From a virus: 64,000 nucleotides of DNA. The first letter of the stretch is position 1; each line of letters begins with the position of its first letter. Under the pieces are notes generated by a model. That model saw only the letters and a program-made list of their open reading frames with translations. It ran no database searches and was not told the origin of the DNA. A program made the translations under genes and the position numbers. Location of the stretch: the IMG/VR virus record IMGVR_UViG_3300046002_006949, positions 4,045 to 68,044 of that record, one strand, 5' to 3'. This document shows positions 1-64,000 of this stretch, in pieces.

Positions 1-112
1 TGTCAACCGCGAATTTCTTTGCCTCGAAAGTAGACATCCCTGTCGGCAAACCCCCTTCGTGCAGAACCAGTACGATCCGGTTCCCTTCTATCTCAACCTG
101 TTGCTGGTTCAC
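1..112 (-). CDS. Partial hypothetical protein (runs off window start)
   Basis: GTG at 112 overlaps the stop of the upstream gene (GTGA); open to the window edge (VNQQQVEIEGNRIVLVLHEGG...). Confidence 0.5.
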   Translation of the reverse strand, partial: MNQQQVEIEGNRIVLVLHEGGLPTGMSTFEAKKFAVD

Positions 113-285
113 AGGCACCTCACCAGCAGGTACAGAGCCGTGGTGACGGGCCATGTGGTCCCAAAGGCTACGAAGACCAGACAGTCCCGCCACCGAAGAT
201 AACCCTCAGTATATGTCTTAGCTATAGCCAGCAATATAACTGAGTACCCTGCCAGCCATATGTAAAATAATATATCCCAGATCAC
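109..285 (-). CDS. Small membrane protein
   Basis: GTGA overlap with the MazG-like stop; two hydrophobic segments (WDILFYIWLAGYSVILLAIA; CLVFVAFGTTWPVTTALYLLV). Confidence 0.6.
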   Translation of the reverse strand: MIWDILFYIWLAGYSVILLAIAKTYTEGYLRWRDCLVFVAFGTTWPVTTALYLLVRCL

Positions 286-827
286 GCCTGCTCCTTCACG
301 AAGATGCCCTGTGCGTTGAGGTACCCTTTCCGGTCCTTGATCTCGTTGTACGCCTGCTCGACGCAATCAGTAAGTGTTACACCGAGGGAATCGACGATCT
401 GAGCGAGGTACGAAACCATGAGGTTATGTGTCATCCAATAGGACCCTTGGCCTTTGCTGGACGCCCCGAGAGGAATCAATGCTTTCTGCAGAGCTTCTGT
501 AGGATTCTTTACTTCTGAGGGCATTACTGTAACCCACGGTTGGTAGTCGTCGCCCGTTCCTAACGCGTAGCACGAGGCTCCCACAACCAACGTAACCCAT
601 ATGTCCCCAATTGCGTCGAGCTGGTCTCCTACATCCTGGCAGAACTCATAGTTATCCATCATATCGTCCATGTCATAGTCACTTCGGTGTAGCCGCGTTG
701 TTTCCTGGATCAGCTCATACACCTCCTCGGCTGTCTTGATAGCCTGAGCGTACGCCGTGCTATGCTTCAGAATCTGCCGGTCTTCTGCCCATTTGATGAT
801 CGCTGTGTTTAGTTCGCCCAGTTCCAT
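282..827 (-). CDS. MazG-like nucleotide pyrophosphohydrolase
   Basis: WAEDRQI..QAIKTAEEVYEL, DAIGDIWVTL and CVEQAYNEIKDRKG..GIFVKE motifs of phage MazG-like proteins; GGAGG before ATG at 827. Confidence 0.8.
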   Translation of the reverse strand: MELGELNTAIIKWAEDRQILKHSTAYAQAIKTAEEVYELIQETTRLHRSDYDMDDMMDNYEFCQDVGDQLDAIGDIWVTLVVGASCYALGTGDDYQPWVTVMPSEVKNPTEALQKALIPLGASSKGQGSYWMTHNLMVSYLAQIVDSLGVTLTDCVEQAYNEIKDRKGYLNAQGIFVKEQA

Positions 828-900
828 GTCAACCTCCGAAAAGAAAAGTGAAATCTCCGGAGGCACTATGGCAGCCTCCGATTGTGGGGTCAACCCACCC

Positions 901-1031
901 GGTAAAGTTTCTTACCATCGGGAATCAGAATATACTGAACATTTGTGTGCTTCCAACTGCTTCCCATCGGAAGCACCTCATACGGAAGCAGTTGGAGGCG
1001 GTTGCTTCCCCGGTAGGTAAGAAAATTTACC
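901..1031. repeat. Nested inverted repeat with GGTAA-N6-TTACC arms
   Basis: ggtaaagtttcttacc (901-916) pairs with ggtaagaaaatttacc (1016-1031); inner gcttccaactgcttcc pairs with ggaagcagttggaggc. Confidence 0.75.
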
Positions 1032-1161
1032 ATACCCGGTTTTGCATACCGGTAAGACTTGGTACTCTCTGGTAAATCCACGATAGGTGTATGACGGCCT
1101 GTCTGGCCGTCAACAGGAAAAGGTTTTTTGGAAACCTTGGAAGATAAAAGTTTATTTTGAG

Positions 1162-1190
1162 TTGACGAGTCCCCCTGGTGAGGACATTAT
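1162..1190 (+). promoter_or_regulatory. Possible sigma70-type promoter for the primase operon
   Basis: TTGACG-17 nt-CATTAT preceded by an AT-rich stretch; weak -10 match. Confidence 0.3.
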
Positions 1191-1227
1191 ACGGCGAAGC
1201 CGTGTAATGGACGAACCAGGTGTGACT

Positions 1228-1345
1228 GGTAAGACCTAAGGTTAAACCTTGTCTAGACAAGGTTACAACAACCCTTCGGGTTGTAGGTCATACAGATGGT
1301 TAAACCTGTTAGGTTTTACAGGTGAGACCTGGTTTGACCAGGTTA
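1228..1345. other. Palindrome cluster, candidate replication origin
   Basis: Perfect 20-bp palindrome aaccttgtctagacaaggtt (1245-1264); hairpins at 1268-1284 and 1327-1343; non-coding and upstream of the primase. Confidence 0.45.
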
Positions 1346-1520
1346 GCAGAAATTTTCGCGAGGGCGAGTACGGCCGCTTTGTAACCAAACCTCCCGGAGC
1401 GGTCTCGCCTGCACCGCTCTGATCGCAAATGACTCAACTGTGGGAATCCCAACGACCACCTTGACAGCGATCCTCAGCCCGTAGACACTGTCTCCGTCCG
1501 ACCTTCCCCCGGAGACAACA

Positions 1521-3797
1521 ATGAACGAACTGCAGACGTACCGCCAGGCGGCGGTAGATACGGCGTGGCATCTGTGCCGCCACGGCATAAAAATCTTCCC
1601 AGCTATCTACGGCACCAAGAAGCCTGGGCTCAAGTGGAAACAGCTTGCCACGAGCGATATGAACGAGTTTGTGAAGCTCGTACCGCCCGGCAAATTCAAC
1701 CTGGCTCTCACCTTCGGACCAGAGTCGAACCTCATCGACATCGAGCCGGATGACGACGCAGCCGTTGCAAAGCTCGCCGAGTTGATGGCCGAGAACGGTT
1801 GCAAGACCATCGCATACAAATCGCGAAATGGTATCCACAACCTGTTCCGCTACGAGCCCCGGCTCGCGGTGTTCGGTAAAGCCGTTATCAAAGTTGGTAA
1901 CCTCGAATGCCGAATGGGAGTCGGCGGGTACGGCAGCGGTGAGGAGGATGACGCGGATAGCCGAGCCGCTTACTCGATCTGCCCACCATCGCTTCACCCG
2001 GACACGAAGGAACATTATCTCTGGATGCCCGGCTGTGCCCCGTGGGAAGCTGACCTGGCGCCGATGCCAGAGAACATCATTAACTTCTTCGTCACCAACT
2101 ACCGAGCGGGTGGTGGTGGAAAGTCCGAGGTTGAGGTCGACGCCTACGAGGACGGGTACCTGCCGGGGCCCGGTCACAGGCATGAGTACCTGCTAAAGGC
2201 CAGCAAGAGCTTCTACACGCAGTGGCAGTTGCCAAGATCGCTGTGCGAGGACATGACGCGGCTGTTGTCTCAAGCAATCGGTTCGTACGAACTGGAGGGC
2301 CGCGGCGAGACCGAGATAAAGAATCTCTTCAACAAACTTGAGCGGCCGAACGACCCGCTGAAAGAATTAACCATCGCTGTCAACATGAGCGATGTTGATG
2401 CTGTCACAGAGATGGTGCAGGTACAGCGGGCAACCACGGCTGCCGGCCACTGCCTGGAGATCCCCACTCACATCTTCCACCCACTGATCGAGGAAGCCTC
2501 TCAGAACGCGAAGCTGGCTCAGTATCCACGTAATCTGTTTCTCAACACGATCCTGTGTACGACGGCCCATACGCTCGGCCAGGCAGTCAAGGTACGCGTC
2601 AGTGAAGACCACGATCCCACCGGTCTTCAACTGTTTTCATTCGGAGTGGGAGGTTCCGGGACGGGGAAGAGTAAAACCATAAAGGCTTTACTAGGACCGG
2701 TCTCCCACTCCGACTCTGTCACGACGGAGGGGAGCCCAGAAGGGCTCGTCTCCCTGATGAGTCGGTTCCCTCGTGGAGTCATGATTGAACTCACCGAGGG
2801 CAAAGAGTTCTTCAAGATGCTGGGCAAGTACTCCTCCCAGCCGGGGCAGGGAAGCGACAACAGCCTGTTCCACAAATGCTGGTCCGGTGACAAGATCAAA
2901 CGGACGCTGCAGAAAGGAACTTTCGGGTGTCAGGAGCCCTTCCTCGTGGTCTGTGCAGCGATCCAGAAGATCAACCTGAACCAGATGCCGCCGGGTGACT
3001 GTCTCGACGGGTTGCTCCAACGAATGCTGATCATGCCCATCGGGGACGTACCGAGGAAAACGGACCCAATGGCTCTGTCCTTGTTCCAGCAGTTCCTCCG
3101 GACCTGGTACGAGATCGTTGGCCGGCTGGAGACGGTGAAGCCCGCTATCGGGCAGCCGGTGCTATCGTCCATGATCACTGGGTCAGGTGTTGCCATCAGG
3201 CCGCTCACGCTCACGCTGGACAAGCACGCCCGTGAAATGTGGAATGACTATGCCTCTGACAAAAGGTCCCCGCAGACGATGGGTGCGTGGCCGGAGGACC
3301 ATCCGTACCGAGCCGACGTCGTACGTCATGCCGAGATGGGGCTACGACTGGCGGGCAGTCTGTTCATGCAGGACTGTGCCTGTGACAAGGCATTCTGGGA
3401 GCATCATCAGGTTGGCAACCAGGACAACGGGTGGCTTCCGGAGGCGGTGATGAAACGCGGCATCGACTACATGGAGCACGCCTGGTATCAGAAACAGAAA
3501 CTGGTCGACCCGATCGTGGAGTCAGCGTTTGCGTCGGCCTCGGGTCTGCACATGCTGCAACGAGAAGAGTCTGTTGTGTCTCGGGTTGATAAACACATTG
3601 CGGCCCGCCGACGCCGGATCGAGCAGGCGTTTGGCGAGGAGTGGACCCACCGTGAGTACTACACCGTTTTCAAACTCAAGAAAGAAGAAGCTCGGCGTGA
3701 GCTGGACCTTTTCATCCGGGAGGGTCACATCGTAGAGTTAGGTCTCGTGGACGGTAAGAAATCCGTCCGATACAAATTTTTGGGAGAGGTGGAATGA
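1521..3797 (+). CDS. Bifunctional primase-polymerase fused to a DUF3987-type P-loop domain
   Basis: N-terminal IFP..GTKKP..KWK, NLAL..LIDIE, SRNGIHNLF, SICPPSLHP (prim-pol); C-terminal GGSGTGKS Walker A, TEGSPEGL, DGLLQRML. Confidence 0.85.
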   Translation: MNELQTYRQAAVDTAWHLCRHGIKIFPAIYGTKKPGLKWKQLATSDMNEFVKLVPPGKFNLALTFGPESNLIDIEPDDDAAVAKLAELMAENGCKTIAYKSRNGIHNLFRYEPRLAVFGKAVIKVGNLECRMGVGGYGSGEEDDADSRAAYSICPPSLHPDTKEHYLWMPGCAPWEADLAPMPENIINFFVTNYRAGGGGKSEVEVDAYEDGYLPGPGHRHEYLLKASKSFYTQWQLPRSLCEDMTRLLSQAIGSYELEGRGETEIKNLFNKLERPNDPLKELTIAVNMSDVDAVTEMVQVQRATTAAGHCLEIPTHIFHPLIEEASQNAKLAQYPRNLFLNTILCTTAHTLGQAVKVRVSEDHDPTGLQLFSFGVGGSGTGKSKTIKALLGPVSHSDSVTTEGSPEGLVSLMSRFPRGVMIELTEGKEFFKMLGKYSSQPGQGSDNSLFHKCWSGDKIKRTLQKGTFGCQEPFLVVCAAIQKINLNQMPPGDCLDGLLQRMLIMPIGDVPRKTDPMALSLFQQFLRTWYEIVGRLETVKPAIGQPVLSSMITGSGVAIRPLTLTLDKHAREMWNDYASDKRSPQTMGAWPEDHPYRADVVRHAEMGLRLAGSLFMQDCACDKAFWEHHQVGNQDNGWLPEAVMKRGIDYMEHAWYQKQKLVDPIVESAFASASGLHMLQREESVVSRVDKHIAARRRRIEQAFGEEWTHREYYTVFKLKKEEARRELDLFIREGHIVELGLVDGKKSVRYKFLGEVE

Positions 3798-3988
3798 TCG
3801 TCAGCAAAGCCACGTTCTGCTGGGCGCAAGGAGCCGAGTGCAACGTTGGTTTCATCTGGGACGACGAAGGGCCCGGCCTGTACATTCTTTGGTCTGACAA
3901 TCCAGAGCTGACAGGTAAGACGATCAGAATGGGCGATGGTAAGATCGAAGACAAAACCTTTATGCACTTGTCGGAGTTGTTGGCATGA
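3794..3988 (+). CDS. Hypothetical protein
   Basis: ATGA overlaps at both ends. Confidence 0.65.
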   Translation: MIVSKATFCWAQGAECNVGFIWDDEGPGLYILWSDNPELTGKTIRMGDGKIEDKTFMHLSELLA

Positions 3989-4599
3989 AACGCGTTCTCG
4001 TTGCATGTGAGTGTTCAGGCACAGTACGAGATGCGTTCCGGAGCCGCGGGTACGACGCGTGGTCCTGCGATATCATCGATCCGGACGAGCCAAGTGAGTA
4101 CCACATCAAGGGTGATGCACTCGACCAGTTCCAGTTCGGATGGGACCTGATCATCGCCCACCCACCATGCACGTACCTGTCCAACAGTGGGGTCCGTTGG
4201 TTGAGCACAGACCCAACCCGCTGGGAAAAGATGAAGGATGGGGCAGAGTTCTTCAAACAGTTTCTCAATACTGGTTGCCCGCGTATCTGTATTGAGAATC
4301 CGATCATGCACAAGCACGCCAAAGAGATCATCGGTGTAAACTACACGCAGATCATTCAACCGTGGCAGTTCGGCCACGGCGAGACGAAGGCAACGTGCCT
4401 GTGGTTACAGAACCTTCCTCCGCTTCAGCCGACGAACATTGTTGAGGGTCGTGAAGGACGAATTCACAAGTTACCTCCGTCGAAAGACAGAGGGAAGTTA
4501 CGATCAGTTACCTTTCAGGGCATCGCCGATGCGATGGCCGAGCAGTGGGGACCTTTGTTATGTTTAGAAAAGCGTCAGATGCTTACCACCGAACCATGA
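3985..4599 (+). CDS. Short phage DNA cytosine-C5 methyltransferase-like protein
   Basis: VLVACECSG, WSCDI, IIAHPPCT (catalytic PC), IENP, QPWQFGH, GIADAMAEQW. Confidence 0.8.
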   Translation: MKRVLVACECSGTVRDAFRSRGYDAWSCDIIDPDEPSEYHIKGDALDQFQFGWDLIIAHPPCTYLSNSGVRWLSTDPTRWEKMKDGAEFFKQFLNTGCPRICIENPIMHKHAKEIIGVNYTQIIQPWQFGHGETKATCLWLQNLPPLQPTNIVEGREGRIHKLPPSKDRGKLRSVTFQGIADAMAEQWGPLLCLEKRQMLTTEP

Positions 4600-4856
4600 T
4601 ACACCACCACAGTATCCAGATGGCGTGGGAGAAAAAGGTCGAACCGGAGCAGATAGCCTTCATCGAAGCGGCAATAGAGGATGCTTCTGCACGAGGAGAG
4701 TCACTGTTCGAGAAGACTGTGAAGTGGGAACTCACTCGCAAAGTTAAGCAGGCCCTGATCGATCTCGGGTACGCAGTCGGGGAGCGGTGGGTGTATGAGA
4801 GGGACGGTCAGCGTTTACTGACGGTCTGTTGGGCACCACGGGGGACCAGATCATGA
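4596..4856 (+). CDS. Hypothetical protein
   Basis: ATGA overlaps with both neighbours. Confidence 0.6.
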   Translation: MIHHHSIQMAWEKKVEPEQIAFIEAAIEDASARGESLFEKTVKWELTRKVKQALIDLGYAVGERWVYERDGQRLLTVCWAPRGTRS

Positions 4857-6400
4857 GTGTCTGGATCTACGCACGCGTCTCCACATTCGACCAGTATGTC
4901 AACGGCTACTCCGTTGACCAGCAGGTCCGGTCGTGTCTGGAGTACACCAAGCAGCACAACCTGATGCTGGGCGATGTCACGAACTGCGACCTGCCCGGCG
5001 TCTTCATCGACGGTGGTAAGTCAGCGTTCAAGAAGAAGCTGATCCAGCGTCCCGGAGGTTGTCTGCTCATGGAGAACGTGAAGCCGGGCGATACCATCGT
5101 TGCTCTGGCCACGCACCGTCTGTTCCGCCAGTTCGGTGACATGGTAGCTGTGATGGACAAGTGGGTAACCGAGGGTGTCAACGTACGCTTCGTCGATTAC
5201 CCCACACTCAACACGGACACCGCCAACGGCAAGGCGATGCTGTACATCATGGCCGTAATGGCACAGCTCAAGTCGGAGCTGATCTCAGCCCGTGTCAAAG
5301 AGTCACGAGGTATCGCCGGGGTTAAGCAGAAACCAGAACCACCGGCACCGAAGCCAATCATCGTGGAGAATACCACGAAGAATCTCGGGGCCGTCATGCA
5401 GCAGATGCAGGTCGAGCGGGAGAAGAACAAGTTCACATTCAGCGGTTGCGTCCACGCGTACGTCCGTGTGTCGACGAAGGAGCAGACTGTCGAGCATCAG
5501 ATCGAGATGATCAAGAAGCAGATCCCCGAGGACATGAAAAACGCAGAGATCATCTGGTACAACGATGAAGGTGCCAGTGCATTCAAGACGAAGTTCGAAC
5601 GACGCAAAGCCGGCGGCCTGATGCTACAGGCGTTGAAGCCCGGCGACATGGTCGTGGCATGGAGGCCAGACCGTCTGTTCCGTTCCCTGATCGATGCCAG
5701 CCGTGTCCTGGAGAAGATCCACGCAACAGGAGCCTCACTGACAATCGTCGAAGGCAACATCCGGACAGACCAGGCTCAGGGCCGGATGCTTATGCAGATG
5801 ATGTCCATGTTTGCCGAGATGGAGTCACAGGACATCTCACGCATGACAAAGCTGGGACACTTCGGTTCAATCGGTGTGAACCCCGCGGCCCGTGCGACAC
5901 GGATGCCAAAGCTGTTACGCGGTATGAAGAAGCATCACCTGCAGAAGTACTACCAGTTCGAGGACATGCTGACACCCGAGGAACGGTTCTACATGCACGT
6001 CGAATTGTCGCTGACTCAGCAACACTACCGTGACCGTCGTACGGCCTGCAGAGTCATCTCGAACAAGTACCTCGCCAAGAAAGGTTTGCCACCTGTGACT
6101 GGCGAGTTCGGAGACCTCGTGACGGTCTACATCAAGCGATTGAAGACCATGCAGAAAGAAGAGTTCAGCACACGCCGGCAGCGACTGATCGACAATATGA
6201 AAAAGCAACCAGCAGGTGCTGAGATCCGGTACCCGCTGAACGTGTCTACGATTGCGTGGATCGACAAGAGGCAGAAGGAGTTCCTCCGGGTCGCGAAGAT
6301 GTTCCCGGGGAGGCTGAGAGACAAGCAGGCCCTGACAATGCTGGCGTCGTCGTGTGCGTCACCAGAGGCGGCTGTGGCATTTGTGGGGAGGGTACGATGA
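4853..6400 (+). CDS. Serine recombinase with two tandem catalytic domains
   Basis: YARVST...DGGKSA...RPG...GDTIV..HRLFR and YVRVST...DEGASA...GDMVVAWRPDRLFRS...GRMLMQMMSMFAEMES. Confidence 0.9.
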   Translation: MSVWIYARVSTFDQYVNGYSVDQQVRSCLEYTKQHNLMLGDVTNCDLPGVFIDGGKSAFKKKLIQRPGGCLLMENVKPGDTIVALATHRLFRQFGDMVAVMDKWVTEGVNVRFVDYPTLNTDTANGKAMLYIMAVMAQLKSELISARVKESRGIAGVKQKPEPPAPKPIIVENTTKNLGAVMQQMQVEREKNKFTFSGCVHAYVRVSTKEQTVEHQIEMIKKQIPEDMKNAEIIWYNDEGASAFKTKFERRKAGGLMLQALKPGDMVVAWRPDRLFRSLIDASRVLEKIHATGASLTIVEGNIRTDQAQGRMLMQMMSMFAEMESQDISRMTKLGHFGSIGVNPAARATRMPKLLRGMKKHHLQKYYQFEDMLTPEERFYMHVELSLTQQHYRDRRTACRVISNKYLAKKGLPPVTGEFGDLVTVYIKRLKTMQKEEFSTRRQRLIDNMKKQPAGAEIRYPLNVSTIAWIDKRQKEFLRVAKMFPGRLRDKQALTMLASSCASPEAAVAFVGRVR

Positions 6401-6741
6401 GTAACCTCACAAAAGAAGAAGGTATCGAACTGTCAGCAAAGGCGTCCGGTCAGGACTGGGCCGAGTACGCTCTGAAGTTCTTGTACTGGTACTTGTGGTA
6501 CAACAAGACAATGCACGTCGACGATCTGTGGACGGCGGGCCTGGTAACACCGGTATCGCCGAGAGCGTTGGGGGCTGTGGTCAAACAGGCGGCCACTAAC
6601 GGGTGGATGCGTATGAACAAGACGGAGGAGGGTTACATCATCGGGAAACCATCGAAGAGTTCACACGACACGATAAAGGCCGTTTGGCTGTCTAACCTGT
6701 ACCGACCAGATCCTGAGCAAACACAACCAGATCGGCCCTGA
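6397..6741 (+). CDS. Hypothetical protein (possible winged-helix)
   Basis: ATGA overlap; PRALGAVVKQAATNGWM pattern. Confidence 0.65.
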   Translation: MSNLTKEEGIELSAKASGQDWAEYALKFLYWYLWYNKTMHVDDLWTAGLVTPVSPRALGAVVKQAATNGWMRMNKTEEGYIIGKPSKSSHDTIKAVWLSNLYRPDPEQTQPDRP

Positions 6742-6922
6742 AGATCTGCAGTCTCCCACCCAACCAGAAAGACCTGAGGTAGTAACGTGCCTCAGGTCTT
6801 TTTTTGTTTTGTAAGCCCTTGAGACACCAGTTGCGAACGGTGTCTGTGGTGACCTCCACGCCATGATTCTTCAACCAGGCAACGACCTCTTTTGGGGCCA
6901 TGAAGGGTGTCTCATTATCCAT
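6692..6922 (-). CDS. Small excisionase/DUF1580-like HTH DNA-binding protein
   Basis: APKEVVAWL..VTTDTVRNWCLKG..LRSFWLGGRLQI..DLVVF pattern of MerR/Xis-like HTH proteins. Confidence 0.65.
   Translation of the reverse strand: MDNETPFMAPKEVVAWLKNHGVEVTTDTVRNWCLKGLQNKKRPEARYYLRSFWLGGRLQIFRADLVVFAQDLVGTG
6768..6810 (+). terminator. Intrinsic terminator of the primase/recombinase operon
   Basis: aaagacctgagg-N10-cctcaggtcttt followed by a T-run. Confidence 0.7.
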
Positions 6923-7049
6923 CTGGGAAAACCGACAAAGGGGAGAAAGCGGAAACTACCTAGTTTGTATGGTAAGAGGTATTGCAATACAAGCCGGAAA
7001 AGATTCTCATTGTCGGGAATAGTCATCCCCCAGACAACAGGAATCAATC

Positions 7050-8075
7050 ATGGTCCCCGAACTTCCGTCGTTCCAGATGCTGCAGCAGCAGAACCCACAA
7101 AGCCTACAACCGAGTGCTCCGTCTGGGGGAGCGAATAGCCCTCCCGTCCCGGTTTCACAACCGGGCGGGATGGGTTTACCAACTCCCCAGCCACAAGCTC
7201 CGCAGGTAGATTCATACATCGCTGAGCTGGAACGATCGGGTCGATTACCGGCCGGCCGATTCAAGACCACGCAGGAAGCCTTCGAAGCGGTCTACGGTAT
7301 CGCAGAGAGTGCTTCTCAGCAGGTTGAACGACTACAGTCACAGGCATACGCTCCTCCGGTCGAAGCCGCACCGCCCCAGGCACCAGCGGCTCCGGTCGAA
7401 GACTTGAACAAGATGGCGATGGCTTTCCAGCAGAGTGGCTGGATGGCACTGGAGAACGGCCAGTGGGTCGCCAAGCAGGCCGCGGCAACGCAGCTCGCTT
7501 CACAGTTGAACCAACGTATCGTTGAAGCTCAGGCCCGTCAGGCTGAACTCTCAGACCCGGACGCTTTCCTCGCCAAGTACGGCAAGAAAGCATTCGAACA
7601 GAACCTTGCTCCTCTGCAGACAGAGCTTGCCGAATTGAAGCAAGCCTACCAGCAGATGCAGCAAGATCTATACAAGGCTGTTCCAAAGCCTCACGAAGCC
7701 TGGGTCAAACAGAACGAGACACAACTGTGGACGACGAATCAACTTGGTCAACGAGTACCATCACCAGCGGGCAAGGTCTACGGCGATGCGTGGGATCTAG
7801 CCCAAAGCTACGGGATGGGTGCCGAAGATATTCACAACTTTGCGACTGTAGCTGCAACGCCGTACATGGTCCAGCAGCAGGCACCGCCTGCAGCCCAGCA
7901 GCAGCCACAGCAGTCATGGATGCAACAGACCCTGCAGAACCCTCCGGTGCATAACCCAGCCTTCAATGCTCCCGGTACTTCTTTCACTAACAGTGTTCCT
8001 CCCCACCAGCGAGCATCCTCACTGGACAATGACGGGCTCCCGTCATTCCAGCGGTTGCAGAACTTATCACAGTAA
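7050..8075 (+). CDS. Putative capsid scaffolding protein
   Basis: Q/P-rich, coiled-coil, immediately upstream of the major capsid gene. Confidence 0.6.
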   Translation: MVPELPSFQMLQQQNPQSLQPSAPSGGANSPPVPVSQPGGMGLPTPQPQAPQVDSYIAELERSGRLPAGRFKTTQEAFEAVYGIAESASQQVERLQSQAYAPPVEAAPPQAPAAPVEDLNKMAMAFQQSGWMALENGQWVAKQAAATQLASQLNQRIVEAQARQAELSDPDAFLAKYGKKAFEQNLAPLQTELAELKQAYQQMQQDLYKAVPKPHEAWVKQNETQLWTTNQLGQRVPSPAGKVYGDAWDLAQSYGMGAEDIHNFATVAATPYMVQQQAPPAAQQQPQQSWMQQTLQNPPVHNPAFNAPGTSFTNSVPPHQRASSLDNDGLPSFQRLQNLSQ

Positions 8076-8086
8076 CGGAGTAGACG

Positions 8087-9226
8087 ATGGCTCATTCGAT
8101 CACGGCAGCAACAGTTGACGGGCACATTAACAGCGTCCGTGACCTTGCACCAAAGTACTGGAAGGATGTCTCGGACCTGACGGTTCGAAACTTCCTCACC
8201 TTCTTCAACCTGATGAAGTGGGGGTCCATCTCGTACAACGCTCGGTCACACACGCAGCTTTGGAATGCCCGCGTCAAACAGCCGCAGGTGATTCCCGCAA
8301 TCGACGGTCAGCCAATCGAGTTCGTCAACACTGATACGGACATCCAGTTCTACATCGGCATGAAGGGGTACCGTGGTACCGACTATTTGCCTGAACTGGA
8401 ATACCTCCAGGCACAAGGTGCCCCGGAGATGATCACCGATCGATACACCCGCAAGAGCAAAGACATTGCTCAGGCGATGATCGAGAAGCTGTCCGGGTCC
8501 TTCTACAAAGACGGTAATGTCGCCGCGAATGTGTACGACTTCGTGGGCATCAAAACTCCACTGGCGTACGACTCAGGCACCATCACGGCTGCTGACAAGA
8601 TCGCTCGACCGAACGGTACCTACGCAGGTCAGTCTTGTGCTCTGGGTAACCTCGGGGGAACGTGGACTGGTGACCTGGCTACGAGCCCGAACGCGAACCT
8701 CGACAAGGACTGGCCTTTCGGTCAGGGCTCAAGTGAGTACGACGGTACCTCCCCACTGATCGTGAACTACGGTTCAACGGCGTGGAACACGGCAGCCACA
8801 GACTTCGCGACCAACGCAGTGATCGCAGCCAGCTACGCTCTGACCGCAATGCTTCACCGCGGCGGCCAGTCGATGGTTGGTGCGATGCCAAACATGGTCA
8901 TGGCGTCTGAAATGTTCACGGAGTTCAAGAACAGCTTCCGCGAGAACAACCGCCAGATGATGCCGTTCAAAGACGGTGACCTTGGCTATCCAGGTGAAAC
9001 CCTGATGGTTGACGGCATGGTCTACTCGATGGACTATGCAGTGCCAACAGGCGAAGCCTACATGTACTTGCCACAGTACGTCGAAGCCTTCTTCGTCCAC
9101 GATCAGATCTACGGTGCGAAGGGTCCTGACTACTCCGTGAAGGACGTCGGGTACCTGTACTACGCTTCGTGCTACGGGAACTTCAAGTTCCAGCCAAAGT
9201 ACTTGGCCCGCTTCATCAAGGTCTGA
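8087..9226 (+). CDS. Major capsid protein
   Basis: 379 aa, strong RBS, biased codon use, follows the scaffold and is followed by a hairpin; HK97 fold inferred from position and size. Confidence 0.75.
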   Translation: MAHSITAATVDGHINSVRDLAPKYWKDVSDLTVRNFLTFFNLMKWGSISYNARSHTQLWNARVKQPQVIPAIDGQPIEFVNTDTDIQFYIGMKGYRGTDYLPELEYLQAQGAPEMITDRYTRKSKDIAQAMIEKLSGSFYKDGNVAANVYDFVGIKTPLAYDSGTITAADKIARPNGTYAGQSCALGNLGGTWTGDLATSPNANLDKDWPFGQGSSEYDGTSPLIVNYGSTAWNTAATDFATNAVIAASYALTAMLHRGGQSMVGAMPNMVMASEMFTEFKNSFRENNRQMMPFKDGDLGYPGETLMVDGMVYSMDYAVPTGEAYMYLPQYVEAFFVHDQIYGAKGPDYSVKDVGYLYYASCYGNFKFQPKYLARFIKV

Positions 9227-9239
9227 TGATTGAAACTGA

Positions 9240-9270
9240 GCCCGGCCTAACCGGCCGGGCGTCTTCTTAC
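9240..9270 (+). terminator. Hairpin or terminator after the capsid gene
   Basis: gcccggcc-taacc-ggccgggc then gtcttctt. Confidence 0.5.
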
Positions 9271-9307
9271 TCTCTGATTCAATTCTCCCCGTTTGGAGCG
9301 GTGCAAT

Positions 9308-9838
9308 ATGTCATGTAACATTCAGATGAATTTGGGCCAGGTCGACATTGTCGAAGACGATCGGTATCTGGGAGTCGTCAAACGATTCGCAGACATTAAC
9401 CGCGACTCCGCGGTAAACTGGTATCCTGAGTCCGCAGCCAACCTGAAGGCAGTGTTCGTGAAGAACGACTCAGGTGGAACGCTTGCGAGCGGCCTCGGTG
9501 TCACGTACAAGGCTGGTGGAGTCGGCAAGACGATCGGTGCTCTGAGTGGTGCCAACCTTCGCTGTGACGGCGTGGTTGACCCATTCCTCGGTGCAGCCGT
9601 AACCGTTGCCAACGGTTCATACTTCTGGCTGATCATCGAAGGTCCAATCGACGTTGAAGTCGGTGCTGGCGACTTGACCAGCCTCGGTGTTGTTCAGACT
9701 CTGGCCAGCGGCAAGTTCGGAACCGGTACTGCCGGTACGAACTCTGTGGGTCACTCTGGTATCTCGGCCGAAGCCGGTTCTTCTGGTGGTCGGGCCCGTG
9801 TGTTCTTCAACAACCCGTTCTCAGCCTACAAGGGCTGA
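9308..9838 (+). CDS. Capsid decoration/cement-like protein
   Basis: Gly-rich beta protein directly after MCP (DGVVDPFL..GSYFWLIIEGP). Confidence 0.55.
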   Translation: MSCNIQMNLGQVDIVEDDRYLGVVKRFADINRDSAVNWYPESAANLKAVFVKNDSGGTLASGLGVTYKAGGVGKTIGALSGANLRCDGVVDPFLGAAVTVANGSYFWLIIEGPIDVEVGAGDLTSLGVVQTLASGKFGTGTAGTNSVGHSGISAEAGSSGGRARVFFNNPFSAYKG

Positions 9839-9850
9839 TATGCGTCAAAC

Positions 9851-10036
9851 ATGTCGTACGTCGATTGCGGCGTACGACGGTTTTACTTTTGCCTCACGGC
9901 TACGAAGGGTGGTGATCCTAACATGAACGTCTTGCCTCCAAGTCCTCCTGCAGGTATCCACAGTACTCAGACCGTCCAAACGGTTCAGCCCGGTAACCCG
10001 ATCCAGGTCACGCTGACTCCGAACACTCGGAAGTAA
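9851..10036 (+). CDS. Small hypothetical protein
   Basis: Fills the gap in the operon; start uncertain. Confidence 0.35.
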   Translation: MSYVDCGVRRFYFCLTATKGGDPNMNVLPPSPPAGIHSTQTVQTVQPGNPIQVTLTPNTRK

Positions 10037-10037
10037 A

Positions 10038-10715
10038 ATGGCTGACAGTCAAAAAGAATCGAAGGGGCAGGCAGGCTCGACTTGCCTGCCCCTTTCTGTT
10101 TTCCCGGGACGCACAATCTGCACAGGCCCGTGCGGACTACCGGTACGAGATGTCTCCCCCAGAGGTTTCTGTATGACATGCGAAGACAACACAAAGGCAG
10201 CAGGCACCATCGCTGTCCTGGCCGCTCAGCTCCCCAAGAAGGGCTTCAGAGACGCCATCAACGAAGTCAGGCGTAACAGCCAGCCTATGTCGCTCGCCAT
10301 CGCTGACGCGGCTATGGCGGAGCTTGGAGGAGAGGCTGAGCTGGGCCGGATGATCGTGAGGGATCTTCGGCAGGTGAAGGGAGATCATCTCCCCGATGAC
10401 CTGAAGGCATTCCACGATGTTGACTGGAAGGTCGCCAAAGGTCTCACCGAGATCCTCGTCAAGCTGGCGGCTGACAGGGACAAGCTGGTTGGTGAGACCG
10501 CGGACCCACTGGCTGACGTGTCAGAAGGCGACCTCATGGCGATCGCAAGCCAGGCTGCGTTGCTACAGATCGAGACAGACGAAGAGTTCCGGTTGAAGAT
10601 CCTCGACATGATCGTAGACATCGATCCGGAGATGGTGTTGCAGGCGGCTGGCAGAGCAATCGACAGGTTAGAGTCAGGCCCAAAGGTGGAGGTTATCGAT
10701 GCCAAGTTTACTTGA
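10038..10715 (+). CDS. Putative terminase small subunit
   Basis: Helical 225-aa protein with an N-terminal Cys cluster upstream of TerL; assigned by position. Confidence 0.45.
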   Translation: MADSQKESKGQAGSTCLPLSVFPGRTICTGPCGLPVRDVSPRGFCMTCEDNTKAAGTIAVLAAQLPKKGFRDAINEVRRNSQPMSLAIADAAMAELGGEAELGRMIVRDLRQVKGDHLPDDLKAFHDVDWKVAKGLTEILVKLAADRDKLVGETADPLADVSEGDLMAIASQAALLQIETDEEFRLKILDMIVDIDPEMVLQAAGRAIDRLESGPKVEVIDAKFT

Positions 10716-12972
10716 TATTCTCGGCTACGCTGGCAACGCTCTCGACCTCCCGGGTTCTTCCGTACGCGACCTGTTGACCGGCAACAATCCGTTCGACCAG
10801 TGGCTCACACCGTTCTCGGATGGGAACCGTGCGACAGGCCGAGACGTACTTCACGCCCGCTTCGGTGTCAGTGAGAACGAAGAGACCGGCATGTCCGGCT
10901 GGCTCGACAACCCGATGGAGGGTGTCAAAGACATCGCCGGGTTCGGGGCGGAGATGCTGCTCGACCCGACGAATCTGATCCCCGGTGGTGCGATCCTCAA
11001 AGCTCTGAAAGGTCGTAAGGCGGCCAAGGTTGCGAACGCCGGGATAGACGCAGAGAACCTTGCGAACGCTGGCAAGTACTCTATGGTGAATCCGAAGGTG
11101 GCGGGGCGGCCAGAAGTTCCCACCAGCCCTACGCTACCAGAGGGTATTCCGGAACTTCAGCCAGGTTTCGCACGGGCGGTACATTGGGCTTCGCCGGAGA
11201 ATGTCGATCAGATCAGAGAGTCAGGTCTTGACTACAGCCGCCAAGGGATGCTGTCCAGTACGGCTCAAGTATGGGGCGATGGTAGTAAGGTCAACTACTC
11301 GCCTCCGAATGACCCACGATTCAGCGGGGGTCAGGCAGTAATCTTCGACTTCCCGGAAGGCGAACTGAGACTCCACGATAACATCGCCAGAAGCCCTGGA
11401 GTACTGGACCCGAAGTACTTCGTCGGGGCAGTACCGGGACCCAAGCCCCAGCCTAAGAACCCGATGACGGCTGCCCCGAACTGGAAAGATCAGGTTGCGG
11501 ACTTGGAGTCGCGGAAGGACGACCTCCTATACTCAGCGGGGGCTTACGAAGAGAACATGGGTGCTGGGGTACTCTTCGACGAGATATCTATTGCGAGGGG
11601 GGAGGGTCTCACAGATGGCACTATGGCATCACTTGACAGAGCAGGGTACCGAGCTGAGTACGACGACCTATCACGTCAGGTAGAGTCACTACGTGCAGAG
11701 AACCCGATGAAGCGTCTCGGGTACACACCGGGCGGCGAAGACCCGATGTTCCCCGGCAAGGAGACTATGCACCACGGCGGGCACGACATGTCAGCCTCCG
11801 CCACAGAGCAGCACCCGTACGGCATATTCGACCTCGGTAGACTCAAGACCGGGGAGGGAGCGAACATCTTTAGTCCCGGGGCGTACAAGGCAGACGTGGA
11901 GGCAACTTCCGCCAGGTATCAAGAAATAGTACAGGACAAGCTGGACGAGGAGTTCTACCGAGGTGAATCCGCTTTGGCCAAGTACTTTGAACCCGGGAAG
12001 ACTTTACTTCAGGGGTATATGGGGGAACGGGTTGATCGTGTTCTAGAGTTCAAACCCGGAGGTAACGGGGAGCAGTGGGCTGTAAAAGTACAAGGCATGG
12101 CGGAGGACAGTCAAGGAGTGTACCGGCCCTCAGGACAGCCGAGATGGCACTCGACGGTGCCCGATAGACCTGAGATGTATAAACTCCTCGGAAAGAACCC
12201 CAACCGGGCGAGGCTCTACAAGTACGACACCCCGTTGGGGACCAAGGATAGCTTCATGAAGTGGGAGGGTGGGATACATGATCAACCGCCTGCCGCCCAG
12301 GAGTTCATAAATTCAAACCCAACGGTACAGAAGTTTGACCAGTACGCCAGCCTGCAAGAGAACACCGATGCTGCACGGCGTGAGATTGCCACGTTAAAGA
12401 AGCAGTACGGGATAGACCCGCTCACCCCGGTGAAGGACGGGGACCCTACGCCACTTCTTGAGGCAAGACGACGGCTACAGGAATCGATACAGGGGGAACT
12501 CGCCTTTAAAGCCGAGATGACGGGGACCGGGGGAATCCATCCGTACTACTTTGATCAGATGGCGGATAAGCTGTGGACCGGTGAGGACTTGGCCCAAGTG
12601 CTAATGGGTAACCGTCCAGCCGACGCAACACTCGCTGATACAGCGGGCTTGAAGGCGGCAGGTGTACCGGGAATGAAGAACCTCGCCGGGTCCACGAGGG
12701 GCCAGACGTACAACTATGCAATCTGGGATCAAGACCTCCTCAACCAGATGCGAGTCCGAGAGATCGACGGGCAGCGGATGCCGATCAACCCAACCACGAT
12801 GGTGGAGCAGCAGGCCGTACCAGCTCGCCGAGGTATCGCTGAGGACGACCTGCTGGATATGACAAACCCGATGCGAGAGAAGATGGAAGTGCCGAACGCG
12901 ATGAAACCAATCGTGGCGGGGGCGGTGTTCCACCTGTTGGCACGGCAGAACAATTATGGGGGTGCGTTTTGA
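10699..12972 (+). CDS. Polyvalent putative injected protein with ADP-ribosyltransferase-like domains
   Basis: HWASPENVDQIRESGL (ART-like); HHGG..FDLGRLKTGEGANIFSPGAY, RLYKYD, GVPGMKNL..NYAIWD (ART-PolyVal-like); N-terminus paralogous to 32758..37440. Confidence 0.65.
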   Translation: MPSLLDILGYAGNALDLPGSSVRDLLTGNNPFDQWLTPFSDGNRATGRDVLHARFGVSENEETGMSGWLDNPMEGVKDIAGFGAEMLLDPTNLIPGGAILKALKGRKAAKVANAGIDAENLANAGKYSMVNPKVAGRPEVPTSPTLPEGIPELQPGFARAVHWASPENVDQIRESGLDYSRQGMLSSTAQVWGDGSKVNYSPPNDPRFSGGQAVIFDFPEGELRLHDNIARSPGVLDPKYFVGAVPGPKPQPKNPMTAAPNWKDQVADLESRKDDLLYSAGAYEENMGAGVLFDEISIARGEGLTDGTMASLDRAGYRAEYDDLSRQVESLRAENPMKRLGYTPGGEDPMFPGKETMHHGGHDMSASATEQHPYGIFDLGRLKTGEGANIFSPGAYKADVEATSARYQEIVQDKLDEEFYRGESALAKYFEPGKTLLQGYMGERVDRVLEFKPGGNGEQWAVKVQGMAEDSQGVYRPSGQPRWHSTVPDRPEMYKLLGKNPNRARLYKYDTPLGTKDSFMKWEGGIHDQPPAAQEFINSNPTVQKFDQYASLQENTDAARREIATLKKQYGIDPLTPVKDGDPTPLLEARRRLQESIQGELAFKAEMTGTGGIHPYYFDQMADKLWTGEDLAQVLMGNRPADATLADTAGLKAAGVPGMKNLAGSTRGQTYNYAIWDQDLLNQMRVREIDGQRMPINPTTMVEQQAVPARRGIAEDDLLDMTNPMREKMEVPNAMKPIVAGAVFHLLARQNNYGGAF

Positions 12973-14741
12973 GCGATGATATCAAAGACAAGATCCGTCA
13001 GGCACTGAGGGATAGACAAGACACGCAGATCGGTCTGGCCGCCGCGGCCAAGCTGGCAAAGGCCAAGGTCGATGCACTGGAGATCTTCAGACCTACAGAG
13101 TACCAGGAGGCGGTAGTCACCTGCGACACGTCCGAGACTCTGGTTCAAGGGGGTACACGATCAGGTAAGTCCACCATCGTGGCCGCCATGATTGCCTCGT
13201 ACCTCCGCAACAAACCTATCACGTTCGCAGACGGATCGAAGCACGAGTGTCGTGAGCCCGGATGGAAGGAACGCCCTGTCAACGTCTGGCTTGTCGGTCT
13301 GCAGCTCAACCACATCGGGCAGACCATCTATCGACTGCTTTGCAAGCCTGGTGCGTTCGACATGGTTCGAGACGGTAAGACCGGACTGTGGAGAGCCTGG
13401 CAGCCCGGCCGTATCCCCGGCGATGATCAGATCCCGGTACAGGATCGTAAGCCGGCGCCACCCCTGATCCCACCATCGGAGATCGAGAAGGAGTCATGGT
13501 CAAACAAGGCAGCCTTCCAGTTCGATTCATTGATCATGAAAGACGGGTCGACGGTCTACGCGTTCGCTTCATCAGGTGCGGTGAAACGAGGGGACCCTGT
13601 CAACATCATCTGGATTGACGAAGAGATTGAGAACAGCGAGCACTACCCAGAATGGCAGTCTCGACTGTCGGACAGGAAAGGTCGGATCTTCTGGACGTCG
13701 TGGCCGAACGCCTCGACACCAGCTCTGCTGAATCTGTACCGGAGGTGTGAAGCCCAGCGTGAAGAAGTCCAGCTCGGCACCCGCAAGAAAGCCGACGTCA
13801 CGAACTTCATCTTCATGGGTTCGAAGTCCCCCTTCGTGGATGACGACGAGAAGCGGAAGCGAGCCGAGGGCTGGACCGAAGAACAACTCCGTGCCCGCGA
13901 TTACGGTCAGTTCGTGGTCGACAACATCCTTGCCTACCCCGAATTCGATCGGCGGATTCACTGTGTTGACTACGGCGACGGTAGCCCGCTCAACGACAAG
14001 GTCACGGACGCGATGCGTCGGTTGAACTGGAACGTACCTCCGGATTGGTGCGTCGACCTGATCCTCGACCCAGGTACCGCCCGGCCGGCCCTGCTCTGGG
14101 TGGCCATACCGCCCGAGTCTTTCTGGCATGACGAAGAACCCTACCACATCGTGTTCCGCGAGATGGCGGTGCCCCGTATCCACGCGGGAGAGATGGCCCG
14201 CCGGGCTAAGGCAGTCGACCCTTTTCGATACTATTCCCGGTTTATCGGGGACGCCAAGGCTGGTGACCAGACCCCGATGGGGCACGCACACACGGTTTTT
14301 CAGAACTACGAAATGGAGTTCAAGAAGGCGGGCTTGCAATGTCAACTCACAGGCGGTATGTTTCTCAGGGGTGAGACTGTCTGGATTAACAGGTCGCTGA
14401 AACTCCGGACGCTTATGCAGGTCAGACACGGCTGCGGCAAGCCTCGGCTCCGCATCGTGGCTCATGCTTGTCCGACATTGATTCGTCAGCTTGAGACACT
14501 GGTCAAGGCTGTCACCAAGGAGGATGTGCAGGACAAACTTGCGTCTGGTCAAACCCATGACCAAGTCGACACTTTGGAGTACTACGCTGGGTTCAACCCG
14601 AAATTTCTCGGTCCACCTCCCGGCTACGTTCCTAAAGACCCAGGTCTCCTGATGTGGGAGGCTGACCAGAAGTTCCTGACAGAACGTTTCACCCAGAAGA
14701 AATCTGCCAGCAGTGGTCAGATAGTTCTTGGAATTCCATAA
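12969..14741 (+). CDS. terL: Terminase large subunit
   Basis: GGTRSGKS Walker A, IIWIDEE Walker B, LILDPG nuclease Asp, C-terminal HDQVDTLEY. Confidence 0.92.
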   Translation: MSDDIKDKIRQALRDRQDTQIGLAAAAKLAKAKVDALEIFRPTEYQEAVVTCDTSETLVQGGTRSGKSTIVAAMIASYLRNKPITFADGSKHECREPGWKERPVNVWLVGLQLNHIGQTIYRLLCKPGAFDMVRDGKTGLWRAWQPGRIPGDDQIPVQDRKPAPPLIPPSEIEKESWSNKAAFQFDSLIMKDGSTVYAFASSGAVKRGDPVNIIWIDEEIENSEHYPEWQSRLSDRKGRIFWTSWPNASTPALLNLYRRCEAQREEVQLGTRKKADVTNFIFMGSKSPFVDDDEKRKRAEGWTEEQLRARDYGQFVVDNILAYPEFDRRIHCVDYGDGSPLNDKVTDAMRRLNWNVPPDWCVDLILDPGTARPALLWVAIPPESFWHDEEPYHIVFREMAVPRIHAGEMARRAKAVDPFRYYSRFIGDAKAGDQTPMGHAHTVFQNYEMEFKKAGLQCQLTGGMFLRGETVWINRSLKLRTLMQVRHGCGKPRLRIVAHACPTLIRQLETLVKAVTKEDVQDKLASGQTHDQVDTLEYYAGFNPKFLGPPPGYVPKDPGLLMWEADQKFLTERFTQKKSASSGQIVLGIP

Positions 14742-14755
14742 CCCCCGGACGTGCT

Positions 14756-15064
14756 ATGAAAACGAGAGACATTGTTCGACAGGTAGTCATCGACCAGAAC
14801 CCTCACACAGTCTGGATCGGTGACACGGTGTGGTGGTGTGCTCAGGGTCAGACAGACAACGTTCCGGCGGTGGCCACGGTCACAGACTTCTGCGGGGACA
14901 ACATGGTCGACCTGACATACAATACGCCACACAGCACTGGCAAGCTGCAGGTCCTGAAGGGCGTATGCCTTCTCGGCGATGAGCGGTTGAAGAATCAGAA
15001 CTACCGATCCAAGGGAGCTTGGCTCCCACGTACGGCCTTTGCGATGCTGCAGATCAAGGATTGA
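14756..15064 (+). CDS. Hypothetical protein
   Basis: ORF between TerL and portal. Confidence 0.7.
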   Translation: MKTRDIVRQVVIDQNPHTVWIGDTVWWCAQGQTDNVPAVATVTDFCGDNMVDLTYNTPHSTGKLQVLKGVCLLGDERLKNQNYRSKGAWLPRTAFAMLQIKD

Positions 15065-15070
15065 CGGTAA

Positions 15071-17242
15071 ATGCAACCTCTCGACATGGAACAACTGCAG
15101 CGATACGTTCTCGGCCCATTGGTTAACCAGTGGTTCGCCCGGTTCGGTGCTGCAGAGAAGTCGAAAGAGCGTTTCAACGTCATGGCAAAGCTGTGCCGGC
15201 AATTCCTTGGCAGCTCAGCCAAGACGATGTGGGAGGACTCATTCCGTAAAGAGTTCTACCCATCGGTCAGCCAGCCTCAGTTCATGGTCAGCCTGAACAA
15301 GGCGTTCGAGCTGGTCGCCATCATCGGCCCCAGCTTGTACTGGCAGAACCCCACCCGAGAAGTCAAGACGGCAGACACTCCGGACCAAGTACAGATCGCA
15401 CAGATCCTTGGCCAGAATGACCCGGCCCTGTTGGAGCAGATCCAGCAGGAGCAGCAGATGACCGAGGCTCAACGCACGATGCGTAACAGTCTCGCCACTG
15501 TCGTCATGGAGTACATCGGTCGACAGCATCCCGGGTCCGTCAAGTCCACGTACGAGATGATCGTTAAGGACGCTCTCGTTACTGGACGTGGCTGCGGTTG
15601 GACAGAGACGTACCCAGACAGGGCCACGGGGGCCGCCTGCGTGGGAACATTCTACGCCCCAGTCGACGACCTGCTGATTGACCCGGATGCAACAGACCCA
15701 CTATGGGGGGACGTCAACTGGATCTCCCGACGACACGTCGAAGAAGCATGGATCGTTGAACGACGGTTCGGCTACCCGCCCGGGTACCTGCACAATCGGG
15801 GCACGCATACATCGCAGGAGTTCGGTGCGACACAGAACCGCAACGAAGAACTCTACAAGAACCGCGTTGAGTGGTATGAGGTCTGGTCAACGGGCGGTAT
15901 CGGTTCACGAATCACAGGTATTCAGGGGGAGATGGGTCAGGCGATTGACCAGCTTGCAGGCGACAATTGTTACCTATGCCTCTGCCGAACAGTTCCACAC
16001 CCACTGAACCTTCCCCCATCGCTGGTCAACAACGGCACGCCAGAACAGATCGTGGAGATGCTGCGATGGCGTACGTCCCGGTTCGGCTCGATCTTCGAGG
16101 TTCATAAGGACCGTAAGTGGCCAGTCGAGGTTATGGACTTTTACCCGATCAACAATACACCGTGGCCGATGGCAGTCCTTGGCCCCGGCATCGGCTCACT
16201 GCTGGCGATGAACGTACTGCTGGTCACTCACCTTGAGATGAGTTGGGACCGTCGACGGGATATCATCGCCATCTACAACGGGTACGAGCAAGAGGTTGAG
16301 TCCGCAATCAAGAGCGAGGCCAACCCGGCGATTATCAAGATCAACCCGGTCAGCAATGTGCGAGTCCAGGATGTCGTGTCGTTCCTGACACGACCAGAGG
16401 TGCAGGGCAATCTGCTGGAGTGGATGCAGTACCTCGACAACCAATTCCAGATGGCGACAGGACTCGACGATATCCACTACGGTGTCAGTCAGAAGCAGGC
16501 ACGCGTGCAGGCCGACGTACAGGCCAAACAGTCGGCCTCCAACGTCCGTCCTGAGAAGATGGGCACCGACGTTCATAAGTTCGTGGTCAACGTCTCCACG
16601 AAGGAGCTGTGGCTTTCAGCGATGTACATGAAAGGCCAACAGCTTCAGGGACTACTCGGCCCGTGGGGTGCGATGGCGTGGGATACCCTACTCGGGTCAT
16701 TACCATTCGAGGAGCTTTGCCGCGAGGTAGAGATCTGGGTCGAAGCCACGGATCTGAAGCGGCCAAACCGCGACAAGGATATGTCCGACCTGGAGATGAT
16801 CGCACCGTTCATGATCCCGGCAGCACAGAAGTACGCCGAGCTGACAGGTGACGAGAAAGTTCTCAATGCCTTCCTCGCCCGGTTCGGAGAAGCCGCTCAG
16901 ATCAAGGACGTAGAGGACTTCTTCTTTGGTCCTTGGCGGCCGGCACCAGACGAGGCCACGATGCAAGCTCAGCAGCAGATGGCGATGCTGCAGTCTCAGA
17001 AACTTGAGGCCGACACTGAAGAGACCAAGGCAAAGACTGTTGCCAGATTGGTTGACGCCCAGTATAAACAGCAAGGAGCCACGGCACCTTCCTCACAGAA
17101 GATGCAGTGGAACGAGATGTTTAATCAGCAGAAGGTTCGTATGCAGGAGGAGGCTCACCTGCAGAAACTGGTTCACCTGCAGGAGCAGCAGGACATTCAG
17201 GCCGAGGCGGCCCGTAACAAACCCAAACCCGGAGGTAAGTAA
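15071..17242 (+). CDS. Portal protein
   Basis: 723 aa after TerL; DALVTGRGCGW, DDLLIDPDA, ATGLDDIHYG and a Q-rich C-terminal coiled coil (P22-like portal pattern). Confidence 0.85.
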   Translation: MQPLDMEQLQRYVLGPLVNQWFARFGAAEKSKERFNVMAKLCRQFLGSSAKTMWEDSFRKEFYPSVSQPQFMVSLNKAFELVAIIGPSLYWQNPTREVKTADTPDQVQIAQILGQNDPALLEQIQQEQQMTEAQRTMRNSLATVVMEYIGRQHPGSVKSTYEMIVKDALVTGRGCGWTETYPDRATGAACVGTFYAPVDDLLIDPDATDPLWGDVNWISRRHVEEAWIVERRFGYPPGYLHNRGTHTSQEFGATQNRNEELYKNRVEWYEVWSTGGIGSRITGIQGEMGQAIDQLAGDNCYLCLCRTVPHPLNLPPSLVNNGTPEQIVEMLRWRTSRFGSIFEVHKDRKWPVEVMDFYPINNTPWPMAVLGPGIGSLLAMNVLLVTHLEMSWDRRRDIIAIYNGYEQEVESAIKSEANPAIIKINPVSNVRVQDVVSFLTRPEVQGNLLEWMQYLDNQFQMATGLDDIHYGVSQKQARVQADVQAKQSASNVRPEKMGTDVHKFVVNVSTKELWLSAMYMKGQQLQGLLGPWGAMAWDTLLGSLPFEELCREVEIWVEATDLKRPNRDKDMSDLEMIAPFMIPAAQKYAELTGDEKVLNAFLARFGEAAQIKDVEDFFFGPWRPAPDEATMQAQQQMAMLQSQKLEADTEETKAKTVARLVDAQYKQQGATAPSSQKMQWNEMFNQQKVRMQEEAHLQKLVHLQEQQDIQAEAARNKPKPGGK

Positions 17243-17469
17243 TGCTATCAGCGATTGAGAAGTCCGCCCTTGAGCTGATGCTGAGAGAAAAACTCGGCAG
17301 TGGCGTCGGTACGTCGGCTCTGCTGAAGGTCTTGATGTCTGTGGTCGACTCCTACGTCCCGCCATACGAGTCGATACCGGTTGCGGACCTTGAACCTGTG
17401 CTGGAGGTTGATGAACTCCACCCGGTGTTCGAGCGACCCGAAGTCGTTGTTACGGAATCCTCACCATGA
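17242..17469 (+). CDS. Hypothetical protein
   Basis: TAATG overlap with the portal; GGAGG RBS. Confidence 0.65.
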   Translation: MLSAIEKSALELMLREKLGSGVGTSALLKVLMSVVDSYVPPYESIPVADLEPVLEVDELHPVFERPEVVVTESSP

Positions 17470-18107
17470 GTGAAGAACGCTTCCCCACCAGACGAGAAAA
17501 CATGGAGTGGATGGCTGTGCAGGACGCAGGCCCCTACGCCATCGAAGCCTTCGAACGGATGCTCGACAACGGTGAGTCCGTCTCTATGGCGGCTCAGCTT
17601 GCAACACGATCTCCACCAAAGACCGGCGTTGACGACCGGATGCTCAGTAAGAACACCAAGTCTGTCACTGAGCAGTTCAAAGGTTGTGAGCCGATGCTGG
17701 CTCTCTACCGGAACATGTATCAGCAGAAGACTGGTGAGAGACTTCCAGAGGATGCTGTCGTCTACCGCGGGTTGGCCAAGTACCCAGGAGACCCGGACTG
17801 CATCGTTACCCACAAGCATTCGCTGTCGGACGTGAAACGCAAGATGCGTGACCGTAACGAACACATCGAAGGTGACTGGGAGAACCACCCGGTTCAGCAA
17901 TGTCCAAAGGGGCAAGAGGTCGCCATGTCTGACATGGTGATGAACCGGTACAAGTCTGAGTACCGAGCACTGCCTGACTTCGAGGATGTGGCTGAGAAAG
18001 ATCTCGAAGCAGAGATCCTTCACAACCACTCCCGCCCGATGAGCGGTGAAGACCTGATGAGTGTGGCGACCGACCTCGACACTGTTGTAAAGAAGAACTT
18101 CGGATGA
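17466..18107 (+). CDS. Hypothetical protein
   Basis: ATGA overlaps, 213 aa. Confidence 0.75.
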   Translation: MSEERFPTRRENMEWMAVQDAGPYAIEAFERMLDNGESVSMAAQLATRSPPKTGVDDRMLSKNTKSVTEQFKGCEPMLALYRNMYQQKTGERLPEDAVVYRGLAKYPGDPDCIVTHKHSLSDVKRKMRDRNEHIEGDWENHPVQQCPKGQEVAMSDMVMNRYKSEYRALPDFEDVAEKDLEAEILHNHSRPMSGEDLMSVATDLDTVVKKNFG

Positions 18108-19267
18108 TCACTGTCGACGATATGATGTCTCACATGTCTATCCAAATCAACCAGCCGCTCAGCGGCTGGCTTGAGGGGAAAGTACGGAACGCAGTGCTTG
18201 CTGCCTGGGCGCGTCTGATGTCCCTTCATGAGTGGGCTTACTTCCACCGGATGGGATCTATCATCACGTACGCGGGTCAGACCACAGGCACCGTGGACTT
18301 CGTATTGTCGACACGGCAGGTAACCCTGACGGACGCGACGTGGCCGACAAACGCTACGTCTCGTCACATCCGGATTGACCACAACTGGTACCCGATCTAT
18401 CGACGTATCAGCAGCACCGTTATCGAACTGTTCGAGGGTAAACACCCGGCAGCAGATATGACGGACGAATCGTACGTCATACAGCAGGTCGTGTATCCGC
18501 TGCCGCAAGACGTCGGTGATATCCTGCAGGTAATTGAGAGCCGGCAGAACACACAGCTCGTTAGGCTCGACATCATTGAAGCCTTCGAACTGCAGGAGGG
18601 GTTTGCCTGGTCACCGATCCTACCGACCAGGTACGCCCTCATCGGCGATTCAAATAATCCTCAGCGGTGGAACCTGTGGATTCCAACCCAGCAAACGGAA
18701 GACACCGTTCTGCAGTACATGTACAAAGCGCGGAGACCCAGCGATGTCCTTGTTAGAGAAGCTCGTGGAACGGTTTCGGTTACAGGCGGAGTGGCAACGT
18801 TTTCTGAAGACGTGGTTACGACCCTGTGGAGTGGGGCCAACGTCCTGCTGAGAATCGCCAGCAACGATACGACGACTCCGACAGGTGCTTGGGGTGACAC
18901 TCAGGCCGGTGACATCAGGTTCGACCGGAACTGCAACGAGGTGAGAGTTCTTGAACGTCTCACATCCACTACGTGCCGCATTTCCAACACAACTTTGGTG
19001 GTGGACGATGTATCGTTCGCAGCCTCCAGTCTCATCGACACTGGTGATGCGACGATGGAGATTTTGGTAGCAAGACTTGCGGAGGATGAATACGGTGCGA
19101 AACCTGTGGGGAATCATAACGAACTTCTTGTTTCGAAAACACGACTTGCTTCAGCCTTCCTCGAAGCAAAGTCTGCCGACGCCAGACGCGTACGAAACAA
19201 GTCCGCTGTTGCGAAGTGGTACGGTATGCGGCTCCAGGACATTGGATATTCCACCGCAGGTACCTGA
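18104..19267 (+). CDS. Head-tail adaptor-like protein
   Basis: N-terminal helices ending HEWAYF, then YPLPQD and LWIP..LQYMY motifs typical of adaptor/tubular-A proteins. Confidence 0.55.
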   Translation: MITVDDMMSHMSIQINQPLSGWLEGKVRNAVLAAWARLMSLHEWAYFHRMGSIITYAGQTTGTVDFVLSTRQVTLTDATWPTNATSRHIRIDHNWYPIYRRISSTVIELFEGKHPAADMTDESYVIQQVVYPLPQDVGDILQVIESRQNTQLVRLDIIEAFELQEGFAWSPILPTRYALIGDSNNPQRWNLWIPTQQTEDTVLQYMYKARRPSDVLVREARGTVSVTGGVATFSEDVVTTLWSGANVLLRIASNDTTTPTGAWGDTQAGDIRFDRNCNEVRVLERLTSTTCRISNTTLVVDDVSFAASSLIDTGDATMEILVARLAEDEYGAKPVGNHNELLVSKTRLASAFLEAKSADARRVRNKSAVAKWYGMRLQDIGYSTAGT

Positions 19268-19457
19268 GCTTGAATGGATCACAACGGAAGACCTGGCGAC
19301 TGAGATTCTTCGGCGGAGTGATGCCGGTATCATAATTACTGTTTCGCGTTTGGTGCCAGACCGGGACACGATGGGTATCTACAAGAGGGGGTGCCTTGAG
19401 CAGACGCTCCTGATACTCCATGCCGCAGCCAACTCGATCGTGAAGGAGGAGATGTGA
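19242..19457 (+). CDS. Small hypothetical protein
   Basis: TTG start; GTGA overlap with the next ORF. Confidence 0.5.
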   Translation: MDIPPQVPELEWITTEDLATEILRRSDAGIIITVSRLVPDRDTMGIYKRGCLEQTLLILHAAANSIVKEEM

Positions 19458-19630
19458 GTTTGAAACGTATAAGGTGCGAAGTGCTGAAGGTCGAGTGGGT
19501 AAAGGAAGACCGGCACAACAAGACATTGGTCCAGCCTCTGGCAGAAACGGCAGGACCCACAGAAGACCCAGTAGAGGTGCGATTCCCGCACCGCACTGAA
19601 CCTGGTGACATTGTTTGGATTATGCGATGA
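19454..19630 (+). CDS. Small hypothetical protein (58 aa, not in the ORF track)
   Basis: AGGAGGAG RBS, GTG start, ATGA overlap with the next gene; VSLKRIRCEVLKVEW...DIVWIMR. Confidence 0.6.
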   Translation: MSLKRIRCEVLKVEWVKEDRHNKTLVQPLAETAGPTEDPVEVRFPHRTEPGDIVWIMR

Positions 19631-20148
19631 GTGCTCCCGAGTGGAACATCCTGAACCGAACTCTCCTCACCGTCCGTGACATGGCGGCTACGAAGGTATT
19701 CGTGGCCAGTCAGGGCGAGGTGGTGCGGACTATTGCCCCCAACGCAGTCAAGGTGTGGAAAGCGGTTGAGCAGGGCCGAGGTGAGACCGGATTGGTAAAC
19801 CTCGCCCTCCCCGCTATCCGCATCTCCGTTCTACCTGTTGACTCTACCATCGGTGCTGGACTAAACTGTGCCGACGATGAGGTAGTACGAGTAGCGATCC
19901 AGATCCTCGACAGTTCGAATTTCGACCAGTCCGGCCCGTTAAGGACCTACATGGATTGGATGGATTCGATCCGGTCGGAGTTGTTACAGGTACCGAATCC
20001 GTTCCTCCAGGACGCTGACGTAGCCGTGTATGACCCCTACGTCGTTCATATGGTCAAGAGGCTGCCCGCCGAGGCCCAGAGCCTAATCAGACACGAACAG
20101 CAGGTCGCAATGCTTTCCTTCCAAGTAATGGTGAGGCACCACAGATGA
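19627..20148 (+). CDS. Tail terminator/completion-like protein
   Basis: LPAIRIS motif, size and position just before the tail tube gene. Confidence 0.5.
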   Translation: MSAPEWNILNRTLLTVRDMAATKVFVASQGEVVRTIAPNAVKVWKAVEQGRGETGLVNLALPAIRISVLPVDSTIGAGLNCADDEVVRVAIQILDSSNFDQSGPLRTYMDWMDSIRSELLQVPNPFLQDADVAVYDPYVVHMVKRLPAEAQSLIRHEQQVAMLSFQVMVRHHR

Positions 20149-21011
20149 CAATATCCGTACCAGTAAATGCCCGTATGATGATCGACGGGAATAAGTTCTG
20201 TTTCGCAAAGTTTCTCAACAACAGCTCCGTCGAACGGGTACAGAACCCCGACGCGTTGTGCGGGAATCGAGACCCACTCATCAACCGTACGGCTACCGGC
20301 CGGCGGAAGTTCCAGTTCACAACGTATCATGACATCACGGTCCCGATCCTTCAGGAACTTCTCCCGCTGGCCGGTATGACTCTGGCGACTGGCGCGTACA
20401 CAGCGAACCAAGCGGCGTTGACGGGTATCCCCATCGACATCGATGCGGTAGGTGCGGTCCACAGCTACAGCAACGCCAAGATGACGCGTATGATCCTCCG
20501 GGGCCAGACGGGTACACTGCCGATCTCCATCGAGTGTCAGTGGATCGCTGAGAATGAAACCGAAGGATCGCCGAGTTGGGTTGACGGCACCGTCGATAAC
20601 ATATTCGCTTTCCCGGGGGCAACGTACGCAATCGATGGGGTCAGTGTCGGCTTCGACAGGTTCGCATTCGTCATCGACAACAAGTTGATCCCATCGTGGA
20701 ACTCTTCGGTCACCGTCACGGATGTTGGCAACGGTCCCCGCCAGACGCTGCTGGCAACGAGTATCCCATACATCGCCACTACGAAAGACCTGTACTGGGA
20801 CAACAGGGATTCAACAGCGGCCGGAGTAGACCACGTTCTCGCGATCACAAATGGTACCGACAGCCTGACGATCAATATTCCGAACGCTATCTTCGTCCCA
20901 GAGGCACCTTCAATCGAGGGAGCACTTGAAGAGATTCGTTTGCCGATGACATGGGAAGCACACCGCACCGCCGCTGTTGCCGGCTTCAACCTCGTGCTGG
21001 TCAACACATGA
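20145..21011 (+). CDS. Tail tube (major tail) protein
   Basis: 288 aa beta-rich; FAFVIDNKL, LTINIPNAIF..PSIEG..IRLPMTWEA pattern of tail tube proteins. Confidence 0.65.
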   Translation: MTISVPVNARMMIDGNKFCFAKFLNNSSVERVQNPDALCGNRDPLINRTATGRRKFQFTTYHDITVPILQELLPLAGMTLATGAYTANQAALTGIPIDIDAVGAVHSYSNAKMTRMILRGQTGTLPISIECQWIAENETEGSPSWVDGTVDNIFAFPGATYAIDGVSVGFDRFAFVIDNKLIPSWNSSVTVTDVGNGPRQTLLATSIPYIATTKDLYWDNRDSTAAGVDHVLAITNGTDSLTINIPNAIFVPEAPSIEGALEEIRLPMTWEAHRTAAVAGFNLVLVNT

Positions 21012-21685
21012 TACCTGCTTACCTGAATGATGGTTTCACCGCAGAAGTATCGGCCGGCGTATTCTGCCGGCCGATGCTCTGGGCTGAGAAGAAAGCGTGG
21101 AGAGAGATCGCCGCGTCAAGTACTGACGATGGTTGGTACCGACTCATCCAGCATCACGTCTATGGTGATCCCACCGGCCTGAGCACGGAAGAACGGGCTC
21201 GGGTTGTCGAAGCTGTCCTCGGGTACACAGTGAAGGATGAGAACCGGGACTTCCAGGATCTCAACGATACAGTTCAGTTACATGCGACAAACCCCGGACT
21301 GAGCCTGGCGAGTTGTCAAACTTGTCGAGCGTATTGTTTCAATCACGAAACGGGCGAGGTTTACTTCGGCCCGTCTGGGCAGCCGACTCCGCTGCCAAAG
21401 AATATCAAGGTACCCTGCGAAACGCAGCGAGGATGCCTGAAGGGTCACTGGTCTGAGCCTGTTGGCCTGTCGAACGATAAGTGGTTACTCACCTGGAGAC
21501 ACTTCTGGAGGCATCGGTTTGAGTGCCCTCTGCAGGATGAACTGTGGCACCGAAATCGGATGCTGATTGAATGGACGGTGCTTTATGGACGAGATAAGCG
21601 ATTTGATCCGTTTGTTGGCGGAAGCTCCAATGGAAGAGCCGCCGATGACCCGTCCGAAAGAACTGCTCGACAGGATCGCGATTGA
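21008..21685 (+). CDS. Tail assembly chaperone-like protein with Cys-rich C-terminus
   Basis: Position after the tube gene; FCRPMLWAE, CQTC, C..C.KGH. Confidence 0.5.
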   Translation: MIPAYLNDGFTAEVSAGVFCRPMLWAEKKAWREIAASSTDDGWYRLIQHHVYGDPTGLSTEERARVVEAVLGYTVKDENRDFQDLNDTVQLHATNPGLSLASCQTCRAYCFNHETGEVYFGPSGQPTPLPKNIKVPCETQRGCLKGHWSEPVGLSNDKWLLTWRHFWRHRFECPLQDELWHRNRMLIEWTVLYGRDKRFDPFVGGSSNGRAADDPSERTARQDRD

Positions 21686-22601
21686 GCGTGTTGTAACGCA
21701 GGGCGTCACCCCAGAAGGTAACGCGTCCCCTGAAGCCCGGCCAACAGACGTCAAGGTTGCCCCCGGCATCTCAGCCTCACCAGCAGCCGCCAAGGGATCG
21801 CCCGGCGTCTCAGCTTCCCCCACCGGGACCAACGCGTCAGCGGGCCAGCCAGCGGACCCCAAGGACAGTCCTACCGAGGACGGTACACCCGGCCGTATCG
21901 CTGGGGTCATGCCGTTCCCCGGAATTCCGGCATCGCCATCTGACAAGCCAATATCGGTCGGGGCCTCAGCCAATCCACGCACCGGCATCCCGGACATACC
22001 TGTCGAGGTGGAGGTAAAGCCGAATGGTATGTTTGCCGGGCCGACCGCACCCGTTCGATACAAAGAGGCTCTACCGGGACAACCAATCTCTCCAGTTGGT
22101 GTGGAGCAAAGCCCCGGCCAGCCCGCAGCCCCAGTACGTCGTGACCCCGCTGGTGTGCAGTCCGCCGGCCCCGCGGAGAAACCATTTGACCCCGGACGCA
22201 CCGTATCCCCGCGAACTCAGGAACCTATCAAAGTAGGTGAAGCGAGAGTCTACTCCCCCGAAACTATGGCGGGCCGGGTCGCCACACCAAAGATTCTCGA
22301 CGCAATCGCTGGTGTACCCGCGGCTGAGCGGGAGAAACAATCCTTCACTGGTACAGCTCAGGTCACCCCGCAGTCCCAGGTGACAATCACAGTTCCGCCG
22401 GCTTTTCCGTACGACCCGAAAGAACTCTTTGCAGTTGTCGATAGTTTGATAAACTTACCCCCACGACGAGAACACACCCCCGGACGGAGTCTTTCGTCGC
22501 CAGTTGACCAGACAGAGTTGGAGTCGACTGAGGCGTTCGTTGCCCGGTCGTTCACGGAGAATGTTGGCAAGACGTCTGACTTTGACAGGTGGGACTTATG
22601 A
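21585..22601 (+). CDS. Pro/Ala-rich low-complexity virion protein
   Basis: PGISASP/PGVSASP repeats; occupies the usual tape-measure position. Confidence 0.6.
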   Translation: MDEISDLIRLLAEAPMEEPPMTRPKELLDRIAIERVVTQGVTPEGNASPEARPTDVKVAPGISASPAAAKGSPGVSASPTGTNASAGQPADPKDSPTEDGTPGRIAGVMPFPGIPASPSDKPISVGASANPRTGIPDIPVEVEVKPNGMFAGPTAPVRYKEALPGQPISPVGVEQSPGQPAAPVRRDPAGVQSAGPAEKPFDPGRTVSPRTQEPIKVGEARVYSPETMAGRVATPKILDAIAGVPAAEREKQSFTGTAQVTPQSQVTITVPPAFPYDPKELFAVVDSLINLPPRREHTPGRSLSSPVDQTELESTEAFVARSFTENVGKTSDFDRWDL

Positions 22602-23374
22602 TTTTCAGCTACGGCACATACACGCACGATCAGGACGAAGTGATGGTACGCACTTCGAGCCAATGGATCGTTGACGGGTTCCACCGCCGCATGGGCGAGA
22701 TCATCGAGTACACCATCATCGGCGTGAAGAAGGTTGCCGACGATGTAGACCCAGCCGTGACGCAGGCGGCCCTGACGGACGCTTTGTTCGACTTGACAGA
22801 ATCGTACAACCTGGATAACCAGGATATTGAGCTACTGCAGGACGACGGGACCCCGACAAGGCACGTCCTGTACAACGAAGATACCTTCGGCGGTATCAAG
22901 GTCGTCGTCCCACCGTCATTCATGAATGGACCGTGGGGCGGCCGGGTTGAGTACACGAACTGCCGAACGTACTACATCGTCCTCAGGGCAGAGATCCGCG
23001 TCGGTGACGGACTGTTCTCCCTCAAGCAGAAGTTGACAGTTCGGGGTACCGGCGGCCCGAAGTGGCGGTACAGCCCGAAGTTGGTTGGGGTTCCGGACGG
23101 ACAGGTCCTCCAGACAGACACATCCTTCTGGTACGTCCAGGAGGGAGAAGCGATCGGGAGAACTACCCTCCCGATACCGGCTGACGTACTGTTCCCAACT
23201 ATCGAGCACGGAGAGATGCGGCTGATCGAGTACACCGACGCTGCTGATATCCGGGTAGGCGAAACAGAGAATCAGATGGAGATGTACGGTACCTCCTGGA
23301 AGTACATGATGGAGGCAACGACGGCCCAGGGATTTAGTGCCTTCGTAGTACCAACAGTAGGGGAGCTTACCTGA
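22598..23374 (+). CDS. Tail tip/distal-tail-like protein
   Basis: Beta-rich ORF in the tail operon; assigned by position. Confidence 0.55.
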   Translation: MIFSYGTYTHDQDEVMVRTSSQWIVDGFHRRMGEIIEYTIIGVKKVADDVDPAVTQAALTDALFDLTESYNLDNQDIELLQDDGTPTRHVLYNEDTFGGIKVVVPPSFMNGPWGGRVEYTNCRTYYIVLRAEIRVGDGLFSLKQKLTVRGTGGPKWRYSPKLVGVPDGQVLQTDTSFWYVQEGEAIGRTTLPIPADVLFPTIEHGEMRLIEYTDAADIRVGETENQMEMYGTSWKYMMEATTAQGFSAFVVPTVGELT

Positions 23375-25014
23375 TGGGTTGGACTTTCCCTAGTATCGAT
23401 AAGCCTGTCCAGGCGGAGTACACGCAGACCGTGGGGTTCGCCCCGGACGTGGCTCTACTCCGGTACAACCTGCAAGGGGGAAACCTTCCAGCGACAGGTA
23501 TGCTGACTCTTACTTGGCTTGCCAGCACGATCACACTGCCGAACTGCGTCGTGGACCTGGCCAGCCTCCGGGTCACTGACGACGGTATCTATTCAATCAT
23601 AAAAGTGCTTGACCGACGAGAACTCTGGAAACGCGTCGTACCGATCTCAGGGGAGTACAACACCCTTCGTGCGGGCAGCTTGGCTCGCCAGATGAGTCTT
23701 CGATCGCTCGGCACGATTCTCATGACGGCACTCGGTGAAGCCAGTGCTGTGGTGTCAGCATTACCGATAGATGTCTATCCTCCGGTTTCCTGGAGGTGCG
23801 ATGACGTAGTTGAGGTTGCAGAAGCTCTGTTCACAGAGTATGGTTACACAGTCGCCCTCGGGTTTGGCTCCGAAGCCGTCACCGTGGTGAAGCTCGGCAC
23901 CGGGGCGACTCTTTCTACATCTAATATGTTTGCAGGGTCTGACACCCTTGACCCGAAGCTGACGCCGCGGTACATGCGGAACTGTTTCGGGGATTCAGTC
24001 GCACAGGTGCGACTGAAGATGGAAGCTGTCGGACTTGACACAGATGGTCAGTGGTACCCCATAGACGAACTGTCTTTCACGCCGGGTGCAGGCTGGAGCC
24101 AGACACCGCCGTACACTTTGTCCGGGGCCATAGACACACTGACCGACGAGCAGAAGGTGGAGGCCAACGCTTACGTCAGGTCGGCGTACCGTGTCATGGG
24201 TTTCGCAGACGGAACGTGGGACGTACCAGACGGCTCGGAAACTCTGGCAACACTCGACCAGATCCTCCCGATCGATGGACGACTACTAGGGACCGAGGAT
24301 CTTCGGCCTGACGAGTCGTACAAGCCTCTAAATGTCTACGGGCAGTACCTGAAGCTACCGAAGGAAAAGGCTCAGCCAGCTCTCCCGGAGTTGACCCTGA
24401 TCGGGGACCGAGTGGTCGGACTTCAGTACAAATTCGACGGTGAGTCGGGGCTGTTACTGTTCGACGAACCGATCTTCTACGTTGATACGGCAGACTACTT
24501 CCCTGCGGATCTATGGATCGAGGTAACGATTCGTATCCGAAGTGCAACCACCGGATCGTGGCGACACTACGAGTACGACGTGGAGACGGAGCCGACCGGA
24601 ACTGGGTACTACGCGATTCGTCATGAGGACCGGGCCGAAACGGTAGTGGCGTATGACGCGGACCATCTCGTTACCGGTTTCAGTACGAATCAGGTTGCTT
24701 TGGAGGCATTGGGTGACGCGGCGGCTGCGGCAGCGTCTGGTATGTTTGTGACGACGGCAAGCCAGCATATCATCTACAACCAGCCGGACCTTGCAATTCG
24801 ATGTGACGGTGCTATCATCCAAGTCAACCACGTCATGACGACGGGTGAGTACGAGCACGCGGTTAACCGGACAACCGCGTCCAGAAATTTTGAGTTCGAC
24901 AAGAAGATTCCGTCGAGGGCTCAACGTGTCGCACACCTGAGGGCAACACGATCTGCGGTACACCTCCACCGGGCTAAGGTAGAGGCAGCGAGGGTGAGGG
25001 ACGCTAATGACTGA
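23374..25014 (+). CDS. Tail hub/baseplate-like protein
   Basis: 546 aa; LDRRELW..GEYN pattern; assigned by position. Confidence 0.55.
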   Translation: MGWTFPSIDKPVQAEYTQTVGFAPDVALLRYNLQGGNLPATGMLTLTWLASTITLPNCVVDLASLRVTDDGIYSIIKVLDRRELWKRVVPISGEYNTLRAGSLARQMSLRSLGTILMTALGEASAVVSALPIDVYPPVSWRCDDVVEVAEALFTEYGYTVALGFGSEAVTVVKLGTGATLSTSNMFAGSDTLDPKLTPRYMRNCFGDSVAQVRLKMEAVGLDTDGQWYPIDELSFTPGAGWSQTPPYTLSGAIDTLTDEQKVEANAYVRSAYRVMGFADGTWDVPDGSETLATLDQILPIDGRLLGTEDLRPDESYKPLNVYGQYLKLPKEKAQPALPELTLIGDRVVGLQYKFDGESGLLLFDEPIFYVDTADYFPADLWIEVTIRIRSATTGSWRHYEYDVETEPTGTGYYAIRHEDRAETVVAYDADHLVTGFSTNQVALEALGDAAAAAASGMFVTTASQHIIYNQPDLAIRCDGAIIQVNHVMTTGEYEHAVNRTTASRNFEFDKKIPSRAQRVAHLRATRSAVHLHRAKVEAARVRDAND

Positions 25015-25702
25015 TCGACATATAAAAAACAACCGGTCCTCAGTGGACTTGTCCGCAACGATACCGTGGGTTAACGAATCAGGGGAGGTGATCCCGGCGT
25101 GTGGGGTAGTCCAGCTCAGGACTGCCTTTGACACGACTAGCCACGCCTCAAAACCGAATGGTGCGGACGGGTTATTCTTCACCAGCGGTTTTGCACCAGT
25201 CATCGTAGGCGGTAAAGGTGAATCACTTGTATGGGACAGGCCGAGGCCGGTACTACTTGCGGCAGGTGTTGTGGTAGGGGATGAGGTAGGCCCGGTTGAA
25301 TCTAGCTGGAGCATGACCGCAGATGGAACTGGTTTCCGAGTACTACGTCAGCGGAATGCTGACGGAATCGGCGTTGTCGTCCAGGTCGGCGGCGGCGGCT
25401 CAGGCGGAGGGCACACGATCTGGTTCACGATTGATTCCCTTCTCTGTCCTGAAAGCGATTACGTTTCCGAAACGACACTGGTTGTGACGGCGACACACTA
25501 CAACCAAAGTTGCACGGGAACGCCGCCCGGAGCAAACTACGAGGGCACCTACGATGTGTATGACATCTGCAATTACCTCCACGGTCTGGTCGAAGATGAT
25601 CTGCTCGGAACAACTGGACGCGCCACATACATGTACCCGCTGACAGGAGCCTGCGAGCCCCGTTGGGTGATTGACGACCTTTGTGCCCAGCCGGAGTGTT
25701 GA
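25007..25702 (+). CDS. Tail-associated protein
   Basis: NESGEVIPACGVV start, Gly linker, Cys-containing C-terminus. Confidence 0.6.
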   Translation: MTDRHIKNNRSSVDLSATIPWVNESGEVIPACGVVQLRTAFDTTSHASKPNGADGLFFTSGFAPVIVGGKGESLVWDRPRPVLLAAGVVVGDEVGPVESSWSMTADGTGFRVLRQRNADGIGVVVQVGGGGSGGGHTIWFTIDSLLCPESDYVSETTLVVTATHYNQSCTGTPPGANYEGTYDVYDICNYLHGLVEDDLLGTTGRATYMYPLTGACEPRWVIDDLCAQPEC

Positions 25703-25705
25703 TAG

Positions 25706-27643
25706 ATGCCCCCACGATACCTCCGCAAAGGATCAACAAAACTCAAACCGTGCTCCGAGTTCAAGGTCGAGGCGTGCGACATTGCTCCTGCTGATCAGTG
25801 CTGCGGTGCTTTGCCCTGCACGCTGTGCTTGGAACTGGAAGTCTACGGCGAAGCCACCACGTACGGTACTGCGACGTTCGGCGGCTCATCATGGACTGGC
25901 ACGGTTGGCGGACTGGCGTTTGTATCGTACTGGGAACGTGAAATTCTGCCAGACATTATTCCTGGCACCGAATTAAGTGCTAACTCAATTGGCATGTCGT
26001 GGGCCGCAATCGTAGAGGCGACTTACACGATGGGAAGCCCGGTAGACGAACCGGGGAGGAATGCTAACGAGACGCAACACGTTGAATCTGTTGAGGCGTT
26101 TAATATAGGATTGAGCCAAGTCAGCCAAGAACAGTATTATGCGGTTATGGGGGTGAACCCAAGCTATTTTGAAATTGGAAATAATCCGGTTGAGATGGTG
26201 TCTTGGGATGACGCTAATTTATTTTGCGTTAGACTAAGTGCTCTGCCCGCCGAAGTTGCAATGGGACGAACATATCGGTTGCCGAGTGAAGCAGAGTGGG
26301 AATACGCTTGTCGCTCTGGAGCAACAGGAGCATACTTTTTCGGTGCTGATCCTGCCGACTTGCCGACTCATGGATGGTTTACGAATAACAGTGCTGGGCA
26401 GACGCAAACAAGGGCAACTAAAGTTCCAAACTCAGCAGGCCTATTTGATACTCACGGAAACGTATGGGAGTGGACGGCTGAAGGCGGGGAAGCTAACAAC
26501 ATAGTTCGTGGTGGTGCATGGGATTCAACCGCTGCTGAATGCCGATCAGCAAGCCGCCGTGTTGTTGATCCAACAACCAGATCTAATAACATTGGTTTCC
26601 GTGTCGTAATGATGCAGGGGCCTCCGCTTCCAATCCCACAGATCGGTGAATGCGAGTACATCGTTACCCTCGATGGCGAAGAAGTTTACCGAGCAACCTG
26701 CTACGAAGGGGCAAGCTGTCGAGATCCGGGCGGCTCAGTTGGTGTGACGATTGGCTACGACGAGGGCACTCTCACTTGGACAAAGCACGAGCCACGACCA
26801 TTGGCACTGACCACTGATCCTTATGGGGGGTGCAATGAGTTTTTCTGTGGGACTTGTCGGTGTAGTTGCAGGACGCTGTGCGTTGATGTTTTCGAAGCTC
26901 TGTTTTCCTATGGCACACAATACGCGGTAGACACCTATTCCGGAACACTCACTGACACAGCCTACAGTGATTGTGATCCGCCAGTTTGGGAAGGTACGAT
27001 TGGTAATTTTGAGATCAGGCTGGCACTAGGTCGAGACGATTACGGCAACTGTATAGTTACTGCCACAGTCGACGGGGAAGAATCAACCGCGATTGTCACC
27101 GGCTGCGAAGACCTGTCCGGCACCATAGAGCTTTACGATGGATCGTATTTCAACTTTCGATGCAATGACTGCAACAACTGTGCAACGGTCATCGGTGATT
27201 GCATTTGCGGTCGACCAATGGGGCAAACATTAACGCTGCTGTGGTCATCCGGAAACGGAACGCATGGAGATGCACCACGAGAGTTCCCGCTCAGTTACGG
27301 TATGACGAGTGCCGAAGGAATTGTGTGCGCCCCATATCCTACCGGCGGGCCGTTTCCTGCTTACACCGGCAGTAACTCCGGCAACTATCCAATACCGCAG
27401 GGCGGCACAAGAGGAGACACTCTTTATATAATGATGGTTTGCTGCATCGGATGCCCGTTGTGTGTTTACTATCGCTACGCAACCGCCATAGCTGTCGGGG
27501 ATTTGACGTGGTACTTGACTTACATCAACGTCATCGGGATGGACTGTAATTGCCCCGCGATTCTTACAGTGGATTCATTTTCTGCCCCACTCGACTATCA
27601 AATAAACGATGTCACGATCTTTGAAGAGGCGAGTAACTGCTGA
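25706..27643 (+). CDS. Cys-rich tail/receptor-binding protein with an inserted FGE-sulfatase (CLec-fold) domain
   Basis: NSIGM..MGSP, NPVEMVSWDDA, YRLPSEAEWEYACR, GLFDTHGNVWEW, RGGAW, NNIGFRVV between Cys-rich repeats. Confidence 0.85.
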   Translation: MPPRYLRKGSTKLKPCSEFKVEACDIAPADQCCGALPCTLCLELEVYGEATTYGTATFGGSSWTGTVGGLAFVSYWEREILPDIIPGTELSANSIGMSWAAIVEATYTMGSPVDEPGRNANETQHVESVEAFNIGLSQVSQEQYYAVMGVNPSYFEIGNNPVEMVSWDDANLFCVRLSALPAEVAMGRTYRLPSEAEWEYACRSGATGAYFFGADPADLPTHGWFTNNSAGQTQTRATKVPNSAGLFDTHGNVWEWTAEGGEANNIVRGGAWDSTAAECRSASRRVVDPTTRSNNIGFRVVMMQGPPLPIPQIGECEYIVTLDGEEVYRATCYEGASCRDPGGSVGVTIGYDEGTLTWTKHEPRPLALTTDPYGGCNEFFCGTCRCSCRTLCVDVFEALFSYGTQYAVDTYSGTLTDTAYSDCDPPVWEGTIGNFEIRLALGRDDYGNCIVTATVDGEESTAIVTGCEDLSGTIELYDGSYFNFRCNDCNNCATVIGDCICGRPMGQTLTLLWSSGNGTHGDAPREFPLSYGMTSAEGIVCAPYPTGGPFPAYTGSNSGNYPIPQGGTRGDTLYIMMVCCIGCPLCVYYRYATAIAVGDLTWYLTYINVIGMDCNCPAILTVDSFSAPLDYQINDVTIFEEASNC

Positions 27644-30153
27644 TGAGCGAACATCGCAACTGTTCCGCAATCACGTCGATGAATCCGAACCCACTTCGGG
27701 CAGACCGGCAGTTGCTCTGTATTCAATCATGGTTGGATGCAGGGCTTCGCGTGGTGGTAGTGAACACCGCTGAGGAACTATCCGTAATGACTTTACCGGA
27801 AGGAGTCAGCACGGTTGCGTGTGAAGACCTCACGGCCCTCTACGACCGCAAGACGCAATTGGTTTCTTCACTGGTCCGAGTTGGGATCGAGACCGGCGGG
27901 ATGTTCATGTTGATCAATTCGGACATTGAGATCAGTGGAGACCTCACTCTTATTGACGAGGCTATGAAACACCCGGACGAACTCACGATCGGAATTCGGT
28001 ACAACCATCAGCCGGGAAGACGGTCCCACCCTACGCTGGAGACTTCCGGCCTCGATGTTTTCCTGATGACTCCAGAACTCGCCGCAACTCTTCCCAAGGC
28101 ACCATTCGGGATCGGAAAGCCAGTTTGGGATTACTGGATTCCGCACCATTTTCGAAGTCTCGGCATCAAGTTCAACTGGATTCGACGGCGGCTGTTTTTG
28201 CACGAGACACACGAACTCGGTTGGTCTCATCAGGAGTGGCAGCAAGGGGCGGATTATCTTTGCGCAAACTACGATATCGTTTTGGGGTATGGGTCGGCTG
28301 AGTTCAGGATAAGTCTGGACAAGAATATTCGTGCCCCCGATCCCGTGGTCCAAACTGGGGGCTCCTGCCAGTGCGAACTCTCAGGCTTCTGCACTCTGCG
28401 AAACATCGCACTGAAGCCAACGCTGCAAACGCTTTGTAAACGCGACAAGGGCCGCATTGACGCGATGCTGGCGGGCGAAGCGTACGTGTCGCCGCTGGCC
28501 AAGACAGCAACAAGCCCGCAGCGTAAATCCTGTAGCACGGGGAAGCGTGGCAAATGCACCGACTGCTCAAACGCTGGCACCCTCATGATGGCCGCGATCC
28601 AAGCGGATACAGGACAGCCCGTGTCTTGCGGTTCCTGCAAGACCTATTTGCTATCACTCGACCGCATGTCAGCCCACGATCACGCCGCGATCACTCAGAA
28701 ACTTTACGCGGAAATCTCATGGCCGCAATCATGGCGGGCGGCACATGGCGACAAGGACGGACAGCGGAAGAGGATTGGTGAAATAGTGTCGGGCGTGTTG
28801 GCGATTGCGAAGACAACCTGCAAGGTGGTGAGGCCAGCCAGAGTTCCCGGAGTCAGGGCTTCCCGCAATCACCGCATGATGCGATTGTCAACGTCACAAA
28901 TACAACTCAGAGACGCAGCCCAATCAGCACCACCACCGAAACCAGACCCGTTCACAGACACTCCCGTGATTCATTTCGGTGCCCACATGTGGCCGTTGAA
29001 ACAATACTGGAGATGGCACGCAAAACTGTGGCGAGAACTGGCAGAGACAATCAACGGGCGATGCGTTGTCGGTATTGTTACTGATGATAACACGGCCCCG
29101 ATCGAAGAAGTACAGGCAGCACTGGGTGACAGGTTCGAATTGTTTGTTTCTGCCAACACTCCACAGGGCGAGAACCCCACGTTCCGTGAATTGCAGAACC
29201 GCATTCCGCAGGGGCAAAACGACGTTCTGATTTATGCTCATGCAAAGGGCGTTCGGGAACATACGGCGGCGTCTGAGTCGGTCAGGATATGGACAGAGTG
29301 CATGTACGAAACCGTGGTGTTTAATACATCCAAAGTCGTGCATAAGTTGTCCGAAGGTTACAAGTCTTTCGGTTCGTTTCGATCGTTTGGCAATGTACCG
29401 TTGACCCCCGCTAACAGTTGGCATTACTCCGGAACATTCTTCGCAGTACGGGCGAAACACCTCGGACGAAAAACCGTTAAGACGGGCTACGGTGGTGTTG
29501 AGGCGTGGTGTGGAGATCACATACCAGCAGCCGAAGCGTGGAACGAGTTTGTGGATTCTCCCGGCTTCAAATTTGGTTACGATCTGGCAGCGGTTTATCC
29601 TGCGATTGTAGATGCTCAGATGCAGTGGGAAGCGAACCGAATCGGCGGTATACGATGCGAGCAGCACAAGCGAGAACTGGATTGGTTTATCGGGCAATTG
29701 AAAGCCACAGATCACATACTCGTAATCGGTTCTAAACACGGAGGACTCGAATCCGCAATCAAGCGAAGGCTTCCAGATGTTACAACGGTGGCGATTGATA
29801 TCGCCCCACAGGTCGATAACTCTCAGGTGGTGATAGTCGGAAGCAGCACAGATCCCGACGTGCAACGCAAGGCTCGTGAGGCAGGTCCGTTTGATGTTGT
29901 GTTCATCGACGGTGACCATTCGTATGCGGGTGCGAAAGCTGACTGGGAATTTGCTCTCAGCTTACGACCGCCACTGATCGCATTCCACGACATCGCTGAT
30001 GCAATCAAGCACCGGAATGAGGGCTGTCATGTCGACCGACTGTGGAGCGAGATCAAAACCGCAGGCCACAGGACGGACGAAAAGATTGTAGGTTGTGGCT
30101 GGGGTGGTATCGGCATTGTTTGGAGGGATGAAAATGCACGCAACGGCGTATGA
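27643..30153 (+). CDS. Multidomain glycosyltransferase-like / Cys-rich / SAM methyltransferase fusion
   Basis: LINSDI..GLDVF..GKPVWDYW (GT-A-like), Cys clusters, YAHAKGV..WHYSGTFF (GT-like), FIDGDHSY..AFHDI (Methyltransf_24-like). Confidence 0.7.
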   Translation: MSEHRNCSAITSMNPNPLRADRQLLCIQSWLDAGLRVVVVNTAEELSVMTLPEGVSTVACEDLTALYDRKTQLVSSLVRVGIETGGMFMLINSDIEISGDLTLIDEAMKHPDELTIGIRYNHQPGRRSHPTLETSGLDVFLMTPELAATLPKAPFGIGKPVWDYWIPHHFRSLGIKFNWIRRRLFLHETHELGWSHQEWQQGADYLCANYDIVLGYGSAEFRISLDKNIRAPDPVVQTGGSCQCELSGFCTLRNIALKPTLQTLCKRDKGRIDAMLAGEAYVSPLAKTATSPQRKSCSTGKRGKCTDCSNAGTLMMAAIQADTGQPVSCGSCKTYLLSLDRMSAHDHAAITQKLYAEISWPQSWRAAHGDKDGQRKRIGEIVSGVLAIAKTTCKVVRPARVPGVRASRNHRMMRLSTSQIQLRDAAQSAPPPKPDPFTDTPVIHFGAHMWPLKQYWRWHAKLWRELAETINGRCVVGIVTDDNTAPIEEVQAALGDRFELFVSANTPQGENPTFRELQNRIPQGQNDVLIYAHAKGVREHTAASESVRIWTECMYETVVFNTSKVVHKLSEGYKSFGSFRSFGNVPLTPANSWHYSGTFFAVRAKHLGRKTVKTGYGGVEAWCGDHIPAAEAWNEFVDSPGFKFGYDLAAVYPAIVDAQMQWEANRIGGIRCEQHKRELDWFIGQLKATDHILVIGSKHGGLESAIKRRLPDVTTVAIDIAPQVDNSQVVIVGSSTDPDVQRKAREAGPFDVVFIDGDHSYAGAKADWEFALSLRPPLIAFHDIADAIKHRNEGCHVDRLWSEIKTAGHRTDEKIVGCGWGGIGIVWRDENARNGV

Positions 30154-30625
30154 ATACGTTTCGCAGTTCTCGATATATTTTCCATCGACGGTTATCGAGA
30201 TTGGCAGTCGCGACCTGAATGGCTCGGTTCGCCCGTTGTTTCCGGGAGCCACATGGATTGGCCTCGATCTGTATCTGGGGCCATCTGTCGACATCGTGAC
30301 GAACGCTCTGGATTACACGCCTGCGGAACTTGTCGACATGGTGATTTGCTGCGAGGTCTTTGAGCACACATCAAACTGGGGTGAGATCCTGACGCACGCA
30401 GCAACGTGGCTGAAGCCAGGCGGGCGAATCGTCATCACCTGCGCTGGCCCCGGTCGAGATCCGCACTCAGCAATTGACGGTGGGCAACTACATCCCGATG
30501 AGCATTACGCAAATATCAGTCAGGATCAAATGGCCGAGGAGCTGCACTACGCAGGCTTCTCACGGATCGACGTGAGTGGCAACGAGCACTGGCGAGACAC
30601 CTACGCGATTGCACTGAAAGCATAG
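30134..30625 (+). CDS. Class I SAM-dependent methyltransferase
   Basis: VIEIGSRDLNG, IGLDL..G..VD, CCEVFEH, LKPGG; GGAGG RBS. Confidence 0.85.
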   Translation: MHATAYEYVSQFSIYFPSTVIEIGSRDLNGSVRPLFPGATWIGLDLYLGPSVDIVTNALDYTPAELVDMVICCEVFEHTSNWGEILTHAATWLKPGGRIVITCAGPGRDPHSAIDGGQLHPDEHYANISQDQMAEELHYAGFSRIDVSGNEHWRDTYAIALKA

Positions 30626-30667
30626 TTACGGCCGGGCGGCCCCCAATAAGACGGGGCAAGCCCAACG

Positions 30668-30718
30668 ACGGAGCCTGGGAAGGGCCTGCCTCGATCGGGG
30701 CAGGTCCGCTCCGTTTTC
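30668..30718 (+). terminator. Compound hairpin / terminator
   Basis: acggagc...gctccgt outer stem with inner gggcctgcc/ggcaggtcc, followed by Ts. Confidence 0.5.
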
Positions 30719-30783
30719 TACTAGACATGGTTTGTCAAGCACGATACACTGTCGATTCAACATTTTCCCACCGGAGAGAAGTC

Positions 30784-32754
30784 ATGGCAGATCGTCCTCA
30801 ATTTCGCACTCGTCGCCCGCTCACCCGGCCCACGGGCCCGATCGATGGGAGGTATTTGACACACATTCGGCCAACGGCGAACCCGATGTCGCCGGGGAGA
30901 AACGGCCTGAGTTCCATACAAGGGGTTAACAACATTCTGGACAGTCAGATGAATTCCTCCCTCAACCGAAGGATAGACGCTACTGCCGCTCAGACAGCAG
31001 CCCGGGGGAGTTCTGGCTTTGTTACCCAGATGCCCTCAGGCCGCGTCCCGATGGGTCAAGGTACGGTGAGTCAAGGTACGGTGAGTCCATATGAGCGGTA
31101 CGGGGAATCTCTGCCACCTGCAGGATTTTCAATGGGGACCGTATCGCCTGATGCGCAGGTGGAATTCCTGCGACGGGTAGGGGGGTCGGTTAACAACATT
31201 CTGGACAGTCAGATGGATTCCTCCCTCAACCGAAGGATAAACGCTACTGCCGCTCAGACAGCAGCCCGGGGGGGTTCTGGCTTTGTTACCCAGATGCCCT
31301 CAGGCCGCGTCCCGATGTCCCCCTTGGCCAGCAACGCCCAGCCACAGGGCAACCCCTTCATGGACGAGCAGGAAGCCGCAGTGGCGGACCAGGGGCTGAT
31401 AGACCGACTGGAGGCTCAAGTCCGTCAGATGCAGGCAGCCAATCCGAAAGTACCTGGGTCTCCCGGAATAAGCCCATACGCAGCTCAGGACGAAGCGATG
31501 CGACAACAGGAGGTTCAGGGCCGTCGCACAGGTCAGTTTCTGGATGACAACCCAATGGCGGGTTCCTCAACGGACGCAAACCGTATAGCCCGTAGCATCC
31601 CGACAGACATCTACAACCGGCAGACTGCCGGGGCATCAAACGGGTACGAGGGCAACATCGCGTACGCCAACGACCCGGATCGGTACAACCCGATGGACCC
31701 CAGAACGCAGGCTATCCAGCAGAGAAACGCAGCCAGCCAGACAGCGGGTCGGCCGGTTGGAGGTGATGATCGATTCACAGGGAACAATCCCCTCGCACAA
31801 CGTGCTGCCCAGCAAGGTCTGGATGAGCAGCGGGAGGCCCGTGGCGAAGGTGTATTCATCCAGCCCGGTGGACGTGGTCAGCCGTTGCAGTTCATCCCTA
31901 ACCGCCGATCCCCTGAGGAAGCGTACCAGAATGCCATGGCCCAAGAGCGTCCTGAAGCAAAGTTGGCAAAGTACAACGAACGAGAGGCCCGCATCCGGGA
32001 GCTTCAGGCTAACCGCAGGTCGAGTATGCCCCCGGGTGAGTATGATAAACTCCGGGCCAAACAGGTCGACTTTGCGGCAAAGAAAGCCGCGGAGCACGAA
32101 GCGTTCAAGGCCGCCAACGGTGGTAAGAACTACGCCCAGGCTCGTCGTGAGAATACCCGAGCGAAACACCAAGACGGTAGGTTCAAGCGGGACGTTAGAC
32201 GTGGGATGAACCCAATGTCCCCGGGAGCTTTTGCGGCTCATCCGGAAGCAGGCGCACGGTTCAGGAATGCCTATGCACAAGCTGGTAAGGGTGCCGATAA
32301 AGTACAGAACCCAATGACGGTCCCCTTCCAGCCGGGGGCACCAGACACACCCGAGAACCGTCAGGCGAGGGGTGACGCCCGTAAGCAATTCAGCGAGACA
32401 AGTCCGACGTTGGCGGCTCATGGACTGACGGCGGACTCATCCCCCGCGGATGTTGCAGACTCCTTTGCTTTCGCCCCTGGGGACATATCAGACGCGGGGC
32501 TCCAAGAGTACCACGGGTTTATCAAATCACTTGAACCCGGAATTAACGGAGCTTCACCTTTCGCGGACATGCAAGCAACCTCACCAGAGACGTTTGCGAT
32601 GTTGGAGGAGGCCCGGAACTTTCCTGCGGATACGAAACCCGAAGTACTTCGTGCTTGGCACAATAAGTACAAGGAGGCAGCGGCCCGGCAGCGAGCAAAG
32701 GCTCAAGGCGAGTACAAGGTTCAACCATCCGGGATGGAAGGGGTGGGTCCTTAA
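30784..32754 (+). CDS. Putative internal virion/ejection protein
   Basis: Low-complexity A/Q/G/R-rich protein with an internal duplication, upstream of the 1560-aa protein. Confidence 0.65.
   Translation: MADRPQFRTRRPLTRPTGPIDGRYLTHIRPTANPMSPGRNGLSSIQGVNNILDSQMNSSLNRRIDATAAQTAARGSSGFVTQMPSGRVPMGQGTVSQGTVSPYERYGESLPPAGFSMGTVSPDAQVEFLRRVGGSVNNILDSQMDSSLNRRINATAAQTAARGGSGFVTQMPSGRVPMSPLASNAQPQGNPFMDEQEAAVADQGLIDRLEAQVRQMQAANPKVPGSPGISPYAAQDEAMRQQEVQGRRTGQFLDDNPMAGSSTDANRIARSIPTDIYNRQTAGASNGYEGNIAYANDPDRYNPMDPRTQAIQQRNAASQTAGRPVGGDDRFTGNNPLAQRAAQQGLDEQREARGEGVFIQPGGRGQPLQFIPNRRSPEEAYQNAMAQERPEAKLAKYNEREARIRELQANRRSSMPPGEYDKLRAKQVDFAAKKAAEHEAFKAANGGKNYAQARRENTRAKHQDGRFKRDVRRGMNPMSPGAFAAHPEAGARFRNAYAQAGKGADKVQNPMTVPFQPGAPDTPENRQARGDARKQFSETSPTLAAHGLTADSSPADVADSFAFAPGDISDAGLQEYHGFIKSLEPGINGASPFADMQATSPETFAMLEEARNFPADTKPEVLRAWHNKYKEAAARQRAKAQGEYKVQPSGMEGVGP
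30924..31317 (+). repeat. 130-bp in-frame direct repeat (30924-31053 and 31188-31317)
   Basis: Copies differ at three A/G positions; 264-nt offset. Confidence 0.9.
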
Positions 32755-32757
32755 TCA

Positions 32758-35700
32758 ATGCCATCTCTTTCTCAGCTTCTTAACGCTATGCCTCAACCCG
32801 GCACCCAGCAGGCCCCCTCCGAATCGGGCGGTAGCCTGCTGGACACGCTCGGTGCTGTCGGAGGTGCGTCTCTCGGGGCTGTCGCGTCCGCAGGTAACTT
32901 CCTCGACCTGCCGACCTCGTCGATCCGAGACGTACTTGCCGGCGAGAATCCATTCGACCAGTGGATGACTCCTCTGACAGACCAGAACCGAACCAGCGGT
33001 CGCGGACTGCTGGAGAAGTACGGTATGCGGGCCAACAAGGAGACCGGTATCGGCGGCTGGTTCTCTGACCCGGGTGAAGGTCTACGCGACATCGCTGGGT
33101 TCGGGGTCGAGGTACTACTCGACCCCTTCGGGCCGCTGACCAAAGGTACGAAGATGGCGGCTGGGGCTGCCAGTCTGGTTGACCGGGCTCACCCTCTCGT
33201 CAAGGCTCTGGCCAAAGGGGGACTGTACGCCTTCGACAAACTACCAGAGAAGGCAGTTGGGTCGATCAAAGATACTCTCATGGCCGGCGGCCGAGGTGTC
33301 AAAGCACTGTTCAACGTGGCGAGTGAAGGTATCACCGACCCATACGTCATGCGTGTGAAGGAGACAGCACACAAAGCCGCAGCGATGTTCCGCGAAGAGG
33401 CCAACCTCCGGACCATAGAGGTGATCCAGCTCGCCAACAAATCGGGGTTCAACCTTCAGGTTGATGACGCCCTTGACATGAGCGACTCGAAGAACTGGTT
33501 AGAGGATGGGTCCTCCCTGAAAGTGGCGGCCCGTGAAGACCAGATGTGGAGATACCTCGAAGGAACGTACGACCCGTCGAACGCTAAGTTTGACCAGGGC
33601 GATCTCGTCACCGGCATGGACGGAGCCCCGAAAGAGGTCGAGTACCTGAACCGCACAGCCACCGGTACTCAGGTGAAACTTGTCGACGATGACAAGCTGT
33701 ACGACTACCACGAGCTGCAGGCCCACTGGGTCGCCGCGACCGAAACGATCCCGGACGAACTCATGCCGGCCCTTGACCGGATCAAGACATACCGCGATGG
33801 GCTTCGGGACCGGGCGGAACCGCTTGGCCTGAACATCGGCGAACTGTTTGACCGTCACATCGACTTCGCACATCGACGCAAGGGCAGTGACCTCCGCCGG
33901 GCCGAGTCCATCATTGGTATTGGGGCTCCCGGTTGGACCCGAAAGAACTACGCCAACCTCGCGTCTACGCTGCAGGTCAAGGGCAGTCGTGAGATGAAGT
34001 ACAAATCCTTCGTCGACGGCACTCCCGGCGTTGATAAGTTGTTCGGAGACAAAATATGGGAAACCGTGTTTAACCAGGTCAATGACGAGGCAACTGCCCC
34101 GTTCGTCGTCAACGGTGTACCCCATCGGATTCTGCCTGACATGGTCGGCATGAAGCACCTCGATGAAGTTGCGTCTGCTCTCGACATGACGGCGGAGGAG
34201 ATGCTGCGGGACATGATGATAGGTCGGGCCGTCAATAAGACGAACACCCGGGCCTACACCACAGCACCCGGGGTGTACGACGTCGTACAGAACGCCTCGA
34301 AGATCGGTGAGATGGGCGTTGAGATCGTTGACGGTGTTGCCACGGTCAAACACTCAATGCCGGTTGACGGTAGCCTTGATGACGCACTGCACGACGTGGA
34401 GTGGCATCTCGCCCGCCAGAAGGCTGCGACCCGAATACAGGTTGACGTTAACCCGGCCGATGGTAGTAAGTTGAAGGACTTCGGGTACGTCCCGGACGGC
34501 ATCAACCAGGACGGTACGGAGCGATGGTACAAGGCCCTCCATGATGCCGAAGCATCGGCCAACGACGCACCTCGGTACCTGCCGAAGGCAGAGGCTGTTG
34601 CACGTATCAAGAACATCATGGACTTTTACGCCAACGCTGTGAAGCAGGGCAACGTCCCGGGCGTACAGCCGGGCGTCGGTTGGTGGAAGTCCTTCACTGA
34701 CATCCGACTGAATGCTGACGGTACCGAGCGTGTGATCAACACCAATCCAGCCAAGTCCGGTTTTGTCGAGGTCAACGCGGCCAACATAACCGACCCCGCG
34801 ATCCGTGCCAACTTCACCAGCATGGTAGACTACGATCATGCTGTCAATGCGGTACAGGGTGGCGAGACCATCTGGGTCGGTGTGCAGAAGAAGAAGGGTA
34901 AGGCGGCCGAGCTGTTGATGCTGAGGCCGACCATGCGTCACCAGATCGAGGCCCAGCGGGATAAGTTACTGGCCGGGCTGGACGCTGCACTGAGCAAGAA
35001 CCCGCTGACCCAGAGCGAAGCCATCACCGACACTGTCCACGCAGGTATCACTCGGAACTACGGCGACAAGGTCGACCAGTGGATGCCAGAGTTTGATGAG
35101 GACAGCGGGAAGATCATCGCCTCCAGTGCTGACGGCCCGGTACACAAGGCCGGACTGAAGGAATACCACGGTACATTCTCTGAACTGATGGAACGTGGTG
35201 CCGATGGCCGCCTGACGAAGCCGATGGATGCCCTTCTCCGGATGGACGCCGACAGCCTCAAGGCGTTGATGTTCACCGACTCGCAGATCCGGGAGCTTGG
35301 CGACCTGCGTGAAGCTGTCAACCTCACACAAGACGTATCGATCGGTCTCGTCGACAGGCACCGAGCGTTGGCCGACGAACTCGGTACGCACATTGAGAAG
35401 CGGTACAACAAGATGTACGAGGGATCAGCCCTCGTCAGCAACCTGGACTACCTGAACCGGAACGCCGGGGCTATCTCCCTGCTGGAGTCGACCAAGACCT
35501 TCCTGTCGAAGGCTGTTGTGGACGCACGGTCTAACCCTGAACGGTTCGGTGTCGGCAAGCCCGGCGGCGACCTTGAGGTCAACTACGATCTGAACAACAA
35601 GCGGGGTATGACGTTCGCCGAGTCGATGGACCAGGGTTTCTTCGGTGAGAATATTACTGCCAGCAAATTCATCGAGTCGATGCGGCAGGAACTGATCAGC

Positions 35701-37440
35701 GTCGGTGCGTTCAAGAACGTCGACAATGCAGACGAGATCGCAGCCCAACTGGGAGAGATCAAATCGTTGCGGCTCCTGTCCGGCACATGGACCCAGCTCA
35801 AGACCATGAATGAGATGGCTCACATGACTGACCTGCCTGAGCTGGGGACACCGCTCCGCTGGGCACAGAACCTGATGGCGGTTGAGAAGGCGGGTCTGTT
35901 GAGCGTAACGCCAACGACCGGTATGAGAGACGGTCTGTCCTCGTACTTCAATGCAGTGATAATGGGCGACATGAATCCGCTGGCCGCATTGAAGTACGGC
36001 AAGAAGGCGATGTCGTTCACACGAGGTATGCCTGTTGACCCGGGTAAAGGTATTGCTGACCTCGAAGCGTACCTGTCAAGCCGGGGCCTGGAGTCGAATG
36101 CGAACACCCGGGCTGAAGCATTCCAGAACATGTGGAATGCTCACTACGCATCGGGGTCTACGCACCCCAACGTCGTGACGGCGGACGCTACCCGCATGGC
36201 CGAATCCGATTCGTCGATGGCTGTCATGAAGAACGCTGTTGGTGGCCAGCCGAAAGAATTCCTCGAAGGGATGAAGCGGACGATACAGAAACCGTGGAAG
36301 GCTCTGGACCCACGAGTCGAGGGCACGTCGATGACCGACGAGCTTGGCCGAAAAGTCAAACGGTCGGTCGGGGAGAACACCCTCGTTCAGTCGATGAATG
36401 GTTTCCGCGGTATGATAGATACCGCGGTCAGATCGACGTACGTCCTGGACCGCGTCACTAAGAAGGGTATGACTGTCGCACAGGCTCTGGCCGATGCAGA
36501 CCGGGTCCTGATGAATGCGGACCCGAAGAACTTCACTCGGTTCGAATCCAAGTTCATGAAGTCAGCGTTCCCCTTCTACTCCTTCATGCGACAGAGTCTT
36601 CCTCTGTTCTTGTCAGAGATGATGGTCAACCCCGGCGGCAAGCTCGGCATGACTATCCGAGGATCTCGACTGGCACAAGGTGAAGGTGACGAGTATGTCC
36701 CATACCAGTACCTCGACTCAGCGGCTGTCCCTATTGGGCAGGCAGACGACGGGGCGTTGAAGTACCTGACGTCGCTTGGCATGATGCACGAAGATGCCGT
36801 CAAGTACGCCGGCAACGCTTTGCAGGGTGACGCACGGGGTTTGATGCAGCACGCTCTAAGCTCGGCTAACCCCGCGGCCAAGTGGTTTATTGAGTACAGC
36901 ACGAACACATCGCTGTTTAGCCAGGGTCCGATGGGTGGTCGACGACTGGACGACCTCGACCCAACGATGGGGCGTATCGCTACCAACATCGGTCTGCAGA
37001 GTGAAGACGCCTCGGGCAGAGCACGCCCGGTTGGCAGCTCAATGCTTGAGTCTCTGGCATCGGCAGGACCTCTGTCCCGCATGTTGTCTACGGCCAAGAT
37101 GCTAACCACCAGCAGTGACCGGTTGTCATCCGGGGATAAAGTACTCAGGATGCTGTCCGGGGTCCGCGTCGAGAATGTGACACAGGAGCAGGTGACACGA
37201 GACCTGCGAGACAGACTGAACGCGATCCAGATCCAACTGGGTGCTCGGCCACTCACGACTGTCAGCGGTGCGGGGAAACTCAAAGCATTCGCCGCTGAGC
37301 AGGGCGATACGGAAACCGTTGATAAACTGACCCGGATCGAGGCCGCCCTGTCCGCCCAACGTAAGATCGTGGCCGACCAGAAGAAGAAATCTAAAGAACC
37401 CACCAAAGCTCTGATTGACAGACTAAGGGAACTCCGGTAG
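32758..37440 (+). CDS. Large internal virion/ejection (polyvalent) protein
   Basis: 1560 aa helical; C-terminal region (A..DADRVLMN..FESKFMKSAFPFYSFMRQS, EYVPYQY) resembles LPD38-like ejection protein domains. Confidence 0.75.
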   Translation: MPSLSQLLNAMPQPGTQQAPSESGGSLLDTLGAVGGASLGAVASAGNFLDLPTSSIRDVLAGENPFDQWMTPLTDQNRTSGRGLLEKYGMRANKETGIGGWFSDPGEGLRDIAGFGVEVLLDPFGPLTKGTKMAAGAASLVDRAHPLVKALAKGGLYAFDKLPEKAVGSIKDTLMAGGRGVKALFNVASEGITDPYVMRVKETAHKAAAMFREEANLRTIEVIQLANKSGFNLQVDDALDMSDSKNWLEDGSSLKVAAREDQMWRYLEGTYDPSNAKFDQGDLVTGMDGAPKEVEYLNRTATGTQVKLVDDDKLYDYHELQAHWVAATETIPDELMPALDRIKTYRDGLRDRAEPLGLNIGELFDRHIDFAHRRKGSDLRRAESIIGIGAPGWTRKNYANLASTLQVKGSREMKYKSFVDGTPGVDKLFGDKIWETVFNQVNDEATAPFVVNGVPHRILPDMVGMKHLDEVASALDMTAEEMLRDMMIGRAVNKTNTRAYTTAPGVYDVVQNASKIGEMGVEIVDGVATVKHSMPVDGSLDDALHDVEWHLARQKAATRIQVDVNPADGSKLKDFGYVPDGINQDGTERWYKALHDAEASANDAPRYLPKAEAVARIKNIMDFYANAVKQGNVPGVQPGVGWWKSFTDIRLNADGTERVINTNPAKSGFVEVNAANITDPAIRANFTSMVDYDHAVNAVQGGETIWVGVQKKKGKAAELLMLRPTMRHQIEAQRDKLLAGLDAALSKNPLTQSEAITDTVHAGITRNYGDKVDQWMPEFDEDSGKIIASSADGPVHKAGLKEYHGTFSELMERGADGRLTKPMDALLRMDADSLKALMFTDSQIRELGDLREAVNLTQDVSIGLVDRHRALADELGTHIEKRYNKMYEGSALVSNLDYLNRNAGAISLLESTKTFLSKAVVDARSNPERFGVGKPGGDLEVNYDLNNKRGMTFAESMDQGFFGENITASKFIESMRQELISVGAFKNVDNADEIAAQLGEIKSLRLLSGTWTQLKTMNEMAHMTDLPELGTPLRWAQNLMAVEKAGLLSVTPTTGMRDGLSSYFNAVIMGDMNPLAALKYGKKAMSFTRGMPVDPGKGIADLEAYLSSRGLESNANTRAEAFQNMWNAHYASGSTHPNVVTADATRMAESDSSMAVMKNAVGGQPKEFLEGMKRTIQKPWKALDPRVEGTSMTDELGRKVKRSVGENTLVQSMNGFRGMIDTAVRSTYVLDRVTKKGMTVAQALADADRVLMNADPKNFTRFESKFMKSAFPFYSFMRQSLPLFLSEMMVNPGGKLGMTIRGSRLAQGEGDEYVPYQYLDSAAVPIGQADDGALKYLTSLGMMHEDAVKYAGNALQGDARGLMQHALSSANPAAKWFIEYSTNTSLFSQGPMGGRRLDDLDPTMGRIATNIGLQSEDASGRARPVGSSMLESLASAGPLSRMLSTAKMLTTSSDRLSSGDKVLRMLSGVRVENVTQEQVTRDLRDRLNAIQIQLGARPLTTVSGAGKLKAFAAEQGDTETVDKLTRIEAALSAQRKIVADQKKKSKEPTKALIDRLRELR

Positions 37441-37497
37441 CATTTTCCTACTATTGAGAATTTCACTGCACAGTGAAAACCCGGTATGGAGGAAAAC

Positions 37498-37839
37498 ATG
37501 CTATCACGAGCTGTTGTAGATGACGTTGTTGCAAAGCTGAACGCGGCTGTCGACATCCCGTTTGTCGGAGAAGTGACTGAAGGTGTGTACATTGAGAAGC
37601 TGGTAGCTCTCGTGTCCGACCACCTTCCGCCTTGGGTCGTCCAGTTCATGGCGAGTGCTGTTGACGGTCTGACCGTAGACGAGTTGGCTGTCCACGAAGA
37701 TGTAATCGTGGCTGACCTTGTCAAGCGGATCAACCTGAGCAAGCTCCTGCCGGACTTCGTCGAGGCCAAGCTGATCCGGTACGTGGTTCACACCATCCTT
37801 GAGTACGCACGCGAAGGTTTCGCGGCTCCGGGGGTTTGA
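37498..37839 (+). CDS. Hypothetical protein
   Basis: GGAGG RBS; internal DIPFVGE/LPDFVE duplication. Confidence 0.7.
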   Translation: MLSRAVVDDVVAKLNAAVDIPFVGEVTEGVYIEKLVALVSDHLPPWVVQFMASAVDGLTVDELAVHEDVIVADLVKRINLSKLLPDFVEAKLIRYVVHTILEYAREGFAAPGV

Positions 37840-37840
37840 A

Positions 37841-38137
37841 TTGAACACCGTACAAATCATCGGCGTATGTCTGATCTCCGCCGGAGCCCTGTACTTCGCT
37901 GGCCTGTTCGCGTACGGCAAGTACAAGAACCGGGTCGTGAAGCCCCCAGTGAAGTCAGGCTTTGTTGACTCGGACGCACCGGCCCCTATTGGTATCACTG
38001 CGTACATGGATTTGGTGGAAGCCTCCAGCCCGACAGCCACTCCCGAAACGAGATGGACGTACGCGGCTCTGGGATGCACCGAGGCTGATGTACTAAGGCG
38101 TGAAGTTGATCGATTGGGAGGGGTACCAAAGACATGA
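37841..38137 (+). CDS. Membrane protein with an N-terminal TM helix
   Basis: IIGVCLISAGALYFAGLFAY then basic residues; TTG start. Confidence 0.6.
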   Translation: MNTVQIIGVCLISAGALYFAGLFAYGKYKNRVVKPPVKSGFVDSDAPAPIGITAYMDLVEASSPTATPETRWTYAALGCTEADVLRREVDRLGGVPKT

Positions 38138-38439
38138 AGTACCTACCCGCAGTACTGATGCTGATTGGCGGCTGCTTGCTGCTTGTGCCCACGGGTGACA
38201 CGGACGTTGCCTTTTCAGACACGCTGTCCGTCGCCTACAAGGCTGACCGGGCGGCCAAGGTTGAGAACCTCCAGCGGTTGGCCCAGATGACGGGCTCGAC
38301 CGCAGAGGCCCGGGCTAAGGCATGGTCCGAGCTTGACATGGCAGCGTACGGTAAAGCCTTCGACAAGGTTGGCGACGACGTCTCGGTGGCGATTGAGAAG
38401 AACACTGAGGCAGACTTGGCCAAAGCCTGGAGTAAGTGA
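38134..38439 (+). CDS. Secreted or lipoprotein-like helical protein
   Basis: MKYLPAVLMLIGGC signal; ATGA overlap. Confidence 0.65.
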   Translation: MKYLPAVLMLIGGCLLLVPTGDTDVAFSDTLSVAYKADRAAKVENLQRLAQMTGSTAEARAKAWSELDMAAYGKAFDKVGDDVSVAIEKNTEADLAKAWSK

Positions 38440-39281
38440 TGACATCGCGAGTACTGAACGGTTGGCGAATCGACAAGGAAGACTTCGACTTTCTGCGTGG
38501 TCTGGAAGGTGAAGATCTCGTCATGCAGTTGTGCGGATCGTACGAGGAGGTTTCCCTCGATCCACGAACGTTGCTGCGTGTCGAGAACCAGGGTCCCGTT
38601 GGTAGTTGCCAAGGACATTCAATCTCATCCGGGTGTGAGTGGCTTTACATTCTGGCCACGAGTGACCCGTCTCTGCAGCTCAGCCGGGCGTATGGTTACT
38701 ACCGTAGCCAGAAGATCGATGGGTTACTTGGTCGAGACGCCGGGTCCACCATCCAGGCAGGCGTGAAGGTCGCGATGGAGTTTGGTATTCCCGAAGAATC
38801 GGAGTGGCAGTACTCCAACCGGTACTCACAGAATCCACCAAAGCCCTGGGATGTGATGGATACGCTGGGTGCGAAGTATAAGGTCGCCAAGGCAATCCGT
38901 CTGACAACTTACGAATCTATCCGCACCTTTCTCGGTGCCGGTGTCGGTATGGTCCACATCGGTATTCCCTGGAACTCATCCGTCGACAAGGCAGTTGTCA
39001 CCAGCTTCAACCCGAACGGTGGGGGCGGGCACTCGATCGGGCTCTACGCTCTGTCGGATCGCAAGGACAGCCAAGGTCGGCCATTCGTCTGGATGATGAA
39101 CTCCTGGGATAAGACCTGGGGCAACGCTGGTTGGGCCGAGTGGGCACCGGACGCCATCACATCCATGCTGAAAGCATCGTTCTCAGTATTCATTGGTATC
39201 TCTGAAATGCCCGCGGTTAAACCTCGGGAATGGAAACTCGACGACATCAAGAAACAAGTGAAATGGTGGGTGTCCCCGTGA
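38436..39281 (+). CDS. Papain-like (C1 family) cysteine peptidase
   Basis: NQGPVGSCQGHS (Gln/Cys), GGGHSI (His), MMNSWDKTWG (Asn). Confidence 0.9.
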   Translation: MMTSRVLNGWRIDKEDFDFLRGLEGEDLVMQLCGSYEEVSLDPRTLLRVENQGPVGSCQGHSISSGCEWLYILATSDPSLQLSRAYGYYRSQKIDGLLGRDAGSTIQAGVKVAMEFGIPEESEWQYSNRYSQNPPKPWDVMDTLGAKYKVAKAIRLTTYESIRTFLGAGVGMVHIGIPWNSSVDKAVVTSFNPNGGGGHSIGLYALSDRKDSQGRPFVWMMNSWDKTWGNAGWAEWAPDAITSMLKASFSVFIGISEMPAVKPREWKLDDIKKQVKWWVSP

Positions 39282-39823
39282 GAACAACAATCGTATTACT
39301 GACCGCTACGGCAATCCTTGGGTGCCAGACACCTACGCCTCCATCCCCGAAGGTTGACGTTGCTCCGGCATACGTTGACCTTGTCACGTCGAAGGTTGAC
39401 CTGACCAACGACCTCGTGCAGGAGGTCGCCAAGGCCCTCACCGTCAACACCGAAGTTCTCAGCGAGATCCGTGATCTCGTAAAGAACCCTCCCACATCCG
39501 GGGCTGCAGCTCAGGCTGAACCGCCCTCCACTCAGTCGCCGGTGCTCGCCCCGGATGTGCCTACGCTTTATGTGACAAGTGCCGACTGGTGCCAACCGTG
39601 TAGACAGTTGAAACGCGATGTTGAGAAAGGTAAGTTCGCCCCATTCAAGATCGTCTTTAGGGACGACCCATCGTGGACCGGGACCATCCCTGTTATCAGA
39701 TGGCAGGAGCCAGCCGGTAGGTGGATGTTCCTCGGCAAGATCGACAGTAACGGTGACTACAAAGCCTACGGATACGACGACACGGTTGTTGGCCAGTTGA
39801 AACAGTTACACGGTGTGCAATGA
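39278..39823 (+). CDS. Lipoprotein with thioredoxin-like CxxC domain
   Basis: Lipobox-like ILGC, Pro-rich linker, ADWCQPC..LK, cis-Pro-like TIPV. Confidence 0.75.
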   Translation: MRTTIVLLTATAILGCQTPTPPSPKVDVAPAYVDLVTSKVDLTNDLVQEVAKALTVNTEVLSEIRDLVKNPPTSGAAAQAEPPSTQSPVLAPDVPTLYVTSADWCQPCRQLKRDVEKGKFAPFKIVFRDDPSWTGTIPVIRWQEPAGRWMFLGKIDSNGDYKAYGYDDTVVGQLKQLHGVQ

Positions 39824-40119
39824 ACATCGAAGATCGACAAGAACTTTACCAGCTATGCGGGTGCCGGGCCGGGTCGGCCTGTGGATTCGAGTTTGGTGAC
39901 TACGACCAAGTGTACGGCCTACAGGCGAAAGTCGATAAGGTTGTCAGGCAGTACGAGAAGCACCGGCCAAATGTGAAGTCTCAGTCAGACATGCTCCGCC
40001 AGATCAAAGCGGAATGGACGGCTGGACTTGGCCCGATCGCTTCAGCTTTAATGTGGATGGCTATCCGGGCTCTGGTCCGCAAGATCGTCATCTGGCTTTG
40101 GAATAAGTACAATCGTTGA
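39820..40119 (+). CDS. Protein with a C-terminal hydrophobic helix
   Basis: GPIASALMWMAIRALVRKIVIWLW. Confidence 0.65.
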   Translation: MNIEDRQELYQLCGCRAGSACGFEFGDYDQVYGLQAKVDKVVRQYEKHRPNVKSQSDMLRQIKAEWTAGLGPIASALMWMAIRALVRKIVIWLWNKYNR

Positions 40120-40178
40120 TTCAACCCCCGGACGAGTAGCGTTCCGCCTTTGGTTCTCCTGTGAAGGAATGGTTATTT

Positions 40179-40646
40179 ATGGCACGTCTTACTCTGATCT
40201 CCGCCAGTGCTCAACTCGTAAGCTCACCGTCCCGGCTTCGAGCGTTGTTTACCAAGTGTGACGATAACTTCACGGAGCTTTACGGCTACGCGAGTACCGC
40301 CGCGGCTGCTGTCACAGCGACCACCGGTGGTGCTACGACCGGGCTCATCCCAGCCACTGCCAACTTCGTCACGGTGACGAGTGATAGTGCTAACAAGCAG
40401 ATCAGCCTGCCGGCCGCCACCATCGGCAAGCAGATCACGATCCAGGTCGGAGCGACGGCGTGTGAGCTGATATCGTCTGTTGCGGCTGACAAGCTCAACA
40501 ACGTCACAGTTGGTGCGACCAACGAGGCGGCCCTCACTGCCAACAACACGTACCTGTTGCAGTACGTGGCGGCTAACACTTGGATCATGACCGGCTGGAC
40601 TAACCTCGGTGCTGTACAGACAGCGGTTATTCCTGACGCTCTGTGA
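40179..40646 (+). CDS. Minor structural protein
   Basis: Ala/Thr-rich beta protein (ISLPAATIGKQITI); AAGGA RBS. Confidence 0.65.
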   Translation: MARLTLISASAQLVSSPSRLRALFTKCDDNFTELYGYASTAAAAVTATTGGATTGLIPATANFVTVTSDSANKQISLPAATIGKQITIQVGATACELISSVAADKLNNVTVGATNEAALTANNTYLLQYVAANTWIMTGWTNLGAVQTAVIPDAL

Positions 40647-40706
40647 TTCTTGTTTCATGGGTAGGACCGTCCAACGAATTGGGCGGTCCACTTCGAGGGA
40701 CTCATC

Positions 40707-41021
40707 ATGCCGATCATCGAAATCGACAAAGAAACCCGGGCACAGGTTGCTACCTGGGTAACAAGCCAAAGTTTCACCAACGTACTACTCGCTGTGATAG
40801 TGTCAGCGATCATCTATCTCGGCTACTACATCCTGTCGGTGGCGATGCCGGGAGCCCTGAAGGACGTCCAGACCGGGTATGAGTTAATCAATACTGAAAA
40901 TCGTGAGGATCGTCAGCAGATTCGGGACGACAATATTCGGCTAGTCAACTTGATCCTGAAAGACAGGGGGGAGGAGCCACTGTCTGAAGCCCCACTGTCA
41001 AATACTGGTTCCGGTAAATAG
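40707..41021 (+). CDS. Holin-like single-TM protein
   Basis: VLLAVIVSAIIYLGYYILSV followed by a charged coiled-coil tail. Confidence 0.5.
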   Translation: MPIIEIDKETRAQVATWVTSQSFTNVLLAVIVSAIIYLGYYILSVAMPGALKDVQTGYELINTENREDRQQIRDDNIRLVNLILKDRGEEPLSEAPLSNTGSGK

Positions 41022-41046
41022 GTAGTCTACACTCTGAGGGGTTCTA

Positions 41047-44000
41047 ATGCCTGATCAAAACCTGGCCGCTGCTGTTGAGGTATTGGTCGGAGGAACGTCT
41101 GGTACATTCTTGGTGTGCAGCGGGGCCAACGCTTTGGTGTCGCAGAAGACAGCCTCCGAAGTTCGGACGTTGCTCAGTGTACTCACGTCCGCCCAGATCG
41201 CGGCGGCGTACCAACCCCTCGGAAGCTACGCGAGTAGTGTCCATACTCACGTCCAGTCAGACATCACCGGCCTCGTATCCGCACTGGCGGCGAAAGCATC
41301 AACGTCACACAAGGCCGAGCACGTAGTCGGTGGGTCAGACGCATTCACTGCCGCGGACATCCGGGGGGTACTCGGGGTAACCACGTTGTCCGGGTCAAAC
41401 ACTGGTGATCAAGACTTGAGTTCGTATCTGACATCAGCAGCGGCTGCGTCAACCTACGTGTCACTTGCTGGAAGCTACACGAACCCGTCATGGATCGTCA
41501 GCATCCCGAACACGAAGGTCACTGGCCTTGGGACTCTGTCGACTCAATCAGGCACGTTCTCTGGGACATCATCCGGGACTAACACAGGGGATCAGGATCT
41601 CTCAAGCTATGCGACCACGGCGGCTGTAGCGTCAGGCTATCAGCCTCTTGAGAATAGACTAACTGCGATTACCAACATGGAGGCCGTAAACTATGGCCTC
41701 ATGCAGTTCCGATTTGGTGCGCTTCTAGCCCGGTCGATCACACAGATAAAAGTAGATCTCGGCTTAGACGGGTATAACACTGGGGATCAAGATCTCACAA
41801 GCTACCTAACATCAGCTACCGCAGCATCGACATACGCGACTATCGCCGCAGGTCAACCTGTCTCGGGCACTGTCGGTCAAGTGCTGACGAAGAACTCTGG
41901 GACGAATTACGATTCCTCATGGTCAACGCTGGTCCTTGGCGACCGTTACTTAACCACGTCGACCACCAGTAACACGCTGAGTAACACCGTCAAGTCGTTC
42001 ACGATTGGAACTGGTCTGGCTTACACGCCAACGCAGAACATCACGATTGCCTACGATGCCTCAAACCATATGCACGGAGAGGTTGTCACGTACAACTCAG
42101 GGACCGGGGCGCTGAGTGTCGACATCAAGAACCACACCGGCGCAGGAACCTATACGGCATGGGTTGTCAACGTTGGCGGGATTGCTCCGGCAACCGTTGT
42201 GTCGTGGGGCGACATCATCGGTACTCTCGGGCTTCAGACGGACTTAGCAACGGCGTTGAATGGTAAGCTCGAAGTAACTACGGCGGCAACAACCTACCAA
42301 CCTCTCGATTCCGACCTCACAACGATCGCGGCACTGAGTCCCACGAACGACGACTTTGTTCAACGCAAGGCGGGAGTGTGGACTAACCGGACAGTGGCGC
42401 AGATCAAGACTGATTTGAGTCTCACAGGCACTAACTCAGGCGATCAGGATCTATCCTCCTACGCCACCACTGCCTCGGTCGTTGCTGGTTATGTTGCATT
42501 GACAGGAGCACAGACGGTTGCTGGAGTGAAGACTTTCTCTTCAGCAGTGACGATTCCCACTGGCAACTTCTCGGCCCCCACTCTCAACTTTACCGGAGCA
42601 ACCACTTCAGGTTTATACTTCAGTGCAACATCCTACGACAAAGTGGGTGTCTCTGTGGGAGGAGCTGATTCAGCTACCTTTGACGGTGTCGGTAATTTCT
42701 ACATGGGTGGAACCGATCCTGCAATCAGGATGGGAACATCAGGCCCGAAGATCCGAGTCAGTGGCACCTACATCTACCTCACCCAGACTGACGGAACAAC
42801 ACCCGCCCGACTGGATACCGGTGCCCTCAATGTTACTGGAGCCATCGCTGCTACTGGAGCAGTCACCGGGTCTAATCTCTCAGGAACGAACACCGGCGAT
42901 CAAGACCTTTCCTCCTACTTGACTTCAGCAACGGCAACTTCAACCTATGTCCCTCTCACAAGAACTCTGAACACGCTGGCTCTGTCCAGCAATCAGACAT
43001 TCGCCGTAGCGTCAACCGGTACTGATTTTGCCATCACTAGCACCGGCACAACTCACACCTTCGCCATCCCTACTGCATCAGCTACAGCCAGAGGGTTAGT
43101 GAGTACAGGTGCCCAGACGATTGCCGGGGCGAAGACGTTTACATCTACACTTACCTATCAAGTAGAGGCAGCACTTTCCCAAACGTATAAGTGTTATAAT
43201 GACACGACGACAAATGGAACGCAGTTTATTTGCCAACGTGCAAGAGGAACACTCGCGGTCCCGCTATACCCGCTTGCCAGTGACGTTTTCGTGGGGCACT
43301 ACGCTTATGGATGGGATCAGTCCACGGGGGCGTTTACTACTCTAAGGGGATCTTTCGCATGTACTGCTGCTGATGACTGGACGGACAGCGGGAACGGTAC
43401 GCAGTGGACGTGGCAAACCACCCCCATCGACACAAAAGTTCTCGCCAACCGAATGCGACTACACGCGGACGGGGATCTGACTATCGGGGGCATCGTATCG
43501 ACAGATGGACTGGTTCAGCTAGTAGGTACTAACAATCTTTTGACAGGTCTGGGCACGGCAACAAACAGGCTGCGGTTCACAGATACAGATGGCGCAACTG
43601 CTCCCAATCAGCCTATCGGTGAAATTGAGTTCTATTCTTCGGACGCTTCCCCTACGGCGGTTGGTGTCAGAGGTGTGTTTGGTGCTTACGCAGAATCAAC
43701 CACTGCCGCTACTGCATTCGTCTGGGGGCTGGATGTATCAACGGGATCTCCTTCAGAGAAGATGCGGCTAAACTCTGCCGGAAAGCTGGGCATCGGAACG
43801 GGGACAACGATATCAGCTTTTGCACATATCATCGGTACGGCGGAACAGTTGCGAGTTGGCTACGATGTGAGCAACTACTACACGACAACCGTATCTTCCG
43901 CTGGGGCTATTACCTTCGATGCAGTCGGTGCTTCTGCTGGCTTCACGTTCTCGGATGCGGTGACTTTGTCGAGTACTTCTACCGCCACCGGATTACTTAC

Positions 44001-44376
44001 AGCGACGGCAGGGGTCAAGACAACTAAAACAATTTATCAGACCACTGAAACTACGAGCACACCGGCTGCTGGTGCGGTGACAATTGACCTCACTTTGAAC
44101 AACCATCAGACGCTGTCTCTGACTTCCCTGGCTGCGTTGGGCACGTCGCAAGTGACGTTCACTCCGCCAACGGGATCTTCTGCGGGCACCTTGATTGTTA
44201 AACAACACGCCAGCGCATCTAAGGACATCACGACGTGGGCAGTCACGGGAGGAACGATAAAGTGGATGGGCACTGAACCCAACTGGGTTGGTGATGCCGC
44301 TACGAATCTCAGAGTTGTGTCGTGGCGTTGGGACGGTTCAATCATGTATCTCGCGGCAACAGATGTGGGGACTTGA
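41047..44376 (+). CDS. Long tail fibre protein
   Basis: 1109 aa T/S/G/A-rich; [11 protein letters not shown], five NT/SGDQDL(S/T)SY repeats, [24 protein letters not shown] fibre motifs. Confidence 0.85.
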
Positions 44377-44377
44377 T

Positions 44378-45001
44378 ATGCCGACCGATAGCTACAGTTC
44401 AGGGTCAGGAAACTGGACGGTCCCGGCTGGTGTTACGTCTGTTGATATTACTTTATGGGGTGGTGGTGGTGGCGGGGGTGGTGGTGGTGATGCGGGTTCT
44501 GGTCAAGGTGCGAGCGGCGGTGGCGGCGGCGGCTACTGCCAGAAACTGGCACTGGCCGTTACACCGGGAAACACGATTGCGTACGCCGTTGGTGCCGGTG
44601 GCGCAAAAGGCGTGGCAGTTGTGGGCGATGACGGAACGGATGGCACTGCCGGGGGGAACTCCACTGTTGCAGGGGGCACATATACTGCGAATGGTGGTGC
44701 CGGGGGAATACATCTAAGCGCTGCGACAACTGCGGGCGGGACGGCATCTGGTGGGACTACCAATACGACGGGTGGGACCGGTGCCGGGAAAATCGGTAAT
44801 ACTGGTGGTGCCGGTGGGTCTGCTCCTTCTGGTGGTGCTGGTGGTGCCGCTAGAACCAACGGGAGTGCTCCAGGTGGCGGCGGCGGCGGCGGTTCCAAAA
44901 CATTCGATGGTGGAAATGGCGCGGCTGGTCGAGTCGATTTTACATATACTGCTTCTGGCGGAGGATCGACCGGGGCAAAATTCTTTTTCAATGCCTTTTA
45001 G
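44378..45001 (+). CDS. Glycine-rich tail-fibre-associated protein
   Basis: WTVPAGVTSVDITLWGGGGGGG, GGGGGY, VTPG..VGAGG motifs. Confidence 0.8.
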   Translation: MPTDSYSSGSGNWTVPAGVTSVDITLWGGGGGGGGGGDAGSGQGASGGGGGGYCQKLALAVTPGNTIAYAVGAGGAKGVAVVGDDGTDGTAGGNSTVAGGTYTANGGAGGIHLSAATTAGGTASGGTTNTTGGTGAGKIGNTGGAGGSAPSGGAGGAARTNGSAPGGGGGGGSKTFDGGNGAAGRVDFTYTASGGGSTGAKFFFNAF

Positions 45002-45012
45002 GTATTCGACCG

Positions 45013-45222
45013 ATGCGGATTGTGGTATCTATAATCATTTTCGCATCGCTGTTCGCCTCAGCCGTTTCTCCGGACTACTGGCTGGGGAACATGATGGACC
45101 GCAACGAAGAGATTCGACGGGAGAATCTTAGAATCTACGAAGAGAGTGGAGAGACGCCGTACCGAGTTGTTGACCGGTTCGGAGGATCTGTTATTGAGTA
45201 TCATCTGAACCGGACTGAGTAG
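45013..45222 (+). CDS. Small exported protein
   Basis: Signal-peptide-like N-terminus. Confidence 0.5.
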   Translation: MRIVVSIIIFASLFASAVSPDYWLGNMMDRNEEIRRENLRIYEESGETPYRVVDRFGGSVIEYHLNRTE

Positions 45223-45314
45223 GGTCTAGGCGGGATAGTCATGGGAAAATCAATGCTGACGGTTGTTTCCGTGCAGCCAAAGAAGCCGTTAGTACTTAAT
45301 ACTGGATCTTCCGA

Positions 45315-46286
45315 ATGACAACGCATACAGCCGTGATAGGGACAGTGTCCGGGCAATCGCTGACAGCAGTGCTGTTTGCGGTGTCAGTGCCCGATACGAT
45401 AGCGTACACGGCGGGGAGCGTGGTCGAGAGGACGAACGCTAAAGGGCAATACGTCGCCTCGTTCACCAACGTGGCGGCTGGGGATTACACCCTGATCGTG
45501 TCCATCGGGTCCGTCCCGGCTGCGTACGGCGGGAGGACCTTCACCGGAGTCAACGCTGAGGTGGCGACGACTACGCCAGAGATCGTGGCCCTGAAATCAG
45601 CGACCCAGTTGCAGATAGACGATATCGAGGTCGACGCTGCGGCCTCTGTGGGGTACCTGACAACGCTTGTGTCTCGTGTGACGTCAGGTGTCGCGTCCAT
45701 GTGGGCTGACCTTGTGACGATGATCATCGGGGACGGGACAGCGAACGCACAATGGTCGACTAAAGCCTTGGAGCTTGCACCTGCTGGTGGTGGGGGCGGG
45801 GGCGGCGGAGACGCCACTCTAGCCAACCAAGTGCTCATCCTCGACGCGATCGACAACTACATCTCTTCCACCATAGCCTCAGTAAACGGGACCACAGGAA
45901 TGTTAATCGGATTTCCAACATCACTACACATCGGTGACAGCTACACGGACTCGTCGGACAGCTCGATCCATGTCTTCATCCGAGATGCCAACGACGCCCC
46001 GATAACCGATGTCGGGGACTTCGCGTTCACGGACGCGACCTTCGCCCCGATAGTGGTTATCACCCAGTCGGGCACGGTCAGCCGGGTGCGGGCGTCGGTA
46101 ACATACGTCGATCCGGGGGCGGCCGAGTCGTACCTGAAGGTACAAATCCCATCAGGCGAAACTCGGCGGGCGGCACCCGGTATCGCCACGATTCAGTGCA
46201 TCCTGCGATGGGTTGACGCGGACGATAAGGTGCTGTGCCAAAAGACGATCTCCAGTCAGGCCGTCACTTGGGTTGAAATGATTTAA
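45315..46286 (+). CDS. Structural protein with Ig-like/beta domains and a poly-Gly linker
   Basis: 323 aa, last gene of the late operon. Confidence 0.7.
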   Translation: MTTHTAVIGTVSGQSLTAVLFAVSVPDTIAYTAGSVVERTNAKGQYVASFTNVAAGDYTLIVSIGSVPAAYGGRTFTGVNAEVATTTPEIVALKSATQLQIDDIEVDAAASVGYLTTLVSRVTSGVASMWADLVTMIIGDGTANAQWSTKALELAPAGGGGGGGGDATLANQVLILDAIDNYISSTIASVNGTTGMLIGFPTSLHIGDSYTDSSDSSIHVFIRDANDAPITDVGDFAFTDATFAPIVVITQSGTVSRVRASVTYVDPGAAESYLKVQIPSGETRRAAPGIATIQCILRWVDADDKVLCQKTISSQAVTWVEMI

Positions 46287-46304
46287 TATTTCTTTACAGA
46301 ACGA

Positions 46305-46333
46305 TTGACAAAAAGTTTCTGTACCGCTAGAGT
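46305..46333 (+). promoter_or_regulatory. sigma70-type promoter of the replication operon
   Basis: TTGACA-17 nt-TAGAGT with AT-rich upstream sequence. Confidence 0.75.
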
Positions 46334-46361
46334 ACCTCCGTTCCTTTTACGGAGGTGCTCT

Positions 46362-46964
46362 ATGCAAATTTCTATTACAGTTGGACTGGACGAGCTACGC
46401 TCACTGCCCTTTGAATGGCAGAAAAAGATCCTCGCGTCGTTGGATCTTCCGGTCTCCCCGCCTGCTTACGCAGAACCTGTACCCCAGGTGGCTCAGTTTT
46501 CACAGCAAGCTCCGGTCCCAACGCCGATGCCAGCGTTTGCTCCACCAACCCAGCAGGTTCAGCAGCCACCGAAGCAACCGGTCATGCAGAACGGTGTGCC
46601 GACGTTTCTGCCAGACAAAGGCTTCGTGACCCAGCAGAGCGTAGCTCTCGACGTCCTGAGTGGCCAGCCAATCCAGCCACCGGTCCAGATGAGTCAGGCC
46701 CCGGTCATGCCTCAGTTCCAGTCGGCACCGGTTAACGTCACACCTATCGGTATCTCCGGTACCGTGATGGCGCCGATGCAGACTCCGCCGGGAGCCGCTG
46801 ACCCAGCTACTGTCCGAGCCGCGGCGATTCAAGCCTTCAACCGAGGTGGACGAGAAATCGTTGCCGCCGCAGAGGCTGCCAGCGGCGTCAAGATTATGGC
46901 ACTGGCCCCGGACAACGCTCACCTGTTGGCCCACGCCTTGCGGGAGCGGGGAGTTGCGGTATGA
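46362..46964 (+). CDS. Pro/Gln-rich hypothetical protein
   Basis: GGAGG RBS; position before DUF2800 as in APSE-like modules. Confidence 0.7.
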   Translation: MQISITVGLDELRSLPFEWQKKILASLDLPVSPPAYAEPVPQVAQFSQQAPVPTPMPAFAPPTQQVQQPPKQPVMQNGVPTFLPDKGFVTQQSVALDVLSGQPIQPPVQMSQAPVMPQFQSAPVNVTPIGISGTVMAPMQTPPGAADPATVRAAAIQAFNRGGREIVAAAEAASGVKIMALAPDNAHLLAHALRERGVAV

Positions 46965-48202
46965 GTGGGAAACACTATCTCCTCGGCCCGTCAAGTCTAC
47001 CACGCATCCTGAACTGCATCGGGTCCCTCTACGGACCTGCTGCCCCGGACCCGTCTTCTCCGGCCGCAGAAGAAGGTACGACCTGCCACAGCCTGTTGGA
47101 ATTCTGTATGACCTTCGGGGTCAGTCCTCGTGACTGCCTCGGAAGTACAGACTTCAACGTGAAGTTTCCAATCACGATCGAGATGGTCGAAGGTGTTGAA
47201 CTGTTTCTGGACACACTCACAAGTGTCTGCACCGAGTTCGACCTCCCATCAACAGCGGTAGTATCTGAGCAGCAGTTGGTCCATCGTAGTATTCCGAATC
47301 AGATGTTTGGCGGTACTGCGGACTGCATCGTTGCTCATGGTAATACTCTGGTCGTGATGGACCTGAAGTACGGTCACAAGCAGGTGTACGCGGACAGTGA
47401 ACAGCTCACAGCCTACTCGCTGCTGGCCCTGGACTCACTCGGTGAACGGGCCAACGACATTACCAACGTCGTGCAGATCATCGTGCAGCCCCGGGGTAAC
47501 CCTCAGGTCAGCCGGCACGTACTCGGACAGGCCGAACTGTTCGACGTGTGGAACAGGGTCTCTCAGGCCGCCAGCTTTGTATTGGCTAACCCTGACATGA
47601 CTGAGCGGACGACGTTGGAGTACATGAAGGCCGGCGACTGGTGCAAGTACTGTCGCCGTAAAGAAGGTTGTCCTGCCCGTCAGACTCTGGTGACAGAGTT
47701 CGTTGAGCTGGGCACGTTCGTGAACCCGAATGATATGTCCTTGCTCGCATCACCAACTTCAGACCTGTCGACAGAGGTACTTATCGACTGGAAGAAGAAG
47801 TTCGATGTGATCAAGGACTTCATGAAGGGTGTGGAGACGGACCTGAAGAACCGTGCCGCCAATGGCGAAACGGTTCCGGGGTTCAAGTTAGTACTGGACT
47901 GGACCAACCGGCAGTACGTGGAGACCGATGAGGAGAAACTTCGTAAGAAGATTCCTCGGGTGTTCAAAGGTGTGATGGCGAAGGATATCATGGAGCAATC
48001 GCTGGTGTCCGTCGCCAAGCTGGAGAAGATCCTCAAGTCGAAAGACTTGTGGAAGCAGTTTAAGGACAAGTTCAACGAGCTTGTTACGACCAAACCTAAA
48101 GGTGTCAAATTGGTTGACGCCCGTTCGAGGGGTGAAGAAGTTCGCCCTGAGACAGCACTTGAGTTACTGAATGCTATGATTGAGGAAACCCCAGATGAGT
48201 AG
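46961..48202 (+). CDS. DUF2800-family Cas4-like PD-(D/E)xK nuclease
   Basis: LGPSS..RILNC.GS, AEEGT..H, FGGTADC, DLKYG, QLTAY, IVQPR, WCKYC....CP. Confidence 0.85.
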   Translation: MSGKHYLLGPSSLPRILNCIGSLYGPAAPDPSSPAAEEGTTCHSLLEFCMTFGVSPRDCLGSTDFNVKFPITIEMVEGVELFLDTLTSVCTEFDLPSTAVVSEQQLVHRSIPNQMFGGTADCIVAHGNTLVVMDLKYGHKQVYADSEQLTAYSLLALDSLGERANDITNVVQIIVQPRGNPQVSRHVLGQAELFDVWNRVSQAASFVLANPDMTERTTLEYMKAGDWCKYCRRKEGCPARQTLVTEFVELGTFVNPNDMSLLASPTSDLSTEVLIDWKKKFDVIKDFMKGVETDLKNRAANGETVPGFKLVLDWTNRQYVETDEEKLRKKIPRVFKGVMAKDIMEQSLVSVAKLEKILKSKDLWKQFKDKFNELVTTKPKGVKLVDARSRGEEVRPETALELLNAMIEETPDE

Positions 48203-49025
48203 TTTTGGCCCCCCACCCGGTGTAAACCCAGCAATGCCAACTCACAGCAGTGCCCCGCCTGCTCCGACGCACGGCAAATCGGAGGACCCGACACGCGTTG
48301 TCGTCGGCCCTCTAGTGATCAGCTACCCGAACCTGTTTATTCCTCGGCGGAAGGATTCCAAAGATCCATCCTCGCCGTTGGTGTACTCGGCGGAACTGAT
48401 CTGCTTCGCGGAGAACCCAGCGTACCAGACGATCTACCAGAAGCTCATGACCGCGGCCAACATCGTGTGTCAGGACAAGTTCAAACGATCGATTGATACG
48501 CTCGAAAAGCAACCACTCCGGCCCATTAAGATCCGGCCCGGCATGGAAACACGCAACGGGTTCTTCTTCGGAGCGAACTCTAACGCACAGTACGGTGCAC
48601 CGAAAGTGTACGTGGGTAACCCCGCGGTACCTGTCACTGACCCGGACGTGATCTACCCCGGTGCGATCGTCTACGTCACGGTGAAAGCCGGTGCGTACGA
48701 CAGCAACGGTAACAAGGGCGTCAAGTTCTACCTGAACGGAGTTCTCAAGGCCGCCGATGGTACGCCTCTGGTGGCCCCACGAGACGGGGCTCGGGACTTT
48801 GACGGGATTATGGCTGAATTGCCGGTAACCCCTGCTCAGCAGAGCTTCCAAGCACCTCCTGCGGCTGGCTACGACCCTGCTCAGCAGCATCAGGCCCCAC
48901 CAGCGGCACCTCAGATGCCTGGGTACCCGCCTCAGGGGTATGCTCAGCCACCGGTCATGCCTCCGGTGCCGGGGTACGGTATGCCACCAGGCTACGCGAT
49001 GCCCCCGGGATATCCTCAGCCGTAA
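48195..49025 (+). CDS. DUF2815-family ssDNA-binding protein with a Pro-rich tail
   Basis: ISYPNLF.P, YSAELI, IYPGA, AY..NGNKGVKFYLNGV...DG. Confidence 0.85.
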   Translation: MSSFGPPPGVNPAMPTHSSAPPAPTHGKSEDPTRVVVGPLVISYPNLFIPRRKDSKDPSSPLVYSAELICFAENPAYQTIYQKLMTAANIVCQDKFKRSIDTLEKQPLRPIKIRPGMETRNGFFFGANSNAQYGAPKVYVGNPAVPVTDPDVIYPGAIVYVTVKAGAYDSNGNKGVKFYLNGVLKAADGTPLVAPRDGARDFDGIMAELPVTPAQQSFQAPPAAGYDPAQQHQAPPAAPQMPGYPPQGYAQPPVMPPVPGYGMPPGYAMPPGYPQP

Positions 49026-49037
49026 CCAAACCGAGAT

Positions 49038-49064
49038 GGAGCCGGGTTCGCCCGGCTCCTCTTT
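49038..49064 (+). terminator. UUCG-loop hairpin / terminator after the SSB gene
   Basis: ggagccggg-ttcg-cccggctcc then tcttt. Confidence 0.6.
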
Positions 49065-49079
49065 CCAAAGGAGAGTACT

Positions 49080-49331
49080 GTGGTTGAAATGATTCGTGTA
49101 AAGGTTGAGGTCGAGGTAGTCGACCATGAAGCGACCGGGAAGATAATCAGGCAATGGCGAAGATGGCACTGCCTGACCATAGCAAAGGTGGCAGACACAG
49201 CCTGCCTGTCACATTCGTACCTGTCTCAACTTGAGTCAGGCAAAACTGTATGGACCGAGTCCGTATTCGCTCGGGTAGTAAACGCTCTGCAGATCATGAC
49301 AGGGGAATCGGAACCGTGCTTACGTGGCTAG
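49080..49331 (+). CDS. XRE-family HTH regulator
   Basis: IRQWRR..LTIAKVA...LSHSYLSQLESGK. Confidence 0.8.
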   Translation: MVEMIRVKVEVEVVDHEATGKIIRQWRRWHCLTIAKVADTACLSHSYLSQLESGKTVWTESVFARVVNALQIMTGESEPCLRG

Positions 49332-51382
49332 TCATGGACTTTGAAAGTCGGTCTCCAGTTGACATTCGTGCTTCCTCCACAGTGAGGTACGCGAAACATC
49401 CGGAGACCGACATTCTTTGTATCGGCCTGAAGTGGAAGGACCGTCCGGCAACAGCCTTGTCTCCTAACAGAGGCAAGTTTGTTCTGGACGGTACCATCCG
49501 ACCAATCGAACTGATGGAAGCGATCCGCATCGGCTGCCCGATCGTGGTCCACAATCTGTCGTTCGAGAAGAGAATGTACCGTCACATCTGTGTCGAGCGG
49601 TGGGGTTGGCCGGAGATCCCGGACTCACAGTGGCGAGACACAGCCGCCATCTGTCGGTACTACGCGGTGCCGGCGAGTCTGAAGATGGCCGCACAAGCGA
49701 TGGAGTTGGACAGCAAGAAGGACATGGAGGGCAACCGTGTCATGCTCCAGCTTGCAAAACCCCGTAAGCCCCGGAAGGCTGAGGTTACGGAATGGCTACA
49801 GTTACACACAAGTACCGACAACATGCCAACGCTGTGGTGGGAGGACGAAGCCAAGCTGGACCGCGTCGTCGAGTACTGCAAGGACGACCTGTATGCACAA
49901 GAGGCCCTCTACATCAAGCTCGGTGATCTTCCCCATGAACGCTACGCTGAGTGGCAGTTCGACGATATGGTCAACGAACGTGGCGTACCCGTCGACTGGG
50001 GGGCATTGGTTGAGGCCAGTCGTCTGATCGAACAATCGATGGGTAACTATGATCGTGAACTTCGTGAGATCACTGCAACGCCTGCGTTCCCGGACGGCAT
50101 GGTCACTGCTGTGACCCAACGTAAGAAGGTGTTGGACTTCTGCGAGCTGCAAGGCTGGTCGATGCTGTCGACAAATAAGGAATCGGTTGAGGACGCGTTG
50201 GCATCACCGAAGCTGCCGGACAGGGTGCGAAGGGTCCTGTCAATCGTCCAGTCCGCAGGTAAGACCTCGCTCGGTAAGGTCGAGACTATGATCGACCTGA
50301 CGGATGATGACTCACGTATCCGGGACAGCCTGGCGTGGCATGGTGCTGCGACCGGTCGTAAAGCCGGCCGCGGGATGCAGCCCCAGAACTTCCCGAGAGA
50401 AGTACTCGGTGACAAAGAGACTGAGGTCTTCCATGAGATCCTCGCTGGTCAGGACTCGTTCATGCACGCGGAATCATTCGCTGCGTTCCAGGACATATCA
50501 GTGCCTGACCTGGTGTCAGCGGCCCTGCGATCATTCATAAAGGCAGACGACGGTAAGCTCCTGTTCGTCTCCGACTTCTCCAATATCGAGACTCGTAACC
50601 TCGCCTGGGTAGCTAACTGTCGGTTGCTGAACGAAGCCTTCAGTACAGGCAAGTGTCCATACCGTCAGTTCGCCAGTCGTGTGTACAACATCCGGGCGGA
50701 GGACATCGCCAAGGGATCGCAGGAGAGACAACTGGGCAAGGTGGCTGTGCTTGGTCTGGGCTACGGCATGGGTGCCCAGAAGTTTAAGGACACAGCCGGG
50801 GCCCCACCTTACAACATCGATCTGCCAGAGGAGCGGGCCAAGGAGATCGTCAAGCTGTACCGTGAGACGTACCCTGAGGTGCCGAAATTCTGGAAGGCGT
50901 GCGAAGACGCGTTCGTCAAGGCGATCAACGAGAAGTCCAGCGTACCAGTTGGCCGGATAGCGTTCGGGTCCAACGGCGATTGGGGCTGGATCGTTCTGCC
51001 TTCTGGCCGAGCTATCTGGATGAAAGACCCTCGGGTTGGTCGCGTACCCGACAGATGGCGAGAGGGTAAGACCCGTCTCGAAATCTCGTACATGGGAGTC
51101 GACAGTAAAACAAAGCAGTGGGTCCGCCGGTCTACATATGGCGGTTCCCTGGTAGAATCAATCTGCCAGGCCGTCGCGGCGGACCTACTGCAGGAGGCAA
51201 TGCACCGACTGGAGGCCAACGGGTACCCCGTGATCCTGTCAGTGCATGACGAAACGGTGTGTCATGCCCCAGCTCATCTCAGTGTTGAGAAGTTCGATGC
51301 GTTGATGAAGGCCCGACCTAAGTGGGCGTTAGACTTACCGGTTGAATGTGAAAGCCACGCAAGCAGGAGGTATGGGAAGTGA
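49316..51382 (+). CDS. polA: Family A DNA polymerase with 3'-5' exonuclease
   Basis: DFES (ExoI), HNLSFE, YCKDD, TGR..QPQN, motif A DFSNIETR, motif B RQLGKVAVLGLGYG, motif C VHDE. Confidence 0.93.
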   Translation: MLTWLVMDFESRSPVDIRASSTVRYAKHPETDILCIGLKWKDRPATALSPNRGKFVLDGTIRPIELMEAIRIGCPIVVHNLSFEKRMYRHICVERWGWPEIPDSQWRDTAAICRYYAVPASLKMAAQAMELDSKKDMEGNRVMLQLAKPRKPRKAEVTEWLQLHTSTDNMPTLWWEDEAKLDRVVEYCKDDLYAQEALYIKLGDLPHERYAEWQFDDMVNERGVPVDWGALVEASRLIEQSMGNYDRELREITATPAFPDGMVTAVTQRKKVLDFCELQGWSMLSTNKESVEDALASPKLPDRVRRVLSIVQSAGKTSLGKVETMIDLTDDDSRIRDSLAWHGAATGRKAGRGMQPQNFPREVLGDKETEVFHEILAGQDSFMHAESFAAFQDISVPDLVSAALRSFIKADDGKLLFVSDFSNIETRNLAWVANCRLLNEAFSTGKCPYRQFASRVYNIRAEDIAKGSQERQLGKVAVLGLGYGMGAQKFKDTAGAPPYNIDLPEERAKEIVKLYRETYPEVPKFWKACEDAFVKAINEKSSVPVGRIAFGSNGDWGWIVLPSGRAIWMKDPRVGRVPDRWREGKTRLEISYMGVDSKTKQWVRRSTYGGSLVESICQAVAADLLQEAMHRLEANGYPVILSVHDETVCHAPAHLSVEKFDALMKARPKWALDLPVECESHASRRYGK

Positions 51383-51576
51383 AGTACTATTGGGGGTCCA
51401 AGATTGAAGTCACAGAAGGTGTCCGCGGTTTCTGCGGGGACCGTAGTTTCAGAGTGGTGGTTGAGGCCGACGTACACTCAGACGATGAAAGCCTTGAAGT
51501 CACACTGTCGCTGGGTGAGGATGAGCTTCGTAAGTTGATGAAACAGATTCAGGATGTACTGGAGGCAGACAGATGA
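51379..51576 (+). CDS. Hypothetical protein
   Basis: GTGA overlap, AGGAGG RBS. Confidence 0.65.
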   Translation: MKYYWGSKIEVTEGVRGFCGDRSFRVVVEADVHSDDESLEVTLSLGEDELRKLMKQIQDVLEADR

Positions 51577-51845
51577 GATACCGGCAGACACCAAACGGTT
51601 GCTTAATACCGATCGATGAAGTCACAGAGCCACCAAAGCACGCAGCGTGGGCCGGGACCCAGACGGACGCCACGAAAGAAGAGATCGATGCTCACCTTCA
51701 GGCGATGTACCGTACTTGCGGGTTTCACCGGGTCGGAGGCCGATGCTGGGGCAGCCCAACACCTGACCCGAAAGCAGTCTTCAACCAGTTCGCCAAGTTC
51801 ATGTACGGCGACGATTGGTTCTTCAACGGTGAGGAGTACTGCTAG
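51573..51845 (+). CDS. Hypothetical protein
   Basis: ATGA overlap, GGAGG RBS. Confidence 0.6.
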   Translation: MRYRQTPNGCLIPIDEVTEPPKHAAWAGTQTDATKEEIDAHLQAMYRTCGFHRVGGRCWGSPTPDPKAVFNQFAKFMYGDDWFFNGEEYC

Positions 51846-52141
51846 TGGCTGGACCCGAGAAACGAATTGAATCCGCCTTCGCCAAGTGGTGCCGTGACAG
51901 CGGCATGTTCTGCCTCAAGCTATCCGCCCAGGGTGTGACCGGTTTTCCTGACCGGTCCATCATCCTGCCCGGCGGTAAGCTGGTGTGTGTCGAGTTCAAA
52001 AGTCCAACAGGTAAGACGTCCAAAGTGCAGGACCAGCGGATCTCGGCACTGCGGTTGCTTGGTGTACCTGTGCTGGTCACGAGTGTGTTGGCCGAAGCGA
52101 AAGATTTTGTGAGAGGGTTTATTGATGCAAGCCGTAGCTGA
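51845..52141 (+). CDS. VRR-NUC domain nuclease
   Basis: EKRIE, GFPDR, VEFKSPTGK.S..Q. Confidence 0.9.
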   Translation: MAGPEKRIESAFAKWCRDSGMFCLKLSAQGVTGFPDRSIILPGGKLVCVEFKSPTGKTSKVQDQRISALRLLGVPVLVTSVLAEAKDFVRGFIDASRS

Positions 52142-53564
52142 TAAGGTCTGGACTCCACATGGGTACCAGAACTCCGGGGTCCAGTTCCTCCACGAGAGGA
52201 CCAGCCTTAACCCCGAGGGTAAAGGCGGGGCCGGACTTCTATGGGACTGCGGGCTCGGCAAGTCCACGACCTGTCTGGAGTGGATGAGTCAGATGAAAGA
52301 GTTCGGCCTCGCAAACCGCTTTCTCATCGTGGCCCCACTCCGTGTTGTCACCAACGTGTGGCCCCGGGAAATCGTCGAGTGGTCTAACTTCAGGTCGCTG
52401 TCCTTCTCAGTGATACATGGCAGTGCGATTGTACGTCGTAAGAGAATGGCAACGCCGGCCAACATCCACATCATCAACCGGGAGGGCATCCCGTGGTTAG
52501 CCAAACAACTCGAAGGTCGTAAGACCCTCCCGTGGCAGGGCATCATCATCGACGAGTCCACGTCGTTTAAGAACTGGTCTGCGGCTAGGTCGAAAGCCCT
52601 GCGTAAGATCATCCCACGCATACCGTACCGCGTCATCCTGACAGGCACGCCGACGCCGAATACTCTGGCTGACCTGTACCCCCAGGTATGGCTGCTCGAT
52701 GAGGGGCAATCCCTCGGTGAAAACATTACTAAGTTCAGGGCCAACAACTGTGCTCAGGTTGGCGAACGTCAGATGAACAAGTTCGAGGTGAGGAAAGACC
52801 GAGAGGCTACCATCCACGACTCGGTGAAGCATCTGGTCCTGCGGCTCGACGCGAAGGATCATCTCGACATGCCGGAGCTGGTCTACAACACGATCCGGTG
52901 CGACCTGCCTTCTAAGGCAATGGCTGAATACAAATCGATGGAGGAGCAACTCTTCGTGGCCCTCGCAGACGGGTCCAGCCGCGGTGCGGTGAATGCTGGT
53001 GCCAAGTACAACGCCTGTCGACAGATCGCCAACGGTGGGATCTATGACGAGCAGCACACCGGGCACCACCTGCACGACGCAAAGGTGGACGCGTTACATG
53101 AACTGATTGAGGAGCTGCAGGGCAAGCCGGTTCTCATCGCGTACCAGTTCGGCCACGACCTTGAGCGTATCCGCAAAAGGTTCCCGAAGATCCAGGCGAT
53201 TCATGGCGGCATGAGGACCGCTGAGGTGGATCGGCTGATAGCCGACTGGAACGGTGGGTGTCTCAGTGGGACACACTTGGCCGTCCAGCCACAGGCCCTG
53301 AGTCATGGAGTGAATCTCCAGGAGGGACCGGGAAGAAACATCTTCTGGTTTGGCCCCTCAGATAACCTCGACACGGTCTACCAGTTCGACCGACGCATTT
53401 ACCGCCAGGGTGTCGGGTCCACTGTCGTGGTGCATCGGGCGTCCTGTAATGACACGCTCGATGAGTTGGTCTGGGAGAAGATCAACAACAAGGAGGAGGT
53501 CCAGTCGAACCTTCTTGAGGTACTACGTCAGTACGCGAAGACGAAGATGTCAAAGCGGGGTTAG
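52125..53564 (+). CDS. SNF2-family helicase
   Basis: PHGYQ, CGLGKS, IVAPLRV, IIDES, LTGTP, HGVNLQ, RIYRQG. Confidence 0.92.
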   Translation: MQAVADKVWTPHGYQNSGVQFLHERTSLNPEGKGGAGLLWDCGLGKSTTCLEWMSQMKEFGLANRFLIVAPLRVVTNVWPREIVEWSNFRSLSFSVIHGSAIVRRKRMATPANIHIINREGIPWLAKQLEGRKTLPWQGIIIDESTSFKNWSAARSKALRKIIPRIPYRVILTGTPTPNTLADLYPQVWLLDEGQSLGENITKFRANNCAQVGERQMNKFEVRKDREATIHDSVKHLVLRLDAKDHLDMPELVYNTIRCDLPSKAMAEYKSMEEQLFVALADGSSRGAVNAGAKYNACRQIANGGIYDEQHTGHHLHDAKVDALHELIEELQGKPVLIAYQFGHDLERIRKRFPKIQAIHGGMRTAEVDRLIADWNGGCLSGTHLAVQPQALSHGVNLQEGPGRNIFWFGPSDNLDTVYQFDRRIYRQGVGSTVVVHRASCNDTLDELVWEKINNKEEVQSNLLEVLRQYAKTKMSKRG

Positions 53565-53965
53565 ACGTACTCATCGCCCCTCAACACGCCTTCAAACAGA
53601 CGCCGGCCCCGGCTGAATATCAGTCGGGTCTTGTACCCGTCGAGGCTATCCTCGCTGTCAGAGGACGTCCAGAACGGGTTCTTCCTCGGGTTGTAGGTCA
53701 ACTCTCGAACAGGCTCGTATTCGTCACCGACGCCAGCCCCAGCTTTGACGTACTCGCAGTCGACCCAGGCACACACGGTCTTATCCGCCCCATCGAAGAT
53801 CTTATTGGCCGTCGCCTTCTGGTTCCTCAGCCTACAGTTTATCAACCGTAAGCCGATCCGGGACGGGTCCGCGTAGAACGGTATCTCGTTCGGCTCTGTA
53901 GGTATCCAAACTTTCCACTTCCCGAAGTTCTTACCGAGACCCAGGTGGAATCTTACTCGTAGCAT
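53561..53965 (-). CDS. Phage hypothetical protein
   Basis: GGAGG RBS after hairpin element R1; convergent with the helicase. Confidence 0.75.
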   Translation of the reverse strand: MLRVRFHLGLGKNFGKWKVWIPTEPNEIPFYADPSRIGLRLINCRLRNQKATANKIFDGADKTVCAWVDCEYVKAGAGVGDEYEPVRELTYNPRKNPFWTSSDSEDSLDGYKTRLIFSRGRRLFEGVLRGDEYV

Positions 53966-53989
53966 GGCACCCTCCAAAAAAGTTTAGTG

Positions 53990-54028
53990 AACACAATGCT
54001 GGTCCTCCGCAGAGGACCAGCGTTACAG
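53990..54028 (-). repeat. Intergenic hairpin element R1 (type A)
   Basis: aacacaatgctggtcctc-cgca-gaggaccagcgttac (+ strand). Confidence 0.85.
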
Positions 54029-54280
54029 TCACTTCAGGTAGTCCTCGGGGTAGAATGGCGTACCGTCCGGCAGATAGACGTGGTCCCCGTCCCAGCTACC
54101 ACACTCACGCTCGCCGAACAGGCATGAGGCGAGCTGTTCCTTGATCTCGCCTTCACCCCTGAACTCACACTTCAAGGGCCAGGGAATCGTATCGATGTCT
54201 CCAGCCGGGTAGTGGTAGATCAACACGTCCTGACCAATCTCAAGTTGGCCACCGCTGCTTGTCAGATGACAGTTATTCAT
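54029..54280 (-). CDS. Hypothetical protein
   Basis: ATGA overlap; stop abuts R1. Confidence 0.7.
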   Translation of the reverse strand: MNNCHLTSSGGQLEIGQDVLIYHYPAGDIDTIPWPLKCEFRGEGEIKEQLASCLFGERECGSWDGDHVYLPDGTPFYPEDYLK

Positions 54281-54510
54281 AGATCCAGGTCCTCACACTT
54301 AGCAGAATAGATTGGCCCACCATCTGTCGGGGCAACCTGTATCGTGGCAGCACCGAGGATACAGACACATCCGACAACGTTTACCATCTGGTCCTGTGAC
54401 TTGTCGTACACAGGGGCCTGAACCAGCTTGTGAAACTGGCGGAGGACAGACTGCATACGAGTCTGCCATGACAATTGAGCAGGGGACTGAGGGGGTTGTT
54501 CACTCGGCAT
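54277..54510 (-). CDS. Hypothetical protein
   Basis: GGAG RBS before ATG at 54510. Confidence 0.6.
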   Translation of the reverse strand: MPSEQPPQSPAQLSWQTRMQSVLRQFHKLVQAPVYDKSQDQMVNVVGCVCILGAATIQVAPTDGGPIYSAKCEDLDL

Positions 54511-54820
54511 CGCGTTCTCCCAGATTCTTAAAACCAGTTGGATATTCAGGCGGATACATCTCACGCCCCTCTTCTTCGATGTTGGTCCATGCCGGCCGCA
54601 TGACGGCGAACATGTACTTTCCATGTGACTCCGGAATGTAGATCGGCGCCGTGTAGTACGGCAGAAGCTGGTCGCCCCAGACTTCTGTCTGGACCATCCA
54701 CTTACCACCTCGGTCCCGGCGGGACAGCTTCACCTGATGACGGTAGCGTGTCCCGTCTGCTGCAATGGTAGACCAGATGTTCCGCCACTGTCTCGGATCA
54801 GCTTCGATTCGACTTGCCAT
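54500..54820 (-). CDS. Hypothetical protein
   Basis: AAAGGA RBS; overlaps its neighbours. Confidence 0.7.
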   Translation of the reverse strand: MASRIEADPRQWRNIWSTIAADGTRYRHQVKLSRRDRGGKWMVQTEVWGDQLLPYYTAPIYIPESHGKYMFAVMRPAWTNIEEEGREMYPPEYPTGFKNLGERDAE

Positions 54821-54998
54821 TGTTCATCCTTTCGTAAGCGTTGTGTAATTCTTTGGAGTACGTGTCATGCCACTTCTTCTCATCCTTCGCGATCATAGCC
54901 ATCGCAAAGATGTAGAGGCCGACCAGTACGAGTGCCGCAAATGCCATGATGGCCAGCGGGTGCGTCGTCTGCACAAGGTCTGTCACTGAGCAGAGCAT
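54798..54998 (-). CDS. Small membrane protein
   Basis: TM segment LAIMAFAALVLVGLYIFAMAMIA. Confidence 0.6.
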   Translation of the reverse strand: MLCSVTDLVQTTHPLAIMAFAALVLVGLYIFAMAMIAKDEKKWHDTYSKELHNAYERMNNGKSNRS

Positions 54999-55231
54999 GG
55001 GTGGTCCTTCTCAAGCGGGTCAAAAATGTTAGCACACAGAATACATTTCAGCTTTCTGAAGCCGAGAATCCAGTGAACCATTCCGCATTCACAAACTGGA
55101 CAGTGCCGCTTTCCCGGCGGCTCGGGGGACTGAGTGCACTCATGACTTTTCATGCCGCACCCTTTGCACCGGCTCGTCTCGTCACAAACAGGCCGGTCAC
55201 CTCCACAGAACTTACAGTGGACTGTTATCAC
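54983..55231 (-). CDS. Small Zn-ribbon (multi-CxxC) protein
   Basis: CKFC, CKGC, CPVC, CILC; AGGAG RBS. Confidence 0.65.
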   Translation of the reverse strand: MITVHCKFCGGDRPVCDETSRCKGCGMKSHECTQSPEPPGKRHCPVCECGMVHWILGFRKLKCILCANIFDPLEKDHPCSAQ

Positions 55232-55255
55232 GATTCATCTCCTAACAAGTGAAGT

Positions 55256-55298
55256 AAGCACACGAAAGAGAGGCTCCGCAAAGCCCCTCCATCCAATG
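55256..55298 (-). repeat. Intergenic hairpin element R2 (type B)
   Basis: acacgaaagagaggctc-cgca-aagcccctccatcca; 36 nt identical to R9. Confidence 0.85.
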
Positions 55299-55299
55299 T

Positions 55300-55644
55300 T
55301 TACGACAGTTCAGATACTTCAGCAACCGGGGCACTTTCGAACAGTTCCCGGACCCGCTCGTCAGTAATCGCGGGGTTCCACCCGACGTAGGTTGCATTGA
55401 GAGGCACAAGGTCACCCATGTGAAGCATCTCGATCGGTACCTCTGCTTCAAGCTCGGTGTCCTCGTACCCGAAGTGGTGACGGGCAAACCCCTCGGAGAC
55501 CGGGACGTTCCGTGAGCTGCGTTCTGACCGATTCCCAGACGTGGCGAAGTACGTACTGTCCGGAAGACCAAACAGCCGGCAGTGGTCCAACGCCTTCAGA
55601 CCGTGGTAAGTGATATCCGGAATAACCAAATTGATTTTGAACAT
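55300..55644 (-). CDS. Hypothetical protein
   Basis: GAGGG RBS; flanked by R3 and R2. Confidence 0.7.
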   Translation of the reverse strand: MFKINLVIPDITYHGLKALDHCRLFGLPDSTYFATSGNRSERSSRNVPVSEGFARHHFGYEDTELEAEVPIEMLHMGDLVPLNATYVGWNPAITDERVRELFESAPVAEVSELS

Positions 55645-55674
55645 GTCATCCCTCTCAAAACTCGTAGCTAAGTA

Positions 55675-55713
55675 AACACAATGCTGACCCACCGCAGTGG
55701 GCCAGCGTTACGA
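55675..55713 (-). repeat. Intergenic hairpin element R3 (type A)
   Basis: aacacaatgctgacccac-cgca-gtgggccagcgttac. Confidence 0.85.
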
Positions 55714-56130
55714 TCACTCAAACTCAGGACCCACGCAGTACAGGTTCACAAGCTGTTCCGCCTGATCCATCGGTACTGGTCGGCGGGCACCGTCGAACCA
55801 GTCCTTGTACCAGTAGTAGCACCCGGTCAGCTCATCGCCTGTGAACTCAAAGTCAAACCCGTCTGATGGGCCACCCCACGATAGCAGGACGGTGTACTTC
55901 ATGACTTTGTCGACAGACAGCACGTCTTCCAGTTCACGGTCCCTGTGACGCTCACGGAGGGCGTCAATCAGGTCATCTGACGAATGGTCCGCTGGATCAA
56001 TGTCGAGGTCAGACGCCCAACTCTGGATGTCCTCGTCGGACATGTCGTCCCAATCGGGTAACAGATTCTCAAGTGTGCCGATCAGTCGGCTGTTGATCAG
56101 CTCTTCACACGTTTTCTGTTCAGTCATCAC
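55714..56130 (-). CDS. Acidic phage protein
   Basis: LSWGGPSD..YWYKDWFDGA motif; D/E-rich; GGAGG RBS. Confidence 0.75.
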   Translation of the reverse strand: MMTEQKTCEELINSRLIGTLENLLPDWDDMSDEDIQSWASDLDIDPADHSSDDLIDALRERHRDRELEDVLSVDKVMKYTVLLSWGGPSDGFDFEFTGDELTGCYYWYKDWFDGARRPVPMDQAEQLVNLYCVGPEFE

Positions 56131-56154
56131 TAACCCTCCAAAAGTGTTTAAGAG

Positions 56155-56216
56155 AACACGAGCGACAGGCCCCGCAAGGCCCGTCTGTCACACCCTCTCA
56201 ATCGCTCGGCACCTGC
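56155..56216 (-). repeat. Intergenic hairpin element R4 (type C)
   Basis: aacacgagcgacaggccc-cgca-aggcccgtctgtcaca...tcaatcgctcggcacctgc. Confidence 0.85.
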
Positions 56217-56217
56217 A

Positions 56218-56652
56218 CTAGAATATGTATCTGCGGACTTGGTTGATGTCGGCTTTCAGAGTCTCCCTCCGGGTACAAAGCTCCGCGAGTTCCTGTTCGT
56301 AGTCATCACTGTCCTCGTCAAGTTCACTCGACTGGTCATCCAGCTCTGACAGTTCGCCCTCCAGCTCAGACAGAAGATCCTCCCGGGATTCTTCAAGGTC
56401 TCGGGTTTCGTACTCTTCGCCACGAACCTCGATAAAGTCCTCCCCATCAACCCAGTCGTTCCGGCCGCACCGGTACGCCACCGGGTCCATCGTCTTCAGG
56501 ACGAACGATGGCATCATACAGCTAAACGGCCCACCGACAGACTCGAACGAGTAACCCTCGTCAAGCATATCGTCGTACATCTCGTCCGTGTCGATGGCAT
56601 CGCATTCTGCTTCGACACGGTCCAGCAACTCTTCAATTTTGTCGTCTTTCAC
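56218..56652 (-). CDS. Highly acidic protein (DNA-mimic candidate)
   Basis: YDDMLDE..PS.VLK..DPVAYRCG.NDW motif plus a D/E-rich coiled coil. Confidence 0.75.
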   Translation of the reverse strand: MKDDKIEELLDRVEAECDAIDTDEMYDDMLDEGYSFESVGGPFSCMMPSFVLKTMDPVAYRCGRNDWVDGEDFIEVRGEEYETRDLEESREDLLSELEGELSELDDQSSELDEDSDDYEQELAELCTRRETLKADINQVRRYIF

Positions 56653-56667
56653 AACCCACCTCCGGTC

Positions 56668-56722
56668 AAAAGAAGAACCGCCCGGCAGCGAGGGACGTAT
56701 CCTCGATTGCCACCGGGCGGTT
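56668..56722 (-). terminator. Long hairpin with U-tract on the minus strand
   Basis: aaccgcccgg...ccgggcggtt stem, inner cgagg/cctcg, followed by cttctttt on the minus strand. Confidence 0.6.
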
Positions 56723-56886
56723 TAGATAATTCTGTTGTGCGTGAAGGTCGCCACCGTAAGTCTACATGGTCGTTTCCCCTTTCGTGAACCTTAACACCGG
56801 GTCAACCAATCGGAATGGCTGACGTAGTGTTCAGGTCGGTAAAGAAACTCTCTCGACAGGTCTTTGATCTCAGGTCAGTTTACAAA

Positions 56887-57291
56887 TCAACCACAGAAAG
56901 ACAAGTACAACCTGCCTTCGTGCATGTACAGATTCCCAGAGAAGCGACCGCTGCCGGCGTCCCTCTCGTACTGCTCCCAGTTGATTTCGTTCTCATCATC
57001 ATCCCAACAGCCTGACTCCAGCTCACGGTAGTCACCCGCCGCGGACTGGATGATCAACGCCTTCGTCTCGACGTCGGTCCAGGCATCGATCTCTTCGTCG
57101 TCCCAGGCTCCCCACGTTCGGATGTAGTCCTTGGCCTCCTGAATCTCTTCAGGTGTCAGGGTGATCTTGTCCGAGTTGTCCAGAGCGTTGTTCCATGTGA
57201 TCTTGCCAGCGTCTGGACCCAGCTCAGCCACTGAGGCTGAGTATCTTGGGGCGTAGTCCTCCAGCAAGAATGACACGTCGATCTCAAGCAT
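56887..57291 (-). CDS. Acidic phage protein
   Basis: SASVAELGPDAGKITWNNA, WGAWDDEEI; GGAGG RBS. Confidence 0.75.
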   Translation of the reverse strand: MLEIDVSFLLEDYAPRYSASVAELGPDAGKITWNNALDNSDKITLTPEEIQEAKDYIRTWGAWDDEEIDAWTDVETKALIIQSAAGDYRELESGCWDDDENEINWEQYERDAGSGRFSGNLYMHEGRLYLSFCG

Positions 57292-57316
57292 TTGGTTCCT
57301 CCCTTCAAAACCTGTT

Positions 57317-57365
57317 AAGCACACGATCGACGAGCCTCGCAAGGCCCGTCTGTCACAAGCTCAAC
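57317..57365 (-). repeat. Intergenic hairpin element R5 (type C)
   Basis: aagcacacgatcgacgagcct-cgca-aggcccgtctgtcacaagctcaac. Confidence 0.85.
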
Positions 57366-57744
57366 CGTTCGGCTCATCACTAAAGGACAGTTGACGAAGG
57401 TCTCGACCAACAATAGCCGTCAGGTTCCGCAGGTCTCGATCCGTCATCTTGTACCCAATCTCGGCGGCCATACCCCGGAGAATCTTCGCCAGGACGCTTG
57501 TGGCGTTCCGTACGTCGGACTTGTACTCAACCGGGCCTTTCCGTTGACCGAAGGGGACCCCCGCTTCCTTCAACGCCTGTTTGACCGTTACGATGGACAG
57601 GTTGAAGCCGGTATCCGCCTTCACAGCAGCCTGGATATCAGGCAGAGGGAGGTACAGTACCTCCACTTTCGTAGTTGGCCGCTCGATCCAGTTCATGAGT
57701 GCTTTCATGGACTGAAAGGTCGGCCGGTCTGATGATAGTCTCAC
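57361..57744 (-). CDS. Hypothetical protein (possible HTH)
   Basis: AGGAG RBS; IQAAVKADTGFNLSIVTVKQAL. Confidence 0.7.
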   Translation of the reverse strand: MRLSSDRPTFQSMKALMNWIERPTTKVEVLYLPLPDIQAAVKADTGFNLSIVTVKQALKEAGVPFGQRKGPVEYKSDVRNATSVLAKILRGMAAEIGYKMTDRDLRNLTAIVGRDLRQLSFSDEPNG

Positions 57745-57770
57745 GTAGATTCTCCTCTAAACCAAATGAT

Positions 57771-57839
57771 CTGTTAAGCACACGATCGGTAGCCACCGCA
57801 GTGGCCACCTGTCACAAGCTCAACGCTCCGGACCTGCTA
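57771..57839 (-). repeat. Intergenic hairpin element R6 (type C)
   Basis: ctgttaagcacacgatcggtagccac-cgca-gtggccacctgtcacaagctcaacgctccggacctgcta. Confidence 0.85.
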
Positions 57840-58055
57840 TTCTATTAAGAACTCATCGGCGTCATCCGTATCGAACGGGTAGTCACCATCCAGCAGATCC
57901 ACCAACCAACCCTCGAACACTGCAACCACGGAAATACTTTCGTCCGGGTAGAGTTTGGCCAGAGCCAGAGCGGCGTCCATAGGTGATTCACCCTCGAAGT
58001 GACCGACGTAACGCAGCCACGTTGTGGTGTAGACTCCAACGATTGTGTACTTCAT
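57837..58055 (-). CDS. Hypothetical protein
   Basis: ATGA overlap; its TAG forms the start of R6. Confidence 0.7.
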   Translation of the reverse strand: MKYTIVGVYTTTWLRYVGHFEGESPMDAALALAKLYPDESISVVAVFEGWLVDLLDGDYPFDTDDADEFLIE

Positions 58056-58597
58056 TCCTGATCGTCCTCGTACTGCTGAAGGGATTCCTCAATCCAGCAC
58101 CGAGGCACCACAGCGAACCAGCAGGCATCGGTACACTGATACGTATGGAAGGTGATGAACTTGTCTTCCATCGCTTTCGAGATGGACCCGATGCACTGGT
58201 ATGTTTCAGCCAGTACCATCGCTCGCACGTCCTCAACCCCACAGTCAAGCTCCTCAGCAATGACTTTCACCTCATGCTGATTCTCGACTTCTTCGATGGC
58301 GTAACCGGCCACACAGCAGCCCTGCCCAACCGGTATCGTTGTGAACCGGTGGCCTGGCTCCATGTCGAATGACCACACATCAAACGCATCACGCAGGTAC
58401 TCTACCTGCTCGTCTGTGATGCCTGGGAACTGCTCACGAGCATATTCCTCCAGCTTGTCCTTTGACCACCGGTCCTCCATCACACAATGAGTGTAGGCAT
58501 CACCCGCGTCACTGTGCTTCTCCTCATACTCCAGGTAAGCCTCATCACACTTGGTGAGGTATTCACTGAACGCCTTCTGTAATTCTTCAGTAACCAT
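58052..58597 (-). CDS. Acidic hypothetical protein
   Basis: AGGAGG RBS; E/D-rich. Confidence 0.75.
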   Translation of the reverse strand: MVTEELQKAFSEYLTKCDEAYLEYEEKHSDAGDAYTHCVMEDRWSKDKLEEYAREQFPGITDEQVEYLRDAFDVWSFDMEPGHRFTTIPVGQGCCVAGYAIEEVENQHEVKVIAEELDCGVEDVRAMVLAETYQCIGSISKAMEDKFITFHTYQCTDACWFAVVPRCWIEESLQQYEDDQE

Positions 58598-58622
58598 TTG
58601 ACCCTCCTGTTCGGTTTGAATG

Positions 58623-58668
58623 AACACAACGGTCCCCCGCCGCAGCGGGAGAACCTTGTAACCACTCA
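58623..58668 (-). repeat. Intergenic hairpin element R7 (variant)
   Basis: aacacaacggtcccccgc-cgca-gcgggagaaccttgtaacc. Confidence 0.75.
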
Positions 58669-59325
58669 GGCCGGCGAACCATCTTCCTCGAACTCATACT
58701 CGTTGGCGATTAGGTTTTCGTCAATCGCCTCGTCAGTCATGTACCAGTCGTACGTCTTCTCAAGTTGCTGGTACAACCAGTCGGCGAGCCAACGCAGGTT
58801 GTTCTCAACAACTTCTTCACGACCACGGTCCTCCATTGGCTCCCACTCGCCCTCCGAATTCTCAAACTCGTTGAACTCAAACCGCATGGTGTGAGAGTGT
58901 GAGTATCGACCAGTGGTTGTGATGTCCACACGGCACGTTGCGTTGTACGGTTGGACAAAGTCCACGAACAGACATGCAGCGATGTTGTGCAGGTCCTCAT
59001 CCAACGGTGCGTGCTCTTTGATCTTCTCAACCATGTCCAGCTCGCCACGGAACTCACCAGCAAAACTGGCTCCGTCACCCTGTGAACTGAAACCACTGAA
59101 GGCGATTTCCGGCTTCTGTATGGTCCCACCACCCATCAGTCGTACCGTGCTGGTCTTCAGCTCGATACCGAGGATCTTACAGATGGTCTGGAAGTCATCG
59201 AATGTGCAGTCCCACCATTCATCAAACGGGTAGTCATCATGACTGTACCACTCACGGGCCTTCTCCTTGGCCTCGTCACTCAATTCCTCGAACTTGTAAA
59301 CCTTGGTCACTTTATCCCTGGGCAT
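58666..59325 (-). CDS. Acidic protein of the family commonly annotated 'antitoxin of toxin-antitoxin stability system'
   Basis: VYKFEELSDEAKEKAREWY, TVRLMGGGT, FSGFSSQGDGA, WLYQQLE, ANEYEFEEDG; family recalled from memory, function unverified. Confidence 0.7.
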   Translation of the reverse strand: MPRDKVTKVYKFEELSDEAKEKAREWYSHDDYPFDEWWDCTFDDFQTICKILGIELKTSTVRLMGGGTIQKPEIAFSGFSSQGDGASFAGEFRGELDMVEKIKEHAPLDEDLHNIAACLFVDFVQPYNATCRVDITTTGRYSHSHTMRFEFNEFENSEGEWEPMEDRGREEVVENNLRWLADWLYQQLEKTYDWYMTDEAIDENLIANEYEFEEDGSPA

Positions 59326-59341
59326 GTTTATCTCCTTTCTG

Positions 59342-59408
59342 AGAGAACACGATCGACGAGCCCCGCAAGGCTCGTCTGTCACATCCACTCAACGCACCGG
59401 ACCTGCTA
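59342..59408 (-). repeat. Intergenic hairpin element R8 (type C)
   Basis: agagaacacgatcgacgagccc-cgca-aggctcgtctgtcacatccactcaacgcaccggacctgcta. Confidence 0.85.
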
Positions 59409-59966
59409 TTCACATTCATATACAAGTTCATCAGTCGCAACGGACCAGATGTTGTAAGGTGCCTTCCCCTCCTCAAACCAGTCAGCCGCCAGACAGTACG
59501 TCTTCGGCCCATCAGGACAGAACGTGTCCAGGTTACCAGCACCCGGCACACATGGCGAGCAGAACTGTGCTCTGGTGTAGACTGGTGATTTGAAGACCCA
59601 CAGGTTGTTGTCCGATGTGGTCTGAACGGTCAGACCTTCGAATTCATAGGCATACGGGCCAGACTCATCACGTTCCCAGTCCTGATCCTGCATGACGTTG
59701 TCCGCCATGTCAGACAGGTCATCATCGTCAGGCTTGAGACCCAGGTTCTCCATGACATGCCTGAAGCCCTTCTGAAGGCTGTCCTTCAACTCTTCAATAG
59801 CCGCTGTGTACCCAACGTCCTCACCGTGAGTGTACACATCATCCATAGCGTAGCAGTTGACGCTGTGCTGACTGATGATACCGTACCGGATACCAGTCTC
59901 CGCGTCTCGGTTGACCGGGCTGCTCGGCCCCGAGTAATCAATACCCGGATCGTTCGATTTCTTCAT
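59406..59966 (-). CDS. Acidic phage protein
   Basis: NRDAETGIRYGIISQ, FCSPCVPGAGNLD; AGGAG RBS. Confidence 0.75.
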   Translation of the reverse strand: MKKSNDPGIDYSGPSSPVNRDAETGIRYGIISQHSVNCYAMDDVYTHGEDVGYTAAIEELKDSLQKGFRHVMENLGLKPDDDDLSDMADNVMQDQDWERDESGPYAYEFEGLTVQTTSDNNLWVFKSPVYTRAQFCSPCVPGAGNLDTFCPDGPKTYCLAADWFEEGKAPYNIWSVATDELVYECE

Positions 59967-59994
59967 CGCCTTCTCCTGTTACAAAACTGAAAGT

Positions 59995-60030
59995 ACACGA
60001 AAGAGAGGCTCCGCAAAGCCCCTCCATCCA
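59995..60030 (-). repeat. Intergenic hairpin element R9 (type B)
   Basis: 36-nt exact copy of R2 (55260-55295). Confidence 0.88.
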
Positions 60031-60035
60031 GCACT

Positions 60036-60725
60036 TCAAACCTTTACCCGGTCGAGCCATTCAATCAGCTCGGTGGTGTTCATCTTCCAATTAAAGTGAG
60101 CACCCTCATTTGTGTGATGCACCTCCATGTCCATGACGTTGAATGCACAGCCCTTGAGGCTTTCTTCGTCAACGGTATCGAGTTTGGCAATCAGGTCTGC
60201 CATCCACTCTTCTACACGCAGGACGCAGTCCCCACAACCACACAGATCAACGTCCATGCCCCAGTTCTTACACCATCGCTGGTAAGGCTCCACAGGGTCG
60301 CCATAGAACTCATTCATGTGAGACTCTAATGCACTCTCACACTCTCGACGGAAGTCAGTACAGGCCCATAGCGACCATGATTCATCTTCCAGCTCAGTCT
60401 CACGTCTGCCCAGGTCTTCGTCACACAACACAGGATAGTCCTGCAAGGCCCCAGCATAGTCATACGCTGTGTCAAAGGCTTTCGCGTCTGATGGGTCGAT
60501 GATAATGATCTCGAACCATCCAGGACCCCAGTGGCCAAACCTGTGAACCTCTACGGTTTCGCCTTCCCCACCAAGTGCCTCAAGGAACATGGCGAAGTTC
60601 GACTGCTCAAGGCAGCCTGAGTCTCTCGTCCGCATTACCGGCATGACGAGCCAGTCCTCCCGTTCAATATCGATGTTGCCATCGAATTGTGTAGGGGACC
60701 AGTCTGCATAACGCTGAAAGTCCAT
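60036..60725 (-). CDS. Acidic phage protein
   Basis: RDSGCLEQSNF, HRFGHWGPGWFE, LQDYPVL; AGGAG RBS. Confidence 0.75.
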   Translation of the reverse strand: MDFQRYADWSPTQFDGNIDIEREDWLVMPVMRTRDSGCLEQSNFAMFLEALGGEGETVEVHRFGHWGPGWFEIIIIDPSDAKAFDTAYDYAGALQDYPVLCDEDLGRRETELEDESWSLWACTDFRRECESALESHMNEFYGDPVEPYQRWCKNWGMDVDLCGCGDCVLRVEEWMADLIAKLDTVDEESLKGCAFNVMDMEVHHTNEGAHFNWKMNTTELIEWLDRVKV

Positions 60726-60735
60726 TTGGTTACTC

Positions 60736-61089
60736 CTAAGGAAGTCCGTCGTCACCGACCCAACCATTGGCTCGGGGGTCATCACTATGTGGATCGTTCC
60801 ACACATGCCAGATCTCGTCCGCTTCTTCTTCGATCTGATCAATTGCTGAATTGATTGACTTTACTGTGACCTCAGTCCACAAAAACTCGTGGGTCTGACA
60901 ATCACAGTCCGCACCTTCTACGATACTGCCGATAGCAATACCCCGGGGTGTCTCCCGAATCCAGGCACCACACATAGTTGCTTTGTACAACCGGCGTGCC
61001 GCCAGTTCCCAGTCAATAGGCTCACCCATTGGTAGTTCGAAGAACTTACGGACAGCATCACTGCCCCGCACAATGTCGTCTTCGTCCAT
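60736..61089 (-). CDS. Acidic phage protein
   Basis: LYKATMCGAW, IGSIVEGAD; AGGAG RBS. Confidence 0.75.
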   Translation of the reverse strand: MDEDDIVRGSDAVRKFFELPMGEPIDWELAARRLYKATMCGAWIRETPRGIAIGSIVEGADCDCQTHEFLWTEVTVKSINSAIDQIEEEADEIWHVWNDPHSDDPRANGWVGDDGLP

Positions 61090-61123
61090 TTGGTTACTCC
61101 TCAACAAGCGGAATTGCTTGAGC

Positions 61124-61172
61124 GAGCCTCACCTCGGTGGGGCTCTGTCCAACAATCGCACCGGACCTGCTA
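61124..61172 (-). repeat. Intergenic hairpin element R10 (degenerate type C)
   Basis: gagcctcac-ctcg-gtggggctc then tgtc...cgcaccggacctgcta. Confidence 0.65.
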
Positions 61173-61565
61173 TTCAATATCACCATTCTCAATGGCTTCG
61201 CCTTCTGTAGTGTCAATGCAGAAAGCAATACACCAGCGGCAGGTGGTCGCTGTGTCGTCTTCGTGACCTGTGAGATTATCACCACAGGCTTCACAAGTAG
61301 GCCGTATCGCAAACACCTCAGCAATGAACTGAGCGACACGGAAAGCGTCAGCCCGGCCTTCTACCTCACTAGGCATATACCACTTACCATTTGCGTCCCA
61401 AGCAGCAATCTCGGCTGTCTGAGAGCCTTCTGCACCGCACAGGGTATTCTCTGAGTACGGCCGGCTGTAGTTATCACAGTAGTTGCCTGAGCCCCACTGG
61501 ACGCTCACGGTCCAACCGTTCTCGAACGTGATATGGAAACCCTTACCATCAGTGATCTTGAACAC
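61170..61565 (-). CDS. Phage hypothetical protein with C-terminal CxxC pairs
   Basis: GFHITFENGWTVSVQW..GNYC; GGAGG RBS before GTG at 61565. Confidence 0.7.
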   Translation of the reverse strand: MFKITDGKGFHITFENGWTVSVQWGSGNYCDNYSRPYSENTLCGAEGSQTAEIAAWDANGKWYMPSEVEGRADAFRVAQFIAEVFAIRPTCEACGDNLTGHEDDTATTCRWCIAFCIDTTEGEAIENGDIE

Positions 61566-61749
61566 TCGACACCTCCACTTCAATTGTACTGTCATCCACG
61601 ATTTGCTGCTGTACCTCACAAAGCTCCAGTATCATAAGGCGGAGCCGGTCATTCCGCCTTCTATGGCATGACCCACAGAGGCAGACAGGCTGGCCAAATA
61701 CCTTAAAGACTGATGCTGGTTCGTTACACCATTCACAGGTTCGAAGCAT
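61549..61749 (-). CDS. Small Zn-finger protein
   Basis: CEWC...LCGSC; overlaps its neighbours. Confidence 0.6.
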   Translation of the reverse strand: MLRTCEWCNEPASVFKVFGQPVCLCGSCHRRRNDRLRLMILELCEVQQQIVDDSTIEVEVSSVQDH

Positions 61750-62023
61750 TGGACTGCCCTTTCACCATGTCTCGAACGCCTTCTGCATCAATCGGGCAGA
61801 AGTCATTACCAGGGAGCCGGATGAAGCACGTACCGTTATTAGATATCTGGTACACGCGAATCCTCCGCCAACCACGATGTTCTCTGATCTTTACCATGTA
61901 GTCTGTGGGAGCACCACATCGTCTGGTGTACCCATATGAGTCCATACAACGCAGAACCTGGTACTGCGTGACGGGAGACAGCTTTGCCGCCTCCACCTCG
62001 AATAGACTTACGTTTCTCATCAC
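61733..62023 (-). CDS. Hypothetical protein (first gene of the minus-strand early array)
   Basis: GGAGGTG RBS; YGY..GAPTDYMVK..WRRIRVYQISN.GT.FI. Confidence 0.7.
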   Translation of the reverse strand: MMRNVSLFEVEAAKLSPVTQYQVLRCMDSYGYTRRCGAPTDYMVKIREHRGWRRIRVYQISNNGTCFIRLPGNDFCPIDAEGVRDMVKGQSNASNL

Positions 62024-62268
62024 TCACCTCCGCTGGGTTTGGAAACACCATCGACACAGCACCAATCGCTGTCGACCTGCCATTCTACTTCCGCCTTCTT
62101 ACTTATTAGCTCCCGGGGGACTTAGTCCTATAAATATGTCTTAGTTTATACTTTAAAAGGCAGGAAACCGACGATAACCAGCATATCCAGACCGATTGAC
62201 GGTCGATACACTTGGCAGCCCTGGCTCATGTCGAGTCAGGGACACAAACCACATGAAAGGAACAAACC

Positions 62269-62919
62269 ATGCGACATTCTACAACCCCGTTTGAACGTCT
62301 TACCGACTCCCAGGCACTTGCCATTATTATCGCAGTACGGGAAAACGGACACAAACCATTCGCAAACGTCACAGGATCGAGCCAGGCAGCTTGCCACATG
62401 TTCCCCAACACAAACACCGCGGAAGACGACAAACCCGCCGCAGACGCCGAACCAGGGGCCCCCACAACCGCAACCGTCCTGCCTTGCGAAGCGTACGCGA
62501 TACGGCAGGAGGACATCTATTACCAGGTCCGATGGCTGTTGATGTCCGATGAATCACCAATCTGTAAAGAACTCAGGGATTGTACTGCAGACATGCAGGC
62601 ACATGACCGTGACGATATGCGGCAGGATCTTTGCCTGCAGCATTGGAGACGAGCAGTCGCTGCAGAATACCGGGGAATCCGGAAGTATTCCGTTGGCAAA
62701 TGGATCATCGGAGACGTTCGACGATGGATCGGCAGGAACGTAGGGAAATCAGAACTGACAGCAAACCCAAACCCGCTAACCGCGGAGGAACTTAGAACTC
62801 TAAGTCTACAAAGCAGGTCGGCAACGATTGACAAGGAACTAGCGAACGAGATGGCATCCAGCCTGGCAGCTTTGGCAAAAGCCAAACCACCAGCACCCCT
62901 GGTTTCGTTCACCTGGTAG
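62269..62919 (+). CDS. Hypothetical protein
   Basis: AAAGGA RBS; 216 aa, divergent from the early array. Confidence 0.6.
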   Translation: MRHSTTPFERLTDSQALAIIIAVRENGHKPFANVTGSSQAACHMFPNTNTAEDDKPAADAEPGAPTTATVLPCEAYAIRQEDIYYQVRWLLMSDESPICKELRDCTADMQAHDRDDMRQDLCLQHWRRAVAAEYRGIRKYSVGKWIIGDVRRWIGRNVGKSELTANPNPLTAEELRTLSLQSRSATIDKELANEMASSLAALAKAKPPAPLVSFTW

Positions 62920-62936
62920 TTTGATTGGTTCAATTC

Positions 62937-62959
62937 GACCGGCAGACAGTCTGCCGGTC
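62937..62959. repeat. 23-bp palindrome
   Basis: gaccggcagac-a-gtctgccggtc. Confidence 0.8.
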
Positions 62960-62991
62960 ATTCCTCAGAAGTATGGTCGAAAGGTATTACA

Positions 62992-63513
62992 ATGAATTTT
63001 GATATCGTCGCGAAAATTGCGGAACTGGTGGCCCTGGGCGTCCCGGCTGACGTGGCTGGGCAGATTGCAGGGCAGCAGATGCTCCAGCTACAGCAAGAAC
63101 TCTCAGCAGTACAAGAACAGTCCAGGAAGGAAATCCAAGCTAAGACGGACGAACAATTAGGAGTAAAGACTTTCCTGGGAAAACGCATCCAAAACATGAA
63201 AGGTGACAGACCTACGAAGTATTCCAAGGCAATGGAAAACGGACTGGCAGTTGAGCCCGCGAATCGGGGGCTAGACTCCAATGGCAAGGCAGTATTGTGG
63301 CCACCACAATTTTGGCTCTTCGCGAGCCAGGCGAAGCCGCTTAACTTTACCCAGGCGGAATCGGCCACCCTGCTGGCAGTCATCGAAGGCGCAGGTGTCG
63401 AACGGTTCATTGATGCTCTTAAAGCATGTGCATCACCTGAGGCAATCAAAGCTTACCAGGCCGACCGGAAGGCCCTGGAGACATCCGGAGAGATCCTGAG
63501 CCGGACAAAGTAA
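62992..63513 (+). CDS. Hypothetical protein
   Basis: AAAGG RBS; 173 aa followed by a terminator. Confidence 0.75.
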   Translation: MNFDIVAKIAELVALGVPADVAGQIAGQQMLQLQQELSAVQEQSRKEIQAKTDEQLGVKTFLGKRIQNMKGDRPTKYSKAMENGLAVEPANRGLDSNGKAVLWPPQFWLFASQAKPLNFTQAESATLLAVIEGAGVERFIDALKACASPEAIKAYQADRKALETSGEILSRTK

Positions 63514-63537
63514 GCCCAACGCACCTCGATCAATCTC

Positions 63538-63571
63538 CAGCCGGCCAGGGTAACACCTGGCCGGCTGTTTT
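63538..63571 (+). terminator. Intrinsic terminator
   Basis: cagccggccagg-gtaaca-cctggccggctg-tttt. Confidence 0.75.
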
Positions 63572-63783
63572 CGTTGATGGATTGTAGGGCAAAAACGAGG
63601 TGATCCGGCGCAGCTGCGCAGCCTCACATAGGGTGACCCATCACAGCTCGACCATGTGGCCCCGTCAGCATAGGATGAGCACATCATGCAGGATGTTGAG
63701 CCGGACAAGGTAAGCAAACTGCAGACGGGGTGAGGGATGGCTGCAATGATGCAGGACGGGGGCAGGACGGAGGCAGGACGGGC

Positions 63784-63838
63784 TGTAAACTTTCTTACAT
63801 TCTCACCTTGCAGACGCACCGGTAAGAAAGTTTACCAT
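63784..63838. repeat. Inverted pair of (G/T)GTAA-N6-TTAC(C/A) boxes
   Basis: gtaaactttcttac (63785-63798) is the exact reverse complement of gtaagaaagtttac (63822-63835); same motif as 901-1031. Confidence 0.75.
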
Positions 63839-64000
63839 GCGTCACCGTTCGGCCAATTCCAGGATGAGGCAAAAAGCCTGTAAATTCGGCTGTTTTCGGC
63901 TCGACCGGTGAAAATCCAGCCTCGACCAGGGAAGTTTGAGCCGGAAGAAGACCGGGTAGTCATGGTCCTTACAGTGGTCCTATGCGCCTTTGTCTCTTCT

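Follow-up and report, generated by a model that had tools for sequence, protein, structure and literature searches.

UGCG-loop RNA hairpins between the accessory genes of uncultivated lake phages

The accessory operon and its intergenic hairpins

The window analysed here, a stretch of 64,000 nucleotides from a lake-phage genome of 68,044 bp (IMGVR_UViG_3300046002_006949), contains a leftward accessory-gene operon, which converges on the plus-strand helicase gene (52122-53564). No Pfam family was found at E up to 0.01 for 17 of the 20 operon ORFs scanned. Small Cys-rich/Arg-rich ORFs without assigned function (61549-61749 and 61733-62020) form the operon head, and gM is also Cys-rich. The features of the region are listed below. 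Bit scores are those of covariance model R2, which is not to be confused with element R2.

53561..62083, minus strand: leftward accessory-gene operon, about 20 small ORFs, mostly without family, housing all elements
53981..54036, minus strand: R1, between gQ and gR, flank GUAACG, 62.0 bits, supported also by its fold
55250..55305, minus strand: element R2, between gL and gM, flank UGGAUG, 53.6 bits
55666..55721, minus strand: R3, between gK and gL, GUAACG type, 61.8 bits
56146..56201, minus strand: R4, between gJ and gK, GUGACA type with 5' extension, 69.0 bits
56668..56722, minus strand: canonical intrinsic terminator inside the operon, a long GC stem followed by a U-run
57311..57366, minus strand: R5, between gH and gI, GUGACA type, 63.0 bits
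57770..57825, minus strand: R6, between gG and gH, GUGACA type with 5' extension, 66.2 bits
58614..58669, minus strand: R7, between gE and gF, flank ACAAGG, 52.8 bits
59337..59392, minus strand: R8, between gD and gE, GUGACA type with 5' extension, 65.7 bits
59985..60040, minus strand: R9, between gC and gD, UGGAUG type, 57.9 bits
61106..61161, minus strand: R10, between gA and gB, divergent variant, 14.2 bits (E 0.92)

TGCG-loop hairpins with stems of 5 bp or more were sought across all 68,044 bp of the genome; the minus strand has 11 of them and the plus strand 4. Stems of 8-10 bp occur in nine of them, all on the minus strand, with loops at window positions 54011, 55280, 55696, 56176, 57341, 57800, 58644, 59367, and 60015; in all nine, GTGT starts at the 14th base past the loop. 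The only other hairpin with a stem of at least 8 bp, at 51433 on the plus strand, folds no better than shuffled sequences (z -1.1). What the nine minus-strand intergenic elements (window 53981-60040) have in common is a stem of 9 bp capped by UGCG, with a GUGU tail at a fixed distance. A covariance model built from the copies recovers exactly these nine in the genome, on one strand only.

An earlier note on this DNA had counted about 10 copies. Nine do share one architecture, but R10 is divergent, scoring far below the 46-73 bits of the others. Its hairpin is long and irregular, the loop reads CGAG, there is one mismatch, the tail is of another type, and only the 5' part agrees with the other elements. 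The three subfamilies proposed in that note hold when the copies are sorted by flank, as GUAACG (R1, R3), UGGAUG (R2, R9), and GUGACA (R4, R5, R6, R8); R7 stands alone. The 36-nt core of element R2 is identical to that of R9. The cassettes delimited by the elements, given in the note as one- to four-gene units, contain up to five genes, as in the R2-to-R1 interval with its five ORFs.

As a correction to the statement that most intergenic gaps carry the element, the one long element-free gap (56653-56887) is occupied instead by the terminator at 56668-56722, which lies outside the hairpin family. This terminator offers an example of a genuine terminator for this phage's host. In the region 50000-64000, four promoter-like sites were detected, against 7.5 ± 3.1 in shuffles. 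The R6-gH spacer contains the only two of minus-strand orientation, and the scan revealed no consistent sigma70-like promoter in the elements, in agreement with the earlier note.

Structure and strand specificity of the element

The GUGU/pyrimidine tail, listed in the earlier note as a segment after the stem-loop, is base-paired: it forms the 3' strand of a lower stem, whose partner is the purine-rich strand around the upstream stop codon. This pairing is a new finding of the present analysis, and it makes the element a hairpin of 56 nt and 23 pairs. The lower stem is G-U-rich, comprises up to 14 pairs (14 bp in the fold of R4), and often holds the upstream stop codon, such as that of gH in R5. 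It is followed by a fixed 2x2 or 1x1 internal loop, located 10-11 positions below the tetraloop by folds and alignment (A5 columns 15-16/39-40), an upper stem of 9-10 bp, and the UGCG tetraloop. In 15 of 33 copies the upstream stop codon falls within lower-stem columns 2-12; in another 16 it precedes the hairpin by 13-20 nt. The ribosome-binding site of the next gene comes directly after the hairpin; in 32 of 33 copies, a Shine-Dalgarno sequence and, 11-27 nt past the hairpin, a start codon follow.

Covariation was assessed on an alignment of 33 copies (32 distinct) by 23 pairs. Paired cells amounted to 91.2%, compared with 36-47% when the partners were slid, and both-sided changes were found in 18 of the 23 pairs. 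The covariation score was 0.700 versus 0.269 in shuffles, with none of 500 shuffles reaching the observed value. The upper stem taken by itself has 99% of its cells paired. The 736 cells comprised 526 Watson-Crick pairs, 145 G-U pairs, 10 A-C combinations, and 55 other mismatches. The stem sequences quoted in the earlier note and the G-U/A-C asymmetry that it had pointed out were both correct.

The sense RNA folds at a mean energy of -27.3 kcal/mol and the antisense RNA at -19.6 kcal/mol, the sense strand being the better one in 32 of 33 copies (p 6e-7). With covariance model R2, the sense strand scores 46-73 bits and the antisense strand at most 25.6 bits. Pairing and covariation hold only on the transcribed strand. 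The element is therefore an RNA-level structure selected on that strand, as the earlier note had suggested. The same note had supposed that the element was undescribed; the search of the window against Rfam 15 returned no matches at the gathering threshold, and the sole match at E up to 1 within 53500-62300 was to a snoRNA at chance level (18.3 bits against a 45-bit cut-off).

The 74-nt stretches around each copy fold at -23 to -37 kcal/mol. Such stable hairpins, tightly placed between stop codon and Shine-Dalgarno sequence, could serve as passive punctuation that is never cut, namely as barriers to 3'-exonucleases, insulators that shield each ribosome-binding site from the coding sequence before it, or weak terminators grading expression along the operon. 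Three of the nine copies (R1, R3, and R7) were indeed flagged by the terminator scan, and by our reading a U-run occurs a few bases past the hairpin in about 40% of copies. An abutting U-tract is, however, absent from the elements as a class; the sequence past column 54 is mostly A/C-rich and leads into the Shine-Dalgarno sequence. The elements do not fit the pattern of an intrinsic terminator: their U-runs are irregular and set apart from the stem, in contrast to the directly adjoining U-tract of the canonical terminator in the same operon. Also, a simple barrier would need neither a fixed internal loop nor an invariant box and loop, and we regard passive punctuation as unlikely.

Relatives and exchange of cassettes

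The hairpin family was found in five complete phage genomes of 65-68 kb and one fragment. Genome G000 has 9 copies, G001 5+1, G002 7+1, G003 and G004 7 each, and fragment L026 a single one; neither the accessory operon nor the strand differs between copies. The tail type of R10 recurs once in G001 and once in G002, there with a UGCG loop (35.3 and 35.6 bits).

When relatives are compared, the elements appear as islands of 76-88 bp with 97-100% identity between unrelated genes. Between G001 and G002, these islands share 97-98% identity and have non-homologous flanks, while the shared genes are 77-92% identical. Between G003 and G004, 6 of 10 block junctions lie, by our reading, within about 35 nt of an element and 4 lie away from elements; the homologue of gR follows different elements in these two genomes. 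Judged from these alignments, cassette breakpoints cluster at the elements, which bears out the expectation of the earlier note. The pattern resembles homologous shuffling of the T4 PeSL type rather than integron chemistry.

The integron-like mechanism put forward earlier finds no support here. By our reading, the alignment contains nothing like the conserved end motifs of attC sites, no tyrosine-recombinase domain was detected in the 64 ORFs scanned against Pfam, and the lower stem pairs only as RNA.

More generally, the element might act at the DNA level, as an attC-like single-stranded recombination site, a small mobile element, or a hairpin promoter of the N4 type. The identical islands between unrelated genes would fit this, as would the F2|F15 junction, where a single element is present or absent exactly between stop codon and Shine-Dalgarno sequence. 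One public contig, moreover, joins position 59994 back to 55260 via 36 letters common to R9 and element R2, a junction expected of either an excised circle or a tandem duplication, although the joint is ambiguous. It comes from a single contig of 1,391 nt with a depth of 4.7 and coverage gaps on both sides, and is doubtful because short-word assembly, here with 31-mer words, can be misled by a 36-nt repeat. At F2|F15, no target duplication was seen. The nearest copy lies in another genome for 26 of 32 elements, so these are mostly inherited in place and are not actively spreading. The excess of G-U over A-C cells speaks against action as DNA, and the lower stem folded as DNA is weak or does not form (-5 to -15 kcal/mol). 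Neither transposase nor RNA polymerase families were identified among the 64 scanned ORFs, and the sole recombinase belongs to the serine type and has the placement of a phage integrase. A DNA-level element is thus highly improbable.

Possible function and comparison with known systems

The best reading of the element, to which we assign a probability of about one half, is by analogy a signal for processing of the multi-gene message by host RNase III and for stabilisation of the resulting 3' ends. The hairpin would form in the polycistronic mRNA of the leftward operon and serve as a substrate of the host enzyme in the manner of the T7 early processing signals. The helix is about two turns long. 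RNase III would cut 10-13 positions from the tetraloop, where the internal loop and the invariant A-U / R-Y pairs are located. Cutting there would divide the transcript into mRNAs of cassette size, each with a protective stem-loop left at its 3' end. In a second step, the linkers may offer short stretches of homology, since the whole stop-to-start linker is conserved and the flanking genes are not; general or phage-encoded homologous recombination would use them to exchange, insert, and delete cassettes. Cassette shuffling would then be a by-product, as proposed for the T4 PeSLs.

PMC1540722 states that substrates of E. coli RNase III typically span two helical turns, that internal loops restrict cleavage to one strand and leave protective 3' hairpins, and that a distance of 11 bp between cut site and tetraloop is the minimum for reactivity. 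The lake-phage element has 23 covarying pairs plus a 2-nt internal loop, a length in line with that of E. coli substrates, although the host enzyme may differ in specificity. Its internal loop lies 10-11 positions below the tetraloop, against the 11 bp given for E. coli RNase III in PMC1540722. Its placement is intercistronic, like that of T7-type signals, with respect to both the stop codon (31 of 33 copies) and the start codon (32 of 33). Processing by RNase III would leave the most conserved feature, UGCG, unexplained, because the E. coli enzyme is described in the same source as having no strict tetraloop requirement.

Of 34 distinct copies, 33 retain UGCG as their loop despite turnover of the stem, although a change at loop position 2 should preserve a stable tetraloop class. 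Pair A14-U41 is invariant, R13-Y42 covaries only from G-C to A-U, and the spacing from the loop to this A-U / R-Y / wobble box is fixed. These features would suit a dedicated RNA-binding protein of phage or host that reads loop and box and controls how the next cistron is translated, how stable the message is, or whether transcription passes the operon's internal terminator. The Cys-rich and Arg-rich ORFs of the operon could supply such a protein, and the strong terminator in mid-operon would give it a task. No RNA-binding, antiterminator or nuclease family was, however, found in the 64 ORFs scanned; ten sites per operon far exceed the usage in known nut or put systems; and the tail is paired instead of forming a free boxA-like strand. 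Antitermination of the nut/boxA type, one of the functions initially envisaged, is disfavoured because the supposedly single-stranded tail covaries with the upstream strand. Recognition by a dedicated protein is a possible but rather unlikely alternative. Its narrower version is more doubtful still: a lineage-private factor, for example a Cys/Arg-rich protein from the operon head, would read loop and box and process or protect the cassette mRNAs or carry polymerase past the terminator. The hairpins would then be cis sites of a cassette-portable expression system, not generic RNase III targets.

This kind of element is already known, while the motif itself is new and absent from Rfam. Alignment, structure, and covariance model provide good support for it as a new RNA motif of an uncultivated lake-phage group. 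It shows that T7-style intercistronic hairpins are not peculiar to T7-like phages and evolved independently in accessory-gene arrays of unrelated phages. The family also connects RNA processing signals with conserved linkers for cassette exchange, which are usually treated apart. The linkers are practical markers of cassette boundaries in an operon where most ORFs match no Pfam family. If processing does occur, they may be usable as portable insulators in synthetic operons.

Ten RNase III sites serve in the processing of the polycistronic transcripts of T7 (PMC6938266). For comparison, five early intergenic spacers were folded from a T7 RefSeq record without annotated RNase III sites. The T7 early RNase III signals comprise R0.3, R0.5, R1, R1.1, and R1.3, with R1.1 RNA as the model substrate, and the spacers presumably contain such sites. 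Their folds have upper stems of 9-13 bp with loops of 3-5 nt, and below these come internal loops and lower stems. In the 0.7/1 spacer, UGCG closes a stem of 9 bp, and one lower stem takes in the stop codon of gene 0.4. Like the lake-phage elements, the T7 signals are intercistronic hairpins in polycistronic early or accessory mRNA, with an upper stem of about 9-10 bp, a small stable loop, an internal loop about one turn below, and a lower stem, about two turns in total. In both, the stop codon can sit in the lower stem, the ribosome-binding site follows directly, and G-U pairs are common. The analogy, already drawn in the earlier note, is stronger than was seen there, because the tail forms a second helix. 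The lake-phage elements differ in their smaller internal loops (2x2 or 1x1), the invariant UGCG loop, the conserved box below the internal loop, and the presence of up to nine copies within 6 kb. Covariance model R2 found no match in T7 400-7000 at E up to 1, which makes the T7 signals analogues, not homologues.

In lambda-type nut sites (boxA plus boxB) and rrn antiterminators, too, a hairpin stands beside a short pyrimidine-rich stretch that is conserved, and the early operon includes a terminator. The boxA of lambda nut is single-stranded, and its boxB hairpin is bound by an N protein. In the lake phage, however, this stretch is base-paired, the loop is a tetraloop, and each operon has ten copies; among the ORFs scanned, none matched an N-like family.

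Integron attC sites are also structured, sequence-variable palindromes located 3' of each cassette in a one-directional array. Their ends bear conserved motifs, and their activity depends on the folding of single-stranded DNA and on the tyrosine recombinase IntI, whereas pairing in the lake-phage elements is RNA-specific and the scanned ORFs include no such recombinase.

The PeSLs (promoter-early stem-loops) of T4-type phages, according to PMC2839356, are short conserved intergenic regulatory modules with a stem-loop, concentrated where small non-essential genes lie, and insertions, deletions, and replacements between relatives fall at these modules. A junction resembling their mini-circles was seen once in the lake-phage data, in ambiguous form. 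A PeSL is described there as a strong sigma70-like promoter plus an effective terminator stem-loop, whereas the lake-phage hairpins have neither a consistent promoter nor an abutting U-tract.

The extended start-associated sequences (ESAS) of Cluster K mycobacteriophages, as presented in PMC3203893, are repeated elements with inverted repeats and no assigned function. All have one orientation, and each lies just ahead of the translation start of a non-structural gene, though only some of these genes have one. Their arms follow a sequence consensus, departures from which, according to the authors, do not support RNA pairing; the arms of the lake-phage elements differ freely and covary.

Genome and operon setting

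The virus record is complete (68,044 bp), and its bases 4045–68044 form the window. An exact direct repeat of 181 bp links contig bases 1–181 with 67856–68036 (window about 63812–63992). Because of this start/end repeat the record is regarded as complete and either terminally redundant or circularly assembled, though it is classed as 'linear'. DNA of this phage occurs in metagenome runs from lake water. Megablast searches of the named phage collection yielded no close relatives, and protein matches were below 40% identity. A search for the host with the helicase gave only 25–34% matches, in three Prochlorococcus single-cell assemblies, which point to no particular host. The main features are as follows.

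Features of the window
Plus strand: Prim-Pol/DUF3987 primase
Plus strand: serine recombinase
Plus strand: terminase, portal and tail genes
Plus strand: PD-(D/E)XK nuclease; Enc34-type ssDNA-binding protein
Plus strand: family A DNA polymerase
52122–53564, plus strand: helicase
About 62083 down to 53561, minus strand: accessory operon of about 20 small ORFs, convergent with the helicase gene
62269–62919 and 62992–63513, plus strand: two ORFs without family, upstream of the operon and divergent from it

The operon ORFs (gA, gB and so on) are largely without recognizable relatives: 17 of 20 have no Pfam family (E up to 0.01) and 16 have no PHROG match (E up to 0.001). The AT-rich intergenic region 62100–62268, which separates the leftward operon from the two rightward ORFs, is likely the operon control region; a promoter scan of it revealed nothing convincing. 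At the starts of the neighbouring genes gB and gC, about 17 nt are identical (about 61085–61101 and 60721–60737, minus strand), taking in the Shine-Dalgarno sequence, the spacer, the ATG and the codon after it. No hairpin intervenes at their junction; the shared stretch may represent another type of linker or the scar of a recombination event. Elsewhere in the genome, the largest ORF (1,560 aa, without a family match) is taken as the tape-measure protein by its position. The serine-recombinase (Resolvase) ORF at 4829–6400 (plus strand) has about 200 residues ahead of the domain and a Pfam match split in two stretches; its start may be mis-called, or two genes may be fused.

Copies and structure of the element

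A scan of both strands of the whole genome revealed nine TGCG-loop hairpins with 8–10-bp stems, all on the minus strand between 54011 and 60015 (R1–R9). All nine are intergenic, GTGT starts exactly 14 bases past the loop in each, and the copies align without gaps. A covariance model of the 46-nt core (model R1) retrieved from the genome the same nine copies and no others. The earlier note, which had described an array of gene cassettes delimited by such hairpins, was thus right about the element in all main points, but its count of about ten is reduced to nine bona fide copies. The tenth, R10 (61106–61161), has the 5' extension common with the 'C' copies (R4, R5, R6 and R8, with GUGACA flanks) but a hairpin with a CGAG loop and one mismatch, a different tail and a model score of only 14.2 bits. 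A plus-strand UGCG hairpin at 51433 folds no better than shuffled sequences. The elements are confined to non-overlapping gene junctions and bound groups of one to five ORFs, rather than the one to four genes first proposed.

Folding of each intergenic region, and then of all copies with their flanks, revealed pairing between the 'GUGU plus pyrimidine' segment and a purine-rich stretch upstream of the stem. The segment is the 3' strand of a second, lower helix and not a single-stranded tail. In the gap-free alignment of 33 copies over 56 columns (A5), the structure comprises 23 pairs, 14 in the lower and nine in the upper stem, with a 2-nt by 2-nt internal loop and a tetraloop. Paired cells make up 91.2% of 736, as compared to 36–47% with partners slid by 1–3 columns. 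Both sides have changed in 18 of the 23 pairs, and the covariation score of 0.700 (0.269 in shuffles) was reached by none of 500 shuffles. Column pair 13/42 displays a clean switch between G-C (23 copies) and A-U (9), while 14/41 is A-U in 32 of 32 distinct copies. Columns 10–12/43–45 mostly hold U-G or G-U wobbles; at 9/46, 12 of 32 copies have a wobble and 14 have no pair. Copies with GUAACG (R1, R3) or UGGAUG (R2, R9) flanks have a tenth upper-stem pair, which reduces the internal loop to 1x1. Compensatory changes have replaced eight of the nine pairs in the upper stem; by contrast, 33 of the 34 distinct copies keep the UGCG loop, and the other one has CGCG.

The paired state of the tail bears directly on antitermination, one of the roles initially suggested. 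A boxB-boxA (nut) arrangement of the rrn or lambda type was rejected because the supposed tail is the 3' strand of the covarying lower stem. CRISPR-repeat mimicry was likewise rejected: the R7 stem resembles a type I-E repeat, but the other stems vary freely.

The selected structure resides in the transcript. Among all pair cells, 526 are Watson-Crick, 145 G-U, 10 A-C and 55 other, and the strands are asymmetric since each G-U cell is an A-C mismatch on the opposite strand. The mean fold energy is -27.3 kcal/mol for the sense and -19.6 for the antisense strand, with the sense strand folding better in 32 of 33 copies. Sense-strand scores of the full-hairpin model (model R2) are 46–73 bits, whereas its antisense scores do not exceed 25.6 bits. 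Folds with DNA parameters are weak (-5 to -15 kcal/mol) and their lower stem is unstable. Selection on the RNA structure of the transcribed strand, as suspected from a few mismatches, follows from the G-U excess, the sense-strand folds and scores, and the weak DNA folds taken together.

Promoter readings of the element were also considered. A sigma70 scan gave no consistent match, in agreement with the original impression from the sequence. Sigma54 and ECF-type promoters do not fit in spacing, as judged by eye against their consensus sequences. An N4-type hairpin promoter was rejected in view of the sense-strand-specific pairing and of the fact that no virion RNA polymerase family was detected.

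The element has a fixed place relative to genes. In 15 of the 33 copies the upstream stop codon falls within columns 2–12, on the 5' side of the lower stem, and in 16, which all carry the 5' extension, it precedes the hairpin by 13–20 nt. A Shine-Dalgarno sequence and start codon follow 11–27 nt past the hairpin in 32 of 33 copies. Sequestration of this Shine-Dalgarno sequence by the 5' extension was not supported: the mean pairing probability is 0.42, and it is 0.34 once the extension is shuffled (p = 0.17, n = 32). The unrelated genes gG, gD and gA share their final sense codon and stop codon, and each runs on into the same 5' extension (57837–57848, 59406–59414 and 61170–61178, minus strand). 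The repeat unit therefore extends into coding sequence, and crossovers may take place within the final codons of these genes.

The hairpins also make poor candidates for intrinsic terminators: A/C-rich bases and the Shine-Dalgarno sequence follow the hairpin, and U-runs occur in fewer than half of the copies, apart from the stem. A strong canonical intrinsic terminator does occur at 56668–56722 (minus strand), within the sole long element-free gap of the operon (56653–56887) and directly before the Shine-Dalgarno sequence of gJ. Its equivalent in two related genomes, G003 and G004, is an 80-bp block of 98.75% identity. G003 has a tRNA-Cys gene ahead of this block, on the operon strand; no tRNA occurs in the window. 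The distal half of the operon may be expressed from a promoter of its own, through leaky termination or through antitermination.

Distribution in relatives and cassette exchange

Two complete IMG/VR genomes, G001 and G002, were reached through the helicase (64–65% protein identity), and two further complete genomes, G003 and G004, through a scan of viral contigs with a degenerate sequence pattern. One more copy was found in a metagenome fragment (L026; helicase identity 57%). Model R1 detected 9 copies in the phage under study (G000), 5+1 in G001, 7+1 in G002, 7 in G003 and 7 in G004, in every case within the corresponding operon and in the same orientation. Among 20 pattern-scan loci outside G001 and G002, true elements were present only in four, from G003 and G004; one locus gave a weak partial match and 15 gave none. 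No family in Rfam 15 matched, in line with the initial view of the element as undescribed. The motif is a new, well-defined RNA family, confined within the reach of our searches to a small clade of lake phages.

The succession of gene families (F) and elements (E) along the five operons is a mosaic, with a backbone order F4-E-F5 ... F1-E-F2 ... modified by insertions, replacements and translocations. In the window gR (F15) comes after the last element, whereas in G003 and G004 it comes after F2; homology is lost at the 3' edge of R1, between 53990 and 53975. Together with one element, gL is an insertion relative to G001 and G002, while G002 carries an extra 238-aa gene between F1 and F2, flanked by two elements. 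Between G001 and G002, three elements form islands of 76, 88 and 79 bp with 97–99% identity, as compared to 77–92% for shared genes; the flanks are unrelated at two of the three. Of the ten block junctions between G003 and G004, placed by our own reading of block ends, six are no more than about 35 nt away from an element and four lie elsewhere. Elements with this margin occupy roughly a tenth of the region. The F2|F15 junction has an element in G003 and none in G004; the difference spans exactly the stretch from stop codon to Shine-Dalgarno sequence, and no duplication was seen there. In a divergent relative from one public run, covered by single contigs of low depth, similarity ends at 56657, 58596/7, 59323 and 60041; each of these is the start or stop of a gene next to a conserved linker.

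Gene-content breakpoints in relatives, the check proposed at the outset, do cluster at the elements, as seen in the G003/G004 junctions, the break at R1, the F2|F15 difference and the G001/G002 islands. This fits recombination at conserved linkers, as in PeSLs of T4-type phages (PMC2839356). Integron-like shuffling in the mechanistic sense was not supported: a site-specific mechanism of this kind does not fit, since the structure is RNA-specific and no tyrosine recombinase was seen in the 64 ORFs scanned. For 26 of 32 elements the nearest copy is in another genome, so the elements have for the most part been passed down at their sites rather than spread.

In run X19, one contig of 1,391 nt joins gD/R9 at 59994 to R2/gL at 55260 via 36 letters common to R9 and R2. 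Such a joint would arise from an excised circle or from tandem duplication of the 4.7-kb segment; with a depth of 4.7 and coverage gaps next to both repeats, misassembly is no less probable.

Proposed function and comparison with known systems

The element is most likely this lineage's own form of the T7-type intercistronic hairpin for processing and stabilization, which would double as a homology patch for cassette exchange. The RNase III signals of T7 share its design: about two helical turns, interrupted by an internal loop at a fixed 10–11 positions below a stable tetraloop. They are also placed alike, in the intercistronic gaps of an early or accessory polycistronic RNA and immediately ahead of the next ribosome-binding site. 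We folded five T7 early spacers, taken to be the RNase III sites reported by Dunn and Studier (1983); the T7 record carries no such annotation. They form upper stems of 9–13 bp with loops of 3–5 nt, set above internal loops and lower stems. Ahead of gene 1, the spacer has a UGCG loop on a 9-bp stem, and the gene 0.4 stop codon sits in a lower stem. The GCAA loop of R1.1 in these folds agrees with that described in PMC1540722. Model R2 found no match in T7 positions 400–7000, and the likeness is therefore one of design, not of descent.

Substrates of E. coli RNase III typically comprise two helical turns, and the shortest reactive length from cut site to tetraloop is 11 bp, according to the account in PMC1540722. 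There, internal loops are described as limiting the enzyme to one phosphodiester, so that the remaining 3' hairpin shields the RNA from 3'-5' exonucleases. By analogy, RNase III would cut the element at the internal loop or at the invariant A-U and R-Y pairs, and each cassette mRNA would retain the upper stem-loop as its 3' end. A search of the phage genome with the Pfam RNase III family PF14622 gave no match that would point to a phage-encoded enzyme. In T7, polycistronic transcripts are reported to be processed by RNase III at ten sites, and the phage grows without the enzyme (PMC6938266).

The RNase III reading does not explain the invariant UGCG loop: stems have been turned over while the loop was kept. 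The tetraloop sequence is described as not critical for the enzyme (PMC1540722), and a change at loop position 2 should leave stability unharmed. The loop is either read by another factor or held by some unnamed constraint. In the phage ORFs scanned, no RNA-binding, nuclease or antiterminator family suggested such a reader; the small Cys/Arg-rich ORFs at the operon head are the only candidates, which is speculation.

Two further systems invite comparison with these putative processing hairpins. The PeSLs of T4-type phages are defined by a promoter, as far as they are characterized in PMC2839356, and the elements show no consistent one. The ESAS of Cluster K mycobacteriophages are placed similarly (PMC3203893). 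Their arms follow a sequence consensus, and in that account of them RNA pairing is considered unsupported by the authors, whereas the arms of the elements described here covary.
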